NCBI GenBank assembly: GCA_965262985.1 | Contig: OZ253576.1 | Coordinates: forward strand, 3,209,213-3,273,212 | DNA: 64,000 bases | Direction: 5' to 3' | Source of the DNA: Vicinamibacterales bacterium | Lineage (GTDB): Bacteria > Acidobacteriota > Vicinamibacteria > Vicinamibacterales > UBA8438 | Position numbers and translations under genes: made by a program | Shown here: positions 1 through 64,000 of the stretch, piece by piece | Numbering within the stretch: position 1 is the stretch's first letter | Layout of the letters: the number at the start of each line of letters is the position of its first letter | Notes under the pieces: model-generated | Told to the model about the DNA's origin: nothing | Database searches by the model: none | Seen by the model: the letters and a program-made list of their open reading frames with translations, nothing else

Positions 1-84
1 GGGGGCGGCCGCCGACTGCGCCAGCGCCGCCATGGGGGCGGACAGCAGGGCCAGGACGATCAGCAATCGAAACGGTGTCGTCAT
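1..84 (-). CDS. 5' end of an exported protein (partial, runs off window)
   Basis: ATG at 84-82 followed by MTTPFRLLIVLALLSAPMAALAQSAAAP, a classic signal peptide. Absent from the ORF track because no stop lies in the window. Confidence 0.4.
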   Translation of the reverse strand, partial: MTTPFRLLIVLALLSAPMAALAQSAAAP

Positions 85-214
85 GGGGTCATCTCGAACT
101 GGAAACAGGATATACCCTCATCCACTCGTCCGGCGCGCCCATGATCTCTTCGAACACGCCGGTGGCCCACGCGGAAGGCGGGGTGACCGGGCCGCCCAGA
201 TTCCGGAGGTTTGC

Positions 215-242
215 GTAGGGGCGCCCCTTGTGGGCGCCCGCC
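215..242. repeat. REP-like GC hairpin (GTAGGGGCGCCCCTTGTGGGCGCCCGCC)
   Basis: Self-complementary GGGCGCCC arms around TTGT. Same hairpin family as 34876-34900 and the 36851-37115 array. Confidence 0.6.
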
Positions 243-293
243 TCCCTGCTGTCAATTATCTACACATTGACAGTATGTGTGTATGATGTCCTG

Positions 294-582
294 GTGATTC
301 GCAGTTGGAGCGACCAGGGCACCAAGGACGTCTGGGACGCCATCAACAGCAAGGCCGCGCCAGATTCAGCGTGCGATCTGGCCGGTCGTCCGGCGCAAGC
401 TCGCGGCCGTCCGCAATGCTCGCGACCTGTCTGACCTGCGCATCCCGGCCGGGAACCGACTGGAAGCCCTGAAGGGTGACCGCGCCGGCCGCTACAGCAT
501 CCGCGTGAACGACCAGCATCGGATCACTTTCGAGTTCACGGACGGCCACGCCTACATGGTGCGCTGCGAGGACTATCACTGA
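294..582 (+). pseudogene. higB: HigB/RelE-fold toxin with 1-nt frameshift
   Basis: GTG 294 gives VIRSWSDQGTKDVWDAINSKAA. From 361 in another frame: QIQRAIWPVVRRKLAAVRNARDLSDLRIPAGNRLEALKGDRAGRYSIRVNDQHRITFEFTDGHAYMVRCEDYH*, stop 580-582. The two halves are in different frames (294 mod 3 = 0, 580 mod 3 = 1). The shift lies near 358-360. Confidence 0.65.
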
Positions 583-593
583 GGGAGTCGATC

Positions 594-695
594 ATGCCGA
601 AGCGAACGCGACGACCGGGCGAGATCCCGGACACCGGTTATTGTCGTGCAAACAAGGCCCAAAGCGCCCTAAATCGTTTAGAACCTATGGGTTGA
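594..695 (+). pseudogene. HigA-like antitoxin remnant (only first ~12 codons recognisable)
   Basis: ATG 11 nt after the higB stop. MPKRTRRPGEI resembles the HigA N-terminus (..RPIHPGEIL..); the sequence is unrelated after ~630. Confidence 0.3.
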
Positions 696-1081
696 GGAAA
701 ATAGACCGCTGAAACTTCCGACTCAAGCACACCAGCAAGTATGGCGCTTCGTTATCCGTGTGTCCGCTGGCTGAGTACGTGGTTGACAAGTCCCGTGAAC
801 TCGGCGACACGCAGGACGTCGCTCGTGGAGTGCTACCGCTGAAGGGGAAGGAGGCAACCCGGTAGCGGTCGGGGCCCAGGACTATGACAGCTCCCGTTTC
901 AATCTCCTCTGCATGCCGGTGCAGCACCTTGACCAGCGTTGTCGCTGTGTCGGCCGGCAGTAGGCGGTGCGTACGGAGCAGCAACACGCTCGGTGAACGG
1001 CCACCGGCGAGCGCGAGAATCCGGCTGAAGTCGAGATCGTGTGTCAACAGGAGGAACCCGTGAAGGCGTGCCCACTGGAAG
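685..1081 (-). pseudogene. DUF5615-type (PIN-like) toxin, 5'-truncated
   Basis: ..FQWARLHGFLLLTHDLDFSRILALAGGRSPSVLLLRTHRLLP..GAVIVLGPDRYRV matches the C-terminal two thirds of the family. The reading frame stays open up to the IS91-type terminus at 1082, and no N-terminus or start is present. Confidence 0.45.
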
Positions 1082-1155
1082 GACGATAGACGATATTAGA
1101 GCACCCCGATCACCAAGACTCCTCATCCCGCGACAGGCGGATTGACCACACCGTT
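1082..1155 (-). mobile_element. IS91-family terminus, copy A (74-bp solo end)
   Basis: GACGATAGACGATATTAGAGCACCCCGATCACCAAGACTCCTCATCCCGCGACAGGCGGATTGACCACACCGT is near-identical to 6032-, 17994- and 31957-. Confidence 0.75.
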
Positions 1156-1303
1156 GCCTCCTGAGCGGCTGCTGGGGGCGTATGCGGCGCTTCTGGGCCC
1201 CCGCGCGCCATGATCGGCCCGATTCGTCGTGGGATGGTCCGGCGACACGCCAATACGGACACGCGAACCTCGATTGACAATCAGCCCCTTCTGCCACAGG
1301 CTG
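1156..1303 (+). mobile_element. orphan right-end fragment of the IS5/IS1182-like element
   Basis: ~148 bp near-identical to 17039-17186 of the full copy. It ends ..CCACAGGCTG followed by CTAG. Confidence 0.75.
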
Positions 1304-1429
1304 CTAGCAGATGGCCGGGGGGTTGGCGAGGGTTGCTCCGGGGACGACGTCGCGGAAGGAGATGTCGGAGGTCGTGGGTCATCGGTCCACGGGAGTTGCC
1401 GGTGAACCGTTCTATTCGGACGCTGAGGC

Positions 1430-2221
1430 ATGACGAACAGCACACCCTCACCAGGCGCTGGCGACGCGACGGTCGCGGAAGAGAAGAAGTACGACGAGTC
1501 GAAGCCCTTGGCGCGGCTTCTGCTGATCTCCGGGTTCTTCTTTGTCGGCCGGGACACCGGCCTGCTCGGCATCGAGGCGCTCCGCACCTCGACTGTCGCG
1601 ATGCTCTATGCGGCCGCCCTGTCCACGGCACTGCTGGCAACGTTGATGTCCCTGTCGCGGGAATCCAGAAAGGCACCGACCCCGTCGGAGCCCACTCCCG
1701 TTTACGACCCCTTCCGGGACCAGCCCAGGCTGTTCACCGACCCCTGGTACCAGGTTCCCGCCCTCTTCTGCATATCCGTCCTCTGCTGCCAGTTCGCCCT
1801 CGATCTGATCGCCGAACCGCCCGCAACGGTTCGGGCCGCGTGGTTCCTGGTTTCCCTGGGGGCCACTACGGTCGCCGCGGGGCTCGGTCTGCTCCGCCGT
1901 TCGGACACCAAGAAAAACGTCGTGGGGAACGGCCCGGAGAAGCCGCGCGAATTGAAATCGCATTTCGAGACCACTCTTAATGATCCCTGGTTCACGATTA
2001 TCGCAATGACCCTCTGCATCCTGCCCTTCGCCAGAAGCGGCCTGGAACGCATCGAGGAAGAGCCTGAGTCCGTGATGGCCACCATGTACATCCTCATGCC
2101 TTTGGTCATGTTGACGATCGGGAACGTCACCACCGCCGTGTCCCGTTTCCGCCGCAAGAGGAAGGAGATGGCGACAGCCACCGATGCTGGGTCGGTGGGC
2201 GTCACCGGTGACGGCGGCTAG
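1430..2221 (+). CDS. hypothetical polytopic membrane protein
   Basis: 263-aa ORF with ~6 hydrophobic helices (e.g. LLLISGFFFVG, VAMLYAAALSTALLATLMSL, YILMPLVMLTIG). No recognisable family. Confidence 0.55.
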   Translation: MTNSTPSPGAGDATVAEEKKYDESKPLARLLLISGFFFVGRDTGLLGIEALRTSTVAMLYAAALSTALLATLMSLSRESRKAPTPSEPTPVYDPFRDQPRLFTDPWYQVPALFCISVLCCQFALDLIAEPPATVRAAWFLVSLGATTVAAGLGLLRRSDTKKNVVGNGPEKPRELKSHFETTLNDPWFTIIAMTLCILPFARSGLERIEEEPESVMATMYILMPLVMLTIGNVTTAVSRFRRKRKEMATATDAGSVGVTGDGG

Positions 2222-2385
2222 CGGTGCAGGGGCGAAACGGAACCAAAGCCTCGCCGCTTCGCGGCTCGGCCCGGATGCGGGCCGGAAGGCCCGCGCACCC
2301 AGAGATACGCCGTGGCATCGACGCAGCTCTGTGCAGCAATCGTCACTCCATCACTGCGGGCCGCGGAGGCCGGCACCCAGTCTTT

Positions 2386-2811
2386 CTACTCCTCACCGGC
2401 ATCGACCCCGCCGCGGCGTTGCTTCGTCTCGCCGCGACGCCGTTTGTCCGCGAGTCTCTTCGCCTTGGCGCGGGCTGAGGGCCGGGTGGGCCGGCGCGGT
2501 CGCGGCTCGGTGCGGGCTTCTTCGATCATCGCCGCGAGCCGCGAGAGCGCCTCGGCTCGGTTGCGCGCCTGGGTGCGGTGGGTGTCGGCGGACACGACGA
2601 TCTCGCCGGCGACGGTGAGGCGCTTGCCGGCCACGCCCTCCAGGCGAAGGCGTAGCGGGCCTTCGATGCCGGCCGCGTCGAGGTCGAGGCGGCACTGCGC
2701 GGCCGTCGCGACCTTGTTCACGTTCTGACCGCCCGGGCCGGAGGCGCGGACGAACTTGAAGGTCAGCGCTGCTTCGGGGATCGCGAGGCCGCCGATGTCG
2801 ACCGTGGCCAT
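2386..2811 (-). CDS. arfB: alternative ribosome-rescue factor ArfB (peptidyl-tRNA hydrolase, GGQ)
   Basis: [34 protein letters not shown].. with a basic C-terminal tail. The internal ATG at 2811 gives the family-typical ~141 aa. Confidence 0.85.
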
Positions 2812-2869
2812 GGGCGTATGGTGGCAGATGTGCGACGCCAGGAGCTTGCGTGGCAGAAACTGGGGGCGC

Positions 2870-3046
2870 CGGACGATCAGGGCGGTCACCCCGAGCACGA
2901 CGGCGGCCAGGGCAAGCAGGCCGAGGACGGAGACCGCCACCGGCGGCGGGAATGATCGGGTTGCGGAACACCATGCCGATCAGCGTGAACAAGGAGCCGT
3001 AACCGATGCAGGCGAGCAGGGTGACGCCGAGGTAGGCGAAGAGATG
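2870..3046 (-). pseudogene. C-terminal remnant of an ABC-2-type permease-like membrane protein
   Basis: [34 protein letters not shown], then after a frame change [23 protein letters not shown]. No start is present, and the remnant abuts the IS1380 fragment. Confidence 0.25.
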
Positions 3047-3049
3047 ACC

Positions 3050-3181
3050 GCCGCCCCCTACGTGCTGCTGCAAGCACGCCGGCTGCGCGCGGCGCGCACC
3101 GCCTGTGCCCGCGCCCAGGTGACGTGGCTGCGCGCCAGGCTGCTCACCCTGGGCGTGCACTTCGTTGGCTCGGTCCGCCGC
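3050..3181 (+). pseudogene. IS1380-family transposase C-terminal fragment
   Basis: [44 protein letters not shown] matches [44 protein letters not shown] of the full copy (23435-24856). Confidence 0.75.
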
Positions 3182-3265
3182 GCCGGCGCTCGACGGCGGC
3201 GGCCGATGCAACGATACAGCCATGTTTGCCATTTCATTGACGCCGTCATCCTCATGCTGCGCTCG

Positions 3266-5905
3266 CTACTCGAGACGAAGGACCTCCATCGGATCAACCC
3301 GGGTCGCGCGCCGGGCCGGGATCCAGCAGGCGACGAGCGCCACGGCGACGAGCACGAGCGGTGCTGCCACGAAGGTCAAGCGATCGTCCGTGGTCACACC
3401 ATACAGGGAGCTCTCCAGCACGCGGCTTGACGCCGCCGCCGCCCCGAGGCCGACGACGGCGCCCGCGGCCACGAGCATCGCCCCCTGCCTCACCACCAGC
3501 GCGAGGATGTCGCCTCGCCGGGCGCCGAGCGCCATCCGCACGCCGATCTCCCGGCGCCGCTGGTCGACGGTGTAGCTCAGGAGTCCGTAGACGCCGAACG
3601 CCGCCAGGAACAGGGCGAGCGCCGCGAAGGAGCCCGCAAAGCCGGCATAGAACCGGGGCTGGGCAATCGCGGCCGACAGCCGCGCGTCCATCGTCATCAC
3701 CTCCTCGATGGTGGCGCGCGGGTGCGCGGCGGCAACGGCCTCACGGAGAAACGGAACGATTGCGACCGGATCGCCGGTGGTTCGGACGGCGATGAACGGA
3801 GCGAACCCGAAGAGCGGGGCGTTCTCCGACTGGTGCGCCGAGAAGAACACCTCGGGCCGCGACCCGCTGACGGTAAGGCCCTCGGAACGAATGTCCGACA
3901 CGACCCCGACCACCTGCCACGGCGCAATCTGCCGCCCCGGCGCATCGACCGAGACGTCCAACGGGTAAGTGCCCAGCCATACTTCCTGGCCTACTGCCGG
4001 CTCACCATCGAAGACCTCGCGCGCAAACGTCTCGTTGACAACGACGACCCGCGGGCCGCCCGGGCCGTCGAGCCAGTTGAAGAAGCGTCCTCGCCGGAGG
4101 CGCAGCCGCATGACGTCGAAGTAGCCCGGGCTGGCCATGCCAATCCACGCCCGAGGCGTCTCGCTCGGATCGATCGACGGCGGGCGACCCTCAACGTACA
4201 TCGGCAGGAATGCCGCCCCGGCAGTCTCCAGCGGGATGCCGGACGAAAGACCGACCGCCACGACGCCCGGGAGAAGCGCCACCCGGTCCAGCGCCTCGAG
4301 GAGCGCCTCATAGAAGCGCAAGCTCTCCGAACGATGCTTCTCCATCCTCTCAAGCGTCATCTGGCCCCGCCCTATTTGCATGTCAGGATTCCGGGTCCGG
4401 GCGGCAATCACGTTGGCCGAGTCATAGCCCCGATCAAAGGTAAGGAGCCCCACGAAGCTGCGAAGAAGCAACCCGGCCCCTACTAGCAGCACCAGGGACA
4501 TCGCCACCTGCGCCGTCACCAGCATCGCCCGCGTCCTGCCTGTGCGGAGCAGCCGGAAGCCGCCCGTCGACAGTGCATTCCCTTCGTTCAGGATGCGCAC
4601 CAGATCGAACCGGGACCAATGGAACGCCGGCACGGCGCCGAACGACAGCCCGACGGCGACCGACAGCCCGAGCGTCAACGTGAGCACGACACCATCGACG
4701 CCCACTTCGTCGAGACGCGCGACGTCGCCCGGTACCAGCGCGGGCACGGTCCGGAGCACCGCGGCCGCCGCGGCCAGCCCGAGCGCGCCCCCGCACAGGC
4801 TCAGTACCACGCTCTCGGTCAGAAGCTGCCGCATGATGCGAGACCGACCCGCGCCCAGTGCCGCGCAGACCGCCAGCGCCCGCTGTCGCGTCACCCCGCG
4901 CGCCAGAAGCAGCCCTGCGACATTCGTGCAGGCGAGCAACAGCACGACCAGGGTCGCCGCGGTCAGCGCCAGCAGCGCCGGCCGGTATCCATCGACCATC
5001 TCCTCCCGCAACGGAATCACCCGGGCGTCCCCCGAGGAAGGACCAGTGAAGCTTTCGAGCACACCCCGTGCGAAGTCATCGTCGCCGCGTTGCAGAATGG
5101 TGCGGATCTCCGTGGCGGCCTGTTCCGGCGAAACGCCGGGGCGAAGCCGTCCAAGCACGGTGAAGGAGGTCACAGTGGTTCTGACGGGCGGGCGGGCTTC
5201 GGGGCGCGCCCGACCAGATTGCGCCTGGTCCCCCGGACCGGGTTGCGCGAAGAGCGGAATCACGAAGGGCGTCCAGAACTCAGCCTCCCGGCTCGGAAAG
5301 AAGAACCCCTCGGCGAGCACGCCGACCACGGTGCGTATTTCGTCGCCGAACTCCAGAACGGTGCCGACGATGTCCGGGTCCGATCCGAAGTGCCGCCTCC
5401 AGGCGCCGTGACTCAGCAGGATGACGCGATCCGCCCCCGACAGGGCTTCTTCCTCGGTGAAGTGCCGGCCGAGATGCGGTACCGCGCGCAACAGCGGGAA
5501 CAGAGACGGCGAGACGGTGGCGCCGTTCAGCGTCATCGCGCCGGCCGGACTCAGCCAGTCGAGTGAGCGTTCCTCATAGGCCGCGAGGTGCTCGAATGAG
5601 CTTGCCTCTTCCCGGATTCGCGGCAGCATGGTGTTGGTCAGAAACAGGGATGAACCCGACTGTCCCTCACGCACTTCACCGACATGCACAATCGCGTCGG
5701 GGTCGGGGTACGGCAGCGGCCGGAGAAGCACGCCGTAAACAATGCCGAACGTCGCCGTCGTCACGCCGATGCCGACGGCGAGAACGACTACCACTGTGGC
5801 GGTGAAGCCGGGATTCCGCCGCAGGCCGCGGACGGCGTGGCGCACGTCCCGGCCCAAATCGTCGAGCCAGCGCCAGATGTCGCGGGTGCGATCGCGGATC
5901 AGCAC
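3266..5905 (-). CDS. ADOP-family duplicated FtsX/MacB-type ABC permease
   Basis: 879 aa. N-terminus ..DVRHAVRGLRRNPGFTATVVVVLAVGIG. Two FtsX-like four-helix modules with large periplasmic domains. No adjacent ATPase gene. Confidence 0.85.
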   Translation of the reverse strand: MLIRDRTRDIWRWLDDLGRDVRHAVRGLRRNPGFTATVVVVLAVGIGVTTATFGIVYGVLLRPLPYPDPDAIVHVGEVREGQSGSSLFLTNTMLPRIREEASSFEHLAAYEERSLDWLSPAGAMTLNGATVSPSLFPLLRAVPHLGRHFTEEEALSGADRVILLSHGAWRRHFGSDPDIVGTVLEFGDEIRTVVGVLAEGFFFPSREAEFWTPFVIPLFAQPGPGDQAQSGRARPEARPPVRTTVTSFTVLGRLRPGVSPEQAATEIRTILQRGDDDFARGVLESFTGPSSGDARVIPLREEMVDGYRPALLALTAATLVVLLLACTNVAGLLLARGVTRQRALAVCAALGAGRSRIMRQLLTESVVLSLCGGALGLAAAAAVLRTVPALVPGDVARLDEVGVDGVVLTLTLGLSVAVGLSFGAVPAFHWSRFDLVRILNEGNALSTGGFRLLRTGRTRAMLVTAQVAMSLVLLVGAGLLLRSFVGLLTFDRGYDSANVIAARTRNPDMQIGRGQMTLERMEKHRSESLRFYEALLEALDRVALLPGVVAVGLSSGIPLETAGAAFLPMYVEGRPPSIDPSETPRAWIGMASPGYFDVMRLRLRRGRFFNWLDGPGGPRVVVVNETFAREVFDGEPAVGQEVWLGTYPLDVSVDAPGRQIAPWQVVGVVSDIRSEGLTVSGSRPEVFFSAHQSENAPLFGFAPFIAVRTTGDPVAIVPFLREAVAAAHPRATIEEVMTMDARLSAAIAQPRFYAGFAGSFAALALFLAAFGVYGLLSYTVDQRRREIGVRMALGARRGDILALVVRQGAMLVAAGAVVGLGAAAASSRVLESSLYGVTTDDRLTFVAAPLVLVAVALVACWIPARRATRVDPMEVLRLE

Positions 5906-6031
5906 GTCCAGCGGCCCTGCAGCAGTCCGAACTGGTCTTCGTCCAACGGTGGTCGTGCCATGTGTGCCGCCTTCACGTGGCTCTTCAGTTCGTCCCTGGG
6001 ACTACGGCGCTCGCCGGGTTCACCGCCGACG

Positions 6032-6090
6032 GACGATAGACGGTATTAGAACACCCCGATCACCAAGACTCCTCATCCCGCGAGCAGGCG
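6032..6090 (-). mobile_element. IS91-family terminus, copy B (~59-bp solo end)
   Basis: GACGATAGACGGTATTAGAACACCCCGATCACCAAGACTCCTCATCCCGCGAGCAGGCG. Confidence 0.7.
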
Positions 6091-6252
6091 ACGCCCCTCG
6101 ACGAGCTGGATCTGGTCGGTCTCCTGCTCGACGGTGTCCACATCGGCGAGCACTGTGTGGTCGTCGCGTTGGGGGTCGGCGTCGACGGCACGAAGCACGC
6201 TCTCGGGCTCTGGGAAGGTTCGACGGAGAACGCGACCGTCTGTCAGAGCCTG
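6091..6252 (+). pseudogene. IS256/Mutator-family transposase internal fragment
   Basis: TPLDELDLVGLLLDGVHIGEHCVVVALGVGVDGTKHALGLWEGSTENATVCQSL. The conserved (DG.KH.LG.WEG..EN) block is present; there is no start or end. Confidence 0.6.
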
Positions 6253-6355
6253 CCCCCCACCTCCTTCGACATCGGATTGTCCCCTAATCCGTGTCCAAGA
6301 AAACTGGGGGCGCCTCAACGGCTGCCTTCACTGACTGGTCTCAAATACTGGTCAC

Positions 6356-6595
6356 ATGGATACCATCAACGCCTCCGACTTCAAGGCCCGATGCCTGGCT
6401 ATCCTCGATCGCGTGCAGGCGACCGGCGAGCGGCTGGTCATCCTGAAGCGCGGTCAGCCTGTGGCAGAGCTGTGGCCCGCCAGCCGATCCCATGCCGAGT
6501 ATCCGCAGTTGGAACTCAAGGGTACCGTCATCGTCACCGGCGACATCGTTGAGCCGGCGGTTCCCGAAGAACACTGGGAAAGCCTCGGGCCATGA
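6356..6595 (+). CDS. Phd/YefM-family antitoxin
   Basis: MDTINASDFKARCLAILDRVQATGERLVILKRGQPVAELWP..; 79 aa. Confidence 0.75.
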   Translation: MDTINASDFKARCLAILDRVQATGERLVILKRGQPVAELWPASRSHAEYPQLELKGTVIVTGDIVEPAVPEEHWESLGP

Positions 6596-6741
6596 CGGCG
6601 CTATTCGACACGCTCCCCGACTCCTATCACCGCGATCCGGCAGACCGAATTCTCGTGGCGACCGCTCTCGTGTTCGGCGCGACGCTGTTGACCCAGGATC
6701 GCAAGATCGTCGATGCAGCGCTGGTCGACACGTTGCACTGA
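6592..6741 (+). pseudogene. PIN (VapC-like) toxin stub, C-terminal third only
   Basis: ATGA overlap with the antitoxin stop. Only 49 aa: ..SYHRDPADRILVATALVFGATLLTQDRKI matches the last PIN acidic-residue block, and the ~80 N-terminal residues are missing. Confidence 0.55.
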
Positions 6742-6990
6742 TCCGAGGCGGAGAGCACGAGGGACTGGCGGGGCGGATGGGGTCTGACGGCGACGCTGAC
6801 GCCGCGGTGGGGCGCGGCGACGATCCGCACAGCTACCGGCTCAAGGTCGCCACACGCAACCAGACGTCCCGCGTGCCACAGGAGGTGCCACGGCAATGGC
6901 GCTCGTCGCGACGCGGCCTCCCGTCGCTCCGCTCCGTCCGGCCCCGTCGCGGGTCGCGCTCAGCGCTGGCCGGCGTGGTAGAGTCGGGGC

Positions 6991-7485
6991 ATGCGCAGAT
7001 GGATCGTCCTCGGGGTGGCGCTGCTGGCGCTGGGCGGTGCGCCCGCTGGCGCGCAAACGAGTGAAACGGAACGAGCCGCCCGATTCGAACGGCGTGTCCT
7101 CTTCAACGGCTGCGGCCCGATGGCGGTCACCATCAGAGCGCCGGAACATCCGCGCCTTCCGGCGCCGGCCCAGGACGCCGCCGAGAGCCGGTTGCGCGCG
7201 GCCCGCGTCTAGGCCGACGCACTGACCGGTCAGCAGCCATCGGCGCTTGTCGTCGCGATCGAGCTCGTCCCGGAGTACGGCGTTGGCCGGTACCAGGTGA
7301 GTGTCAAGTACGAAAACCCCGTCATCGACCCAGTCACTGGGCTCACCCGCACCGGCTGGGGCCGAGCGCGCTTTGGCGTTGAGGATGGCGTCAACGACGA
7401 CCCCGAGATCCTCAACACCGTCTCGGAACTGCATGATCAGTTCCTGGCGGCGTATCTGCGCGTGAACGCCGAAGCCTGCGCGTAG
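6991..7485 (+). pseudogene. exported hypothetical protein interrupted by an in-frame TAG
   Basis: ORFs 6991-7212 (signal peptide MRRWIVLGVALLALGGAPAGAQ) and 7297-7485 are in the same frame. The only stop between them is TAG 7210-7212. Confidence 0.35.
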
Positions 7486-7827
7486 CCCCGCAGTGACTGT
7501 AATTCAACGAGTTTGTCGGTGTCTTCGGGAATTCCCGGGAACAGGAAAACAGGGGGATTGGCTCCTCAGGCTGGACTCAAACACCGGACTTAAGTGTATC
7601 TATATCAGTACTTTAAAGACATGCCTTCTGCATGTATCCCACGCCCATACCCACACGGACCGAGCGTTGCAGCGATCAGCTCGACTCAAATATCCGATAC
7701 ACAACGACTGGAACGTCGTCTTCTCGATCAGGATTCGCTGGGACATTGCTGTCCGCTCCCGCTCACTGCGGTTGGGAAGGCATGCATCAAGAGCGGTAAC
7801 CCGTCCATCCGGGGATAATTCAACGCA

Positions 7828-9129
7828 ATGGATATGCCAGCGACCTCTTCAACGATTGCTACGAATGTCTCGTTTTCGAGTTGGACAGGCGATAGGACAC
7901 CCAAGTCACTTGGGACCATTGCAGGATCGCCGCCGCTCGCCTTCCAGAACTGGCGGCGTATTAAGGAGGCATTTGCACCCGAATTGGTCGCGCGCGCTGT
8001 CGCCGAAACGACAGCTTCACTCGGAAGACCTGTAAGGACATGCATTGATCCCTTCGCCGGATCCGGAACTACTCCGCTGGCTTGCCAATTTCTTGGGGTG
8101 ATACCTACCGCAATTGAAGTAAATCCCTTTCTGTCCGATCTCATTGAAGCAAAGCTGACACCGATTGATGGTCAAGCGGTGGGAGCACGACTTGCGGAGA
8201 TTTTGGCCACGTCGAATGTACTTGATCCCGTGTCGTACTATCGTGGAGCTCCTCCTACTTTCGTGCAACCGGGTGTGAAGGGGAGGTATCTATTTTCACA
8301 TGACTTGGCATCACGAATAGCCAGCTTTCTTGACGCGATTTTGAACATTGAGGACATCCGGCTGCGGCGTTTTTTCCGCGTTCTTCTCGGCAGTGCAGCT
8401 ATTGAAGTTTGTAACGCCACCGTTAGTGGAAAAGGCCGACGATATAGACGCAATTGGGAAGCACGACAGTCGACACCTTCCGATTTGGACAATTTCTTTG
8501 CGAGAAGCGTACGGGCGGCCGTCTATGACTCTCTGAGATTTGCTGGTCGAAAGACGCTATCGTTCAGCCTCGTGAGAGGCGATGCGCTCCGGGCTCTAGG
8601 GACGATAGATGATATGGATTTAGCAGTATTTTCGCCGCCTTACCCTAACTCGTTCGACTATACAGATGTATACAATATTGAGTTGTGGATTTTACGATAT
8701 TTCACATGTTCCGAAGATAATACTCAATTACGGAAGTGCACAATGCATAGCCATGTACAGATCAAGCGGGAAATGGTTACCGGAACACCGCCCCCCATAG
8801 TTCAGGAGTCGATCGAAAGACTGCACATGGCACAAGGACTCTGGAACCCATGGATTCCGAATATGATCGGTGCCTATTTTGCCGACTTGACTTCGACAGT
8901 GAAAGAGCTGAAGCGTATGCTTCCCGACAAGGGGCGGGTGTACGCCGTGTTGGGCGACAGCAGATATTCGGGGGTTCATATTCCGGTGATTAATGGGTTC
9001 GCCGTTATAGCGTCCGAGCTTGGTTTTGATGTTGTATGTATTGAGCCCCTGGCATCGAAGCGAACGTCGCCACAACACGGCGGCCGTAGAGAACTTGGCG
9101 AGTCTTTGCTAACGCTGATGGCTCATTAG
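7828..9129 (+). CDS. DNA amino-methyltransferase (N6-A or N4-C), motif I before motif IV
   Basis: 433 aa. Motif I IDPFAGSGTTPL (~aa 74) and motif IV VFSPPYPNSFDY (~aa 270). ~50% GC. Its stop TAG 9127-9129 overlaps the convergent nuclease stop. Confidence 0.8.
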   Translation: MDMPATSSTIATNVSFSSWTGDRTPKSLGTIAGSPPLAFQNWRRIKEAFAPELVARAVAETTASLGRPVRTCIDPFAGSGTTPLACQFLGVIPTAIEVNPFLSDLIEAKLTPIDGQAVGARLAEILATSNVLDPVSYYRGAPPTFVQPGVKGRYLFSHDLASRIASFLDAILNIEDIRLRRFFRVLLGSAAIEVCNATVSGKGRRYRRNWEARQSTPSDLDNFFARSVRAAVYDSLRFAGRKTLSFSLVRGDALRALGTIDDMDLAVFSPPYPNSFDYTDVYNIELWILRYFTCSEDNTQLRKCTMHSHVQIKREMVTGTPPPIVQESIERLHMAQGLWNPWIPNMIGAYFADLTSTVKELKRMLPDKGRVYAVLGDSRYSGVHIPVINGFAVIASELGFDVVCIEPLASKRTSPQHGGRRELGESLLTLMAH

Positions 9130-9487
9130 GTGCCTGTTGCAACGGTAGAATCGCGCCATGCCCGTGGTGCATTGTAGATCGGCAACCGCACAACCAACAC
9201 TGCCTGAAGGTGCTCGCGGAGTTGCTCCGACAAGATGCCGGTGAGATCGTCCAATGGCGGTATCGCTACATCGAACAGCGCAAGGATGGCGAAGGGAAGG
9301 TCCAGGTCTTGGCGATAATGATATCCTTGGGAAAGCCCTTCCCGCGTGTCCGCCTTGTTCTTTGTTTCGGGTCCGCGAAGCACCTTGAGTTCGAGGACAC
9401 CCATCATGGTAGGGGCGCCAGTGGGACGTCTTTGCAAGAAGAGAAGGTCGCACCGACCGACATCTGTATTCGTTTGGCTCAGCACCT
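9126..9487 (-). pseudogene. 3' part of the split PD-(D/E)xK effector nuclease
   Basis: LSQTNTDVGRCDLLFLQRRPTGAPTMMGVLELKVLRG.. contains D-x19-ELK. It joins in frame to 12587-13264 once the IS21-like element is removed. The first 27 codons of track ORF 9126-9569 are IS-derived. Confidence 0.75.
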
Positions 9488-9537
9488 TGTTGGCGATCTC
9501 CAGGAACTGACGTTTTCTGCACCGCTGTCGACCGGGT

Positions 9538-10365
9538 TCATTGACGACGACGGGGTGGGTTGTCCCCATCTGGCGAGTCGTTGCGGCGCGGACGTCGTCG
9601 TTTGCGCTGCTGCTGGGTGAGTTCGGCCTCGCGCCGGCGATAGCTCCGACCTTCGACGAGGAGGATCTCGACGTGGTGAGTCAGGCGGTCGATCAGGGCG
9701 ACGGCGCAGGAGGCGTTGGGGAAGACGGTGTCCCAGTGCTTGAACGGCAGGTTGGTTGTGATGAGCAGGGAGCGGTGCTCGTAACGACGGCTGACGAGTT
9801 GGAAGAGCAGGTCGGCGGCCCGTGCGTCGTAGGCGAGATAGCCTACCTCATCGACCACGAGTAGTGATGGCCGCGTGTAGTGTCGGAGGCGTCGTTCGAG
9901 GGCTCGGGCCGTCTCCTGTCCGTTGAGGTTGAGCAGGAGGTCGGCGGCGGTGGTGAAGAGGGCGGAGTGTCCGGCGAGGATGGCCTGGTGGGCGATGTTC
10001 TTGGCGAGCATGGTTTTGCCGAGGCCCTGGGCCCCGACCAGGATGACGTTCTCGCCGCGGGCGAGGAAGTCGAGGGTGAGGATGCGTTCGAGGACGGGGC
10101 GGTCGAGGGCGGTCGGCCAGTTCCAGTCCCAGTCGGCGAGGGGCTTGAAGCGTCCCAATCGGGCGCAGGTGAGTCGGCGCTCGACGCTGCGGCGCTGTCG
10201 GTCTTCGAGCTCGGCGGCGACGAGGTGTTCGAGCAGCACGGTCGTGCTCCAGCGTTTGCGGGTGGCTGTGGCGACGAGGTCGTTGAGGTCGTCGGCGGTG
10301 CGATGGCATCCGAGTCGGCGGAGGTCAGTCGCCAGCGTCGTCGGGGGTGTGTCGTCCGAGGGCAT
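9538..10365 (-). CDS. istB: IS21-family helper ATPase IstB
   Basis: Walker A LVGAQGLGKTMLA and Walker B LLVVDEVGY. The internal ATG at 10365 overlaps the istA end. Confidence 0.85.
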   Translation of the reverse strand: MPSDDTPPTTLATDLRRLGCHRTADDLNDLVATATRKRWSTTVLLEHLVAAELEDRQRRSVERRLTCARLGRFKPLADWDWNWPTALDRPVLERILTLDFLARGENVILVGAQGLGKTMLAKNIAHQAILAGHSALFTTAADLLLNLNGQETARALERRLRHYTRPSLLVVDEVGYLAYDARAADLLFQLVSRRYEHRSLLITTNLPFKHWDTVFPNASCAVALIDRLTHHVEILLVEGRSYRRREAELTQQQRKRRRPRRNDSPDGDNPPRRRQ

Positions 10366-11827
10366 CGTAGGTCTCCAGGTCGTGGGGCCGGACGTCGAGG
10401 TCTCGCAGTCCCGGGCGGTCGGGCAAGGTAAGCCGGAGCGGGGGTTTGAGTCCGCGCTGTCGCCGGCGCGTTTCGAGGATGTGGGTGATGGAGCCGGCGC
10501 CGAGGGCGTCTCGTTGGAGGGCGTGGTCGACGGCGGCGGCGAGTTCCTGCGGCCCGTAGTCGTCGAGCAGCGCGAGCAGCCTGGTGCCATGCGGTCGCAG
10601 CGCCTCCCCGCGTTCTGCGAGCCGTTCGAAGAGGGTGGCGGTGGCGGGGACGGCGGCGCGGAGCCGGTCGCGGGTGGTGTGGACGTTGGCCTGGCGGGTG
10701 GCGGCGAGCAACCCTTCCAGATGCGCGGGGTCCTCGACGGTCTGTCCGGTGTCGTAGGTGCGGCGATGGCGGGCGAGCTCGGTCTGCTGGTCGAGGATGC
10801 GGACGCGGGTGTCGCTGGCGAGCAGGGTCAGGGGCTTGCGGACGTGGGTGTGGGGGATGGAGTAGAGATTGCGGTCGAAGCGGACGTAGGGGGTCTTGCC
10901 GGAGCGGACGACGCGCACGAGGTCGGTCTCGAAGGGATGGGCGGGGAGCGGCAGGAGGCGGGGCTGCTCGTCGGCCCAGACGTCGGCGACGGTGCGGTCG
11001 GGCATCTCGGGGTGGCGTCGTTGGTGGGCGACCTCGTCGCGCCAGCGTCGGAACTGGGCGTTGAGGTCGTCGAGGTCGCGGAAGGGCCGGGCGGCGAAGA
11101 AGGCGTGCCGTAGGTATTGGATCTGCCTCTCGATTTTTCCCTTCTCATTTCCGCGTCCCGGCGTGCAGGGGCGGGGCGCGAAGTGGTAGTGGCCGGCGAG
11201 CTCGAGCAGGCGGGGGTGAAACTGGACGGCGGTACCGCGGCGGTCGAGCACAGCGCTGCGCAGGTTGTCGTAGACGAGCGTGCGGGCGATGCCGCCCAGG
11301 GCCTCGAAGGCCTCGACGTGTCCGCGGAGGAAACTCTCAAGGGTCTGGTCGAGGGTGAAGAGGGCGGCGATGGCGCGCGAGTAGCCGAGGACCATGACGA
11401 ATCCGGAGACGGCGCGTGTGCCGTGTCCGATGCGAACCTTGCCGAAGGAGCCCCAGTCCACTTGACCTTGCTCGCCCACCAGGGTGACGACGCGGCGGTA
11501 GACGGTGCGGGTGGACTCGGGCCGCAGGCGCCGCACGAGGCGGCGGACCTGGATGACCGAGCCCGGGTAGCCGCGCTGGCGGACCATCTCGTGGATGCGG
11601 GTGGCGCGCAGCCGGGGGTACTGGGCCAGGGTGTCGCGAATGAACGGCAGGTAGGGGTCGAGGGCGGTCGGCCGACACACGCCGCCCCGGACGCTTCCCG
11701 ACGCGTGCTCGACCGCGGCGCGGACCGTCTCACGGTGGAGGCCGAGTTGAGCGGCGATGGTCCCGAGCTTCCAGTGCTCGCTGTAGTACAGGCGCCGGAT
11801 CTCGGCGCGCTGCGCGGGCGTGATCAT
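10325..11827 (-). CDS. istA: IS21-family DDE transposase IstA
   Basis: 500 aa. N-terminal HTH MITPAQRAEIRRLYYSEHWKLGTIAAQLGLHRETV, followed by a DDE core. Confidence 0.85.
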   Translation of the reverse strand: MITPAQRAEIRRLYYSEHWKLGTIAAQLGLHRETVRAAVEHASGSVRGGVCRPTALDPYLPFIRDTLAQYPRLRATRIHEMVRQRGYPGSVIQVRRLVRRLRPESTRTVYRRVVTLVGEQGQVDWGSFGKVRIGHGTRAVSGFVMVLGYSRAIAALFTLDQTLESFLRGHVEAFEALGGIARTLVYDNLRSAVLDRRGTAVQFHPRLLELAGHYHFAPRPCTPGRGNEKGKIERQIQYLRHAFFAARPFRDLDDLNAQFRRWRDEVAHQRRHPEMPDRTVADVWADEQPRLLPLPAHPFETDLVRVVRSGKTPYVRFDRNLYSIPHTHVRKPLTLLASDTRVRILDQQTELARHRRTYDTGQTVEDPAHLEGLLAATRQANVHTTRDRLRAAVPATATLFERLAERGEALRPHGTRLLALLDDYGPQELAAAVDHALQRDALGAGSITHILETRRRQRGLKPPLRLTLPDRPGLRDLDVRPHDLETYDALGRHTPDDAGD

Positions 11828-12203
11828 CGTTCCTCCTTCCCCGCACGACGCGAGGCTCCCGCATCGGGGTCAGCCACCGGCTCGATCGGCCGCAGACCAC
11901 GCATCGCGTGGCCGCCGGAACCGGGGCGGCGTCAGGGACGGGGAGTCTGTCCGATGGCGGGGGTGCGGGGGAAGTGTGATCCGTCACGCGCCGCCGGGCG
12001 CGGTAGGCGCGCTGCCGGTCGCGGTGGTCGAGACGTCCTTCCAGACTGCGCTGATGACGAGCGTTGGCGGCTCGAACGCACCGGCGACGACCGGCCGTCC
12101 GGCACGGCGACGTGCAGTAGGCATGGCCGCGGTCACACGCCGCGCAGACGGCGAAAAGACGGCTGCACTGGCGACAGGTTCTCTGGCGGAGGGGCTGGTC
12201 CAC
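11730..12203 (-). CDS. Cys-rich (zinc-finger-like) accessory ORF inside the IS21-like element
   Basis: MDQPLRQRTCRQCSRLFAVCAACDRGHAYCTSPC...RCVVCGR. Lies upstream of istA and overlaps its first 98 nt. Whether it is coding is uncertain. Confidence 0.35.
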   Translation of the reverse strand: MDQPLRQRTCRQCSRLFAVCAACDRGHAYCTSPCRTAGRRRCVRAANARHQRSLEGRLDHRDRQRAYRARRRVTDHTSPAPPPSDRLPVPDAAPVPAATRCVVCGRSSRWLTPMREPRVVRGRRNDDHARAARRDPAPVLQRALEARDHRRSTRPPP

Positions 12204-12586
12204 GGCGTCGGAGCGCGCAGGGCGATCTCCGACTGGACAACGAGCCTGAACCGTGGCACAACAGCAGGGACCGGCTCGGTCTGTCGGAGCTCGGGGCGGT
12301 CACGAGGGTCCGGTGGGCAAACCGGGCCCTCACCCCACGTCTGAGTCCGCTCCCTACGCTACCCGAACGCCGTGCCCACCGCCAGCGCCGGGGCCGTGGA
12401 CGCCGCCGCTCCCATGGACGCACAGAGCGCGCCCACCGGAGCTTGGAAAACCGCGTGGGCGCGGTTTCCCACAGCGCCCACCGCCATCATCTTCATCTTC
12501 CTCAAGATCCACACGAAAAGACCGGTGCCCGAGCCGAGCGCACCGACGAGTGTCGAGAATTTGTCACTATCTCGCGATCGTTGACA

Positions 12587-13264
12587 CACCTTAATGGGTC
12601 TCTGGCGACCAAGAAAAAAAGTTGTCAACTGACCCTTGATGTGCCGCTCCAGCTCATCTTCAGCTCGTTCGACTAGTGTCAGCTTGACCCAGAGCCTCGC
12701 CGTGTGGGCACTTGGGGTCTTCAAATTCTCTTCATAGGCGATTGTAAGAGCAGAGTTTACCTCGTCGCGTGTCAAATCGGTGTCGACGACGTTAATCGGT
12801 TTGCGAATGTGGTCGTCTGGCGAAGCAACGCCAGAGGGATATATCGTAGCAACACTACTCTTGGGGTCCCAAATAACCGTAGGCCGTTCATGCAGCGACA
12901 TTTCCTCCAATTCCTCCATTATCCGATTGGGCGAAGCCTGGCTGCACAACCGGCTCATGCCATTGTTGACATCTTGATTGGTTGCCACGATGTAACCGGA
13001 CAATTCCCCATAACCGTCTTGCATATGGGCAATACGAGAGAATCCCAGTTCGATCGTGTCGGGTCGGGGCGCTTCGCTGTAGACGAAAGCGCACATGGAG
13101 GAGAGGTCCGACCGGCGGGTCGCCGCCCTGATGCTGTTGATCACAAACCTCTCAGGAGGGTCAAATTCGTCAGGGACGGTATCGAGATCCTGTGAAGCGA
13201 CGAGCGCGATAATATCGTTGCGAAACGGGCTAGGTTGAGACTGGATCGGGGAGGCGTCAGCCAT
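12587..13264 (-). pseudogene. 5' part of the split effector nuclease (unknown N-terminal domain)
   Basis: 226 codons ending ..FFLGRQRPIKV exactly at the IS end. The remaining 76 codons of track ORF 12359-13264 are read-through into IS DNA. Confidence 0.75.
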
Positions 13265-13934
13265 TTGCCGCCCTTTTCAGATACTTAACGTAAAGATGTA
13301 CTTTCGCTGTGGGCGACAATCGTGCTTCCCCGTCGCCGAATGCGTGTACCGCAAGCTCCTCGATGCTGTCGGCACCCAAAGTGGAATAGTTCTGCGCTCG
13401 CCATTCCGCGTAATCAATTACCGCCCCGACATGGCCGGAATCCCATGTGACATCCAGCTTGGTGACGGCGTCCAGTTCGGTGTCCTGAATATTGCTCAGG
13501 GCCCCCGCCAATTCTCTAAAATAGTCTCGAAGGACGGACAACTCGTCCTGAGAGTAAACGACGTCGAGTACCGGTGAAGAACGGGCTCGTTGAAGGGTCA
13601 GAGAATAAGTGACGTAGGCTTGGGACTCTTCGACAACCGGAGCCAGATCATGAGGAGTAACCAGGTCAAGGCCGATCAGGCGGTCGATTTCCCACTGCAG
13701 ATCGGGGAAATACGGGAAAGATCGCCGCTTCAAGATCTTTCCGGACATGGGAACGAGACGGAATATGGGACTGAGTACATCCGCCAAAAAAGCAAGCGTA
13801 TGAAAGCGCTGCACGGAGATCGGGGCGAGTACCGCATAGTCGACAGCATCCAGGAGCATCAAGACGCGAACGCGGCGGCGCACTTGCATACCCTGCGATC
13901 CTAGCCATTCGGCCAAATCCGCATCGACAGTCAC
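13257..13934 (-). CDS. 'middle component'-like protein of the ABC ATPase system
   Basis: 225 aa, no recognisable motif. Its GTG start overlaps the ATPase stop (GTGA). Its stop overlaps the effector start (ATGGCTGA). Confidence 0.6.
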   Translation of the reverse strand: MTVDADLAEWLGSQGMQVRRRVRVLMLLDAVDYAVLAPISVQRFHTLAFLADVLSPIFRLVPMSGKILKRRSFPYFPDLQWEIDRLIGLDLVTPHDLAPVVEESQAYVTYSLTLQRARSSPVLDVVYSQDELSVLRDYFRELAGALSNIQDTELDAVTKLDVTWDSGHVGAVIDYAEWRAQNYSTLGADSIEELAVHAFGDGEARLSPTAKVHLYVKYLKRAANG

Positions 13935-15721
13935 AAGCCCGGTTCCTCTTCTCCGTGTGGCGGAAACAAGGCGCGATTCAGGAGATGGTCATAGCGATCA
14001 CCGATAATTTGAACTGCACTTGTTGGAGCCGCGATCTTCAGCAAGTCAATGACCCGGCTCCACCGCTGGTCCCGGGGAATGGCGAGCGGGTTGGGATCGC
14101 CAACTTCCGCGTTGTACGCCCCAAATAGCGCAGGGATCATATCGGCGTTGGTCAGATTCGAGGTCACAATCAGGCGGTTGTCGACATGATGTTCTGAGAA
14201 GCGCGCAAGGAAAGCGCCTGCGCGACGCATGAACAACGCATCGAGGCTTGCCTCCGGTGCGTCGAAAATAAGTGTCGCCGGGCCGTTGGCGACTGCGACT
14301 TCGACCAGTGCCAAGCGAAACGCGAGGTCAATGAACTCGCCTTGGGACATCGAGACCTCAGAGCGATCCAGCCGCGGGGAAGGATTGTCGAAGGTTCCGG
14401 ATGTCATGCTCAGTCTGAAGGCAGGCCATTCATAGCTCTTGCCGCTTTCTCCGATTGGGGCGCGAGTAGTGGTGAACGAGATTTCGGCGCGTTCCAGAAG
14501 GAATTCAGAGATTCGCTCAGAAAAGCGCTCTCGGATTTGGTCGGCGAGATCGTTGATTGTCTCCTGATACTCAAGAAATATTGAAGAAAACGCCCTTTCT
14601 GCGTCATCCTGTTCGGACTTCAGTTCTGCAAGTGTTTGATCTTGGCTGGCAACACGCTCTTCCAAAGAGCGAAGCTCGGGCGGGGTTGGAGGCAGTGAGC
14701 CGGCTATTTGCCGGACACGGGTTTCGTTGGTGCGACGTTCAATCAGGAGTTGGTCGATTTGTGCCTGAACCATGTCGTAGGCGGATTGCTTGGCTTCGAA
14801 TTCCTTCTGCGCGGTTTCCAAAGCCTGGCGAGCGCTGTTCAGCCGACCTTCCACTCGCGAGATACGTGCCGCGTCGATGGCTGCTGCGGGAATTATGGCT
14901 TCCTGATATTTCGGGGAGGCACCGCAGACAACGCAGTCTCCATCGGTTACGGCGGCAACCCACCGAGCAATCAATGGACCATCATCGGCACCGCAGACCA
15001 AGCAGGATTTGTCTCCGAGTAGACGATCGACGACATATCGGCCAGCGTCGGGCGCCGACGGGAAAGTATTGGCAACGCGCGTTAGTTTCAGCGCCTCCAA
15101 TTCACGTAAGTAGTCGTCGACATTGAATTTCGCGACCTCCAGAGTGGTGCGGAATTCGGTTCTGGCGTCGTCGGCTTGACCGCGCAGTTCATATAGTTCG
15201 CTAAGGCGTTCGGCCTGTGCGGCGATCGCCTCCTGCAAGGTATGGTATTCGGCGCTAAGGGAATCGGCGGCTTTTGACGCCACGCTTGCCCGCTTCAGTT
15301 TCCTCTTGTTACGGTTGGCGATGTACAAGAGGTTACGGTAGGCACTGTTGCAAGTAGCAACCTTTTGCGCACGATTAGCCAGTGCCTTGGCCTTTTCGGG
15401 CGACATGAACAGGGCGCGCAGAACGTTACGTTGCGCTAAAGGGGTCCATATAAGGAGGCTCCGTTCTTCAAACATGAAGACAATGAGATTTAGCAAGATA
15501 AGCACATCCGCGAAACTGCTTACGCGCATGGCAGAGGTGACCGCGGATTTGTAGCTGTCTTCGTCGACGGGTTGAGTAGAGTCATTCAATGACCACTCGA
15601 TGATCGACAAGTCATGAAGTGACCTGCAGACTGTAAATTCGTCTGAGCCAAGTGCAAATCGTAATTTCAAACGAGCAGCCCGGGCGCCGTCAGCCACACG
15701 TTTGCGAAATCGATCCGTTAG
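13931..15721 (-). pseudogene. 3' part of the split SMC-like ABC ATPase
   Basis: Long coiled coil interrupted by CLVCG-x21-CVVCG. C-terminal ABC signature VSMSQGE, Walker B ATLIFDAPEASLD. The first 13 codons of track ORF 13931-15760 are IS-derived. Confidence 0.8.
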
Positions 15722-17186
15722 CAGCCCGTGGTGAAAGTCCCCCATTCCAGGGATCGACATGATCGGTCCTGTGTCCTACACTGTCGTGCATGGCGATGGG
15801 GACAAGCCGCGGTCGAACGCGGCAAGCGACGATGTGGGTGCCCACGGCGGATCTGCCGAAGAGCGCGGGGCACCCGTTTTACGAGCGGCTGAATCGGGTG
15901 CTCGACGAGGCGGGGTTCGATGCGTTCGTGGAAGCGCAGTGCGCATCGTTCTACGCGGACGGGGTCGGTCGGCCGAGTCTGGCGCCGGGCCGGTATTTCC
16001 GGCTGCTGTTGCTCGGCTACTTCGAAGGGCTGGATTCGGAACGGGCAATCGCGTGGCGCGCCGCCGACTCTCTGAGCATTCGCACGTTTCTGGACTTCGC
16101 CCTCCACGAGGCCCCGCCGGACCACTCGACGCTGTCGCGCACCCGTCGCCTGATTGACCTCGAGACCCACCAGGCGGTGTTTACCTGGGTGTTGCAGCGA
16201 CTGGCCGACGCCTCGCTGGTGGTGGGGCGCACGGTGGGGATCGATGCCACGACGCTGGAAGCCAATGCGGCGATGCGGAGCATCGTGCGACGGGACACGG
16301 GCGAGAGCTACGACGCATTTCTGACCCGGCTGGCCGAGGCGTCCGGCCTCTCGACGCCGACGCGCGCCGAGTTGGCCCGGTTCGACCGGACCCGCAAGAA
16401 GAAGGGCTCGAACGCGGACTGGACCCACCCGCACGATCCGGACGCGAAGATCGCCAAGATGAAGGACGGCCGCACGCATCTGGCGCACACCGCCGAGCAT
16501 GCGGTCGACCTGGAAACAGGCGCCATCGTGGGCGTGACGGTGCAGGACGCGAGTGCGGGCGACACGACGACCCTGGTCGACACGCTCGTCACGGCTGCCG
16601 AGCAGGTCGAGGCGGTCGGCGCGCCGGGGATCGCGGAGGTCGTGGCCGACAAGGGGTATCACAGTAACGAGACGATGGTCGGGTTTGCGGCCATCGGCGT
16701 CCGCAGCTACGTCTCGGAGCCGGACCGCGGCCGACGGCACTGGAAGGGCCAGGCGGCCGCGCGGGACGCGGTGTATGCCAACCGCCGGCGGATCCGAGGC
16801 GCACGCGGGAAACGGCTGCTGCGGCAGCGGGGCGAGCTGGTGGAACGGCCCAACGCGCATCTCTACGAGACCGGCCGGATGCGCCGCGTCCATCTGCGCG
16901 GGCATCCCAACATCCTGAAACGGCTGCTCGTGCAGGTCTGCGGCGTCAATCTCGGGTTGCTCATGCGGCACCTGACGGGCGTCGGCACGCCGCGGAGCCT
17001 CCAGGGCCGCGCGGCGGCGCGTCTGGGCGCGCTGATCGGCCTCCTGAGCGGCTGCTGGGGGCGTGTGCGGCGCTTCTGGGCCCCGGAGCGCCATGATCGG
17101 CCCGATTCGTCGTGGGATGGTCCGGCGACACGCCAATACGGACACGCGATTCTCGATTGACAATCAGCCCCTTCTGCCACGGGCTG
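15722..17186 (+). mobile_element. IS5/IS1182-family insertion sequence, 1465 bp
   Basis: Terminal inverted repeats CAGCCCGTGG / CCACGGGCTG. 4-bp TSD TTAG at 15718-15721 and 17187-17190. Confidence 0.85.
15790..17160 (+). CDS. IS5/IS1182-family DDE transposase
   Basis: 456 aa. N-terminal InsH-type block GRPSLAPGRYFRLLLLGYFEGLDSERAIAWRAADSLSIRTFL, then a DDE domain. Confidence 0.85.
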   Translation: MAMGTSRGRTRQATMWVPTADLPKSAGHPFYERLNRVLDEAGFDAFVEAQCASFYADGVGRPSLAPGRYFRLLLLGYFEGLDSERAIAWRAADSLSIRTFLDFALHEAPPDHSTLSRTRRLIDLETHQAVFTWVLQRLADASLVVGRTVGIDATTLEANAAMRSIVRRDTGESYDAFLTRLAEASGLSTPTRAELARFDRTRKKKGSNADWTHPHDPDAKIAKMKDGRTHLAHTAEHAVDLETGAIVGVTVQDASAGDTTTLVDTLVTAAEQVEAVGAPGIAEVVADKGYHSNETMVGFAAIGVRSYVSEPDRGRRHWKGQAAARDAVYANRRRIRGARGKRLLRQRGELVERPNAHLYETGRMRRVHLRGHPNILKRLLVQVCGVNLGLLMRHLTGVGTPRSLQGRAAARLGALIGLLSGCWGRVRRFWAPERHDRPDSSWDGPATRQYGHAILD

Positions 17187-17430
17187 TTAGGCGGTGAGGC
17201 ACAACATCCGGTCGGGGAACCCCATATTCATCATTTCTAATCGAAGCGGGTCCTACCACGCCATGATAGAGAGCCAATAGTAATGTGGATTTACCAAGCC
17301 CATTGACCCCGGCAACTAAATGCAATCCCGGACTAAAGGTGTGGGATAGCCCTGGACTATGTTCGTCACCGGGGAACATTTGGTAGTCATCGATAGCAAC
17401 CTGGCGGTAAATGGGCAGACAGATCGTCAT
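17187..17430 (-). pseudogene. 5' part of the split SMC-like ABC ATPase
   Basis: MTICLPIYRQVAIDDYQMFPG...GLHLVAGVNGLGKSTLLLAL (Walker A). Joins in frame to 15717 downward after IS removal. Confidence 0.8.
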
Positions 17431-17837
17431 TGTGTGTAGTGTCCGGTCGGGTATGGCTTGGCCATGGTAAGTTGCGACAATGGAGATTGGCAACGGGAAT
17501 GGGCGGGATGGATTTCTACATTTTGCCTGTCGAAGAGAAGGTCATACTTCGTGCAATGGAGTATCAGGTCCGTGGAGGTGTGTATGCGCCGGCGCCCACT
17601 TGGCTGGATAGCCTGGATTCGGGTCGGCAAGGAAGCGATGGCCGACAATGGGCATTGGGCCAAGACTGAGGCCAGGGAGCGTGAGCTGAATGGTTCCATG
17701 CATGGCTCGTCGAAGTCCGTGGCCGTAGTGCAACGAGAATTGGCGCCGGCGTCAACCGTGTTCGGAGCGGGACTGGTCCCGGCGGTGGTCAGGGACGGCG
17801 GGCCCAGCAGGTTCCGTTTGCGAAGCCAGATGCCCAT
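17427..17837 (-). CDS. doubtful small ORF upstream of the ATPase
   Basis: Its stop overlaps the ATPase start (ATGA), but the composition is not convincingly protein-like and the start is uncertain. Confidence 0.2.
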   Translation of the reverse strand: MGIWLRKRNLLGPPSLTTAGTSPAPNTVDAGANSRCTTATDFDEPCMEPFSSRSLASVLAQCPLSAIASLPTRIQAIQPSGRRRIHTSTDLILHCTKYDLLFDRQNVEIHPAHSRCQSPLSQLTMAKPYPTGHYTQ

Positions 17838-17993
17838 TCAGGTGCGCGACCGCGCCGGGCACCCGGACGGCCCTCGGCCGCCAGGAGGCTAAGGGGCCGG
17901 TATTGGCGGCGCCGGTATCGGCATCGGCACCAACCGGCACGACCGGGCCGGTGTCGACCGTGAGCTCGGCCACCGGCCCCCAGTTATGGGTCT

Positions 17994-18419
17994 GACGATT
18001 GACGATATTAGAGCACCCCGATCACCAAGACTCCTCATCCCGCGACAGGCGGATTGACCACACCGTCACGCAGATAGCCCCCGTCACGGGAGGATTACCG
18101 CCTGACTGAACACGTCGGGCCTAGAATGACCGCTCGTCAGGCCGAGGTCAAGGCCAGATGCGCGTGATGGAAGCGTACTTCAGGTGTGCTGACGGGGCAG
18201 AGAGGGGAGTCAGGCGGGGTCGTCGACGCAGAACTCGTCGGACGCGTCAGACTGAGGCGCGCCGTCGAGGAGCAGTGCCGGCGGCGCGCGTGCCGGCCGC
18301 GCCTCGGGGACCTCGGTTGGCAGCTCCAGGTGCTGCAACATGCGCCCAATGACGGCGGGATCGTCGATGAGCGCGATGAGCGTGAGCCGCCCGCCACATC
18401 GGGGACAGGCGTGGTGGAA
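17994..18419 (-). mobile_element. IS91-family element remnant, copy C (terminus + transposase C-terminus)
   Basis: 157-bp conserved terminus 17994-18150, near-identical to 31957-32113, followed by the transposase 3' end. Confidence 0.75.
18210..18419 (-). pseudogene. IS91-family (Y2/HUH) transposase, C-terminal 69 aa only
   Basis: [47 protein letters not shown].. Confidence 0.65.
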
Positions 18420-18750
18420 GCGGACGCGGCCCACGCACTGGCTCCTCCCGGGGGCTCGTCCGGCCCGACCGATCAGCCGCAGCGCGGTGGAACAGGAATG
18501 CCAGCACGCGCGCCGGCGGTGCCGGATTCCCAAACCCATTACCCCGCATTCCCTACGGCATGCCTTCGCCGTCCACTTGCTTGAAACCGGCACCGACGTG
18601 CGCACGATTCAGCTCCTGCTCGGGCATCGCGGTCTCGCCACCACGGCGCGCTATCTGCGCATCGCCACGACGACGGTCTGCTCGACCACCAGCCCGCTCG
18701 ACTTGCTCCCACGGCCCCTTCCGCCGGCCGCCCGACTCCCCACGCCGTAG
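18409..18750 (+). pseudogene. tyrosine recombinase, C-terminal fragment
   Basis: [55 protein letters not shown] aligns with residues ~180-289 of the E2 recombinase. Confidence 0.75.
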
Positions 18751-18768
18751 CGCGTCTGAGGGGGCGAG

Positions 18769-19932
18769 GTGCGCATGGATCGGCCGAAACACGCCGTGGC
18801 GGACGTGTTCCGCCGCTACGGCGACACCTTCGGGCCCAGGCGGGAGCCGCGCTCTTGACGGTGTCAACGGTCATTCAAAACTCCCCCACCTGCGGTCATC
18901 GAAAATTCCCCCACCCCTGGTTGATCACAACGATGAGACGAGTGCCGGTGGGCGCTGTGGGCATACACGCGTCTGGTACAACAGTTGTCGCAATCGACAT
19001 TGCGCGACCTGCCAATCGCTGGCGCGCGCCGCGTGGATCGAACAGCGCCAGGCGGAGATTCTCGACTGTGACTACTTCCACGTGGTGTTCACCGTGCCCG
19101 ACGCGATCGCCGAGATCGCGTTGCAGAACAAAGCCGTCGTCTATGGCATCTTGTTCCGCGCCACCGCCAAGACGCTCCGGACGATCGCGGCCGACCCGAC
19201 CCATCTGGGCGCCGAGATCGGGTTCTTTGCCGTCTTGCATACGTGGGGGCAGACCCTGATGCACCATCCCCATCTGCATTGCGTCGTCCCCGGCGGCGGC
19301 CTGTCCCCAGATGGCACCCGTTGGATCGCGTGCCGGCCCGGCTTCTTGCTGTCGGTCCGCGTCCTCTCGCGCCTGTTCCGACGGCTGTTTCTCTCAGATC
19401 TCCAAAAGGCGTTCGACGCGGGGCGCCTGCACTTCGCGGCGTCACTCGACGCCCTGACCGAGCGCCAGGCTTTTGCCGATTTCCTGACACCGGTGCGCCA
19501 GACCGACTGGGTCGTCTACGCCAAGCCGCCGTTTGCCGGGCCGCAACAGGTGCTTGACTACGTCGGTCGCTACACCCATCGGATCGCCATCTCCAACAAT
19601 CGGTTGCTGGACATGGAGGCGGGCCAGGTTCGATTCCGCTATCGGAAATACCGGGCGAACCGGTCCCAGATGCACGCCACAATGACCCTCACCGCAACGG
19701 AGTTCATCCGACGGTATCTCCTGCACGTTTTGCCGACCGGGTTCCACCGGATTCGCTACTACGGCTTCCTCGGCAATCGGCACCGCGCAGAGAAGCTGGC
19801 CCTCTGCCGGCAACTGCTCGGGACGGGATCGACTCCAGCGCCCCCCAGCGAGTCCCCGCCACCTCCGGACTATCGTGACCGCTACGAGTCCCTCACCGGG
19901 ATCTCCCTGCACACGTGTCCCGTCTGTCACGA
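18769..19932 (+). pseudogene. Y2/HUH 'IS91-family' transposase of E1 (multiple lesions)
   Basis: The N-terminus VRMDRPKHAVADVFRRYGDTF stops at 18856-18858. A 70-bp foreign insert (18861-18930) replaces the Cys-cluster region. The rest is in another frame (HHPHLHCV; YVGRYTHR). It is cut at ..CPVCHD by E2. Confidence 0.75.
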
Positions 19933-20117
19933 TGTCAACGATCGCGAGATAGTGACAATTGGACTAAACCGCTTCGCGGTAGACGCTGAATCGACCTGCC
20001 GACCCTGAGGCGGCCAGCCAGCCAGATCGTCCGGCCGCTGCAGCTCGTCCGCCGTCTCGCCGTACGCTGCTCTGCAAGCGCCTGGAATCCCCCGGGCCCT
20101 TCGCAGAGGAGCGTTCC

Positions 20118-20987
20118 ATGACATCTCTTCGTCAACGCATGCTCGAAGACATGCAGGTGCGGCAGCTGTCGCCGTGCACCCAACAGACATACGTCGAGAC
20201 CGTCGCGCGGTTCGCCCGCCACTTCGACCGTTCCCCGGCTCGTCTCGGCCCGGAGGCGATCCGCGCCTACCAGGTCTACCTGACCAACGAACGCCGTCTT
20301 GCGCCGAGCTCGGTCGTCGTCGCCGTGTCGGCGCTCCGTTTCCTCTATCGGGTCACGCTCCGGAAACAGTGGGTCTTCGACGACGTGATCCCCGTACCGA
20401 AGAAGCCCCGGTCCTTGCCGGTCGTGCTCAGCCGCGACGAGGTGGTGCAGTTCCTCGACGCCGTCAAGGCCGCCAAGCATCACGCCATCCTGACCACGTG
20501 CTACGCCGCCGGCCTCCGCGTCTCCGAGGCCATCCATCTCGCCGTGTCCGCCATCGACAGCCACCGGATGGTGCTCCGCATCGAGCAGGGCAAGGGGAAG
20601 AAGGACCGCTACGTGATGCTCTCGCCGAAGCTGCTCGAGGTCCTGCGCGCCTGGTGGCAGGTCGACCGGCCCCGGCATTGGCTCTTTCCCGGCGAGCGCC
20701 CGGAGAAGCCCATCACTCGCAAGGCGGTCCAGCTTGCCTGCCAGCGCGCCGTCCGACGCGCGAAGCTCACCAAGCCGGTTTCTCCGCACGCGCTCCGCCA
20801 CGCGTTCGCGGTCCATCTCCTCGAGGCGGGCACCGACCTCCGTACGATTCAGCTGCTGCTCGGGCATCGGAGCCTGCAGACCACGGCCCGCTACCTGCAG
20901 GTCGCCACCAGCACGGTCTGTTCGACCGCCAGTCCGCTGGACCTCCTCCCGCGGCCTGTAGGGAAACCGAACCCGGACATCGCCTGA
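20118..20987 (+). CDS. tyrosine recombinase (phage-integrase family)
   Basis: 289 aa. ..AGLRVSE.. / [37 protein letters not shown] (R..HxxR..Y). Confidence 0.85.
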   Translation: MTSLRQRMLEDMQVRQLSPCTQQTYVETVARFARHFDRSPARLGPEAIRAYQVYLTNERRLAPSSVVVAVSALRFLYRVTLRKQWVFDDVIPVPKKPRSLPVVLSRDEVVQFLDAVKAAKHHAILTTCYAAGLRVSEAIHLAVSAIDSHRMVLRIEQGKGKKDRYVMLSPKLLEVLRAWWQVDRPRHWLFPGERPEKPITRKAVQLACQRAVRRAKLTKPVSPHALRHAFAVHLLEAGTDLRTIQLLLGHRSLQTTARYLQVATSTVCSTASPLDLLPRPVGKPNPDIA

Positions 20988-20996
20988 GCGACGGTC

Positions 20997-22208
20997 GTGC
21001 CACGCGCCGCGCTCACCGTGGCGGAGGTCTTCCGCCGCTACGGTGACACCTTCCGGGCTCAGGCCGGGGCCGCCCTCTCGACGGCGCAGCGTCGGGTGAT
21101 GACGGCCATCGAGCAGTGCCGCACCGCCGCACTCGGCGGCCACGTCGAGCAGTGCGACCGTTGCGGCCATCGCCGCGTCTGGTACAACTCCTGTCGCAAC
21201 CGCCACTGCCCGACCTGTCAGTCGCTGGCCCGCGCCGCGTGGCTCGAACGGCGCCGGGTGGACCTGCTTCCCACCGAGTACTTTCACGTCGTCTTCACCG
21301 TCCCTCCGGCGGTCGCCGAGATCGCCACCCAGAACAAGGCCGTCGTCTACGGTCTCCTCTTCCGCGCCGTCGCCGAGACGCTCCGCACCATCGCCGCCGA
21401 CCCTCGCCATCTCGGCGCCGAGATCGGCTTCTTCGCCGTCCTCCACACCTGGGGCCAGACGCTCGTCCATCACCCGCATCTGCACTGCGTGATTCCGGGT
21501 GGGGGGCTCGCAACCGATGGCAGCGGGTGGGTTGCCTGCCGCCCCGGGTTCTTCCTGCCGGTCCGGGTCCTGTCACGCTACTTCCGTCGGGTCCTCCTCC
21601 ACGCGCTGCAGGACGCCTTCGAGTCCGGAAAACTGGGCTTCGCCGGTCGGCTGCAGGCCCTCAACGACCCCCGGCGCTTCGCCGAGCACCTCCGCCCGGC
21701 CCGCGAGGCCGAATGGGTGGTCTACGCGAAGCGACCCTTCGCCGGTCCCGAGCAGGTCCTCGACTACCTCGGCCGTTACACCCACCGGATCGCCATCAGC
21801 GACCAGCGCCTGTGCAGCCTCGACGACAGCTGCGTGCGCTTCCGCTACAAGGACTATCGTCGGGCCGGCGCGTCCCGCCACAAGACCATGACGCTGACGG
21901 CGACCGAGTTCATCCGGCGCATGCTTCTCCACGTGCTCCCGCCCGGCTTCCACCGCATTCGCTACTACGGCTTCCTCGCCAATCGCAACCGGCAGCAGAA
22001 GCTCTCCGAGTGCCGGCGGCTGCTGCACGCGCCCCCGCTACCATCGGCAGAGCACGCCGGTCCCGCCACAATCGACTACCGGGATCGCTATGAGGCGCTG
22101 ACCGGCCGCTCGATGCGGCGGTGTCCCCGGTGCGACGACGGAAACATGCTCGTCGTCGACCACCTCGCCGGCAGGTGCGTGGCGCCCGCCATCCTGGATT
22201 CCTCGTGA
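20997..22208 (+). CDS. Y2/HUH transposase (IS91-family type)
   Basis: 403 aa. Zn-binding CDRCGH..CRNRHCPTC, HUH motif HHPHLHCV, tyrosine pair YLGRYTHR. Confidence 0.85.
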   Translation: MPRAALTVAEVFRRYGDTFRAQAGAALSTAQRRVMTAIEQCRTAALGGHVEQCDRCGHRRVWYNSCRNRHCPTCQSLARAAWLERRRVDLLPTEYFHVVFTVPPAVAEIATQNKAVVYGLLFRAVAETLRTIAADPRHLGAEIGFFAVLHTWGQTLVHHPHLHCVIPGGGLATDGSGWVACRPGFFLPVRVLSRYFRRVLLHALQDAFESGKLGFAGRLQALNDPRRFAEHLRPAREAEWVVYAKRPFAGPEQVLDYLGRYTHRIAISDQRLCSLDDSCVRFRYKDYRRAGASRHKTMTLTATEFIRRMLLHVLPPGFHRIRYYGFLANRNRQQKLSECRRLLHAPPLPSAEHAGPATIDYRDRYEALTGRSMRRCPRCDDGNMLVVDHLAGRCVAPAILDSS

Positions 22209-22569
22209 CGACTCCACCAACGCCCCGCCAGGCAAACCTTCGAAGCTCTCGGTGTGCCGGGGTCGGTCGACCTGTGTCTCCGACTCCTCACCACGGCCGC
22301 GGGACCGCCTTCGTGGACATCCCCACCGGCCCCGTCGGCCGGCAACGACCACCTACAACACCGTGGCAAGCACGCCGCCAGCGCCTCCCGACCATGCAAC
22401 GCCCATAGCCGAGCAGCGGAGCAGCGGTTCAGTCCAATTCATTCTTAGCTCACCGGCGCGGTCACACGCCTTGCCACTTGCCCGCTGTTTGCCGCCGCGC
22501 CGCCAACCTAAGAATGCTCTGCATTATGACCAACTGGACATAATGATCAGTTTCTGGAGATCGCCAACA

Positions 22570-22640
22570 GTCACGACGGGCATATGATCGTGGTCGAGGA
22601 CCTGCCGCGTCCGCGCCCCGCGATCACCGATACCTCCTGA
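22570..22640 (+). pseudogene. 3' tail of the E1 transposase, displaced by E2
   Basis: After removing E2 and one TSD copy: ..CPVCHD|GHMIVVEDLPRPRPAITDTS*, parallel to the E2 copy ..CPRCDDGNMLVVDHLAGRCVAPAILDSS*. Confidence 0.75.
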
Positions 22641-23179
22641 CACCATGACACCCGCGCGCGCCCACCACGCGGTCGCACCGGCGCCCGGCACGCGTCACCG
22701 AACTCGTGTGTCTGCACCCCGCGTCACACAGCCACAGGACTGTCCTCGCGTCCCCAACGCCGCTCTCGCCGATGCCTACACGCGGTCGACCCCGCAGCCG
22801 GTGGCACGCTCGACCCGCGGCGAGGTGCCGAGCCCCACGCGACCATCGACACCGACCGCCATTCAATCCCCATAGCGGAGCGTCTAGCCAGCGTTTTAGC
22901 CCAATCTGATCAACGACAATTATTTTGGCCGAGACACCAAAGTAGTTGACGTTGAACAAACGGGCGACCTGGCTGCATGCGATCCGGACGGCATCGCCGC
23001 TCCCAACTCGCGATTCTAGACGGCCCACTCTCCCGACGAATCACCGTCATGTGTGCGCTGCCACGGGCAACCGTGATAATCACCGAATAACAGCGTGACT
23101 CGTCGTCGAAGCGCCCCGTGACCGTTCGTCGTCTCGGCGGCCCACGCCTAGCCCGGATTATTCATGAAGGCCGCGAGTC

Positions 23180-25127
23180 GGCACCGCGGACGGCGTGATC
23201 GTCGCGCACATGGCGCATCGGATGTCGCTGCGGTCGGGTGCCGGCGGGGAGAAACGCGTCGTCGGTGCGGAGGGCTGGGTGAGGAGCGGCCCGGGGACAG
23301 CTCCGCCGCGGGCGGGCGCGGGGCCGCCTGAAAGCCTTGCTCTGGGCGGCGGCATGGGTCGGCTCCGCCGCGGGCGGGCGCGGGGCCGCCCCTGGGGATG
23401 GATGGACGCGCGGCGGGCTGGCGCCGGCCGAAGCCTATCCGGGGCGGGCGCCGAGTGCGAGCGCGATGTGCCGCCAGGCGTGGAGGTCCGGCGTGGCGGT
23501 GGGCAGGTGCAGGACCACGCGGCGGACCGAGCCGACGACGTGCGCCCCCAATTTGAGGAGCCGGTCGCGCAGCCACGTCACTTGGGCGCGGGCACAGGCG
23601 GTGCGCGCCGCGCGCAGCCGGAGTTCTTGCATCAGCACGTAGGCGGCGGCGGTGAGGAGCACGCGCAGTTGATTGGCCCAGAAGCGACAGCAGCTCGTGC
23701 GGTCGATCTGTAGCCCATCGAGCAGTTCCTTGATCCGATTCTCGATGTCGCCGCGGGCGCAGTAGACCTTCTCATAGATGAAGCGCGGCGTCTGCCGCAG
23801 ATTCGTCACGACGAAGCGCGGGTTGTCGCGCGGCTCGCGGTCGCCGTGCCGGACGACCTCGGCCTTGATCACGACGCGGCGCGCGTGGCCCCACGTACCG
23901 GCCTGGTACTGAGTGTCGGTATACACGTGCGCGGTCTGGCCGCTGGCCGCGCTCTGGGCCTGCGCCACGATCAGGGCGGGCTCGGCGTGGCGCCGCAACA
24001 CGGCGTTCTTGGCCATCGCCACCACGTAGTCGAGCCGCGGCTCGGCATCCAGGAAGTCGAAGACCTCCGGCGTCGCAAAGCCCCCGTCGAGCCGCACGAG
24101 AAACCGCGCCCGGGGAAAGGCCTGCCGCAGCAGGGGCAGCAGCCGACACAACACGCCGAGGGTCCCGCAGGTGGCCGGCACATTGCCGGGCCGCAGCACC
24201 GCCGCGCACAGATACTGTTCGCGTTCCTTGTCGAAGGTCAGAAACGCCAGCAACGGCAAGTAGCACCAGCTATCGTAATGCCCGTTGAAGAAGGTGAGCT
24301 GCTGGGCGCCGTGCGTCGCGTCGTCGGTCGGATCCAGGTCGATCGTGATCCGCCGCGCCCGCCCGTCCAGCCGGCGCTGATGCCGCTCGATGACCCGCAT
24401 CGCCAGCTCGCGCGCCAACTCATAGAGGGCGGAGGGGCCAACGCCGTTCTCGAACCGCGAGATCGTCGGCTGCGAGGCCAACGCCTCGCCAGCGACCGGG
24501 TCCCGCCCGAGCAGCAGCTTGTGGATGGGGTCGTCGGCGAGGTGGTCGGCGTCGTTGCCATCGGGATGGCCGCAGGCAATGCCGAAGATCCGCTGGCCGA
24601 GCAACTCCGTCAGCGTGTGCCGGATCTTTCCGAGCTCCCGCCGGTCCACCAGACACCGGGCGAAACCCGCCACCAACCCATACACGCGCTCCGCCGCCTT
24701 GAGCAGGACGGCGCCGCCATCGGAACTCGCGTGCCGGCGGTCGAACGTGGCAACGAGGGGCTTGTCGAAGAGATCCGGAAAGAGGACAGTCTGTGGTATC
24801 TTCTGAGGTGTCACGCAAGGGCCTCCGTGGTGGGTAAATGCCTGTGTATAAAGCACTTATACCACGCGGAGGCTTTTGTGTCTATACCGAAATCGGACCC
24901 TTCACGAATAATCCGGGCTAGGCAGTACGGCCCATGGAGACTGAAACCCAAGCGCGAACGCACGCGGGTTGACAAGGGGTCATTCCATAACAGCATCCTG
25001 CCCGGATGCGACTGATGCCCTCAAGAGAGCAGCGGTCAGCATCACCATCATTGAAATCAGTCGTCTTTGGCTCATGGGCAAGAATACGACGGCGAGGAAT
25101 GGAGATCGAGCCGCGTCTGACGGTGCC
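23180..25127 (-). mobile_element. IS1380-family insertion sequence (boundaries approximate)
   Basis: The upper boundary is set by the abrupt loss of Vsr homology after ..PDLVLPKHRA (25128). The lower boundary rests on a weak terminal repeat, GGCACCGCGGACGGCGTGATC vs GGCACCGTCAGACGCGGCTCGATC. No clear TSD. Confidence 0.55.
23435..24856 (-). CDS. IS1380-family DDE transposase
   Basis: 473-aa ORF (start uncertain; GTG 24814 is possible). ..ASQPTISRFEN.. / ITIDLDPTDDATHG / FFNGHYDSWCYLPL / CARGDIENRIKELL. Confidence 0.85.
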   Translation of the reverse strand: MLYTQAFTHHGGPCVTPQKIPQTVLFPDLFDKPLVATFDRRHASSDGGAVLLKAAERVYGLVAGFARCLVDRRELGKIRHTLTELLGQRIFGIACGHPDGNDADHLADDPIHKLLLGRDPVAGEALASQPTISRFENGVGPSALYELARELAMRVIERHQRRLDGRARRITIDLDPTDDATHGAQQLTFFNGHYDSWCYLPLLAFLTFDKEREQYLCAAVLRPGNVPATCGTLGVLCRLLPLLRQAFPRARFLVRLDGGFATPEVFDFLDAEPRLDYVVAMAKNAVLRRHAEPALIVAQAQSAASGQTAHVYTDTQYQAGTWGHARRVVIKAEVVRHGDREPRDNPRFVVTNLRQTPRFIYEKVYCARGDIENRIKELLDGLQIDRTSCCRFWANQLRVLLTAAAYVLMQELRLRAARTACARAQVTWLRDRLLKLGAHVVGSVRRVVLHLPTATPDLHAWRHIALALGARPG

Positions 25128-25304
25128 CGCGCGATGCTTCGGCAGCACCAAGTCCGGTGTTCCCGGCAGGTCGCGGCGGTGAAGGCGGAAGCGGTATCCC
25201 AGTTGATGGATGAGGCGTCTGACAGCGATCTCGGGACACGTGTTCCCCGCCTTGACGCGCGCCATGATGGCGCTCCGTTCGGCGGGCGAAGATCGATCTC
25301 CCAC
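25128..25304 (-). pseudogene. vsr: very-short-patch repair endonuclease Vsr, 3'-truncated by IS1380
   Basis: VGDRSSPAERSAIMARVKAGNTCPEIAVRRLIHQLGYRFRLHRRDLPGTPDLVLPKHRA. The catalytic FVHGCFWHGH block is missing. GTG 25304 overlaps the nuclease stop. Confidence 0.75.
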
Positions 25305-26002
25305 TACTTGCGACCTCGATTGCGACGGGCGCGAGAGGAGCCGCGGACTTCGTCCAACCGAGAACACGCCAGCAACTCGAGCCGACGCGTCTGCGTGAGA
25401 AGTGTCTGGCGCAGTCCCGGGGTAACATGGCGCTCGCGGATCACCTTCGCGAGTCTGGCGATGGTGTTGGCGCGTCGCTCGATCCGCACGTCGGGGTGCT
25501 TTCGCGTATCGAACAGATCGGGTGGAATGATGCGTCGCCGGAACGGAGGGGGCAACTCGACGACCGGAGTCTCCGCGATCTCCTTTTCGTTGAGTACGGC
25601 ATTTAATTCGGACTTGGCGAGCACCCGCTGAAAGACAGTGTACTCCGCCTCGGCCAAGCGCTTGGCCCTGCGTTTCTGGTAATCGCGCTTGCTCTCGCCA
25701 GGACCTGCCCGCTCAAGGTCGTAGAAGGGATAGACCTCGATGTCGGCGACCTCGAATGGATCCAGAACGTTCATCGCGACAGCATCGGTCCGTTGATTTG
25801 TGATGTGTCGGCGAATTCGCGCGCGCAGCCGCTCATTCGTCTGACCGACGTAGATGGGCTCGCCGTCGTAGTCGTAGAACACGTACACGCCGCACTTGGC
25901 GTTGCACGGCTTCGCGCCGGATTCGTCCGCGGAGTTCAGGAATTCCGCGAGCTTCCGGCGAATCGCGTCGACATCATGCGGCGCTTTCCGCGGCACGTTC
26001 AC
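25304..26002 (-). CDS. GIY-YIG nuclease, probable type II restriction endonuclease
   Basis: GVYVFYDYDGEPIYVGQTNERLRARIRRH (GIY..YVG..R). Lies in an operon between a C5-MTase and Vsr. Confidence 0.65.
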   Translation of the reverse strand: MNVPRKAPHDVDAIRRKLAEFLNSADESGAKPCNAKCGVYVFYDYDGEPIYVGQTNERLRARIRRHITNQRTDAVAMNVLDPFEVADIEVYPFYDLERAGPGESKRDYQKRRAKRLAEAEYTVFQRVLAKSELNAVLNEKEIAETPVVELPPPFRRRIIPPDLFDTRKHPDVRIERRANTIARLAKVIRERHVTPGLRQTLLTQTRRLELLACSRLDEVRGSSRARRNRGRK

Positions 26003-27095
26003 TCCGACGAAACAGAGGGGCTAGAAGGTGGCGCGTGAGCCACCTGACGACAGGTACGACCACGGCATCGCCCATCGCGCGGTATCCGTCGTTGTACGTG
26101 CCCGGGACTTCGTAGGTGTCTGACGCGCCCATGAGGCGCGCGCATTCTCGAACCGTCATCAGGCGCGTGTGTACTACACCACGGTCGACCAAGAGCACGA
26201 CCTGCCGACTGCTGCCCCCTTCGGGAGTCCGCAAACACCCGGCGACGCCGTCGAATCGGATCTCAAGGCGTTGAGCCCGACCGTTCGCGGTGGGACGCGT
26301 ACGGCAGTACCCGGTCCCGACGGCAGACCGTCCGTATCGAAGTTGTTGTTCCAGCTTCCGCTTGTTGCATGGCGACAGCATCGCCAGCCGCTCCGCGGTG
26401 CGCTTCGGGTCTTCGCACGGAGCCTGCCTATCGCAAAGATCCGCAAGCGTGCCAACGCAGCTGGCAGGACGAGGGAGAGTCCACCAAATCCAGTCCGAGT
26501 CAGCGACCGCCTCGGCCGCCCTGAGAACTGCGCCGGGGTGAAACTGTCCGGGACGATCCTGCGCTAGACCCGTCGTCGGTAGACTACGGTCGACCGCGAT
26601 CAGGAACGCGCGAGGACGGCTCTGCGGGACGAAGTCGCGAGCATCGATCACGACTGCACCAGCGCGATAGCCGCGTGTGCGTAGCGCATCGTACGCTCGG
26701 GCGAAATGTACTCCGTCGTGGGCGATCAGGAAGCCAACCACGTTTTCGACGGCGAGCAGCGGGGGGCGACGGCCTGCGTCGCTAAGTTCGTCAAGCACGC
26801 GGATCCACTCCCAGAACAAGCCCGACCGCGTGCCAGCGCCGATGCCGCTCAGATTGCCGGCAAGCGACAGATCCTGGCAGGGGAATGAGGCCCAAGCGAG
26901 GTTCGCCGCTGGCACATCCTTGCCACGGACGTGCGAGATTGAATCGATCAGAATGCGTGGTCCCGACGTGTTGGCATCGTAGACGCCACCCTTTTTGGGG
27001 CAGATATCGTTGGCCCACACCGTGCGGAACTCAGGCTCCAACCCGACCCGGGCGAGGCCGCTGCCAGCGAAGAAGTCGAGCGCGCGTCCAGTCAT
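25974..27095 (-). CDS. DNA (cytosine-5)-methyltransferase
   Basis: Motifs DFFAGSG, SFPCQDLS, AVENVVGF, QSRPRAF, GDAVVVPV. Confidence 0.9.
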   Translation of the reverse strand: MTGRALDFFAGSGLARVGLEPEFRTVWANDICPKKGGVYDANTSGPRILIDSISHVRGKDVPAANLAWASFPCQDLSLAGNLSGIGAGTRSGLFWEWIRVLDELSDAGRRPPLLAVENVVGFLIAHDGVHFARAYDALRTRGYRAGAVVIDARDFVPQSRPRAFLIAVDRSLPTTGLAQDRPGQFHPGAVLRAAEAVADSDWIWWTLPRPASCVGTLADLCDRQAPCEDPKRTAERLAMLSPCNKRKLEQQLRYGRSAVGTGYCRTRPTANGRAQRLEIRFDGVAGCLRTPEGGSSRQVVLLVDRGVVHTRLMTVRECARLMGASDTYEVPGTYNDGYRAMGDAVVVPVVRWLTRHLLAPLFRRSERAAESAA

Positions 27096-27405
27096 CGCCT
27101 ACTGGAGCATGCAAGCACCGCGCCAAGTCCGACAAGTATCCGCTGGCACGCCGCGACAGGAGCGGGTGCAACTGGGTGAACGGCCGGTGTCCGGCACGTC
27201 CACGCCGAGCCTGATTGTACAACGCCGTCCGCAATCCTGCTCATCGTTCAGCCGATATAGTCACGAGGCGGGTCGAGTTCCGGCGACGAGCCGTGCATGG
27301 ACGATTTTGCGTCGGGCATTTCCGTGGACGGCTCCGACGGTCCGCGGAAGTCGATTTCGAGACGGGGGAATCAACGATGAAAACGACCTTGTCGCATGTA
27401 GCTAA

Positions 27406-28098
27406 AGCTCATTATATCAATATGTTACACGGACACAACATCGGAAACCGTGGAAGCCCGGCGAGCGGATTCTGCCCCACAACTTTCAGATTGGGCGCGA
27501 CTATCGCGGCGGCAACGCCGTGTACCTTGCCATGAGGGCGCTCGCTCACGGGTACGCCGACCCGCGTAGGGGCGGCTACCGCCAGATCCAGGAGGCTGGC
27601 GGGCATGTCGGCAAGGGCGAGAAGGGCACCCCCATCATGTACGTCGAGTGGCGGCAGCGGCGCACCGCCCGCGACGACAGCGGCAACCCTGTGCTTGACG
27701 AACAGGGACGGGCAAAGCTGGAGTTCGTCAAGCGGGACCGGCCGCTCGTCAAGGTCCAGTACGTCTTCAACGTCGAGCAGACTGAGGGCCGCAAGCTGCG
27801 GTCGCTGGACACGGCCGCGCCGGAGTGGGAAGGGCACGAGCGCTCGGAGGTCCTGATCAAGAGCAGCGAGGTGGATGTCAAGCACGTGGCCTGCGACCGC
27901 GCCTACTATCGGCTGTCCAATGACGAGGTGGTGCTGCCGGAGCGGAGCCAGTTTGCGTCGGAGACGGCCTACACGCACACGGGGAGCAGCCTGCCGACGG
28001 TCAGTCGCCTCCGTCTCCCGCCCGCGACTCAGCGCACAACCGCGCCGCTGGTGCGCCCGTCATGCCGGACGGGAGTGACGCGTGACGGGACAGTCTGA
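27406..28098 (+). pseudogene. ArdC-N (DUF1738)-like antirestriction/ssDNA-binding fragment
   Basis: RKPWKPGERILPHNFQIGRDYRGGNAVYLAMRALAHGYADPRRGGYRQIQEAGGHVGKGEKGTPIMY...VFNVEQTEG. No start codon precedes the conserved N-terminus (in-frame TAA at 27403). Homology is lost after ~27980, and no HExxH domain follows. Confidence 0.5.
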
Positions 28099-28258
28099 CG
28101 AATCGCGGCACACGCCGTATCCTAATGGCGGGTCCCCGGGCATCGGCGGACGAATCCAGGGCGGATCGGGCGTCGCGAGACGCGTGGCCGAGCCGATGAC
28201 CGGCGGGTTGGACGAAAATACGCAATGCGGGTGCGAAGGATGCCGCCCGACGCGATCC

Positions 28259-28684
28259 TCAGCACCCGTGCTTTCGCCGTGGAGGGTGCGTTGCGTCTAG
28301 GAATCTCCGCAACCGGTGCTCGGTGTCAGCGTGTCCGACCTCGCACTCCCATATCACCAGCGCCTGCCATCTGTCCGCGTGCAGCACGGCCAAGTGCTCT
28401 TGATCGCGCTCCTTGTTGCGTGCGATCTTCCTCGTCCAGTAGTCCCGGTTCGCCTTCGGGATCCGGTCACCACGCTTGCAGGCGTGCCCGTGCCAGAAGC
28501 ACCCGTGGACGAAGATGACCTTGCGGCGCGGGGCGAACACCAAGTCAGGCTTCCCCGGAAGGCCCTTTCGGTGCAAACGGTAGCGGTACCCCATGCCGTG
28601 CACCAAGCGACGCACCGCCATCTCCGGCCCGGTGTTCTTCCCCTTGACCGCGCGCATGGTTCGGCTGCGCTGCTCAGAGGTCAC
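28259..28684 (-). CDS. vsr: very-short-patch repair endonuclease Vsr
   Basis: 141 aa. RSRTMRAVKGKNTGPEMAVRRLVH..KPDLVFAPRRKVIFVHGCFWHGH.. Confidence 0.9.
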   Translation of the reverse strand: MTSEQRSRTMRAVKGKNTGPEMAVRRLVHGMGYRYRLHRKGLPGKPDLVFAPRRKVIFVHGCFWHGHACKRGDRIPKANRDYWTRKIARNKERDQEHLAVLHADRWQALVIWECEVGHADTEHRLRRFLDATHPPRRKHGC

Positions 28685-28686
28685 GG

Positions 28687-29544
28687 CTATAACCGGCGGA
28701 TGGCTGTTGGCTCAGATTCCCTCTGTATCGCCCCACCGCGCCTGATGCGAGTCGTTCGCACGGTGTCGGGTCCTCGATGCTCCACGTCGATGCTGACGTA
28801 GTTGATTTCTGCTTCAACGCACCGGAAGCAATCATTGAACGCTTGCATGATCTGAACGTCGGCAAGCGCCTGTGGCGGTGGGCTCGGGTTGTTGCGTGGG
28901 CTCGGGATCGTCGCCGGCAGCACGTACAAGCATGGCGGCGGCAGCGAGAACGGACCGACGACTGTCGTGCGAGACGGATCGGCGAGCACCTTCGGGCACG
29001 GTCGGCCGATGGTGCCGCAGACCATGTCCCAGATGACGATGCCGTCCACGAACTGATCGCGCGAGATGATCTCTGCGCTCAACCGCGTGTGAATTCCGGA
29101 CCAAGCGTTGTGGCGCGGATCCGCCCCGGGGTTTGTGCAGACACTCCAGATGATGAACTCATGGGCGTGCGGGGGGCGCTCAAAGATGTTGGTGTTGTTG
29201 CCATCCAGGCAGCCCTTCAATTCGATGACGGCGGTCCGTCCGGACGGGAGCTGAACCGTGTAGTCGTGGCGGTTGGCTTCACCCGCGGACTCCCAGCTGA
29301 CGATGAACTTCCGATCCTCCATGTGATTGAGGACGTGCCGAACCAACTCGCGCTTCTCTCGCATCGAGGCTGCGAACTGGCCCCGGAGGCGCTCTATCGC
29401 GCCCCTGAAAAGGCCGCTGTCGTAGAACTCCTTCTCATCTAGTTCGTGCTCGCCGAGAGTGTGTGCTTCTGTTTTCAGCGTCTCTGCGACTTCCACGATC
29501 TGTTCGCGGAGCTTGTTGTTGCGCTGGCACGGGATAACGCTCAT
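28687..29544 (-). CDS. PD-(D/E)xK type II restriction endonuclease candidate
   Basis: 285 aa. HDYTVQLPSGRTAVIELKG (D-x13-ELK). ATGA overlap with the upstream C5-MTase. Confidence 0.6.
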   Translation of the reverse strand: MSVIPCQRNNKLREQIVEVAETLKTEAHTLGEHELDEKEFYDSGLFRGAIERLRGQFAASMREKRELVRHVLNHMEDRKFIVSWESAGEANRHDYTVQLPSGRTAVIELKGCLDGNNTNIFERPPHAHEFIIWSVCTNPGADPRHNAWSGIHTRLSAEIISRDQFVDGIVIWDMVCGTIGRPCPKVLADPSRTTVVGPFSLPPPCLYVLPATIPSPRNNPSPPPQALADVQIMQAFNDCFRCVEAEINYVSIDVEHRGPDTVRTTRIRRGGAIQRESEPTAIRRL

Positions 29545-30695
29545 GCGGCGTGTCGCTCTCGTGTCATGTGCAGCAGAATCGGCTCGAAGATCCTGGCGGC
29601 CAGGAAGCGAACCACGGGTACGACAACGCCGTCTCCCGTGAGGTGATACGCCTCGTTGTAGTTGTCTGGGAGGACATATTCGTCAGGCAACCCCACCAGT
29701 CGGGCCGTTTCGCGGCTTGAGATCAGCCGTGAGCGCACGTTTCGTCCGTGCACGACGAGGACGAGTTGACGGCTTGATCCGCCGGCGGGCGTGCGCAGGC
29801 AGCCGGCGATGTCGTCGAACCGGACTTCCGCGCGTTGCACCTTTTGGCCGACTTCATCCCGGCGTGTGCGCTTGTAGATCGTGCCGATCACTCGGCGGTC
29901 TTCCTGTTCGGCGGCGCGAACCTTCTTGAGGTTCAGGTCGCTCATCATCGCCAACAGGTCGCGCGTCTCCTCGGGCGAGTGCCACGCGACGCCGTTTGGC
30001 TCGTCCTCCACCAACTCGGCGAACCCGACGTCGCGCGGCGGCGGCGGATCGAGTCTCCACCAGATCCAGTCGTCTTGCAGCGCTCTCGGGAGCTTGCGGT
30101 AAGCGGTCCTCAGCATGCGCGGATGGAAATCGCCGTCGGGCCCGCCGGCGGCAAGCGTTTCCGGCATGTCGACATCGCGCCTGAGAGCGATGATGAACAG
30201 CCGCGGGCGCGATTGCGGGACGAACAGGACTGCGTCGACGATCAGCGCGCCGAACCGATATCCGCCGTTCGACAGCGACCGGCAAATCGCCGTGAAGTCC
30301 TTGCCCGAATGGGAGGTCAGCGTCCCGCAGACGTTTTCCACGACAATCATGGAGGGAGCTCTATCCCCGGCGACCAGTGCCGTCATGAGGTCCCAGAACG
30401 GCCAGAACGTCCCTGATCGTTCCCCTTTCAGCCCGGCACCGACACCGGCGAGCGACAGGTCCTGGCACGGGAAAGAGGCCCAGACGAGATCGGCGGTCGG
30501 CGCGAGATCGGTGGTCGTGACCTGTCTCACGTCGCTGCACACGAAGTTGTCCTGGCCCCAGTTCAGGCGGTACGTCGCGGCCTTCTTCTGGTCAAAGTCG
30601 TTGGCGAACAGGCACCGCCAGCGATCTCCGAGTCCCGCGCGAGCCATGCCCGCGCCAGCGAAGAATTCGTAGAACGCGCCGAGCGTGCCCGCCAT
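29541..30695 (-). CDS. DNA (cytosine-5)-methyltransferase
   Basis: Motifs EFFAGAG, SFPCQDLS, VVENVCG, QSRPRLF, GDGVVVPV. Paralogous to 25974-27095. Confidence 0.9.
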   Translation of the reverse strand: MAGTLGAFYEFFAGAGMARAGLGDRWRCLFANDFDQKKAATYRLNWGQDNFVCSDVRQVTTTDLAPTADLVWASFPCQDLSLAGVGAGLKGERSGTFWPFWDLMTALVAGDRAPSMIVVENVCGTLTSHSGKDFTAICRSLSNGGYRFGALIVDAVLFVPQSRPRLFIIALRRDVDMPETLAAGGPDGDFHPRMLRTAYRKLPRALQDDWIWWRLDPPPPRDVGFAELVEDEPNGVAWHSPEETRDLLAMMSDLNLKKVRAAEQEDRRVIGTIYKRTRRDEVGQKVQRAEVRFDDIAGCLRTPAGGSSRQLVLVVHGRNVRSRLISSRETARLVGLPDEYVLPDNYNEAYHLTGDGVVVPVVRFLAARIFEPILLHMTRERHAA

Positions 30696-30698
30696 GGA

Positions 30699-30914
30699 TC
30701 AGCTCGTCCTTTGCTCCAGATCTAGCGGAAACTGGAACTCGCGTTGCTTGTACTGATCGAGAAGCCGCTCGATGGCCACTTGGGCGATCCACGACATCGA
30801 GACTTTGTGCTGCTTAGCGAGCGTCTGAAGCTCCCGATGCTGGGCCTTGCCGAGGTTGACTGTAATGCGTTCTCTTGAAGTCACTGGATTCTGTCGCAGG
30901 AGGTGCTGCACCAT
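30699..30914 (-). CDS. ribbon-helix-helix (CopG/Arc-like) controller-type regulator
   Basis: 71 aa. RITVNLGKAQHRELQTLAKQHKVSMSWIAQVAIERLL. First gene of the cassette. Confidence 0.65.
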   Translation of the reverse strand: MVQHLLRQNPVTSRERITVNLGKAQHRELQTLAKQHKVSMSWIAQVAIERLLDQYKQREFQFPLDLEQRTS

Positions 30915-30939
30915 GCAGCATCGCGCCGCACCATGCAGC
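30908..30939. promoter_or_regulatory. candidate operator: two perfect 12-bp direct repeats GCACCATGCAGC, 20 bp centre-to-centre
   Basis: Copies at 30908-30919 (covers the RHH start codon) and 30928-30939 (just upstream on the coding strand). Confidence 0.4.
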
Positions 30940-31171
30940 GCATGCTAATCGATCAAAGATCCAAGATCAAGGGGCTACACGGGGGCACAAAGGGCTACGC
31001 ACCGAAAACGGGCAGATCGGCGGATGTAGGCTCCGAGGCGTGCGAACGCGGGTCGGGCGACGTAGCGGCAGTCCGAGGTTGCTGACGGCCGCCTCGATGA
31101 GCACGGGTTGCCCCTATTGCACAAATTGACGTCCTCAACCATCGTAGCCGTGAGGGCCACCGTCTTGCCAG

Positions 31172-31956
31172 CTACGCGCTGGGTTCCTTGGGTGCCCAGT
31201 GCTTGGCGGTACGCATATCGATCCAGTCGCAGTGCAGTTCGACGCGGATCTCGGCATCGTTGCGCGGGACGAGATAACGTTCAAGCGGTGTTGGTATTGG
31301 GAAGTACGATCCGTTGAACATCTGCTGCAACGGCCGGTCGAGCGGGACGGCGCGCTCGGCGCGCATTACGCCGTTTATCTCCGCGGCCACGCCTTCGTCG
31401 AGGCGGATTTCGTACTGGAATGCGGCGCTGACCGTGTCGGAGACGACGTAGAGAATCTTGTTGCCAGCCCAGACGACGCCGCGGCTTTCGCATTCAGGCA
31501 GCAAGTCGCCGTACGCGGCGAACGCCCTGTCCGGCATACGGATATAGAACCCGCCAAGACCGGTGCCGGTGGTGTCTTTGATGTGGAGAAGACGGGGCAG
31601 AGCCCTCTCCGCCGGCGGTTCTGTCTGGCCCTGGCCGCCCTGGAGCGTGACGACCTGGACGTCTGCGCGGGTCACGACCTGCCGCTCGCCCTTGCGGACG
31701 ACGCCGATATCGTCCTTGAGCAGAACCCAGAGTTCGGATCGGCGCTTGGCGAGCAGATCGAGGTTGAGGGCACCGTCGCCGAAGAAGCGCGGGCTCCATT
31801 TCTTCAGCGACGGCCCGAGGTATTCGCGGCAAAATGTTGCAACCAGCGAATAGAAAATCTGCGTGAAGCCTAACTCTTGCAGCTTGGCGACTTCCTGGTG
31901 TCGGACATCGATGAAGATGTCCAGCGGCCGCGAACCCCAATTTTCCTTGACGAAAA
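31172..31956 (-). pseudogene. 5'-truncated gene of unknown function
   Basis: The reading frame is open from the IS91-type terminus: ..FVKENWGSRPLDIFIDVRHQEVAKLQELGFTQIFYSLVATFCREYLGPSLKKW... to stop 31172. No ATG lies upstream of the GTG at 31675 used by the ORF track. Confidence 0.5.
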
Positions 31957-32746
31957 GACGATAGACGATATTAGAGCACCCCGATCACCAAGACTCCTCA
32001 TCCCGCGACAGGCGGATTGACCACACCGTCACGCAGATAGCCCCCGTCACGGGAGGATTACCGCCTGACTGAACACGTCGGGCCTGGAATGACCGCTCGT
32101 CAGGCCGAGGTCAGTCAAGCTCGTCAACCCCGAGGGCGTGGTCTCCCGAGTACTGACTCGCTCCTTCCACCCCGAGCCCGTGACCGATCGGATCCTGGAG
32201 GCCGAGGTGGAGCGTCAGCTCGAGGAGTATGCGGACCAGTCCGCGGTTGCGTCCAGGAGTCCGAGGACCTTCATGGACGGGCCGACCGGCAACACCGTCC
32301 AGCGTGTCGTCGCCGTCATTCCCCGCGTCTGCGCCCCCGCCCGCTCGCCGCTGAACGTACGCCTCCACGGTGGCGAGCACCTCGTCGACGTCCGCCGCGT
32401 GGAGCGACGGGCACGGGTGGAAGCGCACCGACTCGCCGTCCTTCGCGAACACGCCGTCGACCACCAAGGCGTGGATGTGAACATTGAGATTCAGGGCTCC
32501 CCCGAACCGCTGCAGGATCGCCACCGCCCCGCCACGGCCATCCGTCACCCCGGCGTCTCGCGCCCGCCGGCGGAGGAACCCGAGGATCGCCCGCATGGTG
32601 CGCCCCACAACGGCGCGGCAGAGATCGTGATCCCAGGCCAGCCGGTCGTCAGGCGGCTCCCCGCACGTGACGGATCTCAAGCCAGATCGTCGACGCTTGC
32701 TGTTCGAGCGGGCGGCGTGCGGCGTGCCGGGGTCCCGGGAGGGCAA
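31957..32746 (-). mobile_element. IS91-family element remnant, copy D (terminus + internal transposase fragment)
   Basis: 157-bp terminus 31957-32113, near-identical to 17994-18150. The interior carries a deletion relative to copy C. Confidence 0.7.
32111..32746 (-). pseudogene. IS91-family (Y2/HUH) transposase internal fragment
   Basis: ..GAVAILQRFGGALNLNVHIHALVVDGVFAKDG.. (HUH block). N- and C-terminal parts are missing or out of frame. Confidence 0.65.
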
Positions 32747-32776
32747 GATGATCTCGAGCGCGCTAATACGGCGGCG

Positions 32777-34621
32777 TCACTTTGCCCAGGCAACTCCCTC
32801 GGTCCGGGGATCGACGCCGGCCGCCAGCACGCCGTGCTCGTGATCGACCACGATCGCCCCGTTGGATCCCATCGACCAGGCGGGACGGACTCGCAGCTCG
32901 TGGCCCTTGGCCTCCAGCCCGGCGCGAACCTCGGCGGGAATGCCCGCTTCGACCGACAGGTCACCAGGGTACATCGTGTGCGGGAACGGTGACGCCGGAA
33001 AGCTGCGCGTCGACCAACGCGGCGCCTCGATCGCCTGTTGCACGTTCATGCCGAACTCCACCATGTTCAGCAGCGTCTGCATCGTCCGCATGATCTGGTC
33101 GTCGCCGCCCGGGCTACCGAGGATCGCGTGCGGCTCGCCGTCCTTCATTACCAGCGTGCTCTGCAAGGTGCTGCGTGGCCGCTTGCCCGGCGCGAGAGCG
33201 TTAGCCTCACCCTCGACCAGCGAGTAGTAGTCGCCCCGGCAGGTGAAGCTGAACCCGAGATCGCCGACGACCACCCCCGTCCCGAAGCCGCTGTGGAGGC
33301 TCGGCTCGAAGCTCACCATGTTCCGGTCCCCGTCGACCACCGCAATGTAGCTGGTGTCGCCCTCGTGATCGGCGTCGCCCGCCACGTTGACGCGCGGGTC
33401 GGGGCGGGCCGGCGTCGGGTTCTCCATGAACCGCTCGGGGCTGCCCGGCCGGAACTCCAGCGACGCCCGATCGGGGTCGACCAGCCTGCGGCGCTGCGCC
33501 GCGTACTCCTTGGACAGCAGCCCCTCGTAGGGGATGTCGATGGCGTCCATGTCCCCGAGGTACTTCTCGCGGTCCGCGAAGGCGAGCTTGAGGGACTCCG
33601 CGCTGGTGTGAACGTAGTCAACGCTGTTGTGGCCCATGGCGGCGAGGTCGAAGCCTTCGAGGATGTTGAGCGTGAAGAGCTCGGCCGGCCCTTGACTGGC
33701 CGACGGGTTCTTGTAGACCTGGTAGCCGCGGTAGTCGGTCGAGACGGGCGTCTCCACCTTGGCTGTATAGGCGGCGAAGTCCTCGTACCGATAGAGGCCG
33801 CCGTTCTCCTCGAAGAACTTGCCCATCGCCCGGGCGATGTCTCCCTTGTAGAACCGGTCGCGCGCCGCCTTGAGCGCCGCGGCCCGTCCCAGATGCGCGT
33901 TCTGCCGCTCTGCCTCCACGAGCTTCTCCAGCAGGCGGGCGGCGTCGGGATTCCTGAAGATCTCACCCGGTTCGGGCCCGCGCCCGTCGGGAGCGTAGAC
34001 CTTCATCGTGGTGGCGTACTTCCTGATCTTCGATGAGCCGGCGATAGTCCGGCTCAGGCCCTCGCTGACCGGGAACCCCTCGGCCGCGACGGCGATCGCC
34101 CGCCGCAGCACCTGCTCGAACGTCATCGTCCCCCACCGGTCGAGCAGGATGTACCAGGCGTCGACGACGCCGGGGGTGGACGCGGCGAGCAGACCGTCGC
34201 TGCGCGGCAGCTCGCCGTTGTTGTGCTGCTCGTACCAGTCGATGGTCGCGAGTTGCGGCGCCATCCCTTCCGCGTTGATCGAGAAGACCTCCTTCTCTGC
34301 CGCGTCGTAGACGAGCAGCACGGCGTCGGCCCCGATCCCGTTCATCGCCGGGTCGACCAGGGCGAGCACCGCCTGCCCGGCCACGGCGGCGTCGAACGCG
34401 TTCCCGCCGGCGTCGAGGATCTCGACCGCGGCGGCCGTCGCCTGGGCCTTCATCGAGCTGACGGCGTACTCTCGCCCGCGGAGGACCGGTCGCAACGTGC
34501 GGATCTGGGGAGCGGCGCGCATCGTCTCCGCCTGCTGCCCCGCCTGCTGCGCGAGCAGTTGGGACGGGATGCCGAACGCCATGAGGACCGTCACGCCGAG
34601 CATGAGGCGGTTTGCAGCCAT
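32777..34621 (-). CDS. ggt: gamma-glutamyltransferase
   Basis: Signal peptide MAANRLMLGVTVLMAFG. ..ILDAGGNAFDAAVA.., nucleophile block GDTSYIAVVD. Internal ATG at 34621. Confidence 0.85.
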   Translation of the reverse strand: MAANRLMLGVTVLMAFGIPSQLLAQQAGQQAETMRAAPQIRTLRPVLRGREYAVSSMKAQATAAAVEILDAGGNAFDAAVAGQAVLALVDPAMNGIGADAVLLVYDAAEKEVFSINAEGMAPQLATIDWYEQHNNGELPRSDGLLAASTPGVVDAWYILLDRWGTMTFEQVLRRAIAVAAEGFPVSEGLSRTIAGSSKIRKYATTMKVYAPDGRGPEPGEIFRNPDAARLLEKLVEAERQNAHLGRAAALKAARDRFYKGDIARAMGKFFEENGGLYRYEDFAAYTAKVETPVSTDYRGYQVYKNPSASQGPAELFTLNILEGFDLAAMGHNSVDYVHTSAESLKLAFADREKYLGDMDAIDIPYEGLLSKEYAAQRRRLVDPDRASLEFRPGSPERFMENPTPARPDPRVNVAGDADHEGDTSYIAVVDGDRNMVSFEPSLHSGFGTGVVVGDLGFSFTCRGDYYSLVEGEANALAPGKRPRSTLQSTLVMKDGEPHAILGSPGGDDQIMRTMQTLLNMVEFGMNVQQAIEAPRWSTRSFPASPFPHTMYPGDLSVEAGIPAEVRAGLEAKGHELRVRPAWSMGSNGAIVVDHEHGVLAAGVDPRTEGVAWAK

Positions 34622-34857
34622 CGCTTCCTCCTCCTCCAGACACCTGGCAACCGAAACAGCGTCCGCCGACTCGCTCCGCGGCGAGCGGCGTACGCCCATT
34701 ATTCGCCCGGCCGACGCGCGGCGCAAGAGCAGTCGAAGCGGGGTGGTGCAATCCACCTCACGTCTGAGCTCCGAACACCTTGATCCCACTTCGCGTCACG
34801 TTGCCGGGGGAGATGGCCATGGGCGCTTCAACGAAACTGTGGCCCTGCGGAGCGAAA

Positions 34858-34900
34858 CGGGCAACCACACGGGGCGGGCACCCACAAGGGGTGCCCCTAC
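34858..34900. repeat. REP-like hairpin unit(s)
   Basis: CGGGCAACCACACGGGGCGGGCACCCACAAGGGGTGCCCCTAC. Confidence 0.55.
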
Positions 34901-35058
34901 AGGTTTCTCACGCGGTGTTGCTCACGAATCGCAACATGACACCGCAAGGACCTGGCCGGTCCGGGCAGCGTCAGGATTTCGGTGTTTCCCGCCCGTCGCC
35001 TTCGCCGCACTCGGCGATACCGTTGACCTCTCGCTGGATGCGCCTGCGACGAGCGCCG

Positions 35059-36792
35059 TCACCCCCGGATGACCCGCGGCAGCAGCATGTGGTGGCGCGG
35101 GCAGAGTGACGTGGGGTTCTGGTAGGCGGCGCCGGTGAACGCCTGCAGGTATCGGCGCAGGTCGGTCAGCCTGGCGATCTCGTCCACGAACCCCTGCCGC
35201 GCGCAATACACCGGTCGCGAGGTCTCGTGGTAGCGGTCGACCAGTGCGTTCATCTTGTCGATGACCGGGTCGAGCGGGCGGCCGGCGGCGTGCTCCTTCG
35301 CCGCGCGGCGGGCATAGGTGGCCACCGCGGCCGTCTCGCCGTGCATGACCTCGATCTCGGTGGCCGGTGTGCCGAGCGTGAACGCGTTGTGCCGGTTGGC
35401 GGTCGGCCCGCCCATGACGTAGTGGGCGGCGGCGGTGCCCTTTCGCAGCACGACGAGCATCATCGGCACGCCGGTCTGCTGGATCGAGTAGATGAGCCCC
35501 TGACCCAGCCCCAGCACCTCCGCCTTCTCGGCCAACTCGCCCACGTCGATGCCTGACGTGTCCTGGAACCAGATGATCGGCAGCCGGTCGCGCCCGCACA
35601 GGGTCACGAACTCGTTCATCTTGATGAGTCCCTGGCGATAGAGCTTGCCGCCCATGCCGGGGTAGTCGGCGTACTCGGGATAACCCTTCCCCAGGTAGCC
35701 CTGCCGGTTCCCGATGCACCCGACGAGCCGGCCGTCGATCTTGCACACCCCGGTGAACACTTCCGGGCCGTAGCCGGGCCGGAACTCCAGCCGCTCGCTG
35801 CCGTCCACCAATCGCGCCAGCACCTCGTCGAAGTCGTACACCTCCTTCTGATTGGCCGGCAGCAGGTGATACAGGTCTTCGAGCGGAAAGGCCGGCGCTT
35901 TCGGCGCGGCGGCCTGAAAGAACTCGGGGCCGTAGGCGGGTATCGCCCGCATGTATTCCTTGAGTCCATCGAGCACGCCCGTTTCCTGCTCGTAGACCCG
36001 CGTGAAGAAACCGGTGGCCTCGTGGTGGGTGGCGATGTCGCCCGGCGGACGCGCGGTGAATGCGCTGGCCCGGGCAATCAGGTCTTCGACCATCGCGGTG
36101 TCGAACCCGCCCTTGGGGGCCATGCCCGAGACGATACCGACTCCGCCGACCGCCATGTTCGCGTCCTTGTGGGCCAGCAGGATGGTCGGGCTGATCGCCT
36201 GGTACCCGCCGCCGGCCGGATTCGTGCCATAGATGCCGGCGAGCACCGGAATGCCCGCCTGCTCCAGTTCCGCATGCCGAAAGAACGGTGTGCCGGCGCC
36301 GCGCCGGTTGGCGTAGAACTTTTCCTGCTCGGGCAGTTTCGCCCCGCTGCAGTTGACCAGCCACACGAGCGGCACGTTGAGCCGCGCGGCCAGGTCGGTC
36401 ACGCGCAGGATGTTCTCGGATTGTCCCGGCAGCCAGGCGCCCGCCATGACCTTGTTGTCGAACCCGATGACGACCGCCCAGCGCCCCTCGATCTGTCCCA
36501 CGCCGTCGACGACGTTGGTGGTCCCCTCGTCGTTCTCGAGCGGGTTGTACAGCGTGTGCAGAGGGTGCCAGGCGCCTTCGTCCACCAGGTAGGCGATGCG
36601 CTGGTACACGGTCATCCAGCCGCGCGCGTTGATCTTCGCAGCGGGGAACCCGGCCTGCTCGACCGCCGTGACAGCGTCGGCGATGTCCGCTTCGACCGCG
36701 CGCAACTGTTCGGCGCTTGTCGCCGCCCGCTTCATCCGTCCCGGCTTCAGCGCCTTGCCGAAGGGGTCCATCGACTCGAAATACGGTTTCAC
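35059..36792 (-). CDS. gcdA: glutaconyl-CoA decarboxylase alpha subunit (carboxyltransferase)
   Basis: 577 aa. ..GTTNVVDGVGQIEGRWAVVIGFDNKVMAGAWLPGQSENILRVTDLA..GIYGTNPAGGGYQAISPTILLAHKDANMAVGG.. closely parallels the GcdA layout. Confidence 0.8.
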   Translation of the reverse strand: MKPYFESMDPFGKALKPGRMKRAATSAEQLRAVEADIADAVTAVEQAGFPAAKINARGWMTVYQRIAYLVDEGAWHPLHTLYNPLENDEGTTNVVDGVGQIEGRWAVVIGFDNKVMAGAWLPGQSENILRVTDLAARLNVPLVWLVNCSGAKLPEQEKFYANRRGAGTPFFRHAELEQAGIPVLAGIYGTNPAGGGYQAISPTILLAHKDANMAVGGVGIVSGMAPKGGFDTAMVEDLIARASAFTARPPGDIATHHEATGFFTRVYEQETGVLDGLKEYMRAIPAYGPEFFQAAAPKAPAFPLEDLYHLLPANQKEVYDFDEVLARLVDGSERLEFRPGYGPEVFTGVCKIDGRLVGCIGNRQGYLGKGYPEYADYPGMGGKLYRQGLIKMNEFVTLCGRDRLPIIWFQDTSGIDVGELAEKAEVLGLGQGLIYSIQQTGVPMMLVVLRKGTAAAHYVMGGPTANRHNAFTLGTPATEIEVMHGETAAVATYARRAAKEHAAGRPLDPVIDKMNALVDRYHETSRPVYCARQGFVDEIARLTDLRRYLQAFTGAAYQNPTSLCPRHHMLLPRVIRG

Positions 36793-36850
36793 TGCAGCAA
36801 TCCTCGTTGGGTTCGGCCTGACTCAGGGCGGCGAGCTTCGAAAGCAGACG

Positions 36851-37115
36851 AACAGGGCAACCACAAGGGTTGCCCCTATATCTCACCTTGCTCAGAACAG
36901 GGCAACCACAAGGGTTGCCCCTACATCTCACCTTGCTCAGAACAGGGCAACCACAAGGGTTGCCCCTACATCTCGCCTTGCTCAGAACAGGGCAACCACA
37001 AGGGTTGCCCCTACATCTCGTCTTGCTCAGAACAGGGCAACCACAAGGGTTGCCCCTACATCTCGCCTTGCTCAGAACAGGGCAACCACAAGGGTTGCCC
37101 CTACTTCTCGCGTTG
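36851..37115. repeat. six tandem 45-bp REP units inside the gcd operon
   Basis: Units start at 36851, 36896, 36941, 36986, 37031 and 37076. Consensus AACAGGGCAACCACAAGGGTTGCCCCTACATCTC(A/G)CCTTGCTCAG. Each unit folds as GGGCAACC-ACAAG-GGTTGCCC. Confidence 0.9.
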
Positions 37116-37156
37116 CCACGCGGGCGCCTCGCCACGCTCGGTTTCACCACGGGCTC

Positions 37157-38314
37157 CTAACGGTTCGACGTGTGACCGCAGGCCATGCCGGCGATGATGA
37201 GCTTCTGCACGTTGGAGGTGCCCTCGACCACCTGCAGCGACTTGGCGTCGCGATACAGCCGCTCGGCCGGGTATTCGGTCGAGTAGCCGTACGATCCGAA
37301 GATCTTCATGCACTCGTTGGCCGCATGGACCGCCGCTTCCGACGCCTGCAGCTTGGCTATCGACGTTTCGTACTGGTTCGGCTTGCCGTGGTCCTTCAGC
37401 CACGCCGCGCGGTAGACGAGCAGTTGGGCCGCATGGTGCTCGACCGCCATCTCGGCGATCTGCGCCTGCACCATCTGATGCCGTGAGATCGGCTTCCCGA
37501 ACTGGGTGCGCTCGTTGGCGTAGTCGACCGCCGCGTCGAGCGCCGCCCCGGCCACCCCCAGCGCGCCCGCGGCACACCCGAGACGGGTGTTGTTGAGCTG
37601 CCACATGCAGATCTTGAATCCGTCGCCCTCGCGCCCCAGCAGCGCATCTTTCGGCAGCGCCGTGCCGTGGAACGCCATCTCGCCGGTCGGCGCGCAGTGC
37701 AACCCGAGCTTCGTCTCGATGTCGGTCGCCACGAAATTGTCCACCAGCTTGGGTTCGAGGATGAAGGCGCTCATTCCCCGGTGCTTCTTCTCCGGGTCGG
37801 TCATCACATAGAGCAGCCCCGCGTCTCCCTGGGTCGCGTTCGACACCCAGATCTTGCTCCCGGTCAGCTCCCAGTGATCGCCCCGGTCACGCGCCAGCGT
37901 CTTCATGCTGGCCACGTCGGAACCGCTCTCGGGCTCGGTCATGCCGAAGAACCCGATCTTCGTGCCCGCCACCCAGCCCGGGATGAACTTCCGTTGCTGC
38001 GCGTCGGTACCGAACCTGGCGACGGTCAGCGCCGGCCCGAGATTCTGCATGTTGAACGGGAGCCGCCAGGATGCCGACACCTTGGCAATCTGCTCGGCCA
38101 TCAACACCGACTCCATGAAGCCGAACCCGGCGCCCCCGAACTCCTCGGGCACGCCGCACGAAAAGAAGCCCAGCTCGCCCATGCGGGCCACGCGGTCGAG
38201 CCTGAACTCATGGCGCCGCTCTTCCTCGGCCATGGTGGGGGCGATGTCGTTCCGCGCGAACTCGCGCGCGGTCTCCTGCACCAGTTGCTGTTCGTCGGTC
38301 AACTCGAAATTCAT
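37157..38314 (-). CDS. acyl-CoA dehydrogenase
   Basis: MNFELTDEQQLVQETAREFARNDIAP... ..GMTEPESGSDVASM.. ..YRDAKSLQVVEGTSNVQ.. Internal ATG at 38314. Confidence 0.85.
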   Translation of the reverse strand: MNFELTDEQQLVQETAREFARNDIAPTMAEEERRHEFRLDRVARMGELGFFSCGVPEEFGGAGFGFMESVLMAEQIAKVSASWRLPFNMQNLGPALTVARFGTDAQQRKFIPGWVAGTKIGFFGMTEPESGSDVASMKTLARDRGDHWELTGSKIWVSNATQGDAGLLYVMTDPEKKHRGMSAFILEPKLVDNFVATDIETKLGLHCAPTGEMAFHGTALPKDALLGREGDGFKICMWQLNNTRLGCAAGALGVAGAALDAAVDYANERTQFGKPISRHQMVQAQIAEMAVEHHAAQLLVYRAAWLKDHGKPNQYETSIAKLQASEAAVHAANECMKIFGSYGYSTEYPAERLYRDAKSLQVVEGTSNVQKLIIAGMACGHTSNR

Positions 38315-38361
38315 CGACTCTTCGTCTCCGTCATGTTGATCGCGCCGCCGGCGCGGTCGAC

Positions 38362-38577
38362 TCACGCGATGGTCGCGAGCGGGTCGTCTTCCTCGACCTG
38401 GTCACCCACCTGCACCGCGACCGCGACCACTTCCCCGTCACACGGCGCGTAGACGACCGTCTCCATCTTCATCGCCTCGAGGACCAGCACCTCGTCGTCC
38501 TCTTCGACCGTCGTCCCGACCTCGACCGCGACCGACAACACCTTGCCGGCCAAGGGCGCCAATACCTCGTCTGCCAT
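38362..38577 (-). CDS. gcdC: biotin carboxyl-carrier subunit (biotinyl domain)
   Basis: 71 aa with the LVLEAMKMETVV biotinylation motif. Confidence 0.75.
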   Translation of the reverse strand: MADEVLAPLAGKVLSVAVEVGTTVEEDDEVLVLEAMKMETVVYAPCDGEVVAVAVQVGDQVEEDDPLATIA

Positions 38578-38628
38578 GTCCCCGATCCCTCGTTTCTCGT
38601 CCGACGCCGACTCGTCTACAGACCGCCG

Positions 38629-39732
38629 TTACTGCAGCATCGTCAGAAATATACCGGCGGCGATGACGGTCCCGATGACGCCTGCCAGATTCGGCCCCAT
38701 CGCGAACATCAGCAGGTAGTTCTTCTTGTCCGCCTCGGCGCCGACCTTGTGCGCCACCCGCGCCGCCATCGGGACCGCCGACACCCCGGCCGCCCCCACC
38801 AGCGGATTGATCTTGTCGCTCGTGAAGAGGTTCATCGCCTTCGCCAGCAGCAGACCGCATGCGGTGCTCACCGCAAACGCCGCCAGCCCCAGCGCGAAGA
38901 TGAAGATGACGTCGGCGCGCAGGAAGTTCTCGGCGCTCATTGTCGCGCCCACGCTGATGCCCAGGAAGATCGTGGCCATGTTCATCAACGCGTTCTGGGC
39001 GGTGTCGGTCAATCGATCGACCACTTTCGATTCACGAAACAGATTGCCCAGCATGAACATCGCGATGAGCGGCGCCGAGGCCGGCACCAGCAGCATGATG
39101 GCCAGCGCCGCGGCGATCGGGAACACCAGCTTCTCGCGGGGCGCGACCTTGCGGGCCTTCTTCATGCGAATGGCGCGCTCCTGCTCGGTTGTGAGCAGCC
39201 GCATGATCGGCGGCTGGATGATCGGCACCAGCGCCATGTACGAGTACGCGGCGACGGCGCAGGCGCCGAGCAGGTGCGGCGCAAGCTGTGCGGCGAGAAA
39301 GATCGTCGTGGGACCATCAGCGCCGCCGATGATGCCGATGGTGGCCGCCTCCTGCAGCGTGAATCCGAACGCGTGGGCGGCGAAGAAGGTGAGGTACACA
39401 CCACCTTGCGCAGCCGCACCCAGAAAGATCAACCGCGGTTGCGACAGTAGCGGACCGAAGTCGGTATGGGCGCCCAGCCCGAGGAAGATGAGCGGCGGAA
39501 TGATCTCCCATTCCACCCCGTAGTGATAGAACCGCCAGAGCAACCCCTCGCCGGGGGTCATCAGGCCGGTCAACGGAAGATTGGCCAGCAGCACGCCGAA
39601 GCCGATCGGCAGCAGCAGCAGCGGCTCGTATTCCCTGCTGATGGCCAGATAGATCAGAGTCAGACCGATCACCCACATGACGACCATGCCGGGGGTCACG
39701 GCGAACAGACCGAGTTGCTCGAGGAATGCCAC
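38629..39732 (-). CDS. gcdB: Na+-translocating decarboxylase beta subunit
   Basis: 367 aa, polytopic, OadB/GcdB-type (..IGIIGGADGPT.. ..GAAGVSAVPMAARV..). Confidence 0.85.
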   Translation of the reverse strand: MAFLEQLGLFAVTPGMVVMWVIGLTLIYLAISREYEPLLLLPIGFGVLLANLPLTGLMTPGEGLLWRFYHYGVEWEIIPPLIFLGLGAHTDFGPLLSQPRLIFLGAAAQGGVYLTFFAAHAFGFTLQEAATIGIIGGADGPTTIFLAAQLAPHLLGACAVAAYSYMALVPIIQPPIMRLLTTEQERAIRMKKARKVAPREKLVFPIAAALAIMLLVPASAPLIAMFMLGNLFRESKVVDRLTDTAQNALMNMATIFLGISVGATMSAENFLRADVIFIFALGLAAFAVSTACGLLLAKAMNLFTSDKINPLVGAAGVSAVPMAARVAHKVGAEADKKNYLLMFAMGPNLAGVIGTVIAAGIFLTMLQ

Positions 39733-39738
39733 GACTGA

Positions 39739-39885
39739 TCAGCCGGTTCCGGACGTCCGGTCCGGCGGATCTGCGGCGGGACGGCCCAGGGTGACCGCCA
39801 GCAGTTTCATCATCAGGTAGAGCAGCGCGATGCCGGTGAACACACCCGCGACGCCATTCAGGAAAATGCCGGAAACCGTAATCAT
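39739..39885 (-). CDS. small single-helix subunit (OadG/GcdD-like)
   Basis: MITVSGIFLNGVAGVFTGIALLYLMMKLLAV.., directly upstream of gcdB. Start uncertain. Confidence 0.4.
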   Translation of the reverse strand: MITVSGIFLNGVAGVFTGIALLYLMMKLLAVTLGRPAADPPDRTSGTG

Positions 39886-40119
39886 GGGGATGATGACCTG
39901 CACCGGCCGGAGGCGCCAGCGACTCCGATTATACGTCGGGGCGCAGGTCCGACCGGTGGCGGCCCCTTGCGTCCTGAGGGTCCGTGCGGTACAAGCAGGC
40001 AGTCGATGCCTGCAGCACGGCGGCGGCGCACCCAGGCGGGGCGCCGCCGCGGAACACCCCACGAATCGGACGCGGCCACTCCGAGGTCACCAGCCAGCAC
40101 CCCGTTCCGGTTGTTCTGG

Positions 40120-41619
40120 ATGCCGGTGGCGCTGTCGGCCGCCCTGCTTGCCGTCTCGTTCGCGCCGCGCGTCCAGAGCAGCGCGGTGCTCAGCGGCTCG
40201 TTCTGGACCGCGGTAGCGGGCCTGCTCGCCTGGACGGCCCTGCTCCGCCTCAGGTATGCCGGCGGCGCCGCGCCACGCACGCTGGCCGTCGTCCTGCGGC
40301 CCCAGCACTACCTGCAGGCAGCCGTGCAATTGGCCGTGTTCGTCTACTGGGGCTACTTCTGGCGCCCGGTCTACGACCACGCCTGGCTGCTCGTGGCGCA
40401 GCTCCTGTTCGCGTACGCGTTCGACATGCTGCTGTCATGGTCGCGCCGCCCCGGGTACACCCTGGGATTCGGACCGTTCCCGATCATTTTCAGCACCAAC
40501 CTGTTTCTCTGGTTCCGTGACGACTGGTTCTACCTGCAGTTCCTGATGCTCGCGGCGGGGTTCCTCGGCAAGGAACTGGTCCGCTGGCGGCGCGCCGGGC
40601 GGGACACCCATATCTTCAACCCCTCCGCATTCTCGCTCGGGTTGTTTTCGCTGATCCTGATCGCCACCGGGACGACCGACCTCACCTGGGGCCAGGACAT
40701 TGCCTCGACGCTCACGCTCGCGCCGAGCATCTACCTTTTCCTGTTCCTGATCGGCCTGGTCGTCATGTACTTCTTCTCGATCACGCTGGTGGCCGGCTCG
40801 GCCGCGATCGCCCTGTTCGGATTGAGCGCCCTGTATTACGCCGTCACCGGCGTGCCGTATTTCATCGACTCGGAGATCCCGAGCGCCGTGTTCCTCGGTC
40901 TGCATCTGCTCGTCACAGACCCGTCCACCTCGCCCCGCGCCCCGCTCGGGAAGGCCCTGTTCGGCATCCTCTACGGTGTCGGGGTCTTCGTCCTCTACGC
41001 GTTGCTGGGAGCGTTGGGGGTTCCGACCTTCTACGACAAGCTGCTGTGCGTGCCGCTGCTGAACCTGAGCGTCCAGCACATCGACCGCCTGTCCCGCAGA
41101 TGGCAGGACAGCGCGACCCTGCGCCGGATGACGCCGGACCGGACACCGGCCCGCGCAAACCTGCTGCAGATAACGGTCTGGGCGGCGGTTTTCGGCGTGA
41201 TGACGGTGGTGGGCGCCACGGACGGTCGGCACCGCGGTGACGCAGTCCCGTTCTGGGAACGCGCGTGCGCCGAGAACCGGCCCCTGGCCTGCGAGCGGCT
41301 CATCCAGATTGAAACCAACTATTGCGGTGACAACGCGGGCTGGGCGTGCAACGAGTTGGGACGGCACTACGTGGAAGGCGCCGCGGTCACGGCGGACCTG
41401 GAGCGGGCGTTGGCGTACTTCGCGCAGGCCTGCGAGTTGCGGTTCCAGGCCGGCTGCGTCAATCTGCTCGACCGGGACACGATCAGCCGCGCCGATCCGC
41501 GCCCTCTGGACCTGCGTCTCCTGCTGCGGGAGGCGGGACCCAATCTGCTCGACATGCCGGACACCCAGCTCTACGCCCGGGCGTGCGAGCATGGGTGGGC
41601 GTTCGCCTGCAGGCCATGA
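40120..41619 (+). CDS. polytopic membrane protein with C-terminal Sel1-like repeats
   Basis: Start chosen at MPVALSAALLAVSF to avoid overlap with the divergent gene. ~10 helices, then CAENRPLACERL..GWACNELGRHYVEGAAVTADLERALAYFAQACELRFQAGC. Confidence 0.55.
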   Translation: MPVALSAALLAVSFAPRVQSSAVLSGSFWTAVAGLLAWTALLRLRYAGGAAPRTLAVVLRPQHYLQAAVQLAVFVYWGYFWRPVYDHAWLLVAQLLFAYAFDMLLSWSRRPGYTLGFGPFPIIFSTNLFLWFRDDWFYLQFLMLAAGFLGKELVRWRRAGRDTHIFNPSAFSLGLFSLILIATGTTDLTWGQDIASTLTLAPSIYLFLFLIGLVVMYFFSITLVAGSAAIALFGLSALYYAVTGVPYFIDSEIPSAVFLGLHLLVTDPSTSPRAPLGKALFGILYGVGVFVLYALLGALGVPTFYDKLLCVPLLNLSVQHIDRLSRRWQDSATLRRMTPDRTPARANLLQITVWAAVFGVMTVVGATDGRHRGDAVPFWERACAENRPLACERLIQIETNYCGDNAGWACNELGRHYVEGAAVTADLERALAYFAQACELRFQAGCVNLLDRDTISRADPRPLDLRLLLREAGPNLLDMPDTQLYARACEHGWAFACRP

Positions 41620-42587
41620 ACGATTCGACCGTAGACCTGACGCCGCCGGGCACCGCCGTCCGGCCATCGGCCGCCGGCCTGTCCGTGCTGATCCTCCTGG
41701 TGTTGGGGGTGGGCGGCTGGATGTTCGTGCAGCGCCCCGTCCCCGACGCGCCGGCGGTCACCGCCGCCACGATACCGGCCAGCGCGGCGCCGGCCTCGCT
41801 GCCCGGTTTCCGGTCGGACGCCTGGTTTCTTCCGGACGACGAGCGGTTCGGTTTCGTGGAGATTGCCGCCGGACCGTTCGTGATGGGCACCGGCCCGGCC
41901 AGCGACCCGCTGGCGTTCGAGAATGAGCGGTGGTCAGCCGCCGCCGTCCAGGGGACGGTCGAACTGCCGGCGTTCCACCTGAGCCGTTTCGAAGTGACGA
42001 TCGCCCAGTACGCGGCGTTCATCGCTGCCGCCCGGTTCAGCGCAGACCCGCGGGGGCTTCAGGCTTCCCCGGACCACCCGGTCTCGTTCGTCTCCTGGCC
42101 GGACGCCCTCGCGTATTGCCGCTGGCTCGACGCCACGCTGCGAGACTCCTCGCTGACCCCGCCGGCGCTTGCCCGGCTGCTCGATGACGGCTGGCGTGTC
42201 ACGCTGCCGACCGAAGCGCAATGGGAGAAGGCGGCGCGGGGCGCCGACGGGCGGATCTACCCATGGGGTGATACACCCGATCGCACCCGCGCCAATTATC
42301 AGGGGCAACGCACGACCGCGGTCGGCCGCTACGAGTGCGCGGACTGCCCGTTCGGGCTCTCCGACATGAGCGGGAACGTGTGGGAATGGACCCGCAGCCC
42401 GTATCAGCCGTACCCCGCCGACGATTCGGATGACCGTGACGATCTGAGCACCGACGCACTCTGGATCATGCGCGGCGGGTCGTTCAGCGACCCGGCGCGC
42501 AACGCGCGGGCGTCGACCAGGGGGGGCGGAGACCCCGGCGCCCGCCGTGCCTTCATCGGATTTCGTGTGGCGCTGGCGCGTTTTTGA
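41616..42587 (+). CDS. formylglycine-generating-enzyme (SUMF1/FGE) domain protein, membrane anchored
   Basis: ATGA overlap with the previous gene. ..VSWPDALAYCRWL.. RLPTEAQWEKAARG.. GNVWEWT.. RGGSF... Confidence 0.7.
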   Translation: MNDSTVDLTPPGTAVRPSAAGLSVLILLVLGVGGWMFVQRPVPDAPAVTAATIPASAAPASLPGFRSDAWFLPDDERFGFVEIAAGPFVMGTGPASDPLAFENERWSAAAVQGTVELPAFHLSRFEVTIAQYAAFIAAARFSADPRGLQASPDHPVSFVSWPDALAYCRWLDATLRDSSLTPPALARLLDDGWRVTLPTEAQWEKAARGADGRIYPWGDTPDRTRANYQGQRTTAVGRYECADCPFGLSDMSGNVWEWTRSPYQPYPADDSDDRDDLSTDALWIMRGGSFSDPARNARASTRGGGDPGARRAFIGFRVALARF

Positions 42588-42599
42588 TTCCGGGGCGTG

Positions 42600-43754
42600 T
42601 CAATCGCGGGCACCCGCGGCGGCCTCACGCGCGTCCTGTTCGAGCAGCCGCGCGCCGCGCAGAATTCCACCGAACGAATAGTTCGCCTCGTGACACGCAT
42701 ACTCGTAGACCTTGTCGTCTGACGCCGGCCAGACGTATTCGCCGCTCCACGGCGCAGTCCAGACGGTCGGGTCGTCGACGGTGAACTGATACAACAGCGT
42801 GTCAGCGTCCATGCGTGAAAAGCGCTCGACGACGTGCAGATTCCGCGAGGCGCCGCCGAGCGACGGGTTGTCGGTGAAGTTCGTGGTGTCGACCACCAGC
42901 GTGTCACCCTCCCAGCGCCCGACCGAATCGCCGAGCCAACTGCGAATCTCCGGTGGGTTATGGTCCTGATTCATCCTGACGATGCGCGCATCGTGCACCA
43001 TTTCGACCAGGATCATCACGGTGTCCTCGGTCTGCACGATCCGCTTCATGTTGTTGTAGAGCACCGAGAGCATTGGAGGGCCGGCGGTCGAACCGAACCC
43101 CATCAGACAGCGCTCGGCGTGCGGCCGAATCTCTGGATCGTCGTAGGGGCCAGGCGCATTCAGATCGTCTTCGAGCCACCAGGCGGTGCCGTCGTTCTCA
43201 TGAAAGAACCGCGCCCGTCCGGCGGCGGCCGCCCGCACCGCCTCGGTCCGCGGCGGCTGGCGGCCGTTGGGCGGGTCGGTGATGATCGACGTGCGCACCA
43301 GCCCGTCAATCTGAAACGCCGCCTCTCCGCGGTCAATCCAGAAGGTGTTGTACCCGCCGACGTTGCCCGCCGCGCCGCCGGACCCGTCGCCGCCGGCCGG
43401 CGGCGCCTCCCGGTTGGCGTCGCCGGTCTCGAACCCCGTACGCTGCTCGTTCTCACGAGCGGCCTGACGCTCATCCGACCCGGCCGGCGCGAGACCGAAG
43501 ACCTTGACCAGCCCGTCAGGCTCGGCCGCGATGATCGCCGCTTCTTCCGGGGTCAGCGTCAGGCGCTCGCCGAATTCGCGCGGCCGTTGCAGCGGCGTGA
43601 CGGTCGCGGTGTCAAACGTGCCGGACAGATCGGGCCGGCCCGACGCGGTTCGGGGAATCTCCTCCCCGCCCTGCGCGGCGGCGACCGACGCGACCGCGAT
43701 CGCCACGACAAGCATGCTGCACACGCCGAGTATCGCCGGAAGTCGCATTGTCAT
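42600..43754 (-). CDS. exported hypothetical protein (paralog family with 56086-57066)
   Basis: Signal peptide. Conserved C-terminal block GRWEGDTLVVDTTNF..VVERFSR..L.Y..TVDDPT.W..PW......YEYACHE.NY. Confidence 0.6.
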   Translation of the reverse strand: MTMRLPAILGVCSMLVVAIAVASVAAAQGGEEIPRTASGRPDLSGTFDTATVTPLQRPREFGERLTLTPEEAAIIAAEPDGLVKVFGLAPAGSDERQAARENEQRTGFETGDANREAPPAGGDGSGGAAGNVGGYNTFWIDRGEAAFQIDGLVRTSIITDPPNGRQPPRTEAVRAAAAGRARFFHENDGTAWWLEDDLNAPGPYDDPEIRPHAERCLMGFGSTAGPPMLSVLYNNMKRIVQTEDTVMILVEMVHDARIVRMNQDHNPPEIRSWLGDSVGRWEGDTLVVDTTNFTDNPSLGGASRNLHVVERFSRMDADTLLYQFTVDDPTVWTAPWSGEYVWPASDDKVYEYACHEANYSFGGILRGARLLEQDAREAAAGARD

Positions 43755-43799
43755 CTCGTTTCTCCACCGTGAGCCGTCGTCACACGTGTCGCGGACCTG

Positions 43800-45302
43800 C
43801 TACTCCCCGCGCAATGCTTGCCGCCCCTGCTGAAACAGTTGTTGAATGCGGTCGCTGGTCCTGAACTCGGACAGGATGGCGGCGCGCCGGCTTGTGCGCA
43901 GGTCGCCGATGACATACCGCAAGGTCGTCGCCATCACCGAGCCCTCTTCGGTCGCGGTCTCTTCGAAGCGGCGCTGGAAGCCGCGCAGCGTGTCCTCGAA
44001 CGACGCGTCGTGCCAGCGATCCACACCCGCCTCGAGCCGGACGAAGTCGTCGAGAACCGCCGAGAACCCCGGGTCTGCCGGCCGCTGCCAGAACGCCACG
44101 TCCGGACCGAAGTCCTCGAGATACGTCGGCAGATACAGGTTTGCACGCGCCGGCACCTGCTTGATCAGCGCTGGATTGAAGCGCTTCAACTCGCTCGTCG
44201 ACAACCCGGTCTTCTGGCGCAGTTCGTTGAGCGGGAGGTTGCGCGGTGCGCGCATCGCGAAGATCGGCGTCTGCGACGCCCCGGCGGTCAACTGCCGCAC
44301 GTTGGCGGTGTTGCCGAAGACCATCTCCGCATAACGGAACGACCGCGGACCGTAGGTGCGGTACAGGGCGCGATACCGCCGGACCGAGATCGCCCGCAGA
44401 TCGCGCGCGAACTCGGACCCCATCAGATATTGTTCGCGCGTATCGGTCCCCCCGAGCCGCTTTCCATTGATGACGGTGCGACCGACGTTGACCCCCCCGG
44501 CGTGATGCTCGGAGAGCGCCGGAATGAAGCTGCCGTACATCGTGGCGAGAATGCTGAGATACGCGGCGCAGTAGGGCGCCTGGGTCGTCTGGTTGTATAC
44601 CTCGATGACGTTCGGCGACAGACGGTTCAGATGGTTCCAGTTGCGGCGCAGCCACTGGCACAGCCCCAGCGCCTGCGCCCGGGACCGGGCGCGAGCGTTG
44701 AACCCCGATTCGACGACAGCCTGGGCCAGTCCGATTTCGGCCGGCACCCCGAACCGCTCGTAGATCAGCCCCCACTGCTCGAGGAATCCGCCGTATCGCG
44801 CCGCATGCGGTGACAGGAAGCGCCCGCGAGTCGGGTTGTGAATGACGTCACCCACAAGCGGTGTGAGCAGGTCCTCGACCTGCTGCCGCCGCCTGCTCAG
44901 ACGTGATTCGAGGCGCACGCCAGCGAGGGTCTCTCGCAGCGCCGCATCCTCCCAGATGCCCTCGCGGGCCCAGTTGCCACTCGCGGGAAACGTCGCCAGC
45001 AGACGGCCATCCTCGGCGCTGCCGAAAATGATGCTGCCGTCAGGAATCGTGTAGATGTGCCGCCAGAACGGATGCGCGGGTCTGAAGCGCTGCAGGGCGG
45101 CGATGTCCGCCTGATACCGCACGTGCGCATGCTGCATCTGCGGCAGGAGCGCCGCCCGTGGCGGAGGCTCTACCGCCTGCCCCGCGACCGTCCGGGCCAG
45201 GGCGGCGCTGCGCCAGGGGACAGGGGGTTCGGACAAGACCCCGGCCAGCGCGCAAATCGCAACGAGTCCGAGCAGGACGCCTGCGTGTCTCATGACGGCC
45301 AA
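43800..45302 (-). CDS. lytic transglycosylase (SLT domain) protein
   Basis: ..AEIGLAQAVVESGFNARARSRAQALGLCQW.. (ES..A.GL.Q motif). Has a signal peptide. Confidence 0.6.
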   Translation of the reverse strand: MAVMRHAGVLLGLVAICALAGVLSEPPVPWRSAALARTVAGQAVEPPPRAALLPQMQHAHVRYQADIAALQRFRPAHPFWRHIYTIPDGSIIFGSAEDGRLLATFPASGNWAREGIWEDAALRETLAGVRLESRLSRRRQQVEDLLTPLVGDVIHNPTRGRFLSPHAARYGGFLEQWGLIYERFGVPAEIGLAQAVVESGFNARARSRAQALGLCQWLRRNWNHLNRLSPNVIEVYNQTTQAPYCAAYLSILATMYGSFIPALSEHHAGGVNVGRTVINGKRLGGTDTREQYLMGSEFARDLRAISVRRYRALYRTYGPRSFRYAEMVFGNTANVRQLTAGASQTPIFAMRAPRNLPLNELRQKTGLSTSELKRFNPALIKQVPARANLYLPTYLEDFGPDVAFWQRPADPGFSAVLDDFVRLEAGVDRWHDASFEDTLRGFQRRFEETATEEGSVMATTLRYVIGDLRTSRRAAILSEFRTSDRIQQLFQQGRQALRGE

Positions 45303-45367
45303 TGGCGATCAGGACTCTCGAGGCCGGCCTGTGCCGGCCGGCGGTTGGCCGCACATTGTAGACCGAA

Positions 45368-46414
45368 TCATGGCCTCACCCGCACATACTTCTGAATGCG
45401 GCGCGGCCGCGGCTCGCCCCCGTAGATGTTCCCCTCGGGATCGACCGCCACGAACTCGGCGCCATTGCCGGCCGGATCACGCGGGTCGCCCCACGGATAG
45501 AGGATGAACTCGGTGACCCACCCGGTGGCGACTTCCCCGATGCGGATACCCATCTCCCAGCCGGGGTTCTGCAGGTCGTCCGACTCGGAGTCGGCGACGA
45601 AGATGCGGCCGTTGTCGTCGAAGAAGATGCCGCTGGGACGGCCGAACTGCGTCCACTGTGCGATGAACTCCCCTTCCTGATCGAAGATCTGGACACGATT
45701 GTTGGACCGATCTCCCACGAAGATCCGCCCGTCGGCGTCCATCGCAATGGCGTGCAGGGTGCGGAACTCTCCCGGTGCGTATCCCGACTCGCCCCATTCC
45801 TTGATGTAGGCGCCGTCTCTGGAGAATTTGACGACTCGGTTGTTCGTGTTGTTCGCATGGCCGTCGGCCACGAAGATGTCGCCGTTGTCGGCGACCACGA
45901 CGTCTGCCGGGGCATTGAAGTGGTCGCGCCCCCCGCCCGCCTGGCCTGGCGTGCCGAGCGTCATCAGCACCTCACCCGTCGCGCTGAACTTGATGACCTG
46001 ATGCCCACGGGTGCCGGCAGGCGTACGCGCCTCGGCGACCGCGTCGGTCACCCAGACGTTGCCCTCGGAATCGACGTCGATCCCGTGCGGCCAGATGAAC
46101 AATCCGCCGCCGAAGCTCTCGACGACGTTGCCGTCCAGATCGAACTTCACCACGGGGTCCAGGTCGGAATCGAGACATTCGTTCCCGAAACGGTTCGGCG
46201 CGGTCGCGTCGCAGCGGATCACCGCCCAGAGATGGCGTCCGTCCGAATCCATCGTCACCCCGCCAACGGCGCCCATGGTCCGTCCGGCGGGCAGCGTTGC
46301 CCAGCCGTCGACCTGCCGATACGGGTTGGGAAGCACCTGAGCCGGGGCGGCGGCGGCGCCGGCCACGACCACGGTCAGCGCTAACGCCGCGACATTGAGG
46401 CTCGCTTTCGACAT
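45368..46414 (-). CDS. NHL-repeat beta-propeller protein (peptidylglycine-lyase-like)
   Basis: Repeated ..G.I.V.D..N.R..V..F blocks (GNVWVTD, GDIFVADGHANNTNNRVVKF, GRIFVGDRSNNRVQIF, GRIFVADSES). Signal peptide from ATG 46414. Confidence 0.7.
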   Translation of the reverse strand: MSKASLNVAALALTVVVAGAAAAPAQVLPNPYRQVDGWATLPAGRTMGAVGGVTMDSDGRHLWAVIRCDATAPNRFGNECLDSDLDPVVKFDLDGNVVESFGGGLFIWPHGIDVDSEGNVWVTDAVAEARTPAGTRGHQVIKFSATGEVLMTLGTPGQAGGGRDHFNAPADVVVADNGDIFVADGHANNTNNRVVKFSRDGAYIKEWGESGYAPGEFRTLHAIAMDADGRIFVGDRSNNRVQIFDQEGEFIAQWTQFGRPSGIFFDDNGRIFVADSESDDLQNPGWEMGIRIGEVATGWVTEFILYPWGDPRDPAGNGAEFVAVDPEGNIYGGEPRPRRIQKYVRVRP

Positions 46415-46493
46415 GACTCCCTCTCCTCGGATTTGCGGACCAGCGCATGCTCGATCCCGATTTCGTCCAGAATTGGCCAATTATACTCAATAG

Positions 46494-46949
46494 GTGGCCG
46501 ACGGTCTGCCCGCTGCGCTGCGGTCGTCCGCTGTCCCCCGCTGGTCGCATCGCGATCCCGTGGAGGGGGGCAATCCGTATCCGCGTGGCGCGCCGGAATG
46601 GACGATGTGGGAAACCGGGACTGCGGCGGCCCGAGACTGCCTGCGCGACATGGACGCCCGCATCGCCCGGACGGCCCAGGTCACGCTCGATCCACTGCGC
46701 TACCGCGCACAGTTGCTCGATCTCGCGGTAGGCCGGTTCGACATCTGGACCGAGCGGGGGTTGACCGTGGTCTCGACCGAGCAGACCCGGCGCGACTACG
46801 AACACTGGCTGGCCGCGTACGTGACGAACTGGCTGCACTACGTCGCCGACACCTGCCCGCGGGTCGACGCGGCCACGGAACTGCGGGCCCGGCTGCGCGA
46901 ACGCGCCGCGCAGCGGGCGCTGCAGGCGCGGCGTCGGGTCGCGCCGTGA
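46494..46949 (+). CDS. hypothetical protein
   Basis: 151-aa ORF in an otherwise empty interval. No motif; start uncertain. Confidence 0.3.
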   Translation: MADGLPAALRSSAVPRWSHRDPVEGGNPYPRGAPEWTMWETGTAAARDCLRDMDARIARTAQVTLDPLRYRAQLLDLAVGRFDIWTERGLTVVSTEQTRRDYEHWLAAYVTNWLHYVADTCPRVDAATELRARLRERAAQRALQARRRVAP

Positions 46950-47106
46950 TCCGCGTTACGTATCCGAACCCGTCGGCTGCCGGCTGTCGGCGGGAGGCCC
47001 GCGGCGCCTCGCTTTCCGGACGTCCACGACTTTCCTGCAATGCCGTCACGGAACGCACGCCCTGAACCTGTCGCCCCACGCGCCACGAAGGAGCAGTCGG
47101 TGTTTC

Positions 47107-47832
47107 TCAACCCGACCGACTTCTCACCGGCCCGCTAGCAACCCGTGGCGCACGCCCCGCTGATGCCTGCGATCTGATGCGGCTGATCGCCGGGTGCCCG
47201 GCGATCAACCGCATCGCGTGTCCGAGCAGCGTCTTGCCCGGTTCCATTCGCGGCCAGGGAGAGGCTCCCGACGGATGCGGCAGCGGGACGAGATCCATCT
47301 CGCGACCCGCGAACCTCACCCGAACCTGACGGCCGATCACCGCGGCGAGCGACGGGCACGCCAGAAAACGCTCGATGGCGAGTCTGCCGACCGGAATCAC
47401 GAGCTCGGGCTCGAGCAGGCGCACCTCGGCCTCGAGCCACCCCGCGCAGTTGTCTATTTCGTCCCGTGACGGCACCCGGTCGCCGCCCTGTGCCTTCTTG
47501 CCGGGAAAACAGCGGCACACGGCCGCCATATAGATCGAGGCCCGGAACGTCGCCTCGTCAATCCCGCAGGCGTCCTCGAACCAGCGGAACAAGGTCCGCC
47601 CCGCCGTCCAGGCGAAGGGGCGTCCGAGCCGCGGCTCCTTGTCACCGGGGGCCTGTCCCACGAGCAGCACCTTGCTGGCCACCGCCCCGCCGCTGACCAC
47701 GGGGCCCTGCATTCGCGGACAGCGGGTGCAGGCGCGCAGCTCGCGAACATGCCGTTCGAGCCGTGCGGTCAGCGCCGCCGATGAGACGGTGAAACCGGGG
47801 TTCACCTGACCGGATCCATCCGGTGTTGCCAT
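47107..47832 (-). CDS. uracil-DNA glycosylase superfamily protein (family 4/5-like)
   Basis: CTRCPRM.. LLVGQAPGDKE.. ..VPLPHPSGAS.. Confidence 0.75.
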   Translation of the reverse strand: MATPDGSGQVNPGFTVSSAALTARLERHVRELRACTRCPRMQGPVVSGGAVASKVLLVGQAPGDKEPRLGRPFAWTAGRTLFRWFEDACGIDEATFRASIYMAAVCRCFPGKKAQGGDRVPSRDEIDNCAGWLEAEVRLLEPELVIPVGRLAIERFLACPSLAAVIGRQVRVRFAGREMDLVPLPHPSGASPWPRMEPGKTLLGHAMRLIAGHPAISRIRSQASAGRAPRVASGPVRSRSG

Positions 47833-47847
47833 GTCCGAGTGCTGACG

Positions 47848-49404
47848 TTACCGGCTCGACCGCCGCGGCGCAGCCTGCAACTCGTCCAGATTCAGGGTGT
47901 TGGCCTGATCGATGATCTTCGCGAAGGCCCGCGCGACCGCCTCGAGCCCGGCGGCCGGCACGAGAGACGGAACATCGCCATCGGTGTGTTTGTGTTCCGG
48001 CGACCGGATGAGCTGCACGGACGGCGCGTCCTTGTCGATCGCCATCATCTCTCCGGTCGCACGACCGTCCATCTCGGCGATGACGCTGACCCCGAAAGTG
48101 CGATACGCATCGAGCGTGACGTCGAGCAACCGCTGGCTGCCGTGGACCCACCAGCGGCGCGGCGAGACGGTGGTCGTCAAGCGCAATTCGTTGTTGAAGG
48201 CGATGAACTGGGTCGGCGCGATGTGCTCGCAGTTGATCATCAGCGCCGTCCGATCGAGCAGACCCTGGTCCCGCAAGTACCGTGCGTTGGGCGATCCGAC
48301 GTGATGACCGGCGGTACCGATGAACGTGATGTTCCGGCGCCGCTCCGTCCGCGGCATGCGCGCAAAATGTTCGGCCAGTCCGATCATGACCGCCATGCCG
48401 GACGCGTTGTCGAGGGCGGCATCGTAGTACCCGTCCATGTGCGCCATCACGTAGATCGTCTCGCCGGTCGTCCCAGGCAGCGTGCCGTAAATGCTGGGGC
48501 TGGAGAGCTCCTCCCTGATTTCGGTCCGGGCGCGCGCCGAGATGGTGACCGGCTGCCCTGTCGCCACCAGATCGCGCAATGTACGGCCATCCTCGAAGCC
48601 CATGAAGAACCCCGGCGTGGCGACCTGCTGGTTGACGTAGCGCGATGTCCCGTCGTCGTTGCGCACCATCTGGAACGAATTCGTGCTCTGCCAGACGGCG
48701 AGGTTGCCGCCGTACCCCCAGATGCCGATGATCAGCGCGGCGCCCGCCTGCTCGGCCCGAATGGTCGCGCCCTCCCACGAGGCCGAGTTGCCCATCTGCC
48801 CCGGAGCCAGAATCGTCTGGATGATCACCGCCTTGCCGGCGACGTCTCGACCGGCGAAATCGGCGGCGGTCCCGAGCCCGACCCAGACCGCTTCAGCCTC
48901 GATGCCCTCGGGAAACGACCGCGACCCGGTGGCCGGATTCGCGGATGCAAAGCTGAGCTGCTGCCCCGCGCCGCTGGCAGTCAGGCTCCAGTCGAGCGGA
49001 AACCACTGCGGCCGCAGGTCGAAGTCGACGCGATGGATGTCCCGCATCCCCAACCGGCGGAAGTGCTGCTCGGTCCAGTCTGCCGCCATGACCTCGTACT
49101 TGGTGCCGGAAATGCGTCCCCAGAACCGATTGCCGTCATCGCGACTCTGCCGCGAAAACGCGACGACGTCGCGCAGCCACGCCTTCAACTGGCGCCCGTC
49201 GATGCTGGCGTAGGCCTGATCTGCGCCGGACAGCGCCCGGCGCAGATGGTCGTACGCGTCCTCGCGCACCTGACCATCGGCATCCACCAGCGGTTGCTGC
49301 TGCGCCTGGATGGCCGCCCCGGCCACGAGCACGACGAGTACCGCGAGACTGCCATGCCACCGACGCACACCCCCGAATCGTCGCGTCTTCATCGCCATGG
49401 CCAT
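47848..49404 (-). CDS. M28-family aminopeptidase with PA domain
   Basis: Signal peptide. ..IYVMAHMDGYYDAALDNASGMAVMIGLAEHF.. ..FIGTAGHH.. Confidence 0.7.
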   Translation of the reverse strand: MAMAMKTRRFGGVRRWHGSLAVLVVLVAGAAIQAQQQPLVDADGQVREDAYDHLRRALSGADQAYASIDGRQLKAWLRDVVAFSRQSRDDGNRFWGRISGTKYEVMAADWTEQHFRRLGMRDIHRVDFDLRPQWFPLDWSLTASGAGQQLSFASANPATGSRSFPEGIEAEAVWVGLGTAADFAGRDVAGKAVIIQTILAPGQMGNSASWEGATIRAEQAGAALIIGIWGYGGNLAVWQSTNSFQMVRNDDGTSRYVNQQVATPGFFMGFEDGRTLRDLVATGQPVTISARARTEIREELSSPSIYGTLPGTTGETIYVMAHMDGYYDAALDNASGMAVMIGLAEHFARMPRTERRRNITFIGTAGHHVGSPNARYLRDQGLLDRTALMINCEHIAPTQFIAFNNELRLTTTVSPRRWWVHGSQRLLDVTLDAYRTFGVSVIAEMDGRATGEMMAIDKDAPSVQLIRSPEHKHTDGDVPSLVPAAGLEAVARAFAKIIDQANTLNLDELQAAPRRSSR

Positions 49405-49756
49405 GTCCCTCTCAGTCTTCGTGCATCGAATGGCCGCACATTTCGACCACGCCGGTCGACACGGTTCCGACTCCGACGCCGCGCCATCCCCGGCGCGTCC
49501 CGGTGATCGGGCATCGTCCCGGTTCCGTGCGATTATACGCGCGGAATGGACCCGGTCGCAGTCCCTGGTGGAACCCCGCGTGGCGCCGGATCACGGGCCG
49601 GAGCATTCACCTCGGGCTGCGCGACGCACCTGCGGAAACTGGACCTCGAGTGGCGGCGGCGCCCGCCGAGCATCACGTCCGCGTACATGACAACGGCCCT
49701 CCGCACCATGTGGAGGGCCGTCGCCGGTCGAGTGCCTGTCGAGCGGATGACGCGCG

Positions 49757-50920
49757 TTACGCGATCATCACCGTGCGCGGGTGCTGGTTGTTCTGCTCGA
49801 GGAAGGTCTGCTTCACCTCGAGCTCCTCGGCCGTCGGCTGCATGTAGCCGCTAGTGTCGGTCGCCCGCGACGTCACCGTGTGCTCACCGGGGGTGGCGCC
49901 GTTCCAGTCGAAGTTGAAGAACTTCCAGGAGTACTTTTCGCTTGTGGACGGATCGAGAGTCGCCGGCTGCCACGGTCCATCGTCGATCCGAACCTCGACC
50001 GACTCGATCGGGGTGCCGTCGTGCATGATGACGCCGAACACCTTGTGCTGGTTCCCCATTCTGGTCACCCGCGCGACGTAGGACTTCAACCGCATCTTCG
50101 TGATCGCGGTCTCTTTCCACTTCATCTCGCCATTGACCATCTCGCCCTTGAGCGTGCGATACCAGCGCGCCTGATACTTGCCCAGGTACTGGTCTTCCTG
50201 CACATGGATCTCGGACAGGAACTTGACGTTCGGCGCGCCGTACCAGCCGGGCACCAGCAGCCGCAACGGCCTACCCTGATGAGCCGTCAGCAACTCGCCG
50301 TTGAGCTGGTACGCCAGCAACGGTTCGTCCGACAACGCGATGTCACGCTGCAGGCTGCGCCCGTACTGTTGATCGACTGTGGAGGTGCGCCCGCGGAACT
50401 CGACCTCTTCCTCGCCGTGGTCGGCGCCGAAGAACACGAACTCGCGCGCCCGGTCCTGTATGCCGGCCCGCTCGAGCACCGTACGCAACGGTACGCCGGT
50501 CCAGCGGCCGTTGCTCGACAGACCGTTGAGCGGACCGCGGTTGCCGGAGCACTCGAAGCCGAACACCAGTTCCCGGCTCGGCATGGCGCGCAGATCGGCC
50601 AGCGAGAGTTCGAGCGGCGTGTCGACCATCCCGGACACCCGCAGCCGGTAGGTGGCGCGGTCGACGTCCGGATGCCCGTAGTGCTGCGTCGTGAACCACT
50701 GGTCGGCGGGCGTGATCGGGCCGTCGATGTGACGTACGTCGATGATCCGCCGATCCGGCGTCCGCTCGAGGACGATCTCCTCTGGAAGGTCGGTGAATTC
50801 GACCAGGGTCTCGTTCTGGGCAAGCGCCGGAAAGGCCCACTCGGGCACCCCGAACACGCCAAGCCCGGCCATCGCAACGCCGCCCTTCAACACCTCACGA
50901 CGAGTCGTTTCTTTTGGCAT
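49757..50920 (-). CDS. sulfite-oxidase-family molybdopterin oxidoreductase (Tat-exported)
   Basis: TTRREVLKGGVAMAGLG Tat signal. ..FGFECSGNRG.. ..LLAYQLNGELLTAHQGRPLRLLVPGWYGAPNVKFL.. Confidence 0.8.
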   Translation of the reverse strand: MPKETTRREVLKGGVAMAGLGVFGVPEWAFPALAQNETLVEFTDLPEEIVLERTPDRRIIDVRHIDGPITPADQWFTTQHYGHPDVDRATYRLRVSGMVDTPLELSLADLRAMPSRELVFGFECSGNRGPLNGLSSNGRWTGVPLRTVLERAGIQDRAREFVFFGADHGEEEVEFRGRTSTVDQQYGRSLQRDIALSDEPLLAYQLNGELLTAHQGRPLRLLVPGWYGAPNVKFLSEIHVQEDQYLGKYQARWYRTLKGEMVNGEMKWKETAITKMRLKSYVARVTRMGNQHKVFGVIMHDGTPIESVEVRIDDGPWQPATLDPSTSEKYSWKFFNFDWNGATPGEHTVTSRATDTSGYMQPTAEELEVKQTFLEQNNQHPRTVMIA

Positions 50921-51036
50921 GATTGAATTCCCTTCGCATGCACGGCTCCGTCCAGGCCGCCGCCCGATCCATTGACATTATTAACCCGATCGCGGATTCG
51001 CCGGGCACGTTTTTTCGTACCGGCCGCGGCGCCCCT

Positions 51037-51945
51037 CTACGGCAGGGCGTCGTAGATGTCCTGGACGTAGACGGTGAGCCGCTCGGCCGGACCCTTGTCA
51101 TACCCGGAGAACCGGCTCGGCACCTCCCATCCGGCCACGAAGTCGGCGGGCGAGGTCCCGCCCGTCTTGGCCTCGCGCACGTTGTCGACGAATGCGGCGA
51201 CGAAGTCGGCGTACTCGCTCAGGTCGGCCGGCGTCATGACCGTGCTGTGACCGGTGATGATCCGGTCGACGTTGGTGATACCTGCCGACGCCTTGCGCAG
51301 CGTCTCGGGATAGTCGATGCCGCTGCCCCCGTTGTTGGCGTCCATGATCGGCACCATCTTGGCCGGAAAGGCGTCGCCGGAGTGCGCCACCCGTAGCGAC
51401 GGGAACACCACCCACGCATCGCCGCCGGTATGCGCCCGCCCAAAGTAATGCAGCTCGACGCGATCGGCGCCGTTGCCGAGCGTCAACGTGTCCGTGAACG
51501 TCCGCTCCGGTATGCCGACCCCGTTCTCGCCCTGGAACGGGCTCGGCCGGGCCGGCCGCCCCAGCCCGCGGACGGGGTTGTTCTCCCGCATCAGGCGCTG
51601 GGTGTTCTCGTGCGCGACGAATTCGACTGTCGCTGGAAACTCGACGCTGCCGTCGACGTGGTCGAAGTGCGCGTGGGTATTGATGATCGTCGTCACCGGC
51701 TGCGACGTCAGTTCGCCAATCTTGTCGATGAGCGGCTGCCCCCAACCCGCCAGTTTGGTATCGACCAGCACGACCCCGTCGCCGGTGACGAACGCGGCCG
51801 AATTGCCTCCGCCCCCGCGCAGCACGAACAGATTGTCTTCAAGGCGCTCGACCTCGACCGTCATCTCGCCACGCTGACCAGCCGCGCCGGCGACCGACAG
51901 GACTCCGACCAGGACCACCGCGCCGAGCATCACTACCCTTCTCAT
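51037..51945 (-). CDS. MBL-fold metallo-hydrolase
   Basis: Signal peptide. ..IINTHAHFDHVDG.. ..GHS.. Confidence 0.75.
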   Translation of the reverse strand: MRRVVMLGAVVLVGVLSVAGAAGQRGEMTVEVERLEDNLFVLRGGGGNSAAFVTGDGVVLVDTKLAGWGQPLIDKIGELTSQPVTTIINTHAHFDHVDGSVEFPATVEFVAHENTQRLMRENNPVRGLGRPARPSPFQGENGVGIPERTFTDTLTLGNGADRVELHYFGRAHTGGDAWVVFPSLRVAHSGDAFPAKMVPIMDANNGGSGIDYPETLRKASAGITNVDRIITGHSTVMTPADLSEYADFVAAFVDNVREAKTGGTSPADFVAGWEVPSRFSGYDKGPAERLTVYVQDIYDALP

Positions 51946-53039
51946 GTCATGCCTCCCGAAAAGAACACCCGTTGAATGAACCAGAACGCACCGGTCGCCA
52001 TCACCGCGATCGAACCGACGACCGCCACCCGGCGACCGGCCGCGTCGCTCCGGCGCCTGAGTGCCATCAGCGCCGCCGCCACGACGACGGCAACCGCGAG
52101 TTGCCCGATTTCCACGCCGAGATTGAACGAGAACAGCGACCAGCCGAGCGCTCCGCTCGGCAGGCCCATATCGCGCAAGACGCTGGCGAATCCGAAACCG
52201 TGGATCAACCCGAAGACCAGAGCGATCCAGACCCGCATGTCCCGGCCCCCGCGCACAAGCAGGTTATCGGCGCCAACGTAGACGATGCTCAATGCGATGA
52301 TGGGTTCGACGATGCCGCCCGGCGGCGAGACCACACCGAGCACCGCGAGCGCCAGGGTCACGCTGTGCGCAACGGTGAACGCGGTGACAACCAGCAACAT
52401 TCGCCGCAGGTCGCCGCCAAGCAGCAGGAGACCGATCAGAAACAGCAGATGGTCGGGGCCGATGAGAATATGGTGCACGCCTTGCGGCACGAACTTCTCG
52501 ATGACCGCCAGAGTGCCTTGCCGGCTGCCGACGAAGTACTCGGCGCTGGTGTCGTCGCCGCCGAGAATCGCCTGCGATGTCAGTTCGCCCTCGTCGTAGA
52601 AATTGACGAACGTCTGATGCGCCGGGTCATAGGGAAACAGGATGGCCGCCACGTCGACGACACCCGGTCCCCGTCCGAGGTCGACGCGTGTGCGGAGACT
52701 CACCGATTGCCGTTCGGGCAACGGCTGCGGGTCGGACCAGGTGTCGACGTCCAACGGGATGCCGTCGACGGCGACCTGTAACCGCTCGCGCAGCAGATCG
52801 ATCAGGCGCACGCTGCGGCCGCCCAGCCCCCCGGGGCGCAACACCCGATCGGGGGGCTGGATGCCCAGCACGTAGGCCACGTCGAAGGCGTGCACCACCA
52901 CTTCCAGATCGACGGTGGTCGACTGGATGCGAACGTCGATGAAGCTGAACGGCGCAGGGTGTGCCGAGACGCTGCCGGCCACCGCCAGCAGCGCGCCTGC
53001 CGCGACGGCCGCCCGCACCAGCTTCGCGTAGCGCCTCAT
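51942..53039 (-). CDS. HupE/UreJ-family membrane protein
   Basis: Start at MRRYAKLV. ..HILIGPDHLLFLIGLLLL.. ..GLIHGFGFA.. Its stop overlaps the MBL start (ATGA). Confidence 0.6.
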   Translation of the reverse strand: MRRYAKLVRAAVAAGALLAVAGSVSAHPAPFSFIDVRIQSTTVDLEVVVHAFDVAYVLGIQPPDRVLRPGGLGGRSVRLIDLLRERLQVAVDGIPLDVDTWSDPQPLPERQSVSLRTRVDLGRGPGVVDVAAILFPYDPAHQTFVNFYDEGELTSQAILGGDDTSAEYFVGSRQGTLAVIEKFVPQGVHHILIGPDHLLFLIGLLLLGGDLRRMLLVVTAFTVAHSVTLALAVLGVVSPPGGIVEPIIALSIVYVGADNLLVRGGRDMRVWIALVFGLIHGFGFASVLRDMGLPSGALGWSLFSFNLGVEIGQLAVAVVVAAALMALRRRSDAAGRRVAVVGSIAVMATGAFWFIQRVFFSGGMT

Positions 53040-53191
53040 GCGGTCAATGGTATCGCAGGCGATGCGTGCGCATGACGACCAGATCGGCGATTCGACGCGC
53101 AGCGCGATGGGGGCGCGTTCGCCGCGGGGCTGCGGCCAGGGGCTGCTACACTTGCCGAGGCGGGTTCCGTAATTGTGCGAAGGAGAGAGCG

Positions 53192-54460
53192 ATGCCTGGA
53201 GCGATGACACGCCGTGACGCGATACGGGGACTGGCGGCCCTGGCGCCAACCGCGCTGGCCGCGCGCCAGGTCAGCGCCGCTGTCCCGGCGAGCGCCGCCG
53301 GGCGGGCGGCCGCCCAGCCCGCCGACATCGGCCCCCTCAGCGCCGACGTTCTCCCCGGCGGGATCCGCTCCCGGTTCGTGGACAACATCAACGGGCTGCG
53401 GGTGCACGTCCTGGAGGCGGGGTTCGAGGGGCGGCGGCCGGGGCTGCTGCTGCTGCACGGGTTTCCCGAGCTCGCCTACAGTTGGCGGAACGTGATGGTG
53501 CCGCTGGCCGAGGCCGGGTACCACGTGTTCGCTCCCGACATCCGGGGATACGGGCGCACGACCGGATGGGATGACGACTATGACGGCGACCTCGACTCGT
53601 TCCGGCGGTTGAACGTCGTGCGCGACGCGCTCGGGCTCGTCTACGCCTTCGGATATCGCTCGGTCGGGGTCATCGGGCATGACTTCGGCTCGCCGATCGC
53701 CGCGTGGTGCGCCGTCGTACGCCCCGACGTCTTCACCTCGGTCGCGCTGATGAGCGCACCGTACGGGGGCACCGCGTCGCTGCCGTTCGACACGGCCGAC
53801 AACCCGCCCGAGCCCAGGGCCGCGGGACTCAACCTCCATGAGGAACTCGCCCGGCTCCCGCGCCCGCGCAAGCACTATCAGCGCTACTACACCACCCGCC
53901 CGGCCAACGAGAACATGTGGCGCGCCCCCCAGGGACTGCACGCATTCCTGCGTGGCTATTACCACTACAAGAGCGCCGATTGGGCCGACAACACGCCGTT
54001 CCGGCTTGCGGCGCGCAGCGCCGCCGTCATGGCCCAGATGCCCACCTACTACATCATGGATCTCGCCGACGGCATGGCCGAAACGGTCGCCAGGCATATG
54101 CCGAGCGCCGCCGAGATCGCGGCCAACACCTGGCTGCCGGACGACGATCTGGCGGTCTATGCCGGGGAATACGGGCGGACCGGCTTCCAGGGCGGATTGA
54201 ACCACTATCGGTCTGGAGGCATCGGCGCCGCCGAGATGCAACTCTTCGCGAACCGCACCATCGATCAGCCGTCCGTCTTCATCTCCGGCGCCAGCGACTG
54301 GGGCAGCTATCAGAGCCCGGGGGCGCTGGAACGGATGCAGAACGAGGCATGCACCGACATGCGGGCGGTGCACATGGTGGACGGCGCCGGTCACTGGGTG
54401 CAGCAGGAGCAACCCGCGGAAACGAGCCGCTTGTTGATCGAATTTCTGAAGACGGTGTGA
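53192..54460 (+). CDS. alpha/beta hydrolase (epoxide-hydrolase-like), Tat signal
   Basis: MPGAMTRRDAIRGLAALAP.. ..LLLLHGFPELAYSWRNVMVPLAEAGYHVFAPDIRGYGRT.. ..GHDFGSPIA.. Confidence 0.75.
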   Translation: MPGAMTRRDAIRGLAALAPTALAARQVSAAVPASAAGRAAAQPADIGPLSADVLPGGIRSRFVDNINGLRVHVLEAGFEGRRPGLLLLHGFPELAYSWRNVMVPLAEAGYHVFAPDIRGYGRTTGWDDDYDGDLDSFRRLNVVRDALGLVYAFGYRSVGVIGHDFGSPIAAWCAVVRPDVFTSVALMSAPYGGTASLPFDTADNPPEPRAAGLNLHEELARLPRPRKHYQRYYTTRPANENMWRAPQGLHAFLRGYYHYKSADWADNTPFRLAARSAAVMAQMPTYYIMDLADGMAETVARHMPSAAEIAANTWLPDDDLAVYAGEYGRTGFQGGLNHYRSGGIGAAEMQLFANRTIDQPSVFISGASDWGSYQSPGALERMQNEACTDMRAVHMVDGAGHWVQQEQPAETSRLLIEFLKTV

Positions 54461-54478
54461 ACCGACTGCGCGCGCGGT

Positions 54479-54931
54479 TCAGCTTCCCGGCTCGTCTTCG
54501 AGACGGTTCATGCGGCGGTCGAGCCCGCGGACCGCGATCTTCAGGAACTCGACCTCGCCCTCGACGTTGGTGTTGGGATCGCGCGACCGGTCCAGATTCT
54601 CATTGATCGACCCGACGGTCTCGACCACGTGACGGATCTCGCTCCTCGTCGCCTCGAAGAGCACCAGCGCGTGGCGCTTGGCTTCATCCGTCTTGACGTC
54701 GATCTTGGCGTCGAGCCGTTCGAGGCGGGCGCCGATCTGATCGAGACGCGTGTCGACCTCGTCGAGCTTCGTGAGGACCTGATCGCACCATGTGCCGACC
54801 CCATCGAGCTGCGTGGAGGCCTGGTCGAACCGTTTGTCGACCCCGTCAAGCCAAGTGGCCAGACGGCCGACCGAGGTATCCATCTTCCGATCCAGGGTCT
54901 GCAACGTGATTTCCGATTCGCGCTCTGCCAT
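54479..54931 (-). CDS. hypothetical coiled-coil protein with 14-residue repeats
   Basis: TWLDGVDKRFDQAS / TQLDGVGTWCDQVL / TKLDEVDTRLDQIG / ARLERLDAKIDVKT. Confidence 0.45.
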   Translation of the reverse strand: MAERESEITLQTLDRKMDTSVGRLATWLDGVDKRFDQASTQLDGVGTWCDQVLTKLDEVDTRLDQIGARLERLDAKIDVKTDEAKRHALVLFEATRSEIRHVVETVGSINENLDRSRDPNTNVEGEVEFLKIAVRGLDRRMNRLEDEPGS

Positions 54932-55094
54932 GCCAAGCCATCCAAGCAGAAAGCATGCCAACGACACATCGACGTGTCATAGGGACAACACGGCGTTCCG
55001 CACGCACGCGCTGCACACGGCCCAACCTGGATCGTACGCAGTTTCTTCAAACGGATGACAGGCGTAATCGCCGCCCCGTCCACGACTGGCGTGT

Positions 55095-55913
55095 TCAACG
55101 CCGACTGGTCACGCGCAGCCGTTCGATCTGCTGCACCGCCGCGTCAATCTGCATTTCGAGGATCTGCTCGCCATACGCGGCGGTCGACCGGCCTGGGTGC
55201 CCGCTGACGCCGTTGCCGTCCGGACCGGTGCCGCGCTCCATCCTGTCTCGACGCAGCTTTGATGGATCGAGAAAAAGGAAACTCGCGGTGTCGTGCATGC
55301 CGGCGTGGGACCCGACGTCCTCCTCCCGCTCGCCCTGTGCGATCAGCCACGCATCGCCGGGCCCCGGGTAGTAGTCCGTCAAGTGATGTACGCGGACCGG
55401 GGTCTGCCGCCACTCCTCATTCAGCCGCGCGGCCACGACAGCCTGCGAGTTCTGGTTGCCCCCGCTGTCGCCAAGCAACGCGATGTCGACGAAACCGTGC
55501 TGTCTCAGACTGCGCGCCGCGTACTCGAGCACCTGCTCGAACACCTCGGGCGGGGTCGTGATGGTGCCCGGAAAGCGCATGTGTCCTGTCGCCGGATCCA
55601 CGTTGCCCTCGGGGACATACGCCAGCACCGGCGCGACCAGTGCGTCGCCCAGTCGTGCGGCCACTTCACCCGCCTTGTGTCGGACGAGATAGTTGTGCTT
55701 GCCCAACACCATGTGCGGACCGTTCTGTTCCGTTCCTCCCGTCGGGATGATGATGGTCGTCACGCCGGCGGCCACACTGTCCCGCACTTCGGTCCAGGTC
55801 AGATCTTCGAGGAATACGGTGTCGGGGGTCTGGGCCGCAGACCCGCTCCAGGCGAGCACAGCGGCAACCAGTGCCATGGTTCCGATGACGGCCGGTGTAT
55901 CTGTCCTGGACAT
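55095..55913 (-). CDS. creatininase-family amidohydrolase
   Basis: ..TIIIPTGGTEQNGPHMVLGKHN.. ..GDSGGNQ.. ..HAGMHDTS.. Confidence 0.65.
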   Translation of the reverse strand: MSRTDTPAVIGTMALVAAVLAWSGSAAQTPDTVFLEDLTWTEVRDSVAAGVTTIIIPTGGTEQNGPHMVLGKHNYLVRHKAGEVAARLGDALVAPVLAYVPEGNVDPATGHMRFPGTITTPPEVFEQVLEYAARSLRQHGFVDIALLGDSGGNQNSQAVVAARLNEEWRQTPVRVHHLTDYYPGPGDAWLIAQGEREEDVGSHAGMHDTASFLFLDPSKLRRDRMERGTGPDGNGVSGHPGRSTAAYGEQILEMQIDAAVQQIERLRVTSRR

Positions 55914-56085
55914 GGGCCCTCCTGTCTCTCGACTTCGTGGATCCTACCGGACCGGCAGTACCGGGTGCAGCGTCACGCGACGCCGCACCGGCATCGCCGG
56001 CGAGGGGCGTATACTGGCGAGGGTGCCAGGCGGCGCCGCCACGACGGAGGCCTGCCAGCGTTATTTTTCCGCGTGAGAGGGAACC

Positions 56086-57066
56086 ATGATTCAGCGCAAG
56101 ATCGCCCTGCTGTCGACCGTGCTCGCACTCGTTTGCTTCGCATCGGCGGTATCCGCGGGTCAGCCCGCGTCTGCCGGGCGAGCACCCGACGGCTCTCCAG
56201 CGCCGCGCATGCCGTGGGGCGCGCCCGATCTGCAGGGCGTCTGGGACCACGGCACCGCGACGCCCCTCGAGCGGCCGGACCGCTACGAGGGCCGCGAGTT
56301 CCTCACCGCCGAGGAGATCGCCGAAGCGAACATCCAGGCCACCACCTTCGCCACGTCGGAGCGCCGCGGCGAGTTGAGCGCCGCGCGGGACGTCGGTCTG
56401 GCCTACAACCAGTTCTGGTGGGACCGGGGGCTCTCCGACGGCCGGACAGCGCTGATCGTCGATCCACCCGATGGCAAGATACCGGCGCGCACCTCCGCGG
56501 CGGTCGCACGGGCGGACGCGCGGCGCGCGGCGGCGCGGCCCCGCAACAACTCCGAGAACCCCGAAGACCGCGGTCTGTGGGAGCGCTGCCTGTCCCGCGG
56601 CACGGTCCGGCTTGGCGGCGCCTACAACAACAACTTCCAGATCTTCCAGAGCGAGACTCACGTCGCGATCCTGCTCGAGATGGTGCACGAGATGCGAATC
56701 ATCCCGCTCGATGGCGGGTCGGCATCCACGGACACGCCGCGCCAGTGGCTGGGCCGCTCGCACGGACGCTGGGAAGGCGATACGCTGGTTGTCGAGACCA
56801 GCCGCTTTTCCGGACAGGCCCCCTGGCGCGGCGCGGGTGAGAACCTGACGCTGGTCGAGCGGTTTTCGCGGCCGGAAGCCAACATTCTGCGCTATGAGGT
56901 CACCTTCGACGATCCCACGACCTGGGAACGCCCATGGACCGCCGCGCTCGATCTGCCGAAGACCGACGGTCTGATTTACGAGTACGCGTGCCACGAACGG
57001 AACTACGGCATGGAGAACCTGCTGCGGGGGGCGAGAGTGCAGGAACGGGACGCGGCGGCGCAATAG
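56086..57066 (+). CDS. exported hypothetical protein (paralog of 42600-43754)
   Basis: ..GRWEGDTLVVETSRF..LVERFSRPEANILRYEVTFDDPTTWERPW...LIYEYACHERNYGMENLLRGAR. Confidence 0.6.
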   Translation: MIQRKIALLSTVLALVCFASAVSAGQPASAGRAPDGSPAPRMPWGAPDLQGVWDHGTATPLERPDRYEGREFLTAEEIAEANIQATTFATSERRGELSAARDVGLAYNQFWWDRGLSDGRTALIVDPPDGKIPARTSAAVARADARRAAARPRNNSENPEDRGLWERCLSRGTVRLGGAYNNNFQIFQSETHVAILLEMVHEMRIIPLDGGSASTDTPRQWLGRSHGRWEGDTLVVETSRFSGQAPWRGAGENLTLVERFSRPEANILRYEVTFDDPTTWERPWTAALDLPKTDGLIYEYACHERNYGMENLLRGARVQERDAAAQ

Positions 57067-57226
57067 CGGCCACCCGCCGTCGCGCCAGCGGTCATAGCGG
57101 TGCACCGCCCGGTGCACGTTCGGGTCAGCCACGAGGTCCGGCCCGCACGTGCCGGCCGCCCGGGGCGCATGGCGACGCGCGGCGTGGTGCCGGCCTGCCC
57201 GGATTCTGCGATTTGTGGGAACACAC

Positions 57227-57622
57227 ATGAAGCGGGCCGTGGTCATCGCCGTCTTCCTGCTGATCGCGGCGGCGCAGCCGAACGACAACCGGCAGGGCAG
57301 CCAGACCACCGGCGGGTCCGGCATCCAGCTCGTACAGCAGTGCCGCCTCTATTTCGAATTCCTCGGCCGCACGGGCGCCGGTCGGGAGGAAGCGTTCGAA
57401 CGCGACCCGTTCGGCATGGGCTACTGCGCCGGATTGGTCCATGGCGTGGTCGACCTTGCCGCGACCCTGCTGCCGGGCCGCGTCTGTCTGCCGCCGGAAG
57501 CGACCGCCGCGCAAGCGGTCTGGGTCGTGGTGCGGTACCTGGAAGAGAATCCGCTGGCGCTGCCAGAGGAAGACACGGACCTCGTGCTGCGGGCGCTGGA
57601 AAACACCTACCGCTGTCCGTAG
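57227..57622 (+). CDS. Rap1a/Tai4-like periplasmic immunity-type protein
   Basis: Signal peptide MKRAVVIAVFLLIAAA. GYCAGLVHGVVD...VCLPPEATAAQAVWVVVRYLEENP....LVLRALENTYRCP. Confidence 0.5.
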   Translation: MKRAVVIAVFLLIAAAQPNDNRQGSQTTGGSGIQLVQQCRLYFEFLGRTGAGREEAFERDPFGMGYCAGLVHGVVDLAATLLPGRVCLPPEATAAQAVWVVVRYLEENPLALPEEDTDLVLRALENTYRCP

Positions 57623-57717
57623 CGACTACCCGCACAGGCTGCGCCCGCTGCCACGTGGCGGCAGGAGGTCAGGTGGGTGACCGATCCAGACTGCCTGGCG
57701 GCCGAGGAGACACATCG

Positions 57718-58299
57718 ATGTTGCAGACGCTTCGCTCCGTGCGGTCCCGGTTCATCCTCGCGGCGCTCGCCGTCTCAATCCTGGGCGCATGCGCCGCGCC
57801 GGCGCCGCCGCCGCCAGCGGCCGCCGACATGCAGCCGACCAGCACGGTCGAAGATCTCATGCGTGCGCTGATCGACCCCGCCGCCGATGCCCTGTGGGAC
57901 GCGGTGGTCATCACCTCTACCCCGGAGGGTCTCGACGAACAGCGTCCGGAGACGGTCGGCGACTGGATGGCGCTTGAGCGCAGCGCGATCACGCTGGTCG
58001 AGTCGGGGAACCTGTTGCAGATTGAGGGCCGGCGTATCGCCGGCGAGCATTCCGTATCCGAACTGCCGGATATCGACCTTGCACCGCAGGAGATCGCCGT
58101 GCGCGTCGCCGAGCACCCGGATGCCTGGAGGCGGTCGGCGCGCGAGTTGCACGACGCAGGCGTCGTCATGCTCGATGCGGTGCGCGCGCGCGACGTGGAT
58201 GCACTGCTGGCCGGAGGGGACCGGCTGGACGTGGCGTGCGAGAACTGCCACGCGCGTTTCTGGTACCGGGACGATCCCGCCGACGCGCCAGCCAGATAG
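57718..58299 (+). CDS. cytochrome c'-like (class II) lipoprotein
   Basis: Lipobox ..LAVSILGAC. Single CENCH haem-c motif close to the C-terminus. Helical. Confidence 0.55.
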   Translation: MLQTLRSVRSRFILAALAVSILGACAAPAPPPPAAADMQPTSTVEDLMRALIDPAADALWDAVVITSTPEGLDEQRPETVGDWMALERSAITLVESGNLLQIEGRRIAGEHSVSELPDIDLAPQEIAVRVAEHPDAWRRSARELHDAGVVMLDAVRARDVDALLAGGDRLDVACENCHARFWYRDDPADAPAR

Positions 58300-58339
58300 C
58301 GGCGGGCGCCCGTCTGCCTGACGCCGCGGCAATCGCCGG

Positions 58340-58723
58340 TTACGGTCGGAACGGACTCCCGTCCGGTCTGGTCAACTCGGCACAGCATATGCCGAACGTC
58401 CCGGGCGCGCGCGACGGCTGGCCCACGACCTTGATCTGATCTCCTGCCTTGATCGTGTCGGGCGTCCAGCCGCGCCGGCTCATCGACACCGACGCGCCCA
58501 TTTCAATCTCCCACGATGTGGTCGACCCATCCGCGTTGGGCGCATCCACATACAGGAACGAATGCGGGTTTCGGAATACGAACTTCGTGACGGTGCCGAT
58601 CGCCTCGACACTTTTCTCTGGATCGTAGAACGGCCCGCTGGCATGGTGAGCGACCGCCGGCACGCCGGTCACCACTACCGCAACCGCCAGTATCGCTCCA
58701 GTTATCCACAGCAACGATTTCAC
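58340..58723 (-). CDS. DUF6152-like exported protein
   Basis: ..VAHHASGPFYDPEKSVEAIGTVTKFVFRNPHSFLYVD...W.IEM... Confidence 0.55.
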   Translation of the reverse strand: MKSLLWITGAILAVAVVVTGVPAVAHHASGPFYDPEKSVEAIGTVTKFVFRNPHSFLYVDAPNADGSTTSWEIEMGASVSMSRRGWTPDTIKAGDQIKVVGQPSRAPGTFGICCAELTRPDGSPFRP

Positions 58724-58763
58724 AACGTCCTCCTTGCCTTCCCAGGTTTCGATCTCGAGTCCG

Positions 58764-59555
58764 TCATCGATATTTCGGCACGAGAAACTTGCGCGGGTGC
58801 CCCGCCTCGAACGGGTCGCAGTTGTAGGCCTGCAGCTTGTAGCCCTCTGGCCCCGGCAACCAGCGCGTGGTATAGGACACGGGCTCGCGCAGGAACATCG
58901 GATCCTCCACCGTCAACGTCATCCGCAACTCGTCACCCTCGCGCCAGTATCGCTCGGTCACCTTCTTCTGCTGCGAGGACGGAATGCCATTGTAGTCGTC
59001 GAAGCCGGCGATATCGAACACGAAATTGGTGGTCTCGACCAGCAGCGCGCCGCTGTCGTAGCGGCCCGTGGAAAACCCCTGCACCGTGAACTCGGTGGGG
59101 GGCGCCTGACGGCCGTCGAGCCAGACCGTGCGAATCTGATCGTCCTTCTCGTACCGGAACAGGACGCGGTCAGGCCACTGCGTCACGTCCATCATGTACG
59201 GGTCGTACTGCAGCGCCGGAGACGCCGACGGCAGACAGTCGTACTTGGGAGCGATCGCCTCGTCGAACGCCGCCTGGTACGCCAGACCCCGCTCGTTCAG
59301 CACGGGGAAATTCTCCCCCGGCACCCACGGCATGTTGGGTCCGTTGACGCGCCGGGCGCGACCGCCGCCATCCCATGTCCCGACGAGGTCCGGGATCTCG
59401 GACGCATCGGGGACAGGCTGCGCCAGGGCGGCCGGCGGCAAACCGCCAGCGGCGAGCGCACACAGCGTCGCGCTCACGATCACCTCCCGGCGCCATCCCA
59501 ACCGCCGGCCGGTACGGGTACCAGTCATGCTCTCTTCTCCCTTCGCGCCAGTCAC
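58764..59555 (-). CDS. exported hypothetical protein, distantly related to the 42600/56086 family
   Basis: ..GRYDSGALLVETTNF.. ..VTERYWREGDELRMTLTVEDPMFL.. A second ATG (59528) is a likely start. Confidence 0.5.
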   Translation of the reverse strand: MTGAKGEESMTGTRTGRRLGWRREVIVSATLCALAAGGLPPAALAQPVPDASEIPDLVGTWDGGGRARRVNGPNMPWVPGENFPVLNERGLAYQAAFDEAIAPKYDCLPSASPALQYDPYMMDVTQWPDRVLFRYEKDDQIRTVWLDGRQAPPTEFTVQGFSTGRYDSGALLVETTNFVFDIAGFDDYNGIPSSQQKKVTERYWREGDELRMTLTVEDPMFLREPVSYTTRWLPGPEGYKLQAYNCDPFEAGHPRKFLVPKYR

Positions 59556-59616
59556 TCGGCGCGGTCATGGACTGCTGATCTTATACCGGTTCTCAACGGC
59601 GCCGGCGCTCCGGCCG

Positions 59617-60507
59617 CTACGAGCGGATCACGCGGCGCCACCACATCAGGGCACCGGTCACGAACATTACCGGAGGCACCAGTCCGATCAGCGCCCAGAC
59701 CAGCTTGGTCGGCCAGCCGCCGAAACGACCGAAGTGCAGATACGCGAACCAGTACAGCACCCGGTCACCGGTGCGCGGATCGAAGTTGTCCTCTTCGAAC
59801 GGTTCCAGATAGTCGACGATCGCGGCGAACGGCTCAGGAAACGCAAGATATACGCCGGTGAACCCCCACATGAAGATGAAGAACAGGGTCCAGAACCCGA
59901 ATGCGCTGTGCGTGCTCCAGATCAACCTGGGCCACTTCGACCGCCAGTCGATCAGCAGGCTCCGCCGCCAGGTTCGGATTCCCGGCCACCAGATGACGAC
60001 CCCGGTCACCGCCAGTACCGTCAGCAGGACGGCGCCGGCGCCGTTCACGGCGCGCCCGGTCTCTCCTGCCAGCAGATTGTCGTGCAGATCGAGCGTCCAC
60101 GTGGTCAGCCGCCAGCCGGCCGGCAGCGCGTGGCCCAGATACTCGCCAGTGTAAGGATCGAAGAACAGTTGATCGGGCGGTCGCCCCTCCTGTCGTACCG
60201 ACATGGTGACCGCCAGCGCGGGGTCGTCCGGCTCGGTCCAGACTTCGACCGCGTTGCCCGGGAACTTGCGCTGTGCGGCGGCGATCAGCGCGTCCGCGCC
60301 GAGACGAGGTCCGGAAATCTCGACCGGTCTGGGCTGCGGATCGAACCGCTGCCGCAGCTCGCTGCGGTAGATCAGCACGCTGCCGGTCACGCTCACGACG
60401 ACGATGTACAGCCCCACCCCCAGCCCGGTCCAGAGGTGAATCTGAAAGAGCGCCTTGCGCAGCCACTTGCCCTGCGGGCGCCGGAGCCAGCTTGCGTCTG
60501 CCGCCAT
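59617..60507 (-). CDS. PepSY-associated transmembrane protein (PiuB-like)
   Basis: ..LRKALFQIHLWTGLGVGLYIVVVSVTGSVLIY.. and three further helices. Confidence 0.65.
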   Translation of the reverse strand: MAADASWLRRPQGKWLRKALFQIHLWTGLGVGLYIVVVSVTGSVLIYRSELRQRFDPQPRPVEISGPRLGADALIAAAQRKFPGNAVEVWTEPDDPALAVTMSVRQEGRPPDQLFFDPYTGEYLGHALPAGWRLTTWTLDLHDNLLAGETGRAVNGAGAVLLTVLAVTGVVIWWPGIRTWRRSLLIDWRSKWPRLIWSTHSAFGFWTLFFIFMWGFTGVYLAFPEPFAAIVDYLEPFEEDNFDPRTGDRVLYWFAYLHFGRFGGWPTKLVWALIGLVPPVMFVTGALMWWRRVIRS

Positions 60508-60567
60508 CGTCGCCTACGCGTGCAGCGCCGGACCGCTCAGGTCCCACGCACCGGAGACATCCATCAG

Positions 60568-61857
60568 TCAGAATCGCGGATTCACGACGTTGTTGAAGAT
60601 CGATCCGAACGTGTAGCTGAATCCGAACGACACACGATATCGTGAATCGGTCGCGAGTTGCCGGCGTTCGATCAGGATCTCCTCGTCCGTCAGGTCCACG
60701 TTCGCCAGATAGAGCTGGTCGCGCACAAGTGACGTGCTCGCGCTCACGAACAACGACAACCCGCGGACCACCCGGAACGACAGATCTCCGAAGACCGAGG
60801 TGCTGTACTTGCTGACGTTGTTGAGAAAGCTGTTGTAGCGCGCCCGCACACGGCTGTCGCCCCACGGCTGCTCGACGTCGAATGTGACCTCGACCTCCTG
60901 GGAGGGCAACGTTTCCTCGGTCTTGCCGAAGATGGTTTCCTGGTTGTAGTCGTACGACTCCATGCCCACTTCGTAGGCGAACGTCAGACTCCGTCGAGAC
61001 GACTCCGAGTACGGAAACACGTTGAACTCGATGCCGGGAAACACCCGCAGCCTGCGGTCCTGGTTAAGGAAGGTGGACTTGCTGACCTCACCGCGCACGG
61101 CGGCGCCCCAATGTTCGCCCAGGCTCTTGACCACCTGCCCGCTGAGGCTGCTGCTGGTCGTGATGTCCTTGAAATCGCGGGTTCTCAGCTTGGTGATGTT
61201 CTCTCTGTACGAACTGCTCCCCTCGATCCTGATCTTCCACTGCTCGGTGGTTCTATTGGCCGAGACCGACCCGTTGTAGTTGCGTCGTTGTCGGGATTTC
61301 TCGCCGGAGGCCTGCGCGTTGGTACTCAGTCGAAACACCCAGAAGTTCCACGGGTCGTCCTCGGGTTGCGCCATCATCGGGCGCCGGCCGTTGCCGTCCG
61401 CGCCGCCGCCGCTGGTCCCGATTTCGATCTCGTACGCCAGCGGCGTATCGATGACGTAGTGCAGGAACCCGACACGCAGCACCTGGGCGATGCCCGCGCG
61501 GGTCTCGTCTCCGGTGTCGGTCCGGCTCTCGGCATACGAATACGTCACCTCCCTGCCCTCGAACTCGTCGAGCCCGATGAACGCCAGCGTGTGACGGGTG
61601 CCGCCGCCGCTGCCTTCACCGGTGACCAGCACATGCACCTGCGCGTCGCGCCGGTCGCGCACGTAGTTGACAAACGTGATCTCGCGCCGCAGATAGTCGA
61701 GGTCGCAGGCGTTCCCGCAATCCAGAAAGACCCGCAACGCCTGCGCGCCGCCGGCCGGTTGCTTCGCGTCTTTGGACGCCGCCGCGCCGCCGGTGGGCGT
61801 TCCCCACATCAGCAGCACGGACATCACGCCCGTCAGTACAGTGTTCCTGCGTCTCAA
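60568..61857 (-). CDS. outer-membrane beta-barrel-like hypothetical protein
   Basis: C-terminal ..SFGFSYTFGSIFNNVVNPRF (terminal Phe) with alternating beta pattern. TTG 61857 gives the signal peptide (M)RRRNTVLTGVMSVLLMWG. Confidence 0.5.
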   Translation of the reverse strand: MRRRNTVLTGVMSVLLMWGTPTGGAAASKDAKQPAGGAQALRVFLDCGNACDLDYLRREITFVNYVRDRRDAQVHVLVTGEGSGGGTRHTLAFIGLDEFEGREVTYSYAESRTDTGDETRAGIAQVLRVGFLHYVIDTPLAYEIEIGTSGGGADGNGRRPMMAQPEDDPWNFWVFRLSTNAQASGEKSRQRRNYNGSVSANRTTEQWKIRIEGSSSYRENITKLRTRDFKDITTSSSLSGQVVKSLGEHWGAAVRGEVSKSTFLNQDRRLRVFPGIEFNVFPYSESSRRSLTFAYEVGMESYDYNQETIFGKTEETLPSQEVEVTFDVEQPWGDSRVRARYNSFLNNVSKYSTSVFGDLSFRVVRGLSLFVSASTSLVRDQLYLANVDLTDEEILIERRQLATDSRYRVSFGFSYTFGSIFNNVVNPRF

Positions 61858-61919
61858 CGGCTCATCCTCCCTGTGGCCGGAGCCGGCCGGCCACCACGTC
61901 CCGCATGCATACAACGCCC

Positions 61920-63341
61920 TTACCGCCACCGATCATCCGAACGGCGGCTCGCGTCCGTAGCGACCGGCTCGTCGAGCGCCAACGCCCGGAGGACGATATC
62001 GAACAGGTCTGCCTGCCGGATGAGGCCGTGCACGGCCTGCGCTCCCGGTCCGCGAGCGTACACCGGCACCTGCGTCCCGGTGTGCTCTTCCAGATACGTC
62101 GTGTTCGTGCCGTATGACACCGCCATCACGCCGCCGTCATGTGTCCGCACCCGCGCCACCTTGCCGGGCGGATATTGCGGTTCCGTTCGAGACGCGAACA
62201 GACTGGGCCACGGAATGATCTGCGCAGCGTGTCCATGATCGGACGAGAGAACGATCAACGTCTCCGGGTACCGTTCCTGAAACGCCGCCGCGACCTGCAC
62301 CGCCTCGTCGAGCGCCTTTGTCTCACCGATCTGACCGCAGGGGTTGCCGGCATGCGCCTGCTTGTCGATCGACGCGCTTTCCACCATCAGGACGAACCCC
62401 TCCGGCGCCGTGGCCAGCCTCGACAGCGCCGCGCGGGTCATTTCCGCCAGCGTCGGCCGATCTCCGAACTCGGGATTCACGGTACATCGAAACGGCTCCG
62501 GGGCGATCGGTGCGCCATCGGCTTCGAATTGCACCCGCTCGGCTCGCGCCCCGCCTTCACCGATCCACTCGACCGGCAACGTATCGGCGCCGAACAGTCC
62601 CATGAGCGGGCCCTCGTTCGACGCCGCCGCCAGACCCGCCGCATCACGCACTATCCGGTACCCGCTGTCGCGGACACGCTGCAGCACGTTGACCCCCGCC
62701 TCATCGGGCTGATCGAAGTGCCGATACCCGCCCCCCAGGAACAGATCCACGCCGGACGCGGCAATCTGCTCGGCAATGGACCCGCGGCCGCCATTCGATT
62801 TCAGATCCGCGGGGCAACGCGTGTCCGTCCCGGTCGGCAGCATGTCCCGCGGCCCCTCACAATACCGCCGGCGGATATGCGCGACGAAACTGGCCGGCGT
62901 CGCATCGGTGATGCTGGATGTGGTCACGATCCCGGTCTGCTTGCCATCTGCCGCCGCCAGCTCGAGCAGGGTCGCCACCGGGCGCCCGCTGCCGGCACGG
63001 GTGGCGATGCGGCCGCGGCTGGTCACGACGCCGGTGGCAATGGCGGTCCCGCCGCTCGCTGAATCGCCGACGTACTCGGGCGTTCGCGGGTCCGACTCGA
63101 GCACCGTCAGGACACGCGCCGCGGCGCGCTGTGGAAACGTGTCGAAACTGAAGACGCCGGACGTGTCCATCAGGTAGTTGCGGGCGATGGTCAACTGGTG
63201 GTCATCGAGCCCGTCTCCGATGAACAGCACGAGGGAGCGCGCCGCCCCGGCCGGCGGCTGCGCGCCTACCGGGCGCGCCACGCCCACGGGGATCAGGGAT
63301 GCCGCCAGCATCAGTGCGAGGAACGACGGCGCTTGAGACAT
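61920..63341 (-). CDS. alkaline phosphatase (PhoA family)
   Basis: ..LVLFIGDGLDDHQL.. ..DSASGGTAIATG.. ..SSDHGHA.. Confidence 0.8.
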   Translation of the reverse strand: MSQAPSFLALMLAASLIPVGVARPVGAQPPAGAARSLVLFIGDGLDDHQLTIARNYLMDTSGVFSFDTFPQRAAARVLTVLESDPRTPEYVGDSASGGTAIATGVVTSRGRIATRAGSGRPVATLLELAAADGKQTGIVTTSSITDATPASFVAHIRRRYCEGPRDMLPTGTDTRCPADLKSNGGRGSIAEQIAASGVDLFLGGGYRHFDQPDEAGVNVLQRVRDSGYRIVRDAAGLAAASNEGPLMGLFGADTLPVEWIGEGGARAERVQFEADGAPIAPEPFRCTVNPEFGDRPTLAEMTRAALSRLATAPEGFVLMVESASIDKQAHAGNPCGQIGETKALDEAVQVAAAFQERYPETLIVLSSDHGHAAQIIPWPSLFASRTEPQYPPGKVARVRTHDGGVMAVSYGTNTTYLEEHTGTQVPVYARGPGAQAVHGLIRQADLFDIVLRALALDEPVATDASRRSDDRWR

Positions 63342-63435
63342 CCCGACAGTATACGCCGGCCCTTGACACCCCGACCCCTCGGGAGTACAAGGAACGTCTT
63401 GCGATCGACCTGTTCCCAGTCAAATGAGGAGTTCC

Positions 63436-64000
63436 ATGCGAAGACACATGATTGTTGGCCTGTTGGCGATGCTGGCGTTCGCCGTCACGGCCTCGGCCCA
63501 GCCGCCTGTCACCCCCGTGGAGCCGTTCAAGGTCGGCACCTTCGATATCCACGACGTGCCACATGTCGGCCTGGTCCTGCGAGACAGCCTGGTCATCGAC
63601 ATCGAAGTGGCCAATCTGGCCCTCGAGGCGAACCCCGACTACCCGCATGTGCCGATGCCCGAGGACATGCTCGAGCTGATCGGCCGCTACGATTACGGCT
63701 TGCGGTATCGCCTCTACGAAATCGTCAACGATGCGGTCAACAACGGCCGGCTGGCTGGCAACACGCGGGCCAGCTTCGTCCACGACGTGGCTGACCTGCG
63801 CACGAGGCCTCCCATCATGTATCCGGGGAAGGTCCTCAACGCGGCGGTCAACTTCTACAGCCACGTGAGCGAAGGCGCCAGCGCCGAGCAGCGGGCCGAG
63901 GCCCAGCGGCGGCGGCGTGAAGAGAAAGGCGTCCCCTATCTGTTCCTGAAGCCGAGCCGCGGCGCGGTGATCGGCAACGGTGACAACGTGGTCATTCCCT
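63436..64000 (+). CDS. fumarylacetoacetate-hydrolase-family protein (partial, runs off window)
   Basis: ATG 63436, signal peptide MRRHMIVGLLAMLAFAVTASA. ..PPIMYPGKVLNAAVNFYSH.. ..YLFLKPSRGAVIGNGDNVVIP. Confidence 0.55.
   Translation, partial: MRRHMIVGLLAMLAFAVTASAQPPVTPVEPFKVGTFDIHDVPHVGLVLRDSLVIDIEVANLALEANPDYPHVPMPEDMLELIGRYDYGLRYRLYEIVNDAVNNGRLAGNTRASFVHDVADLRTRPPIMYPGKVLNAAVNFYSHVSEGASAEQRAEAQRRRREEKGVPYLFLKPSRGAVIGNGDNVVIP

Follow-up and report, generated by a model that had tools for sequence, protein, structure and literature searches.

Lamassu (ABC-3C), classical restriction-modification (R-M), BREX, DISARM and MADS, SbcCD/Rad50-Mre11 and Wadjet (JetABCD) are the described systems with which the locus reported here can be compared. 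The locus lies in a 64,000-nucleotide stretch of DNA from a Vicinamibacterales bacterium (hereafter the window), and its cassette encodes a small winged-helix protein as well as three enzymes, a DNA methyltransferase, a Lamassu/Rad50-like ATPase and a RecB-like nuclease. It is a rare, undescribed, yet widely conserved four-gene set, and a nuclease-based scan found the family in 3 of 185,579 species genomes. As in Lamassu, an ATPase, a small middle protein and a nuclease effector make up a tripartite set with a sporadic distribution on mobile elements, and the SMC/Rad50-like ABC ATPase (about 600-680 aa, best profile LmuB) has CxxC at the coiled-coil apex, which short LmuB can carry twice, and a Walker B motif without glutamate after the aspartate. 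However, the genes stand in the order B-C-A, whereas short-type Lamassu/DdmABC has A-C-B (LmuA-LmuC-LmuB); the original prediction had rightly pointed to ATPase-middle-effector as a deviating order. The effector domain is C-terminal behind a conserved alpha/beta domain, whereas that of LmuA is N-terminal and accompanied by a helical docking CTD. In addition, the methyltransferase is an integral conserved fourth gene, whereas methylation is unmentioned in the Lamassu papers searched.

Classical R-M systems share with the cassette the tight linkage of an amino-methyltransferase to a PD-(D/E)xK nuclease, convergent genes, an HTH gene upstream of the methyltransferase (here in some loci) and decay to an orphan methyltransferase. 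They differ in that the restriction side of the cassette appears, by linkage, to need an SMC-like coiled-coil ABC ATPase and an adaptor, has no helicase-type motor, and employs a RecB-like (QxxxY) nuclease. Site specificity is unusual among RecB-like QxxxY nucleases. BREX, DISARM and MADS are likewise conserved multigene cassettes in which a methyltransferase joins ATPases and a nuclease. A likeness to MADS is seen in weak mad3 matches of the ATPase (2e-8 to 2e-13) and in one locus (L028), where a 43%-identical methyltransferase is partnered by a different, mad8-like KaiC-type ATPase module. However, those systems have six to eight genes against four, and the cassette has no PglZ, PglX, DrmA/B or other signature component, its ATPase being SMC/Rad50-like. 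SbcCD/Rad50-Mre11 likewise couples a zinc-hook-type coiled-coil ABC ATPase to a nuclease, and the ATPase profile matches Rad50 heads weakly. In the cassette, on the other hand, the coiled coil is far shorter, each chain carries two CxxC motifs, a PD-(D/E)xK nuclease stands in place of the Mre11 phosphoesterase, and the genes are mobile and occur sporadically, unlike a housekeeping system. Wadjet restricts foreign DNA with an SMC-family ATPase, a kleisin-like winged-helix partner and a nuclease, a comparable set of parts, but its SMC is hinge-type and MukB-like, its nuclease (JetD) is Toprim, and it has no methyltransferase. Only marginal hits of the ATPase to JetC models were obtained.

In the window, the features of the locus are as follows.

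7490-17993, no strand: low-GC, horizontally acquired island with the four-gene module and two later IS insertions
7828-9129, plus strand: DNA amino-methyltransferase, 433 aa, intact, motif I (DPFAGSGTT) before motif IV (SPPY)
9126-9487, minus strand: 3′ fragment of the nuclease gene, residues ~225-344, PD-(D/E)xK core
9488-12586, minus strand: IS21-like element, istA 10325-11827 and istB 9538-10590
12592-13264, minus strand: 5′ fragment of the nuclease gene, residues 1-~224, conserved alpha/beta N-terminal domain
13257-13934, minus strand: middle gene, 225 aa, intact, helical with a winged-helix-like core
13931-15721, minus strand: 3′ fragment of the ATPase gene, residues ~81-676, coiled coils, VSMSQGE and LIFDAPEASLD
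15722-17186, plus strand: IS5/IS1182-like element, transposase 15790-17160
17191-17430, minus strand: 5′ fragment of the ATPase gene, residues 1-~80, Walker A GVNGLGKS
17431-17993, minus strand: region ahead of the ATPase operon, leader or promoter

The motifs in these lines had all been named beforehand and are present. The GC contrast of about 50% against about 68% in the original prediction is real, but its size was overstated: the island minus IS DNA (5,931 bp) has 54.8% GC and the flanks 66-67%, while the two IS elements have 69-70%. The GC of the module is below that of its flanks in most other loci as well. The claimed start/stop couplings were all located as gene overlaps of the types GTGA, ATGGCTGA and ATGA, together with the convergent overlap of the nuclease and methyltransferase stops in CATTAG (TAG at 9127-9129, TAA at 9126-9128 on the opposite strand).

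Both IS elements have exactly the boundaries and target site duplications (TSDs) claimed for them. The IS21-like element is flanked by the 5-bp TSD CACCT at 9483-9487 and 12587-12591, and Pfam identifies its transposase genes as IstA with rve and Mu-transpos_C_2 and as IstB_IS21 (8.7e-64). The IS5/IS1182-like element has the 4-bp TSD TTAG at 15718-15721 and 17187-17190, 10-nt terminal inverted repeats (CAGCCCGTGG/CCACGGGCTG) and a transposase with DUF772 and DDE_Tnp_1 (Pfam). Deletion of each element with one TSD copy reproduced the proposed in-frame rejoining, giving ORFs of 676 aa for the ATPase (junction ..VVPHRL/TDRFRKRVA..) and 344 aa for the nuclease (..QRPIKV/LSQTNT..). The IS21 repair is independently proven, because a metagenomic contig (L001) of 97.6-98.5% nucleotide identity reads uninterrupted through the IS21 site and provides an empty site; the nuclease encoded there is intact, 344 aa long, and shares 98% identity with the repaired one. 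Repair and empty site thus confirm that two independent IS hits split the ATPase and nuclease genes around the 225-aa middle gene. Another intact locus (L002) encodes proteins of 676/225/344/433 aa, and the same IS21-like insertion is present in contig L021. A second, partial IS5 copy (a solo end) is found at 1156-1307 of the window; this IS-rich genome also has IS91/integrase copies, and the same IS5 family occurs elsewhere in L001.

The repaired ATPase starts with MTICLPIY, in agreement with the starts of its homologues (e.g., MTISLPIY in L002). It has two coiled-coil arms of roughly 120 residues each and a double CxxC at the apex (C320, C323, C343, C346), the spacing of which is CLVCG-x18-CVVCG and not x21 as first given. 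This zinc hook had been regarded as a departure from Lamassu; it is none, because the number of CxxC motifs in short LmuB proteins is already known to vary from none to two (10.1101/2025.04.02.646746). The Walker B motif is without the canonical catalytic glutamate. Walker A, the double CxxC, S-x-SQ-x-E and hhhh[DE][AT]PE-SLD are kept in all clades; two of the ATPase motif searches found nothing in L020 and L029. The best PADLOC match of the ATPase is LmuB (E 1e-15 to 1e-19), and all nine family ATPases tested match the LmuB model PDLC03859 (L029 over nearly its full length), with just 50-70 bits, part of which come from the coiled coil. By its profile matches, the ATPase is a remote relative of LmuB.

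The middle protein belongs to a family of at least 124 clusters. It has no match in Pfam or PADLOC, and its AF2 model (pLDDT 80, pTM 0.80) was matched by Foldseek to PadR, VanR, RTP and a DarTG chain. In the nuclease, the N-terminal domain is modeled with a pLDDT of about 88-95 over residues 60-150, and a structure search gave no convincing match to it. The AF2 model of the C-terminal part shows an alpha-beta-beta-beta-alpha-beta core, and Foldseek against BFVD retrieved PD-(D/E)xK, Mrr and Cas4 proteins with a probability of 0.97-1.0. The core residues are D238, E257-x-K259 and Q278xxxY282, with an actual spacing of CDLLFL-x11-GVLELKVL instead of the x14 reported earlier. No variation at E202, D238, E257, K259, Q278 and D297 is seen among 14 sequences covering all clades, and PDDEXK_9 matches 36 of 50 family members. 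The nuclease domain is thus predicted to be C-terminal and RecB-like, with invariant E, D, ExK and QxxxY. No match to the LmuC/MC and LmuA/CTD models was found among 56 middle proteins or 50 nucleases, nor do the middle protein and the nuclease match any solved Lamassu or R-M subunit. The Lamassu/ABC-3C relationship proposed for the locus is supported for the ATPase, whose best defence match is LmuB, but cannot be shown for the other two proteins. Since these match no Lamassu/ABC-3C or PADLOC family and the nuclease domain is C-terminal, membership of the module in Lamassu/ABC-3C cannot be demonstrated.

The order ATPase (655-756 aa), middle (202-253 aa), nuclease (344-412 aa) with an adjacent methyltransferase (428-458 aa) recurs in many loci (L002/5, L003/4, L007, L008/9, L012, L013, L014-16, L017, L018/19, L020, L022, L027, L029, L032, L033/34 and the P0070 contig), many of which are located in conjugative elements. 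Caulobacter ginsengisoli DSM 18695 is among the bearers of an intact module. Intact homologues of the triad of ATPase, middle and nuclease genes were always syntenic in the loci found, with identities as low as 26-33% for the ATPase, 29-37% for the middle protein and 22-25% for the nuclease. The methyltransferase is a neighbour of the triad at 10 of the 11 loci found via the nuclease or middle protein, and among loci found via the methyltransferase the triad is likewise its neighbour at 10 of 11. This linkage persists between clades at 22-35% identity and in unrelated genomic contexts. Because it holds both ways and across deep clades, the methyltransferase is a component of the system and not a chance neighbour, which bears out the suggestion of a modification-linked variant. 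In one locus (L029), methyltransferase, ATPase, middle and nuclease even form a collinear operon. In L006, an HNH gene takes the place of the methyltransferase beside the middle and nuclease genes. In L018/19 and L033/34, the methyltransferase is preceded by a small, divergently oriented HTH_31 gene, where a type II R-M system would have its controller. The methyltransferase matches PADLOC MTase_II (PDLC03224, 6.9e-37) and a PHROG DNA methyltransferase (1.3e-30), and no solved structure by sequence. Its motifs I and IV are invariant in 20 homologues with identities down to 38%.

The cassette is, in our interpretation, an undescribed SMC-linked, R-M-like module that is dead in the window. It is rather likely that the four genes form a single mobile module, inactivated here, which works as an R-M-like defence or addiction system. 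A dedicated amino-methyltransferase would mark resident DNA as the modification half. The restriction half would consist of the three translationally coupled genes for the Rad50/LmuB-type ATPase, the winged-helix adaptor of 225 aa, placed where a middle component or kleisin would be expected, and the nuclease. From the analogy to Lamassu, SbcCD and Wadjet, we infer that ATPase and adaptor form a complex that may clamp DNA or scan along it and permit the nuclease to act where DNA is unmarked (foreign), with methylation protecting self and the module serving in defence. Since the IS elements split the nuclease and ATPase genes and left the methyltransferase and middle genes intact, an orphan methyltransferase is what remains. 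In the decayed copies (the window and L023), the methyltransferase ORF is kept while ATPase and nuclease are broken, which is an R-M-like feature. Against this reading speak L006 with its HNH gene, the two triads around one methyltransferase in L022, the usual lack of site specificity in QxxxY nucleases, the absence of matches of the middle protein and the nuclease to solved subunits, the low LmuB scores and the rarity of the family.

A possible but unlikely alternative is that methylation is linked to the module without protecting self DNA, the methyltransferase being a recognition subunit (as in type I/III R-M or BREX PglX) or a regulator, or the nuclease acting on modified DNA. In Burkholderia stagnalis (L022), one methyltransferase lies between two triads that are 24-28% identical to each other, which is awkward for a matched sequence specificity of each nuclease and fits specificity residing in the methyltransferase or its mark. 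This alternative is also favoured by the conservation of the methyltransferase, which exceeds that of the other three proteins (47-50% between clades; ATPase and nuclease, 22-33%) and is strong in its N-terminal region outside the catalytic motifs. However, the methyltransferase is mostly a convergent unit of its own, as is typical of free-standing type II methyltransferases, and L006 retains nuclease and middle genes without it.

The two IS insertions had been ascribed to counter-selection of a toxic system, an explanation that we find doubtful and unneeded. Both enzymatic genes of the restriction side were struck and the methyltransferase was spared, and loss of the restriction side first is the sole safe order for an R-M-like system. 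However, the non-IS DNA of the window has 38 TTAG/CTAA sites, 17 of them within the island (2.87 per kb against 0.39 per kb in the rest, a 7-fold density), so that IS5-type insertion is already biased towards it. This target-site density and the IS-rich genome (with the solo IS5 end, the IS91/integrase copies and the IS5 family in L001) can account for the hits, and two events cannot establish selection.

That the module is no immune system, but serves mobile elements in DNA processing or maintenance, either by SbcCD-like processing of ends or hairpins or as a Dnd/Pbe-like ATPase and nuclease aiding modification, is improbable. The weak Rad50-head matches, the matches of some family ATPases to DndD or PbeC models (1e-7 to 1e-10) and the many loci inside conjugative elements speak for it. 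However, the Mre11/SbcD phosphoesterase, DndA, DndC and DndE partners are absent from all locus tables, and the sporadic distribution, low GC, defence-gene neighbours and IS-mediated decay suit an accessory conflict system. An ordinary Lamassu abortive-infection system next to a functionally unlinked orphan type II methyltransferase would fit the LmuB match, the three-gene logic and the double CxxC with degenerate Walker B of short LmuB, but it is very improbable and largely refuted by synteny, given the methyltransferase kept beside the triad in 10 of 11 loci between clades 22-35% identical and once in a single operon, the failure of all LmuA, LmuC, ABC-3C MC and CTD models to match, and the reversal of both gene order and effector domain order.

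Upstream of the ATPase, a 136-aa ORF (17427-17837) is probably no gene, as the original prediction had suspected. It has no Pfam hit and no match in L002 or other loci except L008, where nucleotide identity (66%) exceeds amino-acid identity (42%), and it is not conserved as a protein. Two Caulobacter proteins of the family with NCBI names, a middle protein and a methyltransferase, carry the PGAP label hypothetical.

The methyltransferase (METHYLTRANSFERASE) is part of the system beside which it lies, and the locus is classed here as a four-gene module, SMC-linked and restriction-modification-like, whose copy in the window has been inactivated. The original prediction had left open whether this enzyme was linked to the operon or was a mere neighbor, and its conserved adjacency across loci shows that it belongs. 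The genes and inserted elements are as follows (TSD, target-site duplication).

7828-9129, convergent with the nuclease gene: methyltransferase gene, intact, 433 aa; the two stop codons overlap (CATTAG)
13264..9126, minus strand: nuclease gene, repaired, 344 aa
13934..13257, minus strand: middle gene, intact, 225 aa, between the ATPase and nuclease genes
17430..13931, minus strand: ATPase gene, repaired, 676 aa
9488-12586: IS21-like element, TSD CACCT at 9483-9487 and 12587-12591, istA/istB by Pfam
15722-17186: IS5/IS1182-like element, TSD TTAG at 15718-15721 and 17187-17190, DUF772 and DDE_Tnp_1 transposase

Two sets of homologous loci bear on the linkage. Among those found via the nuclease or the middle protein (the window, L002, L003, L007, L008, L012, L013, L014, L017, the P0070 contig and L006), the methyltransferase gene lies directly beside the nuclease gene in 10 of 11, with L006 as the exception, and it is nearly always convergent with it, the stop codons overlapping or abutting. 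Among those found via the methyltransferase at 38-50% identity (L018, L020, L022, L023, L025, L026, L027, L029, L032, L033 and L028), the triad of ATPase, middle protein and nuclease, or the visible part of it, is present in 10 of 11, with L028 as the exception. The methyltransferase adjoins the triad in 20 of the 21 independent loci, and the order ATPase-middle-nuclease is kept in every locus. This linkage persists where identity has fallen to 26-33% for the ATPase, 29-37% for the middle protein and 22-25% for the nuclease, and it also outlasts rearrangement (L029 is collinear, and L022 has a double triad). Across taxa, the methyltransferase is linked to a catalytically intact nuclease in which E, D, ExK and Q are invariant.

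Some of these loci are unusual in themselves. In L029, an IMG/VR contig (7866-12885), genes for the methyltransferase, a 688-aa ATPase, a 202-aa protein and a 372-aa nuclease are collinear and overlap on one strand. L022 (Burkholderia stagnalis NZ_CP156686.1, 2439-12562) has a single methyltransferase gene between two complete triads whose mutual identity is just 24-28%, and an alpha/beta-hydrolase gene follows the second triad. In L028, also an IMG/VR contig (8022-13458), the methyltransferase gene (43% identity) faces an 849-aa KaiC/mad8-like ATPase gene in convergent orientation, along with 274- and 279-aa unknown genes; this methyltransferase family may thus serve a further methylation-linked module that is likewise undescribed. 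L006, from an Acetobacteraceae MAG (964-3463), is the sole locus without a methyltransferase gene after the nuclease gene; a 361-aa ORF downstream was read as HNH-like from its sequence. A distant methyltransferase (25% identical) on the Cryobacterium plasmid pA28BH1 (L024, 6929-13163) belongs to a different five-gene cluster of two methyltransferases, a hypothetical gene, an AAA ATPase and a second hypothetical gene, located beside Tn7-like TniB/TniQ genes.

The repair of the split genes is more than a plausible reading, because a near-identical metagenomic contig (L001, 97.6-98.5% nucleotide identity) crosses the IS21 site without interruption, its 344-aa product sharing 98% identity with the repaired nuclease, and because the corresponding genes in a genome of the Pseudomonadales (L002/L005) are laid out alike and have products of exactly 676, 225, 344 and 433 aa. 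The positions first assigned to both IS elements matched exactly on checking and, as had been proposed, removal of each element with one copy of its duplication gives two unbroken minus-strand genes. The IS21-like element has the istA (DDE/rve) and istB (IstB ATPase) genes and the 5-bp TSD of its family, and an empty site exists; its Pfam matches are rve, rve_3, Mu-transpos_C_2 and IstB_IS21 (the last at 8.7e-64). The other element has the single DDE_Tnp_1 transposase (DUF772 at 9.5e-18), terminal inverted repeats (10 nt, CAGCCCGTGG/CCACGGGCTG) and 4-bp YTAR-type TSD (TTAG) of the IS5/IS1182 group. Some details needed correction. The CLVCG and CVVCG motifs are present but spaced by x18, not x21, and the nuclease motif is present with a spacing of x11, not x14. 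Likewise, the GC contrast of the island (7490-17993), put at ~50% against ~68%, is real but smaller, namely 54.8% without IS DNA against 66-67% in the flanks; the two inserted elements have 69-70%.

A 136-aa ORF upstream of the ATPase gene had been called doubtful, and this was borne out. It is matched only in the homologous locus L008, at a nucleotide identity (66%) higher than the amino-acid identity (42%), with no match in L002 or any other locus searched, and was for these reasons rejected as a fifth gene; the region is probably leader or promoter DNA. An Rfam scan of the window gave no match, and a promoter/terminator scan gave matches at chance level.

The ATPase has Walker A (GxNGxGK[ST]), two coiled-coil arms, a signature S-x-SQ-x-E and Walker B (hhhh[D/E][A/T]PE-SLD), and these motifs were recovered in every clade examined, except for Walker B in L020 and the signature in L029. 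At the apex, four cysteines are invariant in a nine-sequence alignment, forming two CxxC motifs with 18-20 residues between them. Of 16 ATPases, 15 have both the double CxxC and hhhh[DE][AT]PE; in L020, the search for Walker B gave no match. Directly after the Walker B acid, where the catalytic glutamate would normally stand, every sequence has Ala or Thr, and a glutamate stands two positions further on wherever the motif was found. Among defense-protein models, LmuB is the best match of the ATPase, with mad3, PbeC, DndD, JetC and AriA weaker. The PADLOC LmuB model PDLC03859 is matched by all nine family members tested at E-values of 1e-15 to 1e-19, although with scores of just 50-70 bits, and by the L029 ATPase over nearly its full length. 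No solved LmuB structure was matched by sequence; searches of solved structures with a single sequence or a profile found Rad50 heads alone, weakly, plus coiled-coil noise. A 2025 survey of Lamassu (10.1101/2025.04.02.646746) describes short LmuB proteins as ~600 aa on average, with a Walker B of hhhhD[Q/S/T/E] and with CxxC zinc-hook motifs that number zero, one or two. Set against this survey, the hook and the degenerate Walker B are likenesses to LmuB rather than differences, and thus the zinc hook is not the departure from Lamassu for which it had been taken.

The middle protein forms a family of at least 124 clusters at 90% identity and has no match in Pfam, PADLOC, NCBIfam, PHROG or PDB sequences. 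None of 56 middle proteins matches the Pfam ABC-3C MC families, and none of the six tested matches the PADLOC LmuC models. The AlphaFold model (pLDDT 80, pTM 0.80) is helical with a beta-hairpin "wing", and its nearest neighbors by Foldseek against the PDB include PadR, VanR and RTP, all winged-helix regulators, and one chain from a DarTG complex; no Lamassu subunit is among the best of them. Viral contigs scanned with the middle-protein alignment gave no match. NCBI lists two Caulobacter members, one middle protein and one methyltransferase, as hypothetical proteins.

The nuclease is modeled as two domains (pLDDT 84.6). In the model, its C-terminal half forms the canonical alpha-beta-beta-beta-alpha-beta core at residues ~200-330, and E202, D238, E257, K259, Q278 and D297 are invariant in 14 sequences from all clades. 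The E, D, ExK and QxxxY residues follow what we take to be the pattern of RecB-, Cas4- and lambda-exonuclease-type PD-(D/E)xK enzymes. Pfam PDDEXK_9 matches 36 of 50 members, every time below its gathering score. For this half, the viral models of BFVD were more informative than the PDB: Foldseek found PD-(D/E)xK, Mrr, Cas4 and restriction-endonuclease models at probabilities of 0.97-1.0 and E-values near 1e-2, whereas the full model had weak PDB matches (SfsA, MUS81, EcoO109I and Bse634I, E of 0.01 or more). Conservation is also strong in the N-terminal alpha/beta domain (HMQDG, TNxDANNG, VIWD), which is confidently modeled but has no convincing structural neighbor in the PDB or BFVD; its DisA/CdaA-like PDB matches are weak and do not establish what it is. 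A profile search of 1.84 billion representatives found 474 relatives, 297 of them at E <= 1e-10. Most of the relatives listed are 345-375 aa long and align across both domains, so that the two-domain architecture is fixed. A nuclease profile gave one chance-level match to solved structures (thioredoxin, E 0.23), and tblastn of the nuclease against plasmids gave none. Neither LmuA nor CTD models matched any of 50 members and five diverged members.

In the methyltransferase, AdoMet motif I (DPFGGSGTT) precedes catalytic motif IV (FSPPYPNSFDY), which conforms to (D/N/S)PP(Y/F), and both are invariant in 20 homologues down to 38% identity. SPPY is commoner in N4-cytosine enzymes. The protein matches the type II model PADLOC MTase_II at 6.9e-37 and a phage methyltransferase family, while no solved structure was matched by sequence. 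A PHROGs scan gave the methyltransferase match and coiled-coil noise, nothing further, and an NCBIfam scan gave nothing over its cut-offs. In L018 (7627-7947) and L033 (6641-6964), an HTH_31 (XRE-type) gene of ~107 aa is located divergently just upstream of the methyltransferase gene. This is the position of the controller protein gene in type II restriction-modification.

By analogy, the module would work like a cross of Lamassu and restriction-modification, and how far each side of the comparison holds can be stated. Of the Lamassu/ABC-3C logic proposed at first, the ATPase agrees no further than remote LmuB homology, and the LmuC/MC family, the LmuA/CTD architecture and the gene order do not agree. 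The middle gene shares with LmuC its position alone. LmuA has an N-terminal effector and a C-terminal docking domain, whereas the nuclease core of the module is C-terminal, after a separate N-terminal domain. The canonical order is LmuA-(LmuC)-LmuB with no modification gene, whereas the module has ATPase-middle-nuclease plus a methyltransferase, so that both the domain order of the effector and the gene order are reversed. The Pfam library used includes ABC-3C families, of which PF20279 was seen once as a chance-level match. The original observation is confirmed and its interpretation holds in part: the methyltransferase belongs to the system, but membership in Lamassu/ABC-3C is unproven. Other identities were rejected. 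For Dnd or Pbe, the DndD/PbeC model matches of the ATPase are weaker than LmuB, and the loci contain no DndA/C/E or PbeA/B/D genes. MADS is an eight-gene mad1-mad8 cassette, whereas the module has four genes, of which the ATPase alone matches a MADS model (mad3), more weakly than LmuB. SbcCD/Rad50-Mre11 fails for want of a partner, since no module locus table holds an Mre11/SbcD calcineurin-like phosphoesterase and the partner nuclease is of the PD-(D/E)xK type. No description of an SMC-like or Lamassu-like system with a methyltransferase was found in the literature searched, the coverage of which is incomplete, and the word "methyl" is absent from the Lamassu papers searched for it (including 10.1101/2025.04.02.646746).

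The cassette is co-inherited as a methyltransferase gene and a translationally coupled ATPase-adaptor-nuclease operon, with catalytic motifs intact in all enzymes. In the proposed mechanism, the methyltransferase would mark resident DNA in a restriction-modification-like division of labor, the LmuB/Rad50-like dimer with its adaptor would clamp or scan DNA, and this complex would license the RecB-like nuclease on unmarked DNA. A restriction-modification-like defense overall seems to us fairly probable, and any particular way of reading methylation less so. Circumstantial support for this logic comes from the convergent layout, as in type II systems, from the HTH_31 gene upstream of the methyltransferase in two clades, from reuse of the methyltransferase family with a different ATPase module (L028), and from decay in which restriction-side genes are broken and the methyltransferase ORF is intact (the window and the Azospirillum locus L023). 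RecB-like nucleases are usually without sequence specificity. This, one methyltransferase serving two very different triads in L022, and L006 without a methyltransferase all disfavor a simple type II picture, and for the same reasons we favor a variant in which specificity would reside in the methyltransferase or the mark itself and sensing would be done by the SMC-like complex.

On the current view, Lamassu-type systems respond to DNA structures by killing the infected cell and do not distinguish self from non-self. Restriction-modification distinguishes self from non-self by methylation, and uses helicase-type motors or no motor. With a conserved methyltransferase, an LmuB-like SMC ATPase and a gated nuclease in one module, SMC/Rad50-type DNA sensing could join epigenetic self-marking. 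There is about an even chance that the locus is the founding example of an undescribed defense class which combines self-marking by a dedicated methyltransferase, a Rad50/LmuB-type SMC-like sensor, a winged-helix adaptor and a RecB-like nuclease; if so, it would connect restriction-modification with Lamassu-type SMC immunity in both evolution and mechanism. The module, which is not recognized by PADLOC models, Pfam or NCBIfam, would bring two unannotated protein families, the middle protein and the two-domain nuclease, into the defense catalogue, and would give a tractable test of an SMC-like clamp licensing a nuclease on unmodified DNA. Intact, experimentally accessible relatives exist elsewhere, among them the Pseudomonadales MAG OY762274 locus and copies in strains that can be cultured, for example Caulobacter ginsengisoli DSM 18695 (contig NZ_JAUSVS010000014, about 24.3-29.4 kb).

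The module is rare, being found in 3 of 185,579 species genomes by a nuclease-pattern scan that misses distant clades. The family comprises several deep clades and, at 50% identity, about 300-470 clusters; every named host belongs to the Pseudomonadota. Its contexts are mutually unrelated: between RNase E and aspS, beside a serine recombinase, on viral contigs, and in some cases inside T4SS/ICE regions with TraG, ArdC and ParB. In most loci, module GC is below flank GC.

The two IS hits had been taken to suggest counter-selection of a toxic system. Such selection is not required, because the island is rich in TTAG/CTAA sites and the genome has further copies or fragments, both of these elements and of different ones; of the 38 TTAG/CTAA sites in the non-IS window, 17 fall within the island, which makes up ~10% of that DNA (2.87 vs 0.39 per kb). 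With two events only, selection is not demonstrable. Loss of the restriction genes ahead of the methyltransferase is the safe order expected for a restriction-modification-like system, and the window illustrates such decay, in which the restriction genes go first and an orphan methyltransferase is left. At 1156-1307, adjoining a repeat copy at 1079-1154, there is a solo 152-bp copy of the right end (17039-17190) of the IS5/IS1182-like element, at 95% identity, which shows movement or decay of this family elsewhere in the genome.

This repeat, ~60-157 nt long, has four copies of 93-99% identity (1079-1154, 6028-6090, 17994-18150 and 31957-32113); one directly borders the island on the right, another is 1.4 kb to the left of the island, and the repeat also occurs in L001 (6163-6225). 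It is a putative IS or RIT-element end, att site or MITE, and an att site bounding the island was considered as a candidate. At 6356-6595, immediately to the left of the island, a 79-aa antitoxin of the PhD/YefM type is encoded; a tiny ORF follows its gene, and the pair is kept in L001 and in another homologous locus, L021. At 18340-22003, genes of the IS91 family (Y2 transposase) and for tyrosine recombinases occur in pairs, with two diverged copies (18968-19797 and 21174-22003, 73% identical), and in L001 the same IS91-type gene is next to a run of four tyrosine-recombinase genes, of which three overlap. A tandem array at 36850-37116 consists of 5.9 copies of a 45-nt unit (97% match), each with a short hairpin (GGGCAACC..GGTTGCCC) and with no Rfam match.

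Follow-up and report, generated by a model that had tools for sequence, protein, structure and literature searches.

The stretch of DNA analysed here (the window) comprises 64,000 nucleotides of contig OZ253576.1 from a Vicinamibacterales bacterium, and the part of interest holds an IS21-family element (E3), a composite element (E2) and the older element that E2 interrupts (E1). Their features, in window coordinates, are as follows.

9483-9487, with a second copy at 12587-12591: target site duplication (TSD) of E3 (CACCT)
9488-12586, minus strand: E3, a 3099-bp autonomous insertion sequence of the IS21 family
9488-9510, plus strand: right inverted repeat (IRR) of E3 (TGTTGGCGATCTCCAGGAACTGA), 28 bp from the istB stop codon
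9538-10365, minus strand: istB, 275 aa (NCBIfam IS21 helper ATPase; Pfam IstB_IS21)
10325-11827, minus strand: istA, 500 aa (NCBIfam IS21 family transposase; Pfam rve and Mu-transpos_C_2)
11730-12203, minus strand: Cys-rich, conserved ORF within the 760-bp IS leader, its start codon being uncertain
12561-12586, minus strand: left inverted repeat (IRL) of E3 (TGTCAACGATCGCGAGATAGTGACAA)
18409-19932, resuming at 22577 and running beyond 22906, plus strand: E1, an older, decayed IS91-like element with genes of ~68% amino acid identity to those of E2; 18409-19932 is its left part
18863-18950, plus strand: remnant end of a different IS21-family element (TGTCAACGGTCATTCAAAACTCCCCC...) inside the Y2 gene of E1, read from the sequence
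19926-19932, with a second copy at 22570-22576: TSD of E2 (GTCACGA)
19933-22569, plus strand: E2, a 2637-bp composite in which an IS91-family element sits inside an IS21-type miniature element of 72 bp
19933-19958, plus strand: left arm of the miniature element, 26/26 identical to the IRL of E3
19959-22525, plus strand: IS91-family element, net insertion 2565 bp, TT at both junctions
20118-20987, plus strand: integron-like tyrosine recombinase, 289 aa (Pfam Phage_integrase and Phage_int_SAM_4)
20997-22208, plus strand: Y2/HUH transposase, 403 aa (NCBIfam IS91 family transposase)
22440-22516, plus strand: long hairpin immediately internal to the right-hand terminus (...CTCTGCATT) of the IS91-like element, its presumed origin end
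22524-22543: RIT-type (recombinase-in-trio) site, the 20-bp palindrome (TTATGACCAACTGGACATAA) in the miniature element
22547-22569, minus strand: right arm of the miniature element, 22/23 identical to the IRR of E3

When the products of E3 are compared with protein family models, IstA passes as an IS21-type DDE transposase (269.7 bits with NCBIfam NF033546, whose cut-off is 160) and IstB as its AAA+ helper (233.8 bits with NF038214, whose cut-off is 200); istB lies directly downstream of istA and overlaps it by 41 nt (10325-10365). The element ends in imperfect inverted repeats of the form TGT...ACA with a 5-bp TSD; imperfect repeats that begin with TG and TSDs of 4-8 bp are usual in the IS21 family. 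Full-length copies of the same length and 94-100% identity were found at six other loci (L007, L011, L015, L038, L046 and L049), and TSDs at other IS copies measure 4, 5, 5 and 6 bp, the last at L046. The element is multicopy in Vicinamibacterales MAGs, one of which (OZ244838.1) carries at least eight copies of this type. We regard E3 as an IS21-family insertion sequence that looks active. Its type of right end is also found beside istB in IstA relatives of 46-91% identity, which supports the view that the outer ends are of IS21 type and belong by origin to the IstA lineage.

E3 resembles IS21 and IS5376 in its DDE transposase and AAA+ helper, overlapping genes and TG...CA termini, and its 5-bp TSD is that of IS5376 (PMC10122671). 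It is unlike them in its 760-bp leader with a third conserved, Cys-rich ORF, and in the variable length of its TSDs, 4-7 bp when copies and derivatives are taken together. It may also differ in its ends: in vitro, IstA of IS5376 works on 55-bp ends that must each contain two direct repeats (PMC10122671), whereas no second terminal repeat (L2/R2) was detectable in the IS or its relatives when the terminal 26 nt were aligned locally to the next 84 nt, the scores being no higher than those of shuffles. The Cys-rich ORF, which has no Pfam match, is open in an 86%-identical relative (L056), where substitutions favour third codon positions.

E2 encodes a Phage_integrase protein followed by a Zn_Tnp_IS91 plus Y2_Tnp protein, the gene content that the initial annotation had assigned to it beside the IstA/IstB pair of E3. 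As it had also claimed, the two elements have the same termini. Alignment places their likeness in the terminal 26 nt (26/26) and 23 nt (22/23) only, and it ends right after these. In the window the IRL sequence occurs at exactly two sites, 12561-12586 on the minus strand and 19933-19958 on the plus strand, with 0 mismatches, and it had 0 matches in shuffled sequence; the IRR, TGTTGGCGATCTCCAG(G/A)AACTGA, occurs at 9488-9510 (plus) and, with one mismatch, at 22547-22569 (minus), where the chance expectation is none. Both pairs were also recovered by a repeat search of the window (I3 and I24). The short direct repeats said to bracket both elements are present, CACCT around E3 and GTCACGA around E2, and in silico excision repairs the interrupted ORF in each case: removal of E3 yields a single continuous 348-aa ORF spanning the junction, and without E2 the older Y2 transposase regains its C-terminus (...HTCPVCHDGHMIVVEDL...), parallel to E2's own ...RCPRCDDGNMLVVDHL....

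The cargo of E2 is a complete IS91-family element inserted at TT on the edge of the palindrome in the shell. Its transposase scores 444.8 bits against NCBIfam NF033538 (cut-off 125) and contains the Pfam domains Zn_Tnp_IS91 and Y2_Tnp, while the best NCBIfam match of its recombinase is integron integrase, at 187 bits, below the cut-off of 265. Folded as single-stranded DNA, the right-end hairpin has z values of -3.05 (plus strand) and -2.93 (minus strand). The inner repeats of the initial annotation, at 19957-19972 and 22424-22439, form a subterminal inverted repeat of 16 bp; the distance from the right-hand one to the IS21-type end is 107 bp, not 103. Most of what it had read there as extra DNA (86 of the 107 bp, 22440-22525) is the IS91-like element itself, present in every copy, including copies outside IS21-type ends.

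The same limits as in E2 recur at L001, L004b, L005 and L094-L100. Copies of identical or 85%-identical sequence (L004b, L003, L094-L100) have no IS21-type ends, and those at L004 (9842-12408), L003, L095 and L100 keep these inner limits; the outer ends are therefore not native to the IS91-like element, which, judged by its fixed limits, is an independently mobile unit. These copies also answer the question whether recombinase plus Y2 elements always carry the outer ends, as they would if the ends belonged to that family and E3 were a chimera that had captured istAB. Only the ends common to E2 and E3 speak for this alternative, and it is contradicted by the end-less copies and by IstA relatives as distant as 46% identity that have the IRR type next to their istB. 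The IS, moreover, has a constant length of 3099 bp in many copies, and the arms also occur alone as a 72-bp element and around a RIT element. We consider it extremely improbable and have rejected it.

Across eight sites, only T or TT is common to both junctions of the IS91-like element, so there is no multi-base target duplication. Its left flank is variable, with read-through beyond the left end at L001, and its right flanks include ATGACC, ATGGCC, ATGGAA, ATCGGT, CAAGCT and CGCGAG. IS91 inserts next to a GTTC/CTTG tetranucleotide; the flanks compared do not follow this pattern, and the element differs from IS91 in having T/TT at both junctions. Of approximately ten independent sites examined, three or four are off-palindrome (L004b, L095, L100). 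In independent cases, namely the E2 type, L094 (with TTATGGAAAGCTTTCCATAA), L003 and L098 (next to the end of a RIT), the element lies at the outer edge of a TTATG...CATAA-type palindrome. The comparison of sites thus shows a preference for palindrome edges. In other respects the cargo matches an IS91-family subgroup with an accompanying integron-like tyrosine recombinase (bioRxiv 10.1101/542381): a Y2/HUH transposase with a zinc-binding N-terminus follows a simple integron-like recombinase, multi-base target duplications are absent, and a hairpin occupies the end downstream of the transposase gene. Unlike that subgroup, the E2 cargo has the 16-bp subterminal inverted repeat and, as an element, recurs at the edges of the TTATG...CATAA palindromes. 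Relatives with E < 1e-50 number more than 8000.

With the cargo removed, what remains of E2 is 72 bp: a 26-nt IRL arm, a 20-bp palindrome (TTATGACCAGCTGGTCATAA), a 3-nt spacer and a 23-nt IRR arm. A copy of E2 at an unrelated locus (L002) also reduces to 72 bp, and free copies at L044, L052 and L066, in three other assemblies, are all 72 bp long, the shells aligning end to end. Two of the free copies have TSDs, GTCACAG at L044 (7 bp) and CACGT at L052 (5 bp), and the L002 copy of E2 has CCTTGC (6 bp); copies of this type thus lie at different sites in different genomes, each with its own TSD. Three copies have none: the E2-like L019, the IS at L038 and the free element at L066. The arm TGTCAACGGTCGTCAAAAACTGA of the L044 element agrees at 22 of 23 positions with the IRL of L046, an IS copy from the same MAG, so the arms track the local IS. 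Taken together, sequence comparison identifies the shell as a discrete 72-bp miniature element (MITE), and the ends of E2 and E3 are alike because E3 is a complete IS21-family IS and the shell is a miniature copy of IS ends.

The initial annotation had read E2 as a chimeric cassette, an IS21-type shell that lost istAB. The structural part of that reading stands: the ends match the resident autonomous IS, a TSD flanks the whole, and inside there is no cognate transposase, only the recombinase and the Y2 transposase. Derivation from E3 by loss of istAB does not, since only the 23-26-nt arms are common to both, the central palindrome has no counterpart in E3, and the 72-bp unit exists as free copies elsewhere. 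Its caveat about unequal TSD lengths is softened because the ranges overlap (4-6 bp at IS copies, 5-7 bp at miniature-type copies), although those of the miniature type are longer on average.

The same shell also carries a third cargo. At L004 (3693-7208, with the 6-bp TSD ACCAAG) it contains a RIT element with the palindrome on either side, the two copies in direct orientation, and in silico recombination of the two palindromes again leaves 72 bp. RIT cargo is present at L004 and L036, and a RIT without IS21-type arms at L003. Tested as ritA-ritB-ritC at these loci, the products are 417, 312 and 332 aa, all Phage_integrase or Xer-like, from genes with 4-nt overlaps. The inverted ends of the RIT carry repeated TTATGAC(A/C)AGC motifs, and the arm-less element has the palindrome at its own tip. 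A MITE from Terriglobia has a different palindrome, TTATGTTGAGCACAACATAA, which agrees with the motif TAATGTTGAG at the tip of a second RIT lineage (L017), one that has a perfect 34-bp inverted repeat. From these matches, the shell palindrome is identified as the putative terminal recombination motif of RIT elements. The gene order, the 4-nt overlaps and the terminal inverted repeats, in which a motif of 10-11 nt recurs, agree with RIT elements as described (PMC3414803, PMC10214605), and the 34-bp repeat of L017 has the length reported for RIT inverted repeats (PMC10214605). RIT mobility was described in 2012 as undemonstrated (PMC3414803). The present case is unlike those in that the element lies between two direct 20-bp palindromes inside IS21-type arms, with a 6-bp TSD, and that a one-palindrome "empty" form exists.

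We therefore suggest that E2 is probably nested, through steps that we infer from the sequence comparison. A 72-bp MITE would first have inserted into the Y2 gene of the older IS91-like element, producing the 7-bp duplication; the only plausible mover would be an E3-type IstA/IstB pair acting in trans on the two arms. A complete IS91-family element, using its own machinery, would then have entered the MITE at the TT where the IRL arm meets the palindrome, a target presumably chosen by an IS91-like protein. A RIT between two direct palindromes is the pattern expected of conservative site-specific integration. Since the palindrome matches the RIT motif and the same MITE also contains a RIT, the MITE probably acts as a landing pad for recombinase-bearing elements, and loaded elements may travel along whenever IstAB moves the shell.

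Whether E2 itself moved in this way, as a mobile insertion cassette transposed in one piece by the IstAB of E3 with L002 and L019 as products, is a point on which the sequence evidence is ambiguous. It is plausible: the composite has intact arms identical to those of the IS, perfect TSDs at two unrelated loci and a size (2.6 kb) near that of the IS (3.1 kb), and the 12.8%-diverged L019 has near-unchanged arms (one difference in 49 nt), as if these were selected for transposition. The TSDs are not decisive, however, since either order of events would leave them. Between the window and L002 copies there are 0 differences in the 2593 bp of IRL and cargo and four in the rightmost 44 bp of the shell (P ~8e-8 for all four falling there if spread at random). 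A recent move of the unit would have copied the shell too. Both shell variants (spacer TCA or CAA) are also found with RIT cargo, at L036 and L004, so that both cargo types occur in both. The palindrome-edge preference of the IS91-like element, seen outside the MITE as well, explains recurrent identical junctions without unit transposition. The pattern fits better with two independent IS91-like insertions into pre-existing shell variants, and we consider transposition of E2 as one unit rather unlikely.

The nested reading assigns the movement of the shell to the resident IstAB. Alternatively, the MITE and its composites were moved by another transposase, such as that of a second IS21-family element with similar ends, or are immobile relics whose repeats stem from one old event. 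The longer average TSDs of the MITE type would agree with this, as would the ends of another IS21-family element in the same regions (window 18863, with the same end type at L002 8063) and arms of only 23-26 nt beside the two-repeat ends that IS5376 needs in vitro. Yet the arms match the resident IS at 26/26 and 22-23/23 positions and vary in step with whichever IS variant is local (L044 against L046), the 72-bp element occurs at different sites with different TSDs in different genomes, and one IS copy (L046) itself has a 6-bp TSD. This alternative is accordingly judged improbable.

Non-autonomous elements with IS ends are well known, MIC231/IS231 of Bacillus cereus being an example of a mobile insertion cassette. 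Tn3-derived TIMEs build mosaic non-autonomous transposons (PMC4133298). With these, with mobile insertion cassettes and with IS-derived MITEs, E2 shares an autonomous element's inverted repeats around DNA lacking the cognate transposase, TSDs and presumed mobilisation in trans. It differs in that the shell is a fixed 72-bp unit from a two-protein IS21 family, and that the cargo is a complete foreign element, IS91-type or RIT, which enters at a defined palindrome site and is not trapped between the ends. In the literature searched, we found no IS21-derived miniature element reported to offer two further classes of mobile element a defined site of insertion.

More tentatively, the 72-bp element may be a dedicated docking platform, its palindrome serving both as an attB equivalent for RIT elements and as a preferred target of the IS91 subgroup with the integron-like recombinase, with loading, unloading and rides on IstAB. 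This would amount to three-layer parasitism, with a constant 72 bp in two Acidobacteriota classes and palindromes matching different RIT lineages. The loci offer a candidate RIT recombination site in a predicted integrated and a predicted 72-bp empty form, and, for an IS91 subgroup that is very abundant, a candidate target rule: T/TT at TTATG...CATAA palindrome edges. The 23-26-nt arms, which contrast with the 55-bp ends of two repeats reported as necessary for IS5376, are a candidate natural minimal substrate for an IS21-type transposase. The region also illustrates the stacking of mobile elements in IS-rich islands of soil Acidobacteriota.

The two elements compared here had been described as different sets of genes enclosed by the same terminal sequences, and alignment of their four ends bears this out.

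9488-12586, minus strand: E3, an IS21-family element with istA and istB
19933-22569, plus strand: E2, a 72-bp shell enclosing an IS91-like element with a tyrosine recombinase and a Y2 transposase

The 26-nt left end (IRL) is identical in E2 and E3 and occurs at exactly two sites in 64 kb (12561-12586, minus strand, and 19933-19958, plus strand), while the 23-nt right end (IRR) lies at 9488-9510 and 22547-22569 with one mismatch between the two sites. Neither end was matched in dinucleotide-preserving shuffles, and the similarity of E2 and E3 is confined to these 26 + 23 nt; IRL and IRR form an imperfect inverted-repeat pair (16/23 positions match). The direct repeats reported to bracket the elements, CACCT for E3 and GTCACGA for E2, were likewise confirmed. 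When E3 and one repeat copy are excised in silico a single 348-aa ORF runs over the junction, and excision of E2 restores the C-terminus of the Y2 transposase of E1, an older, decayed IS91-like element that E2 interrupts. The gene content is also as annotated, with istA/istB in E3 and, in E2, a 289-aa integron-like tyrosine recombinase and a 403-aa Y2 transposase of the IS91 family (444.8 bits; NCBIfam cut-off 125). The E2 cargo belongs to an IS91 subgroup with an integron-like recombinase that is already known (bioRxiv 10.1101/542381).

E3 is a genuine IS21-family element that has been active recently, with IstA and IstB scoring 269.7 and 233.8 bits against NCBIfam models (cut-offs 160 and 200). 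Copies were sought by exact-protein look-up, which for E2 and E3 returned only loci L001-L007 and L101 (the L002 contig), and by scanning species-representative genomes with a degenerate end pattern. The 3099-bp element is found in two long-read metagenome contigs (L006 and L007) and, with 94-100% identity across its full length, at no fewer than eight sites on OZ244838.1, the chromosome of a Vicinamibacterales MAG, as well as in additional copies in other Vicinamibacterales MAGs. The DNA of the window is therefore most probably that of a member of the Vicinamibacterales (Acidobacteriota). Complete copies have target duplications (TSDs) of 5, 5, 4, 6 and 5 bp, and the copy at L038 has none. 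An IRR of the type TGTTGGCG[A/G]TCGCGAG[A/G]AA[G/C]TGA lies directly 3' of istB in metagenome relatives of IstA with 90%, 58% and ~50% identity; the ends are therefore native to the IstA lineage of E3, which rules out the reverse arrangement, in which they would belong to the recombinase-Y2 family and E3 would be the chimera.

In all copies the element includes an unusually long leader of 760 bp 5' of istA, in which a Cys-rich ORF (...RTCRQCSRLFAVCAACDRGHAYCTSPCR...; window 11730-12203, minus strand) precedes and overlaps the istA start. The frame remains intact in L056, a relative of 86% identity, and the substitutions between the two fall preferentially at third codon positions; it may represent an additional, third gene in this clade of IS21, and none of the small leader ORFs, including this one, matches a Pfam family. 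One copy in L006 is 100% identical to E3 from nt 7, has CCCGCG in place of TGTCAA as the first six nucleotides of IRL (9242-9247), lacks a TSD and is located some 8 kb downstream of cas4/cas1 and cas2. E3 interrupts a gene (window 9109-9487 + 12592-13264, minus strand) whose 348-aa product matches no Pfam family. This gene adjoins unannotated ORFs of 225 and 609 aa and a weak DNA-methylase match, and its neighborhood may therefore be a defence-type island.

The initial annotation regarded the E2 shell as an IS21 copy that had lost istAB, and this reading did not hold. Removal of the 2565-bp net insertion leaves exactly 72 bp, IRL(26) + TTATGACCAACTGGACATAA + TGA + IRR(23), in which no internal IS sequence is kept, and free 72-bp elements (MITEs) of the same architecture are present in three other assemblies.

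L044: Vicinamibacterales MAG, TSD GTCACAG
L052: Terriglobia MAG, TSD CACGT
L066: JGI metagenome contig, without TSD

The IRL-like arm of the L044 element matches, at 22/23 positions, the variant IRL found in the same MAG at IS copy L046, which is bracketed by a 6-bp duplication; the shell thus represents a MITE lineage evolving in step with the IS. Duplications of the MITE type measure 5-7 bp, tending to exceed IS duplications by 1-2 bp. A metagenome scan with IRR plus the start of the palindrome at the MITE centre (GCGATCKCCAGRAASTGANNNTTATG) gave zero matches; a broader end pattern gave 41 loci, mostly chance matches or IS21 relatives, with MITE-like copies at L066 and L070. L013, considered as a new cargo, was rejected as a solo IRL amid ordinary genes (SpoIIM/RDD, FtsX/MacB), and L047 combines IRR with an end motif of the type found in recombinase-in-trio (RIT) elements, beyond which no recognisable genes were found.

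The same arms also enclose a second, unrelated cargo. At L004 3693-7208, IRL (26/26) and IRR (22/23) surround a RIT element, whose three tyrosine-recombinase genes overlap, and the composite is bracketed by a 6-bp duplication, ACCAAG; a diverged RIT adjoins an IRR at L036. The L004 RIT lies between two direct copies of the 20-bp palindrome, and recombination between these would yield exactly the 72-bp MITE. RIT ends consist of repeated TTATGAC(A/C)AGC, and the palindrome is the same motif twice, inverted, with the 7-6-7 arm-spacer-arm layout of a tyrosine-recombinase core site; an 86%-identical RIT without IS21-type arms (L003) carries the palindrome at its own tip. From these sequence features we infer that the palindrome is a RIT recombination site. 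In the Terriglobia and JGI MITEs the palindrome differs (TTATGTTG[T/A]GCAC[G/A]ACATAA) and corresponds to TAATGTTGAG, the tip motif in a second RIT lineage, so that the association of IS21-type arms with RIT palindromes is recurrent. This second lineage (L017 2076-5628, and L024 in Vicinamibacterales MAG CBDCCY01) has a perfect 34-bp inverted repeat and lies inside istB of a related IS21, flanked by GTCGAT copies; on one side there is an additional 16-18-bp palindrome (ATGTTGAGCTCAACAT) built from its tip motif.

Comparison of E2 with five contigs that encode an identical recombinase (L001-L005) places the limits of the IS91-like element at window 19959-22525 (TTGGACTAAACC...GCTCTGCATT). These limits are kept in all copies without IS21-type ends, namely L004b (L004 9842-12408; 99.7% identity), a truncated copy in L003, and relatives at L094, L095 and L098 (82-86% identical) and L100 (74%). 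Therefore 86/107 bp of the DNA by the inner repeat, previously considered extra, belong to the IS91-like element. This DNA contains a long hairpin (22440-22516, z about -3), as expected close to a rolling-circle origin end. T or TT is found on both sides of the element at all sites examined, with no further duplication; the E2 junctions read GACAA-TT-GGAC...GCA-TT-ATGACC, and a circle would join as ...CTCTGCA-TT-GGACTAAACC... An att site with a longer common core (GCATTATGGCCGGAT) was dropped, as the simpler T/TT overlap fits all junctions. In several independent cases the insertion point is the outer edge of a TTATG...CATAA-type palindrome.

E2 type: palindrome of the MITE
L094: TTATGGAAAGCTTTCCATAA
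L098: between a RIT spacer and TATGTCCCGCAGGACATA
L003: RitC-side end of a RIT

Those at L004b, L095 and L100 are away from palindromes, and CCGG-rich left flanks recur at L004b, L095, L003 and L098. L001 and L005 carry a variant IRL within a larger duplicated unit, which looks like IS91-type read-through beyond the left end, taking neighboring DNA. The two loci are the same apart from a group II intron (RVT_1 + GIIM ORF) at about 1035-2985 of L005, 3 nt inside the IS91-like left end.

The E2 copy at L002 occupies a different locus (TSD CCTTGC) and differs from that in the window at 0 positions in IRL and the 2567-bp cargo, all 4/4 differences falling within the right-hand 44 bp of the shell (about 8e-8 under random placement). 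Both shell variants (spacer TCA or CAA) are also found enclosing a RIT and in free MITE form. This pattern would be expected if one active IS91-like element had inserted independently and site-selectively into two MITEs already in place; it would not arise if E2 had recently transposed as one unit. At L019 an E2-like element without a TSD is 12.8% diverged with almost unchanged arms, a pattern consistent with a young MITE or with arms that have remained under selection.

We therefore consider a two-step origin of E2 likely. The MITE would first be inserted in trans by E3-type IstA/IstB, as suggested by its TG...CA ends, 5-7-bp duplications and arms identical to those of the resident IS; the IS91-like element would then enter the palindrome edge using its own recombinase or transposase. 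Since its arms are intact, the E2 composite may itself be mobilisable. For IS5376, two direct repeats are required at each end in vitro, and the duplications produced are always 5 bp long (PMC10122671), whereas second terminal repeats (L2/R2), sought in the E3-type IS clade, gave nothing better than shuffles, and MITE-type duplications span 5-7 bp. In structure E2 resembles a mobile insertion cassette or MITE composite; the novel features are an IS21-type shell fixed at 72 bp, the RIT-type site at its centre and the exploitation of this shell by two unrelated kinds of element that carry recombinases. The literature searched yielded no account of IS21-type MITEs with RIT or IS91 cargo.

A 26-28-nt sequence, 'X' (CTCGGTGGACACCCAAATCCGGCCAG), abuts a RIT-type palindrome at three loci.

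L003 6376-6401
L001 about 12410-12437
L098, right flank of the IS91-like element

'X' holds the place taken by the IS21-type arm in the MITE, similarity fades immediately outside it, and it may mark the terminus of a different type of shell or else the real outer boundary of the RIT lineage concerned. As a diverged IS21-type arm it was rejected (9/26 matches by eye, not significant).

The window region is an IS-rich island. The remnant end of a different IS21-family element (TGTCAACGGTCATTCAAAACTCCCCC..GGTCATCGAAAATTCCCCCAC, two direct sub-repeats) lies at window 18863-18950, where it replaces about 100 bp of the E1 Y2 gene, and at L002 8063-8120. Other repeats and elements in the window are as follows.

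23146-24923: IS4-like element, DDE_Tnp_1_4 transposase, 25-nt inverted repeats at 23146 and 24899
about 15700-17190: IS5-like element, DUF772 + DDE_Tnp_1
1078, 6028, 17990 and 31953: four copies of a 56-157-nt repeat family
36805-37161: tandem array, 45-bp period, six to seven CAAGGGTTGCCCCTACATCTCGCCTTG-like units, with a related copy of the unit at 31102
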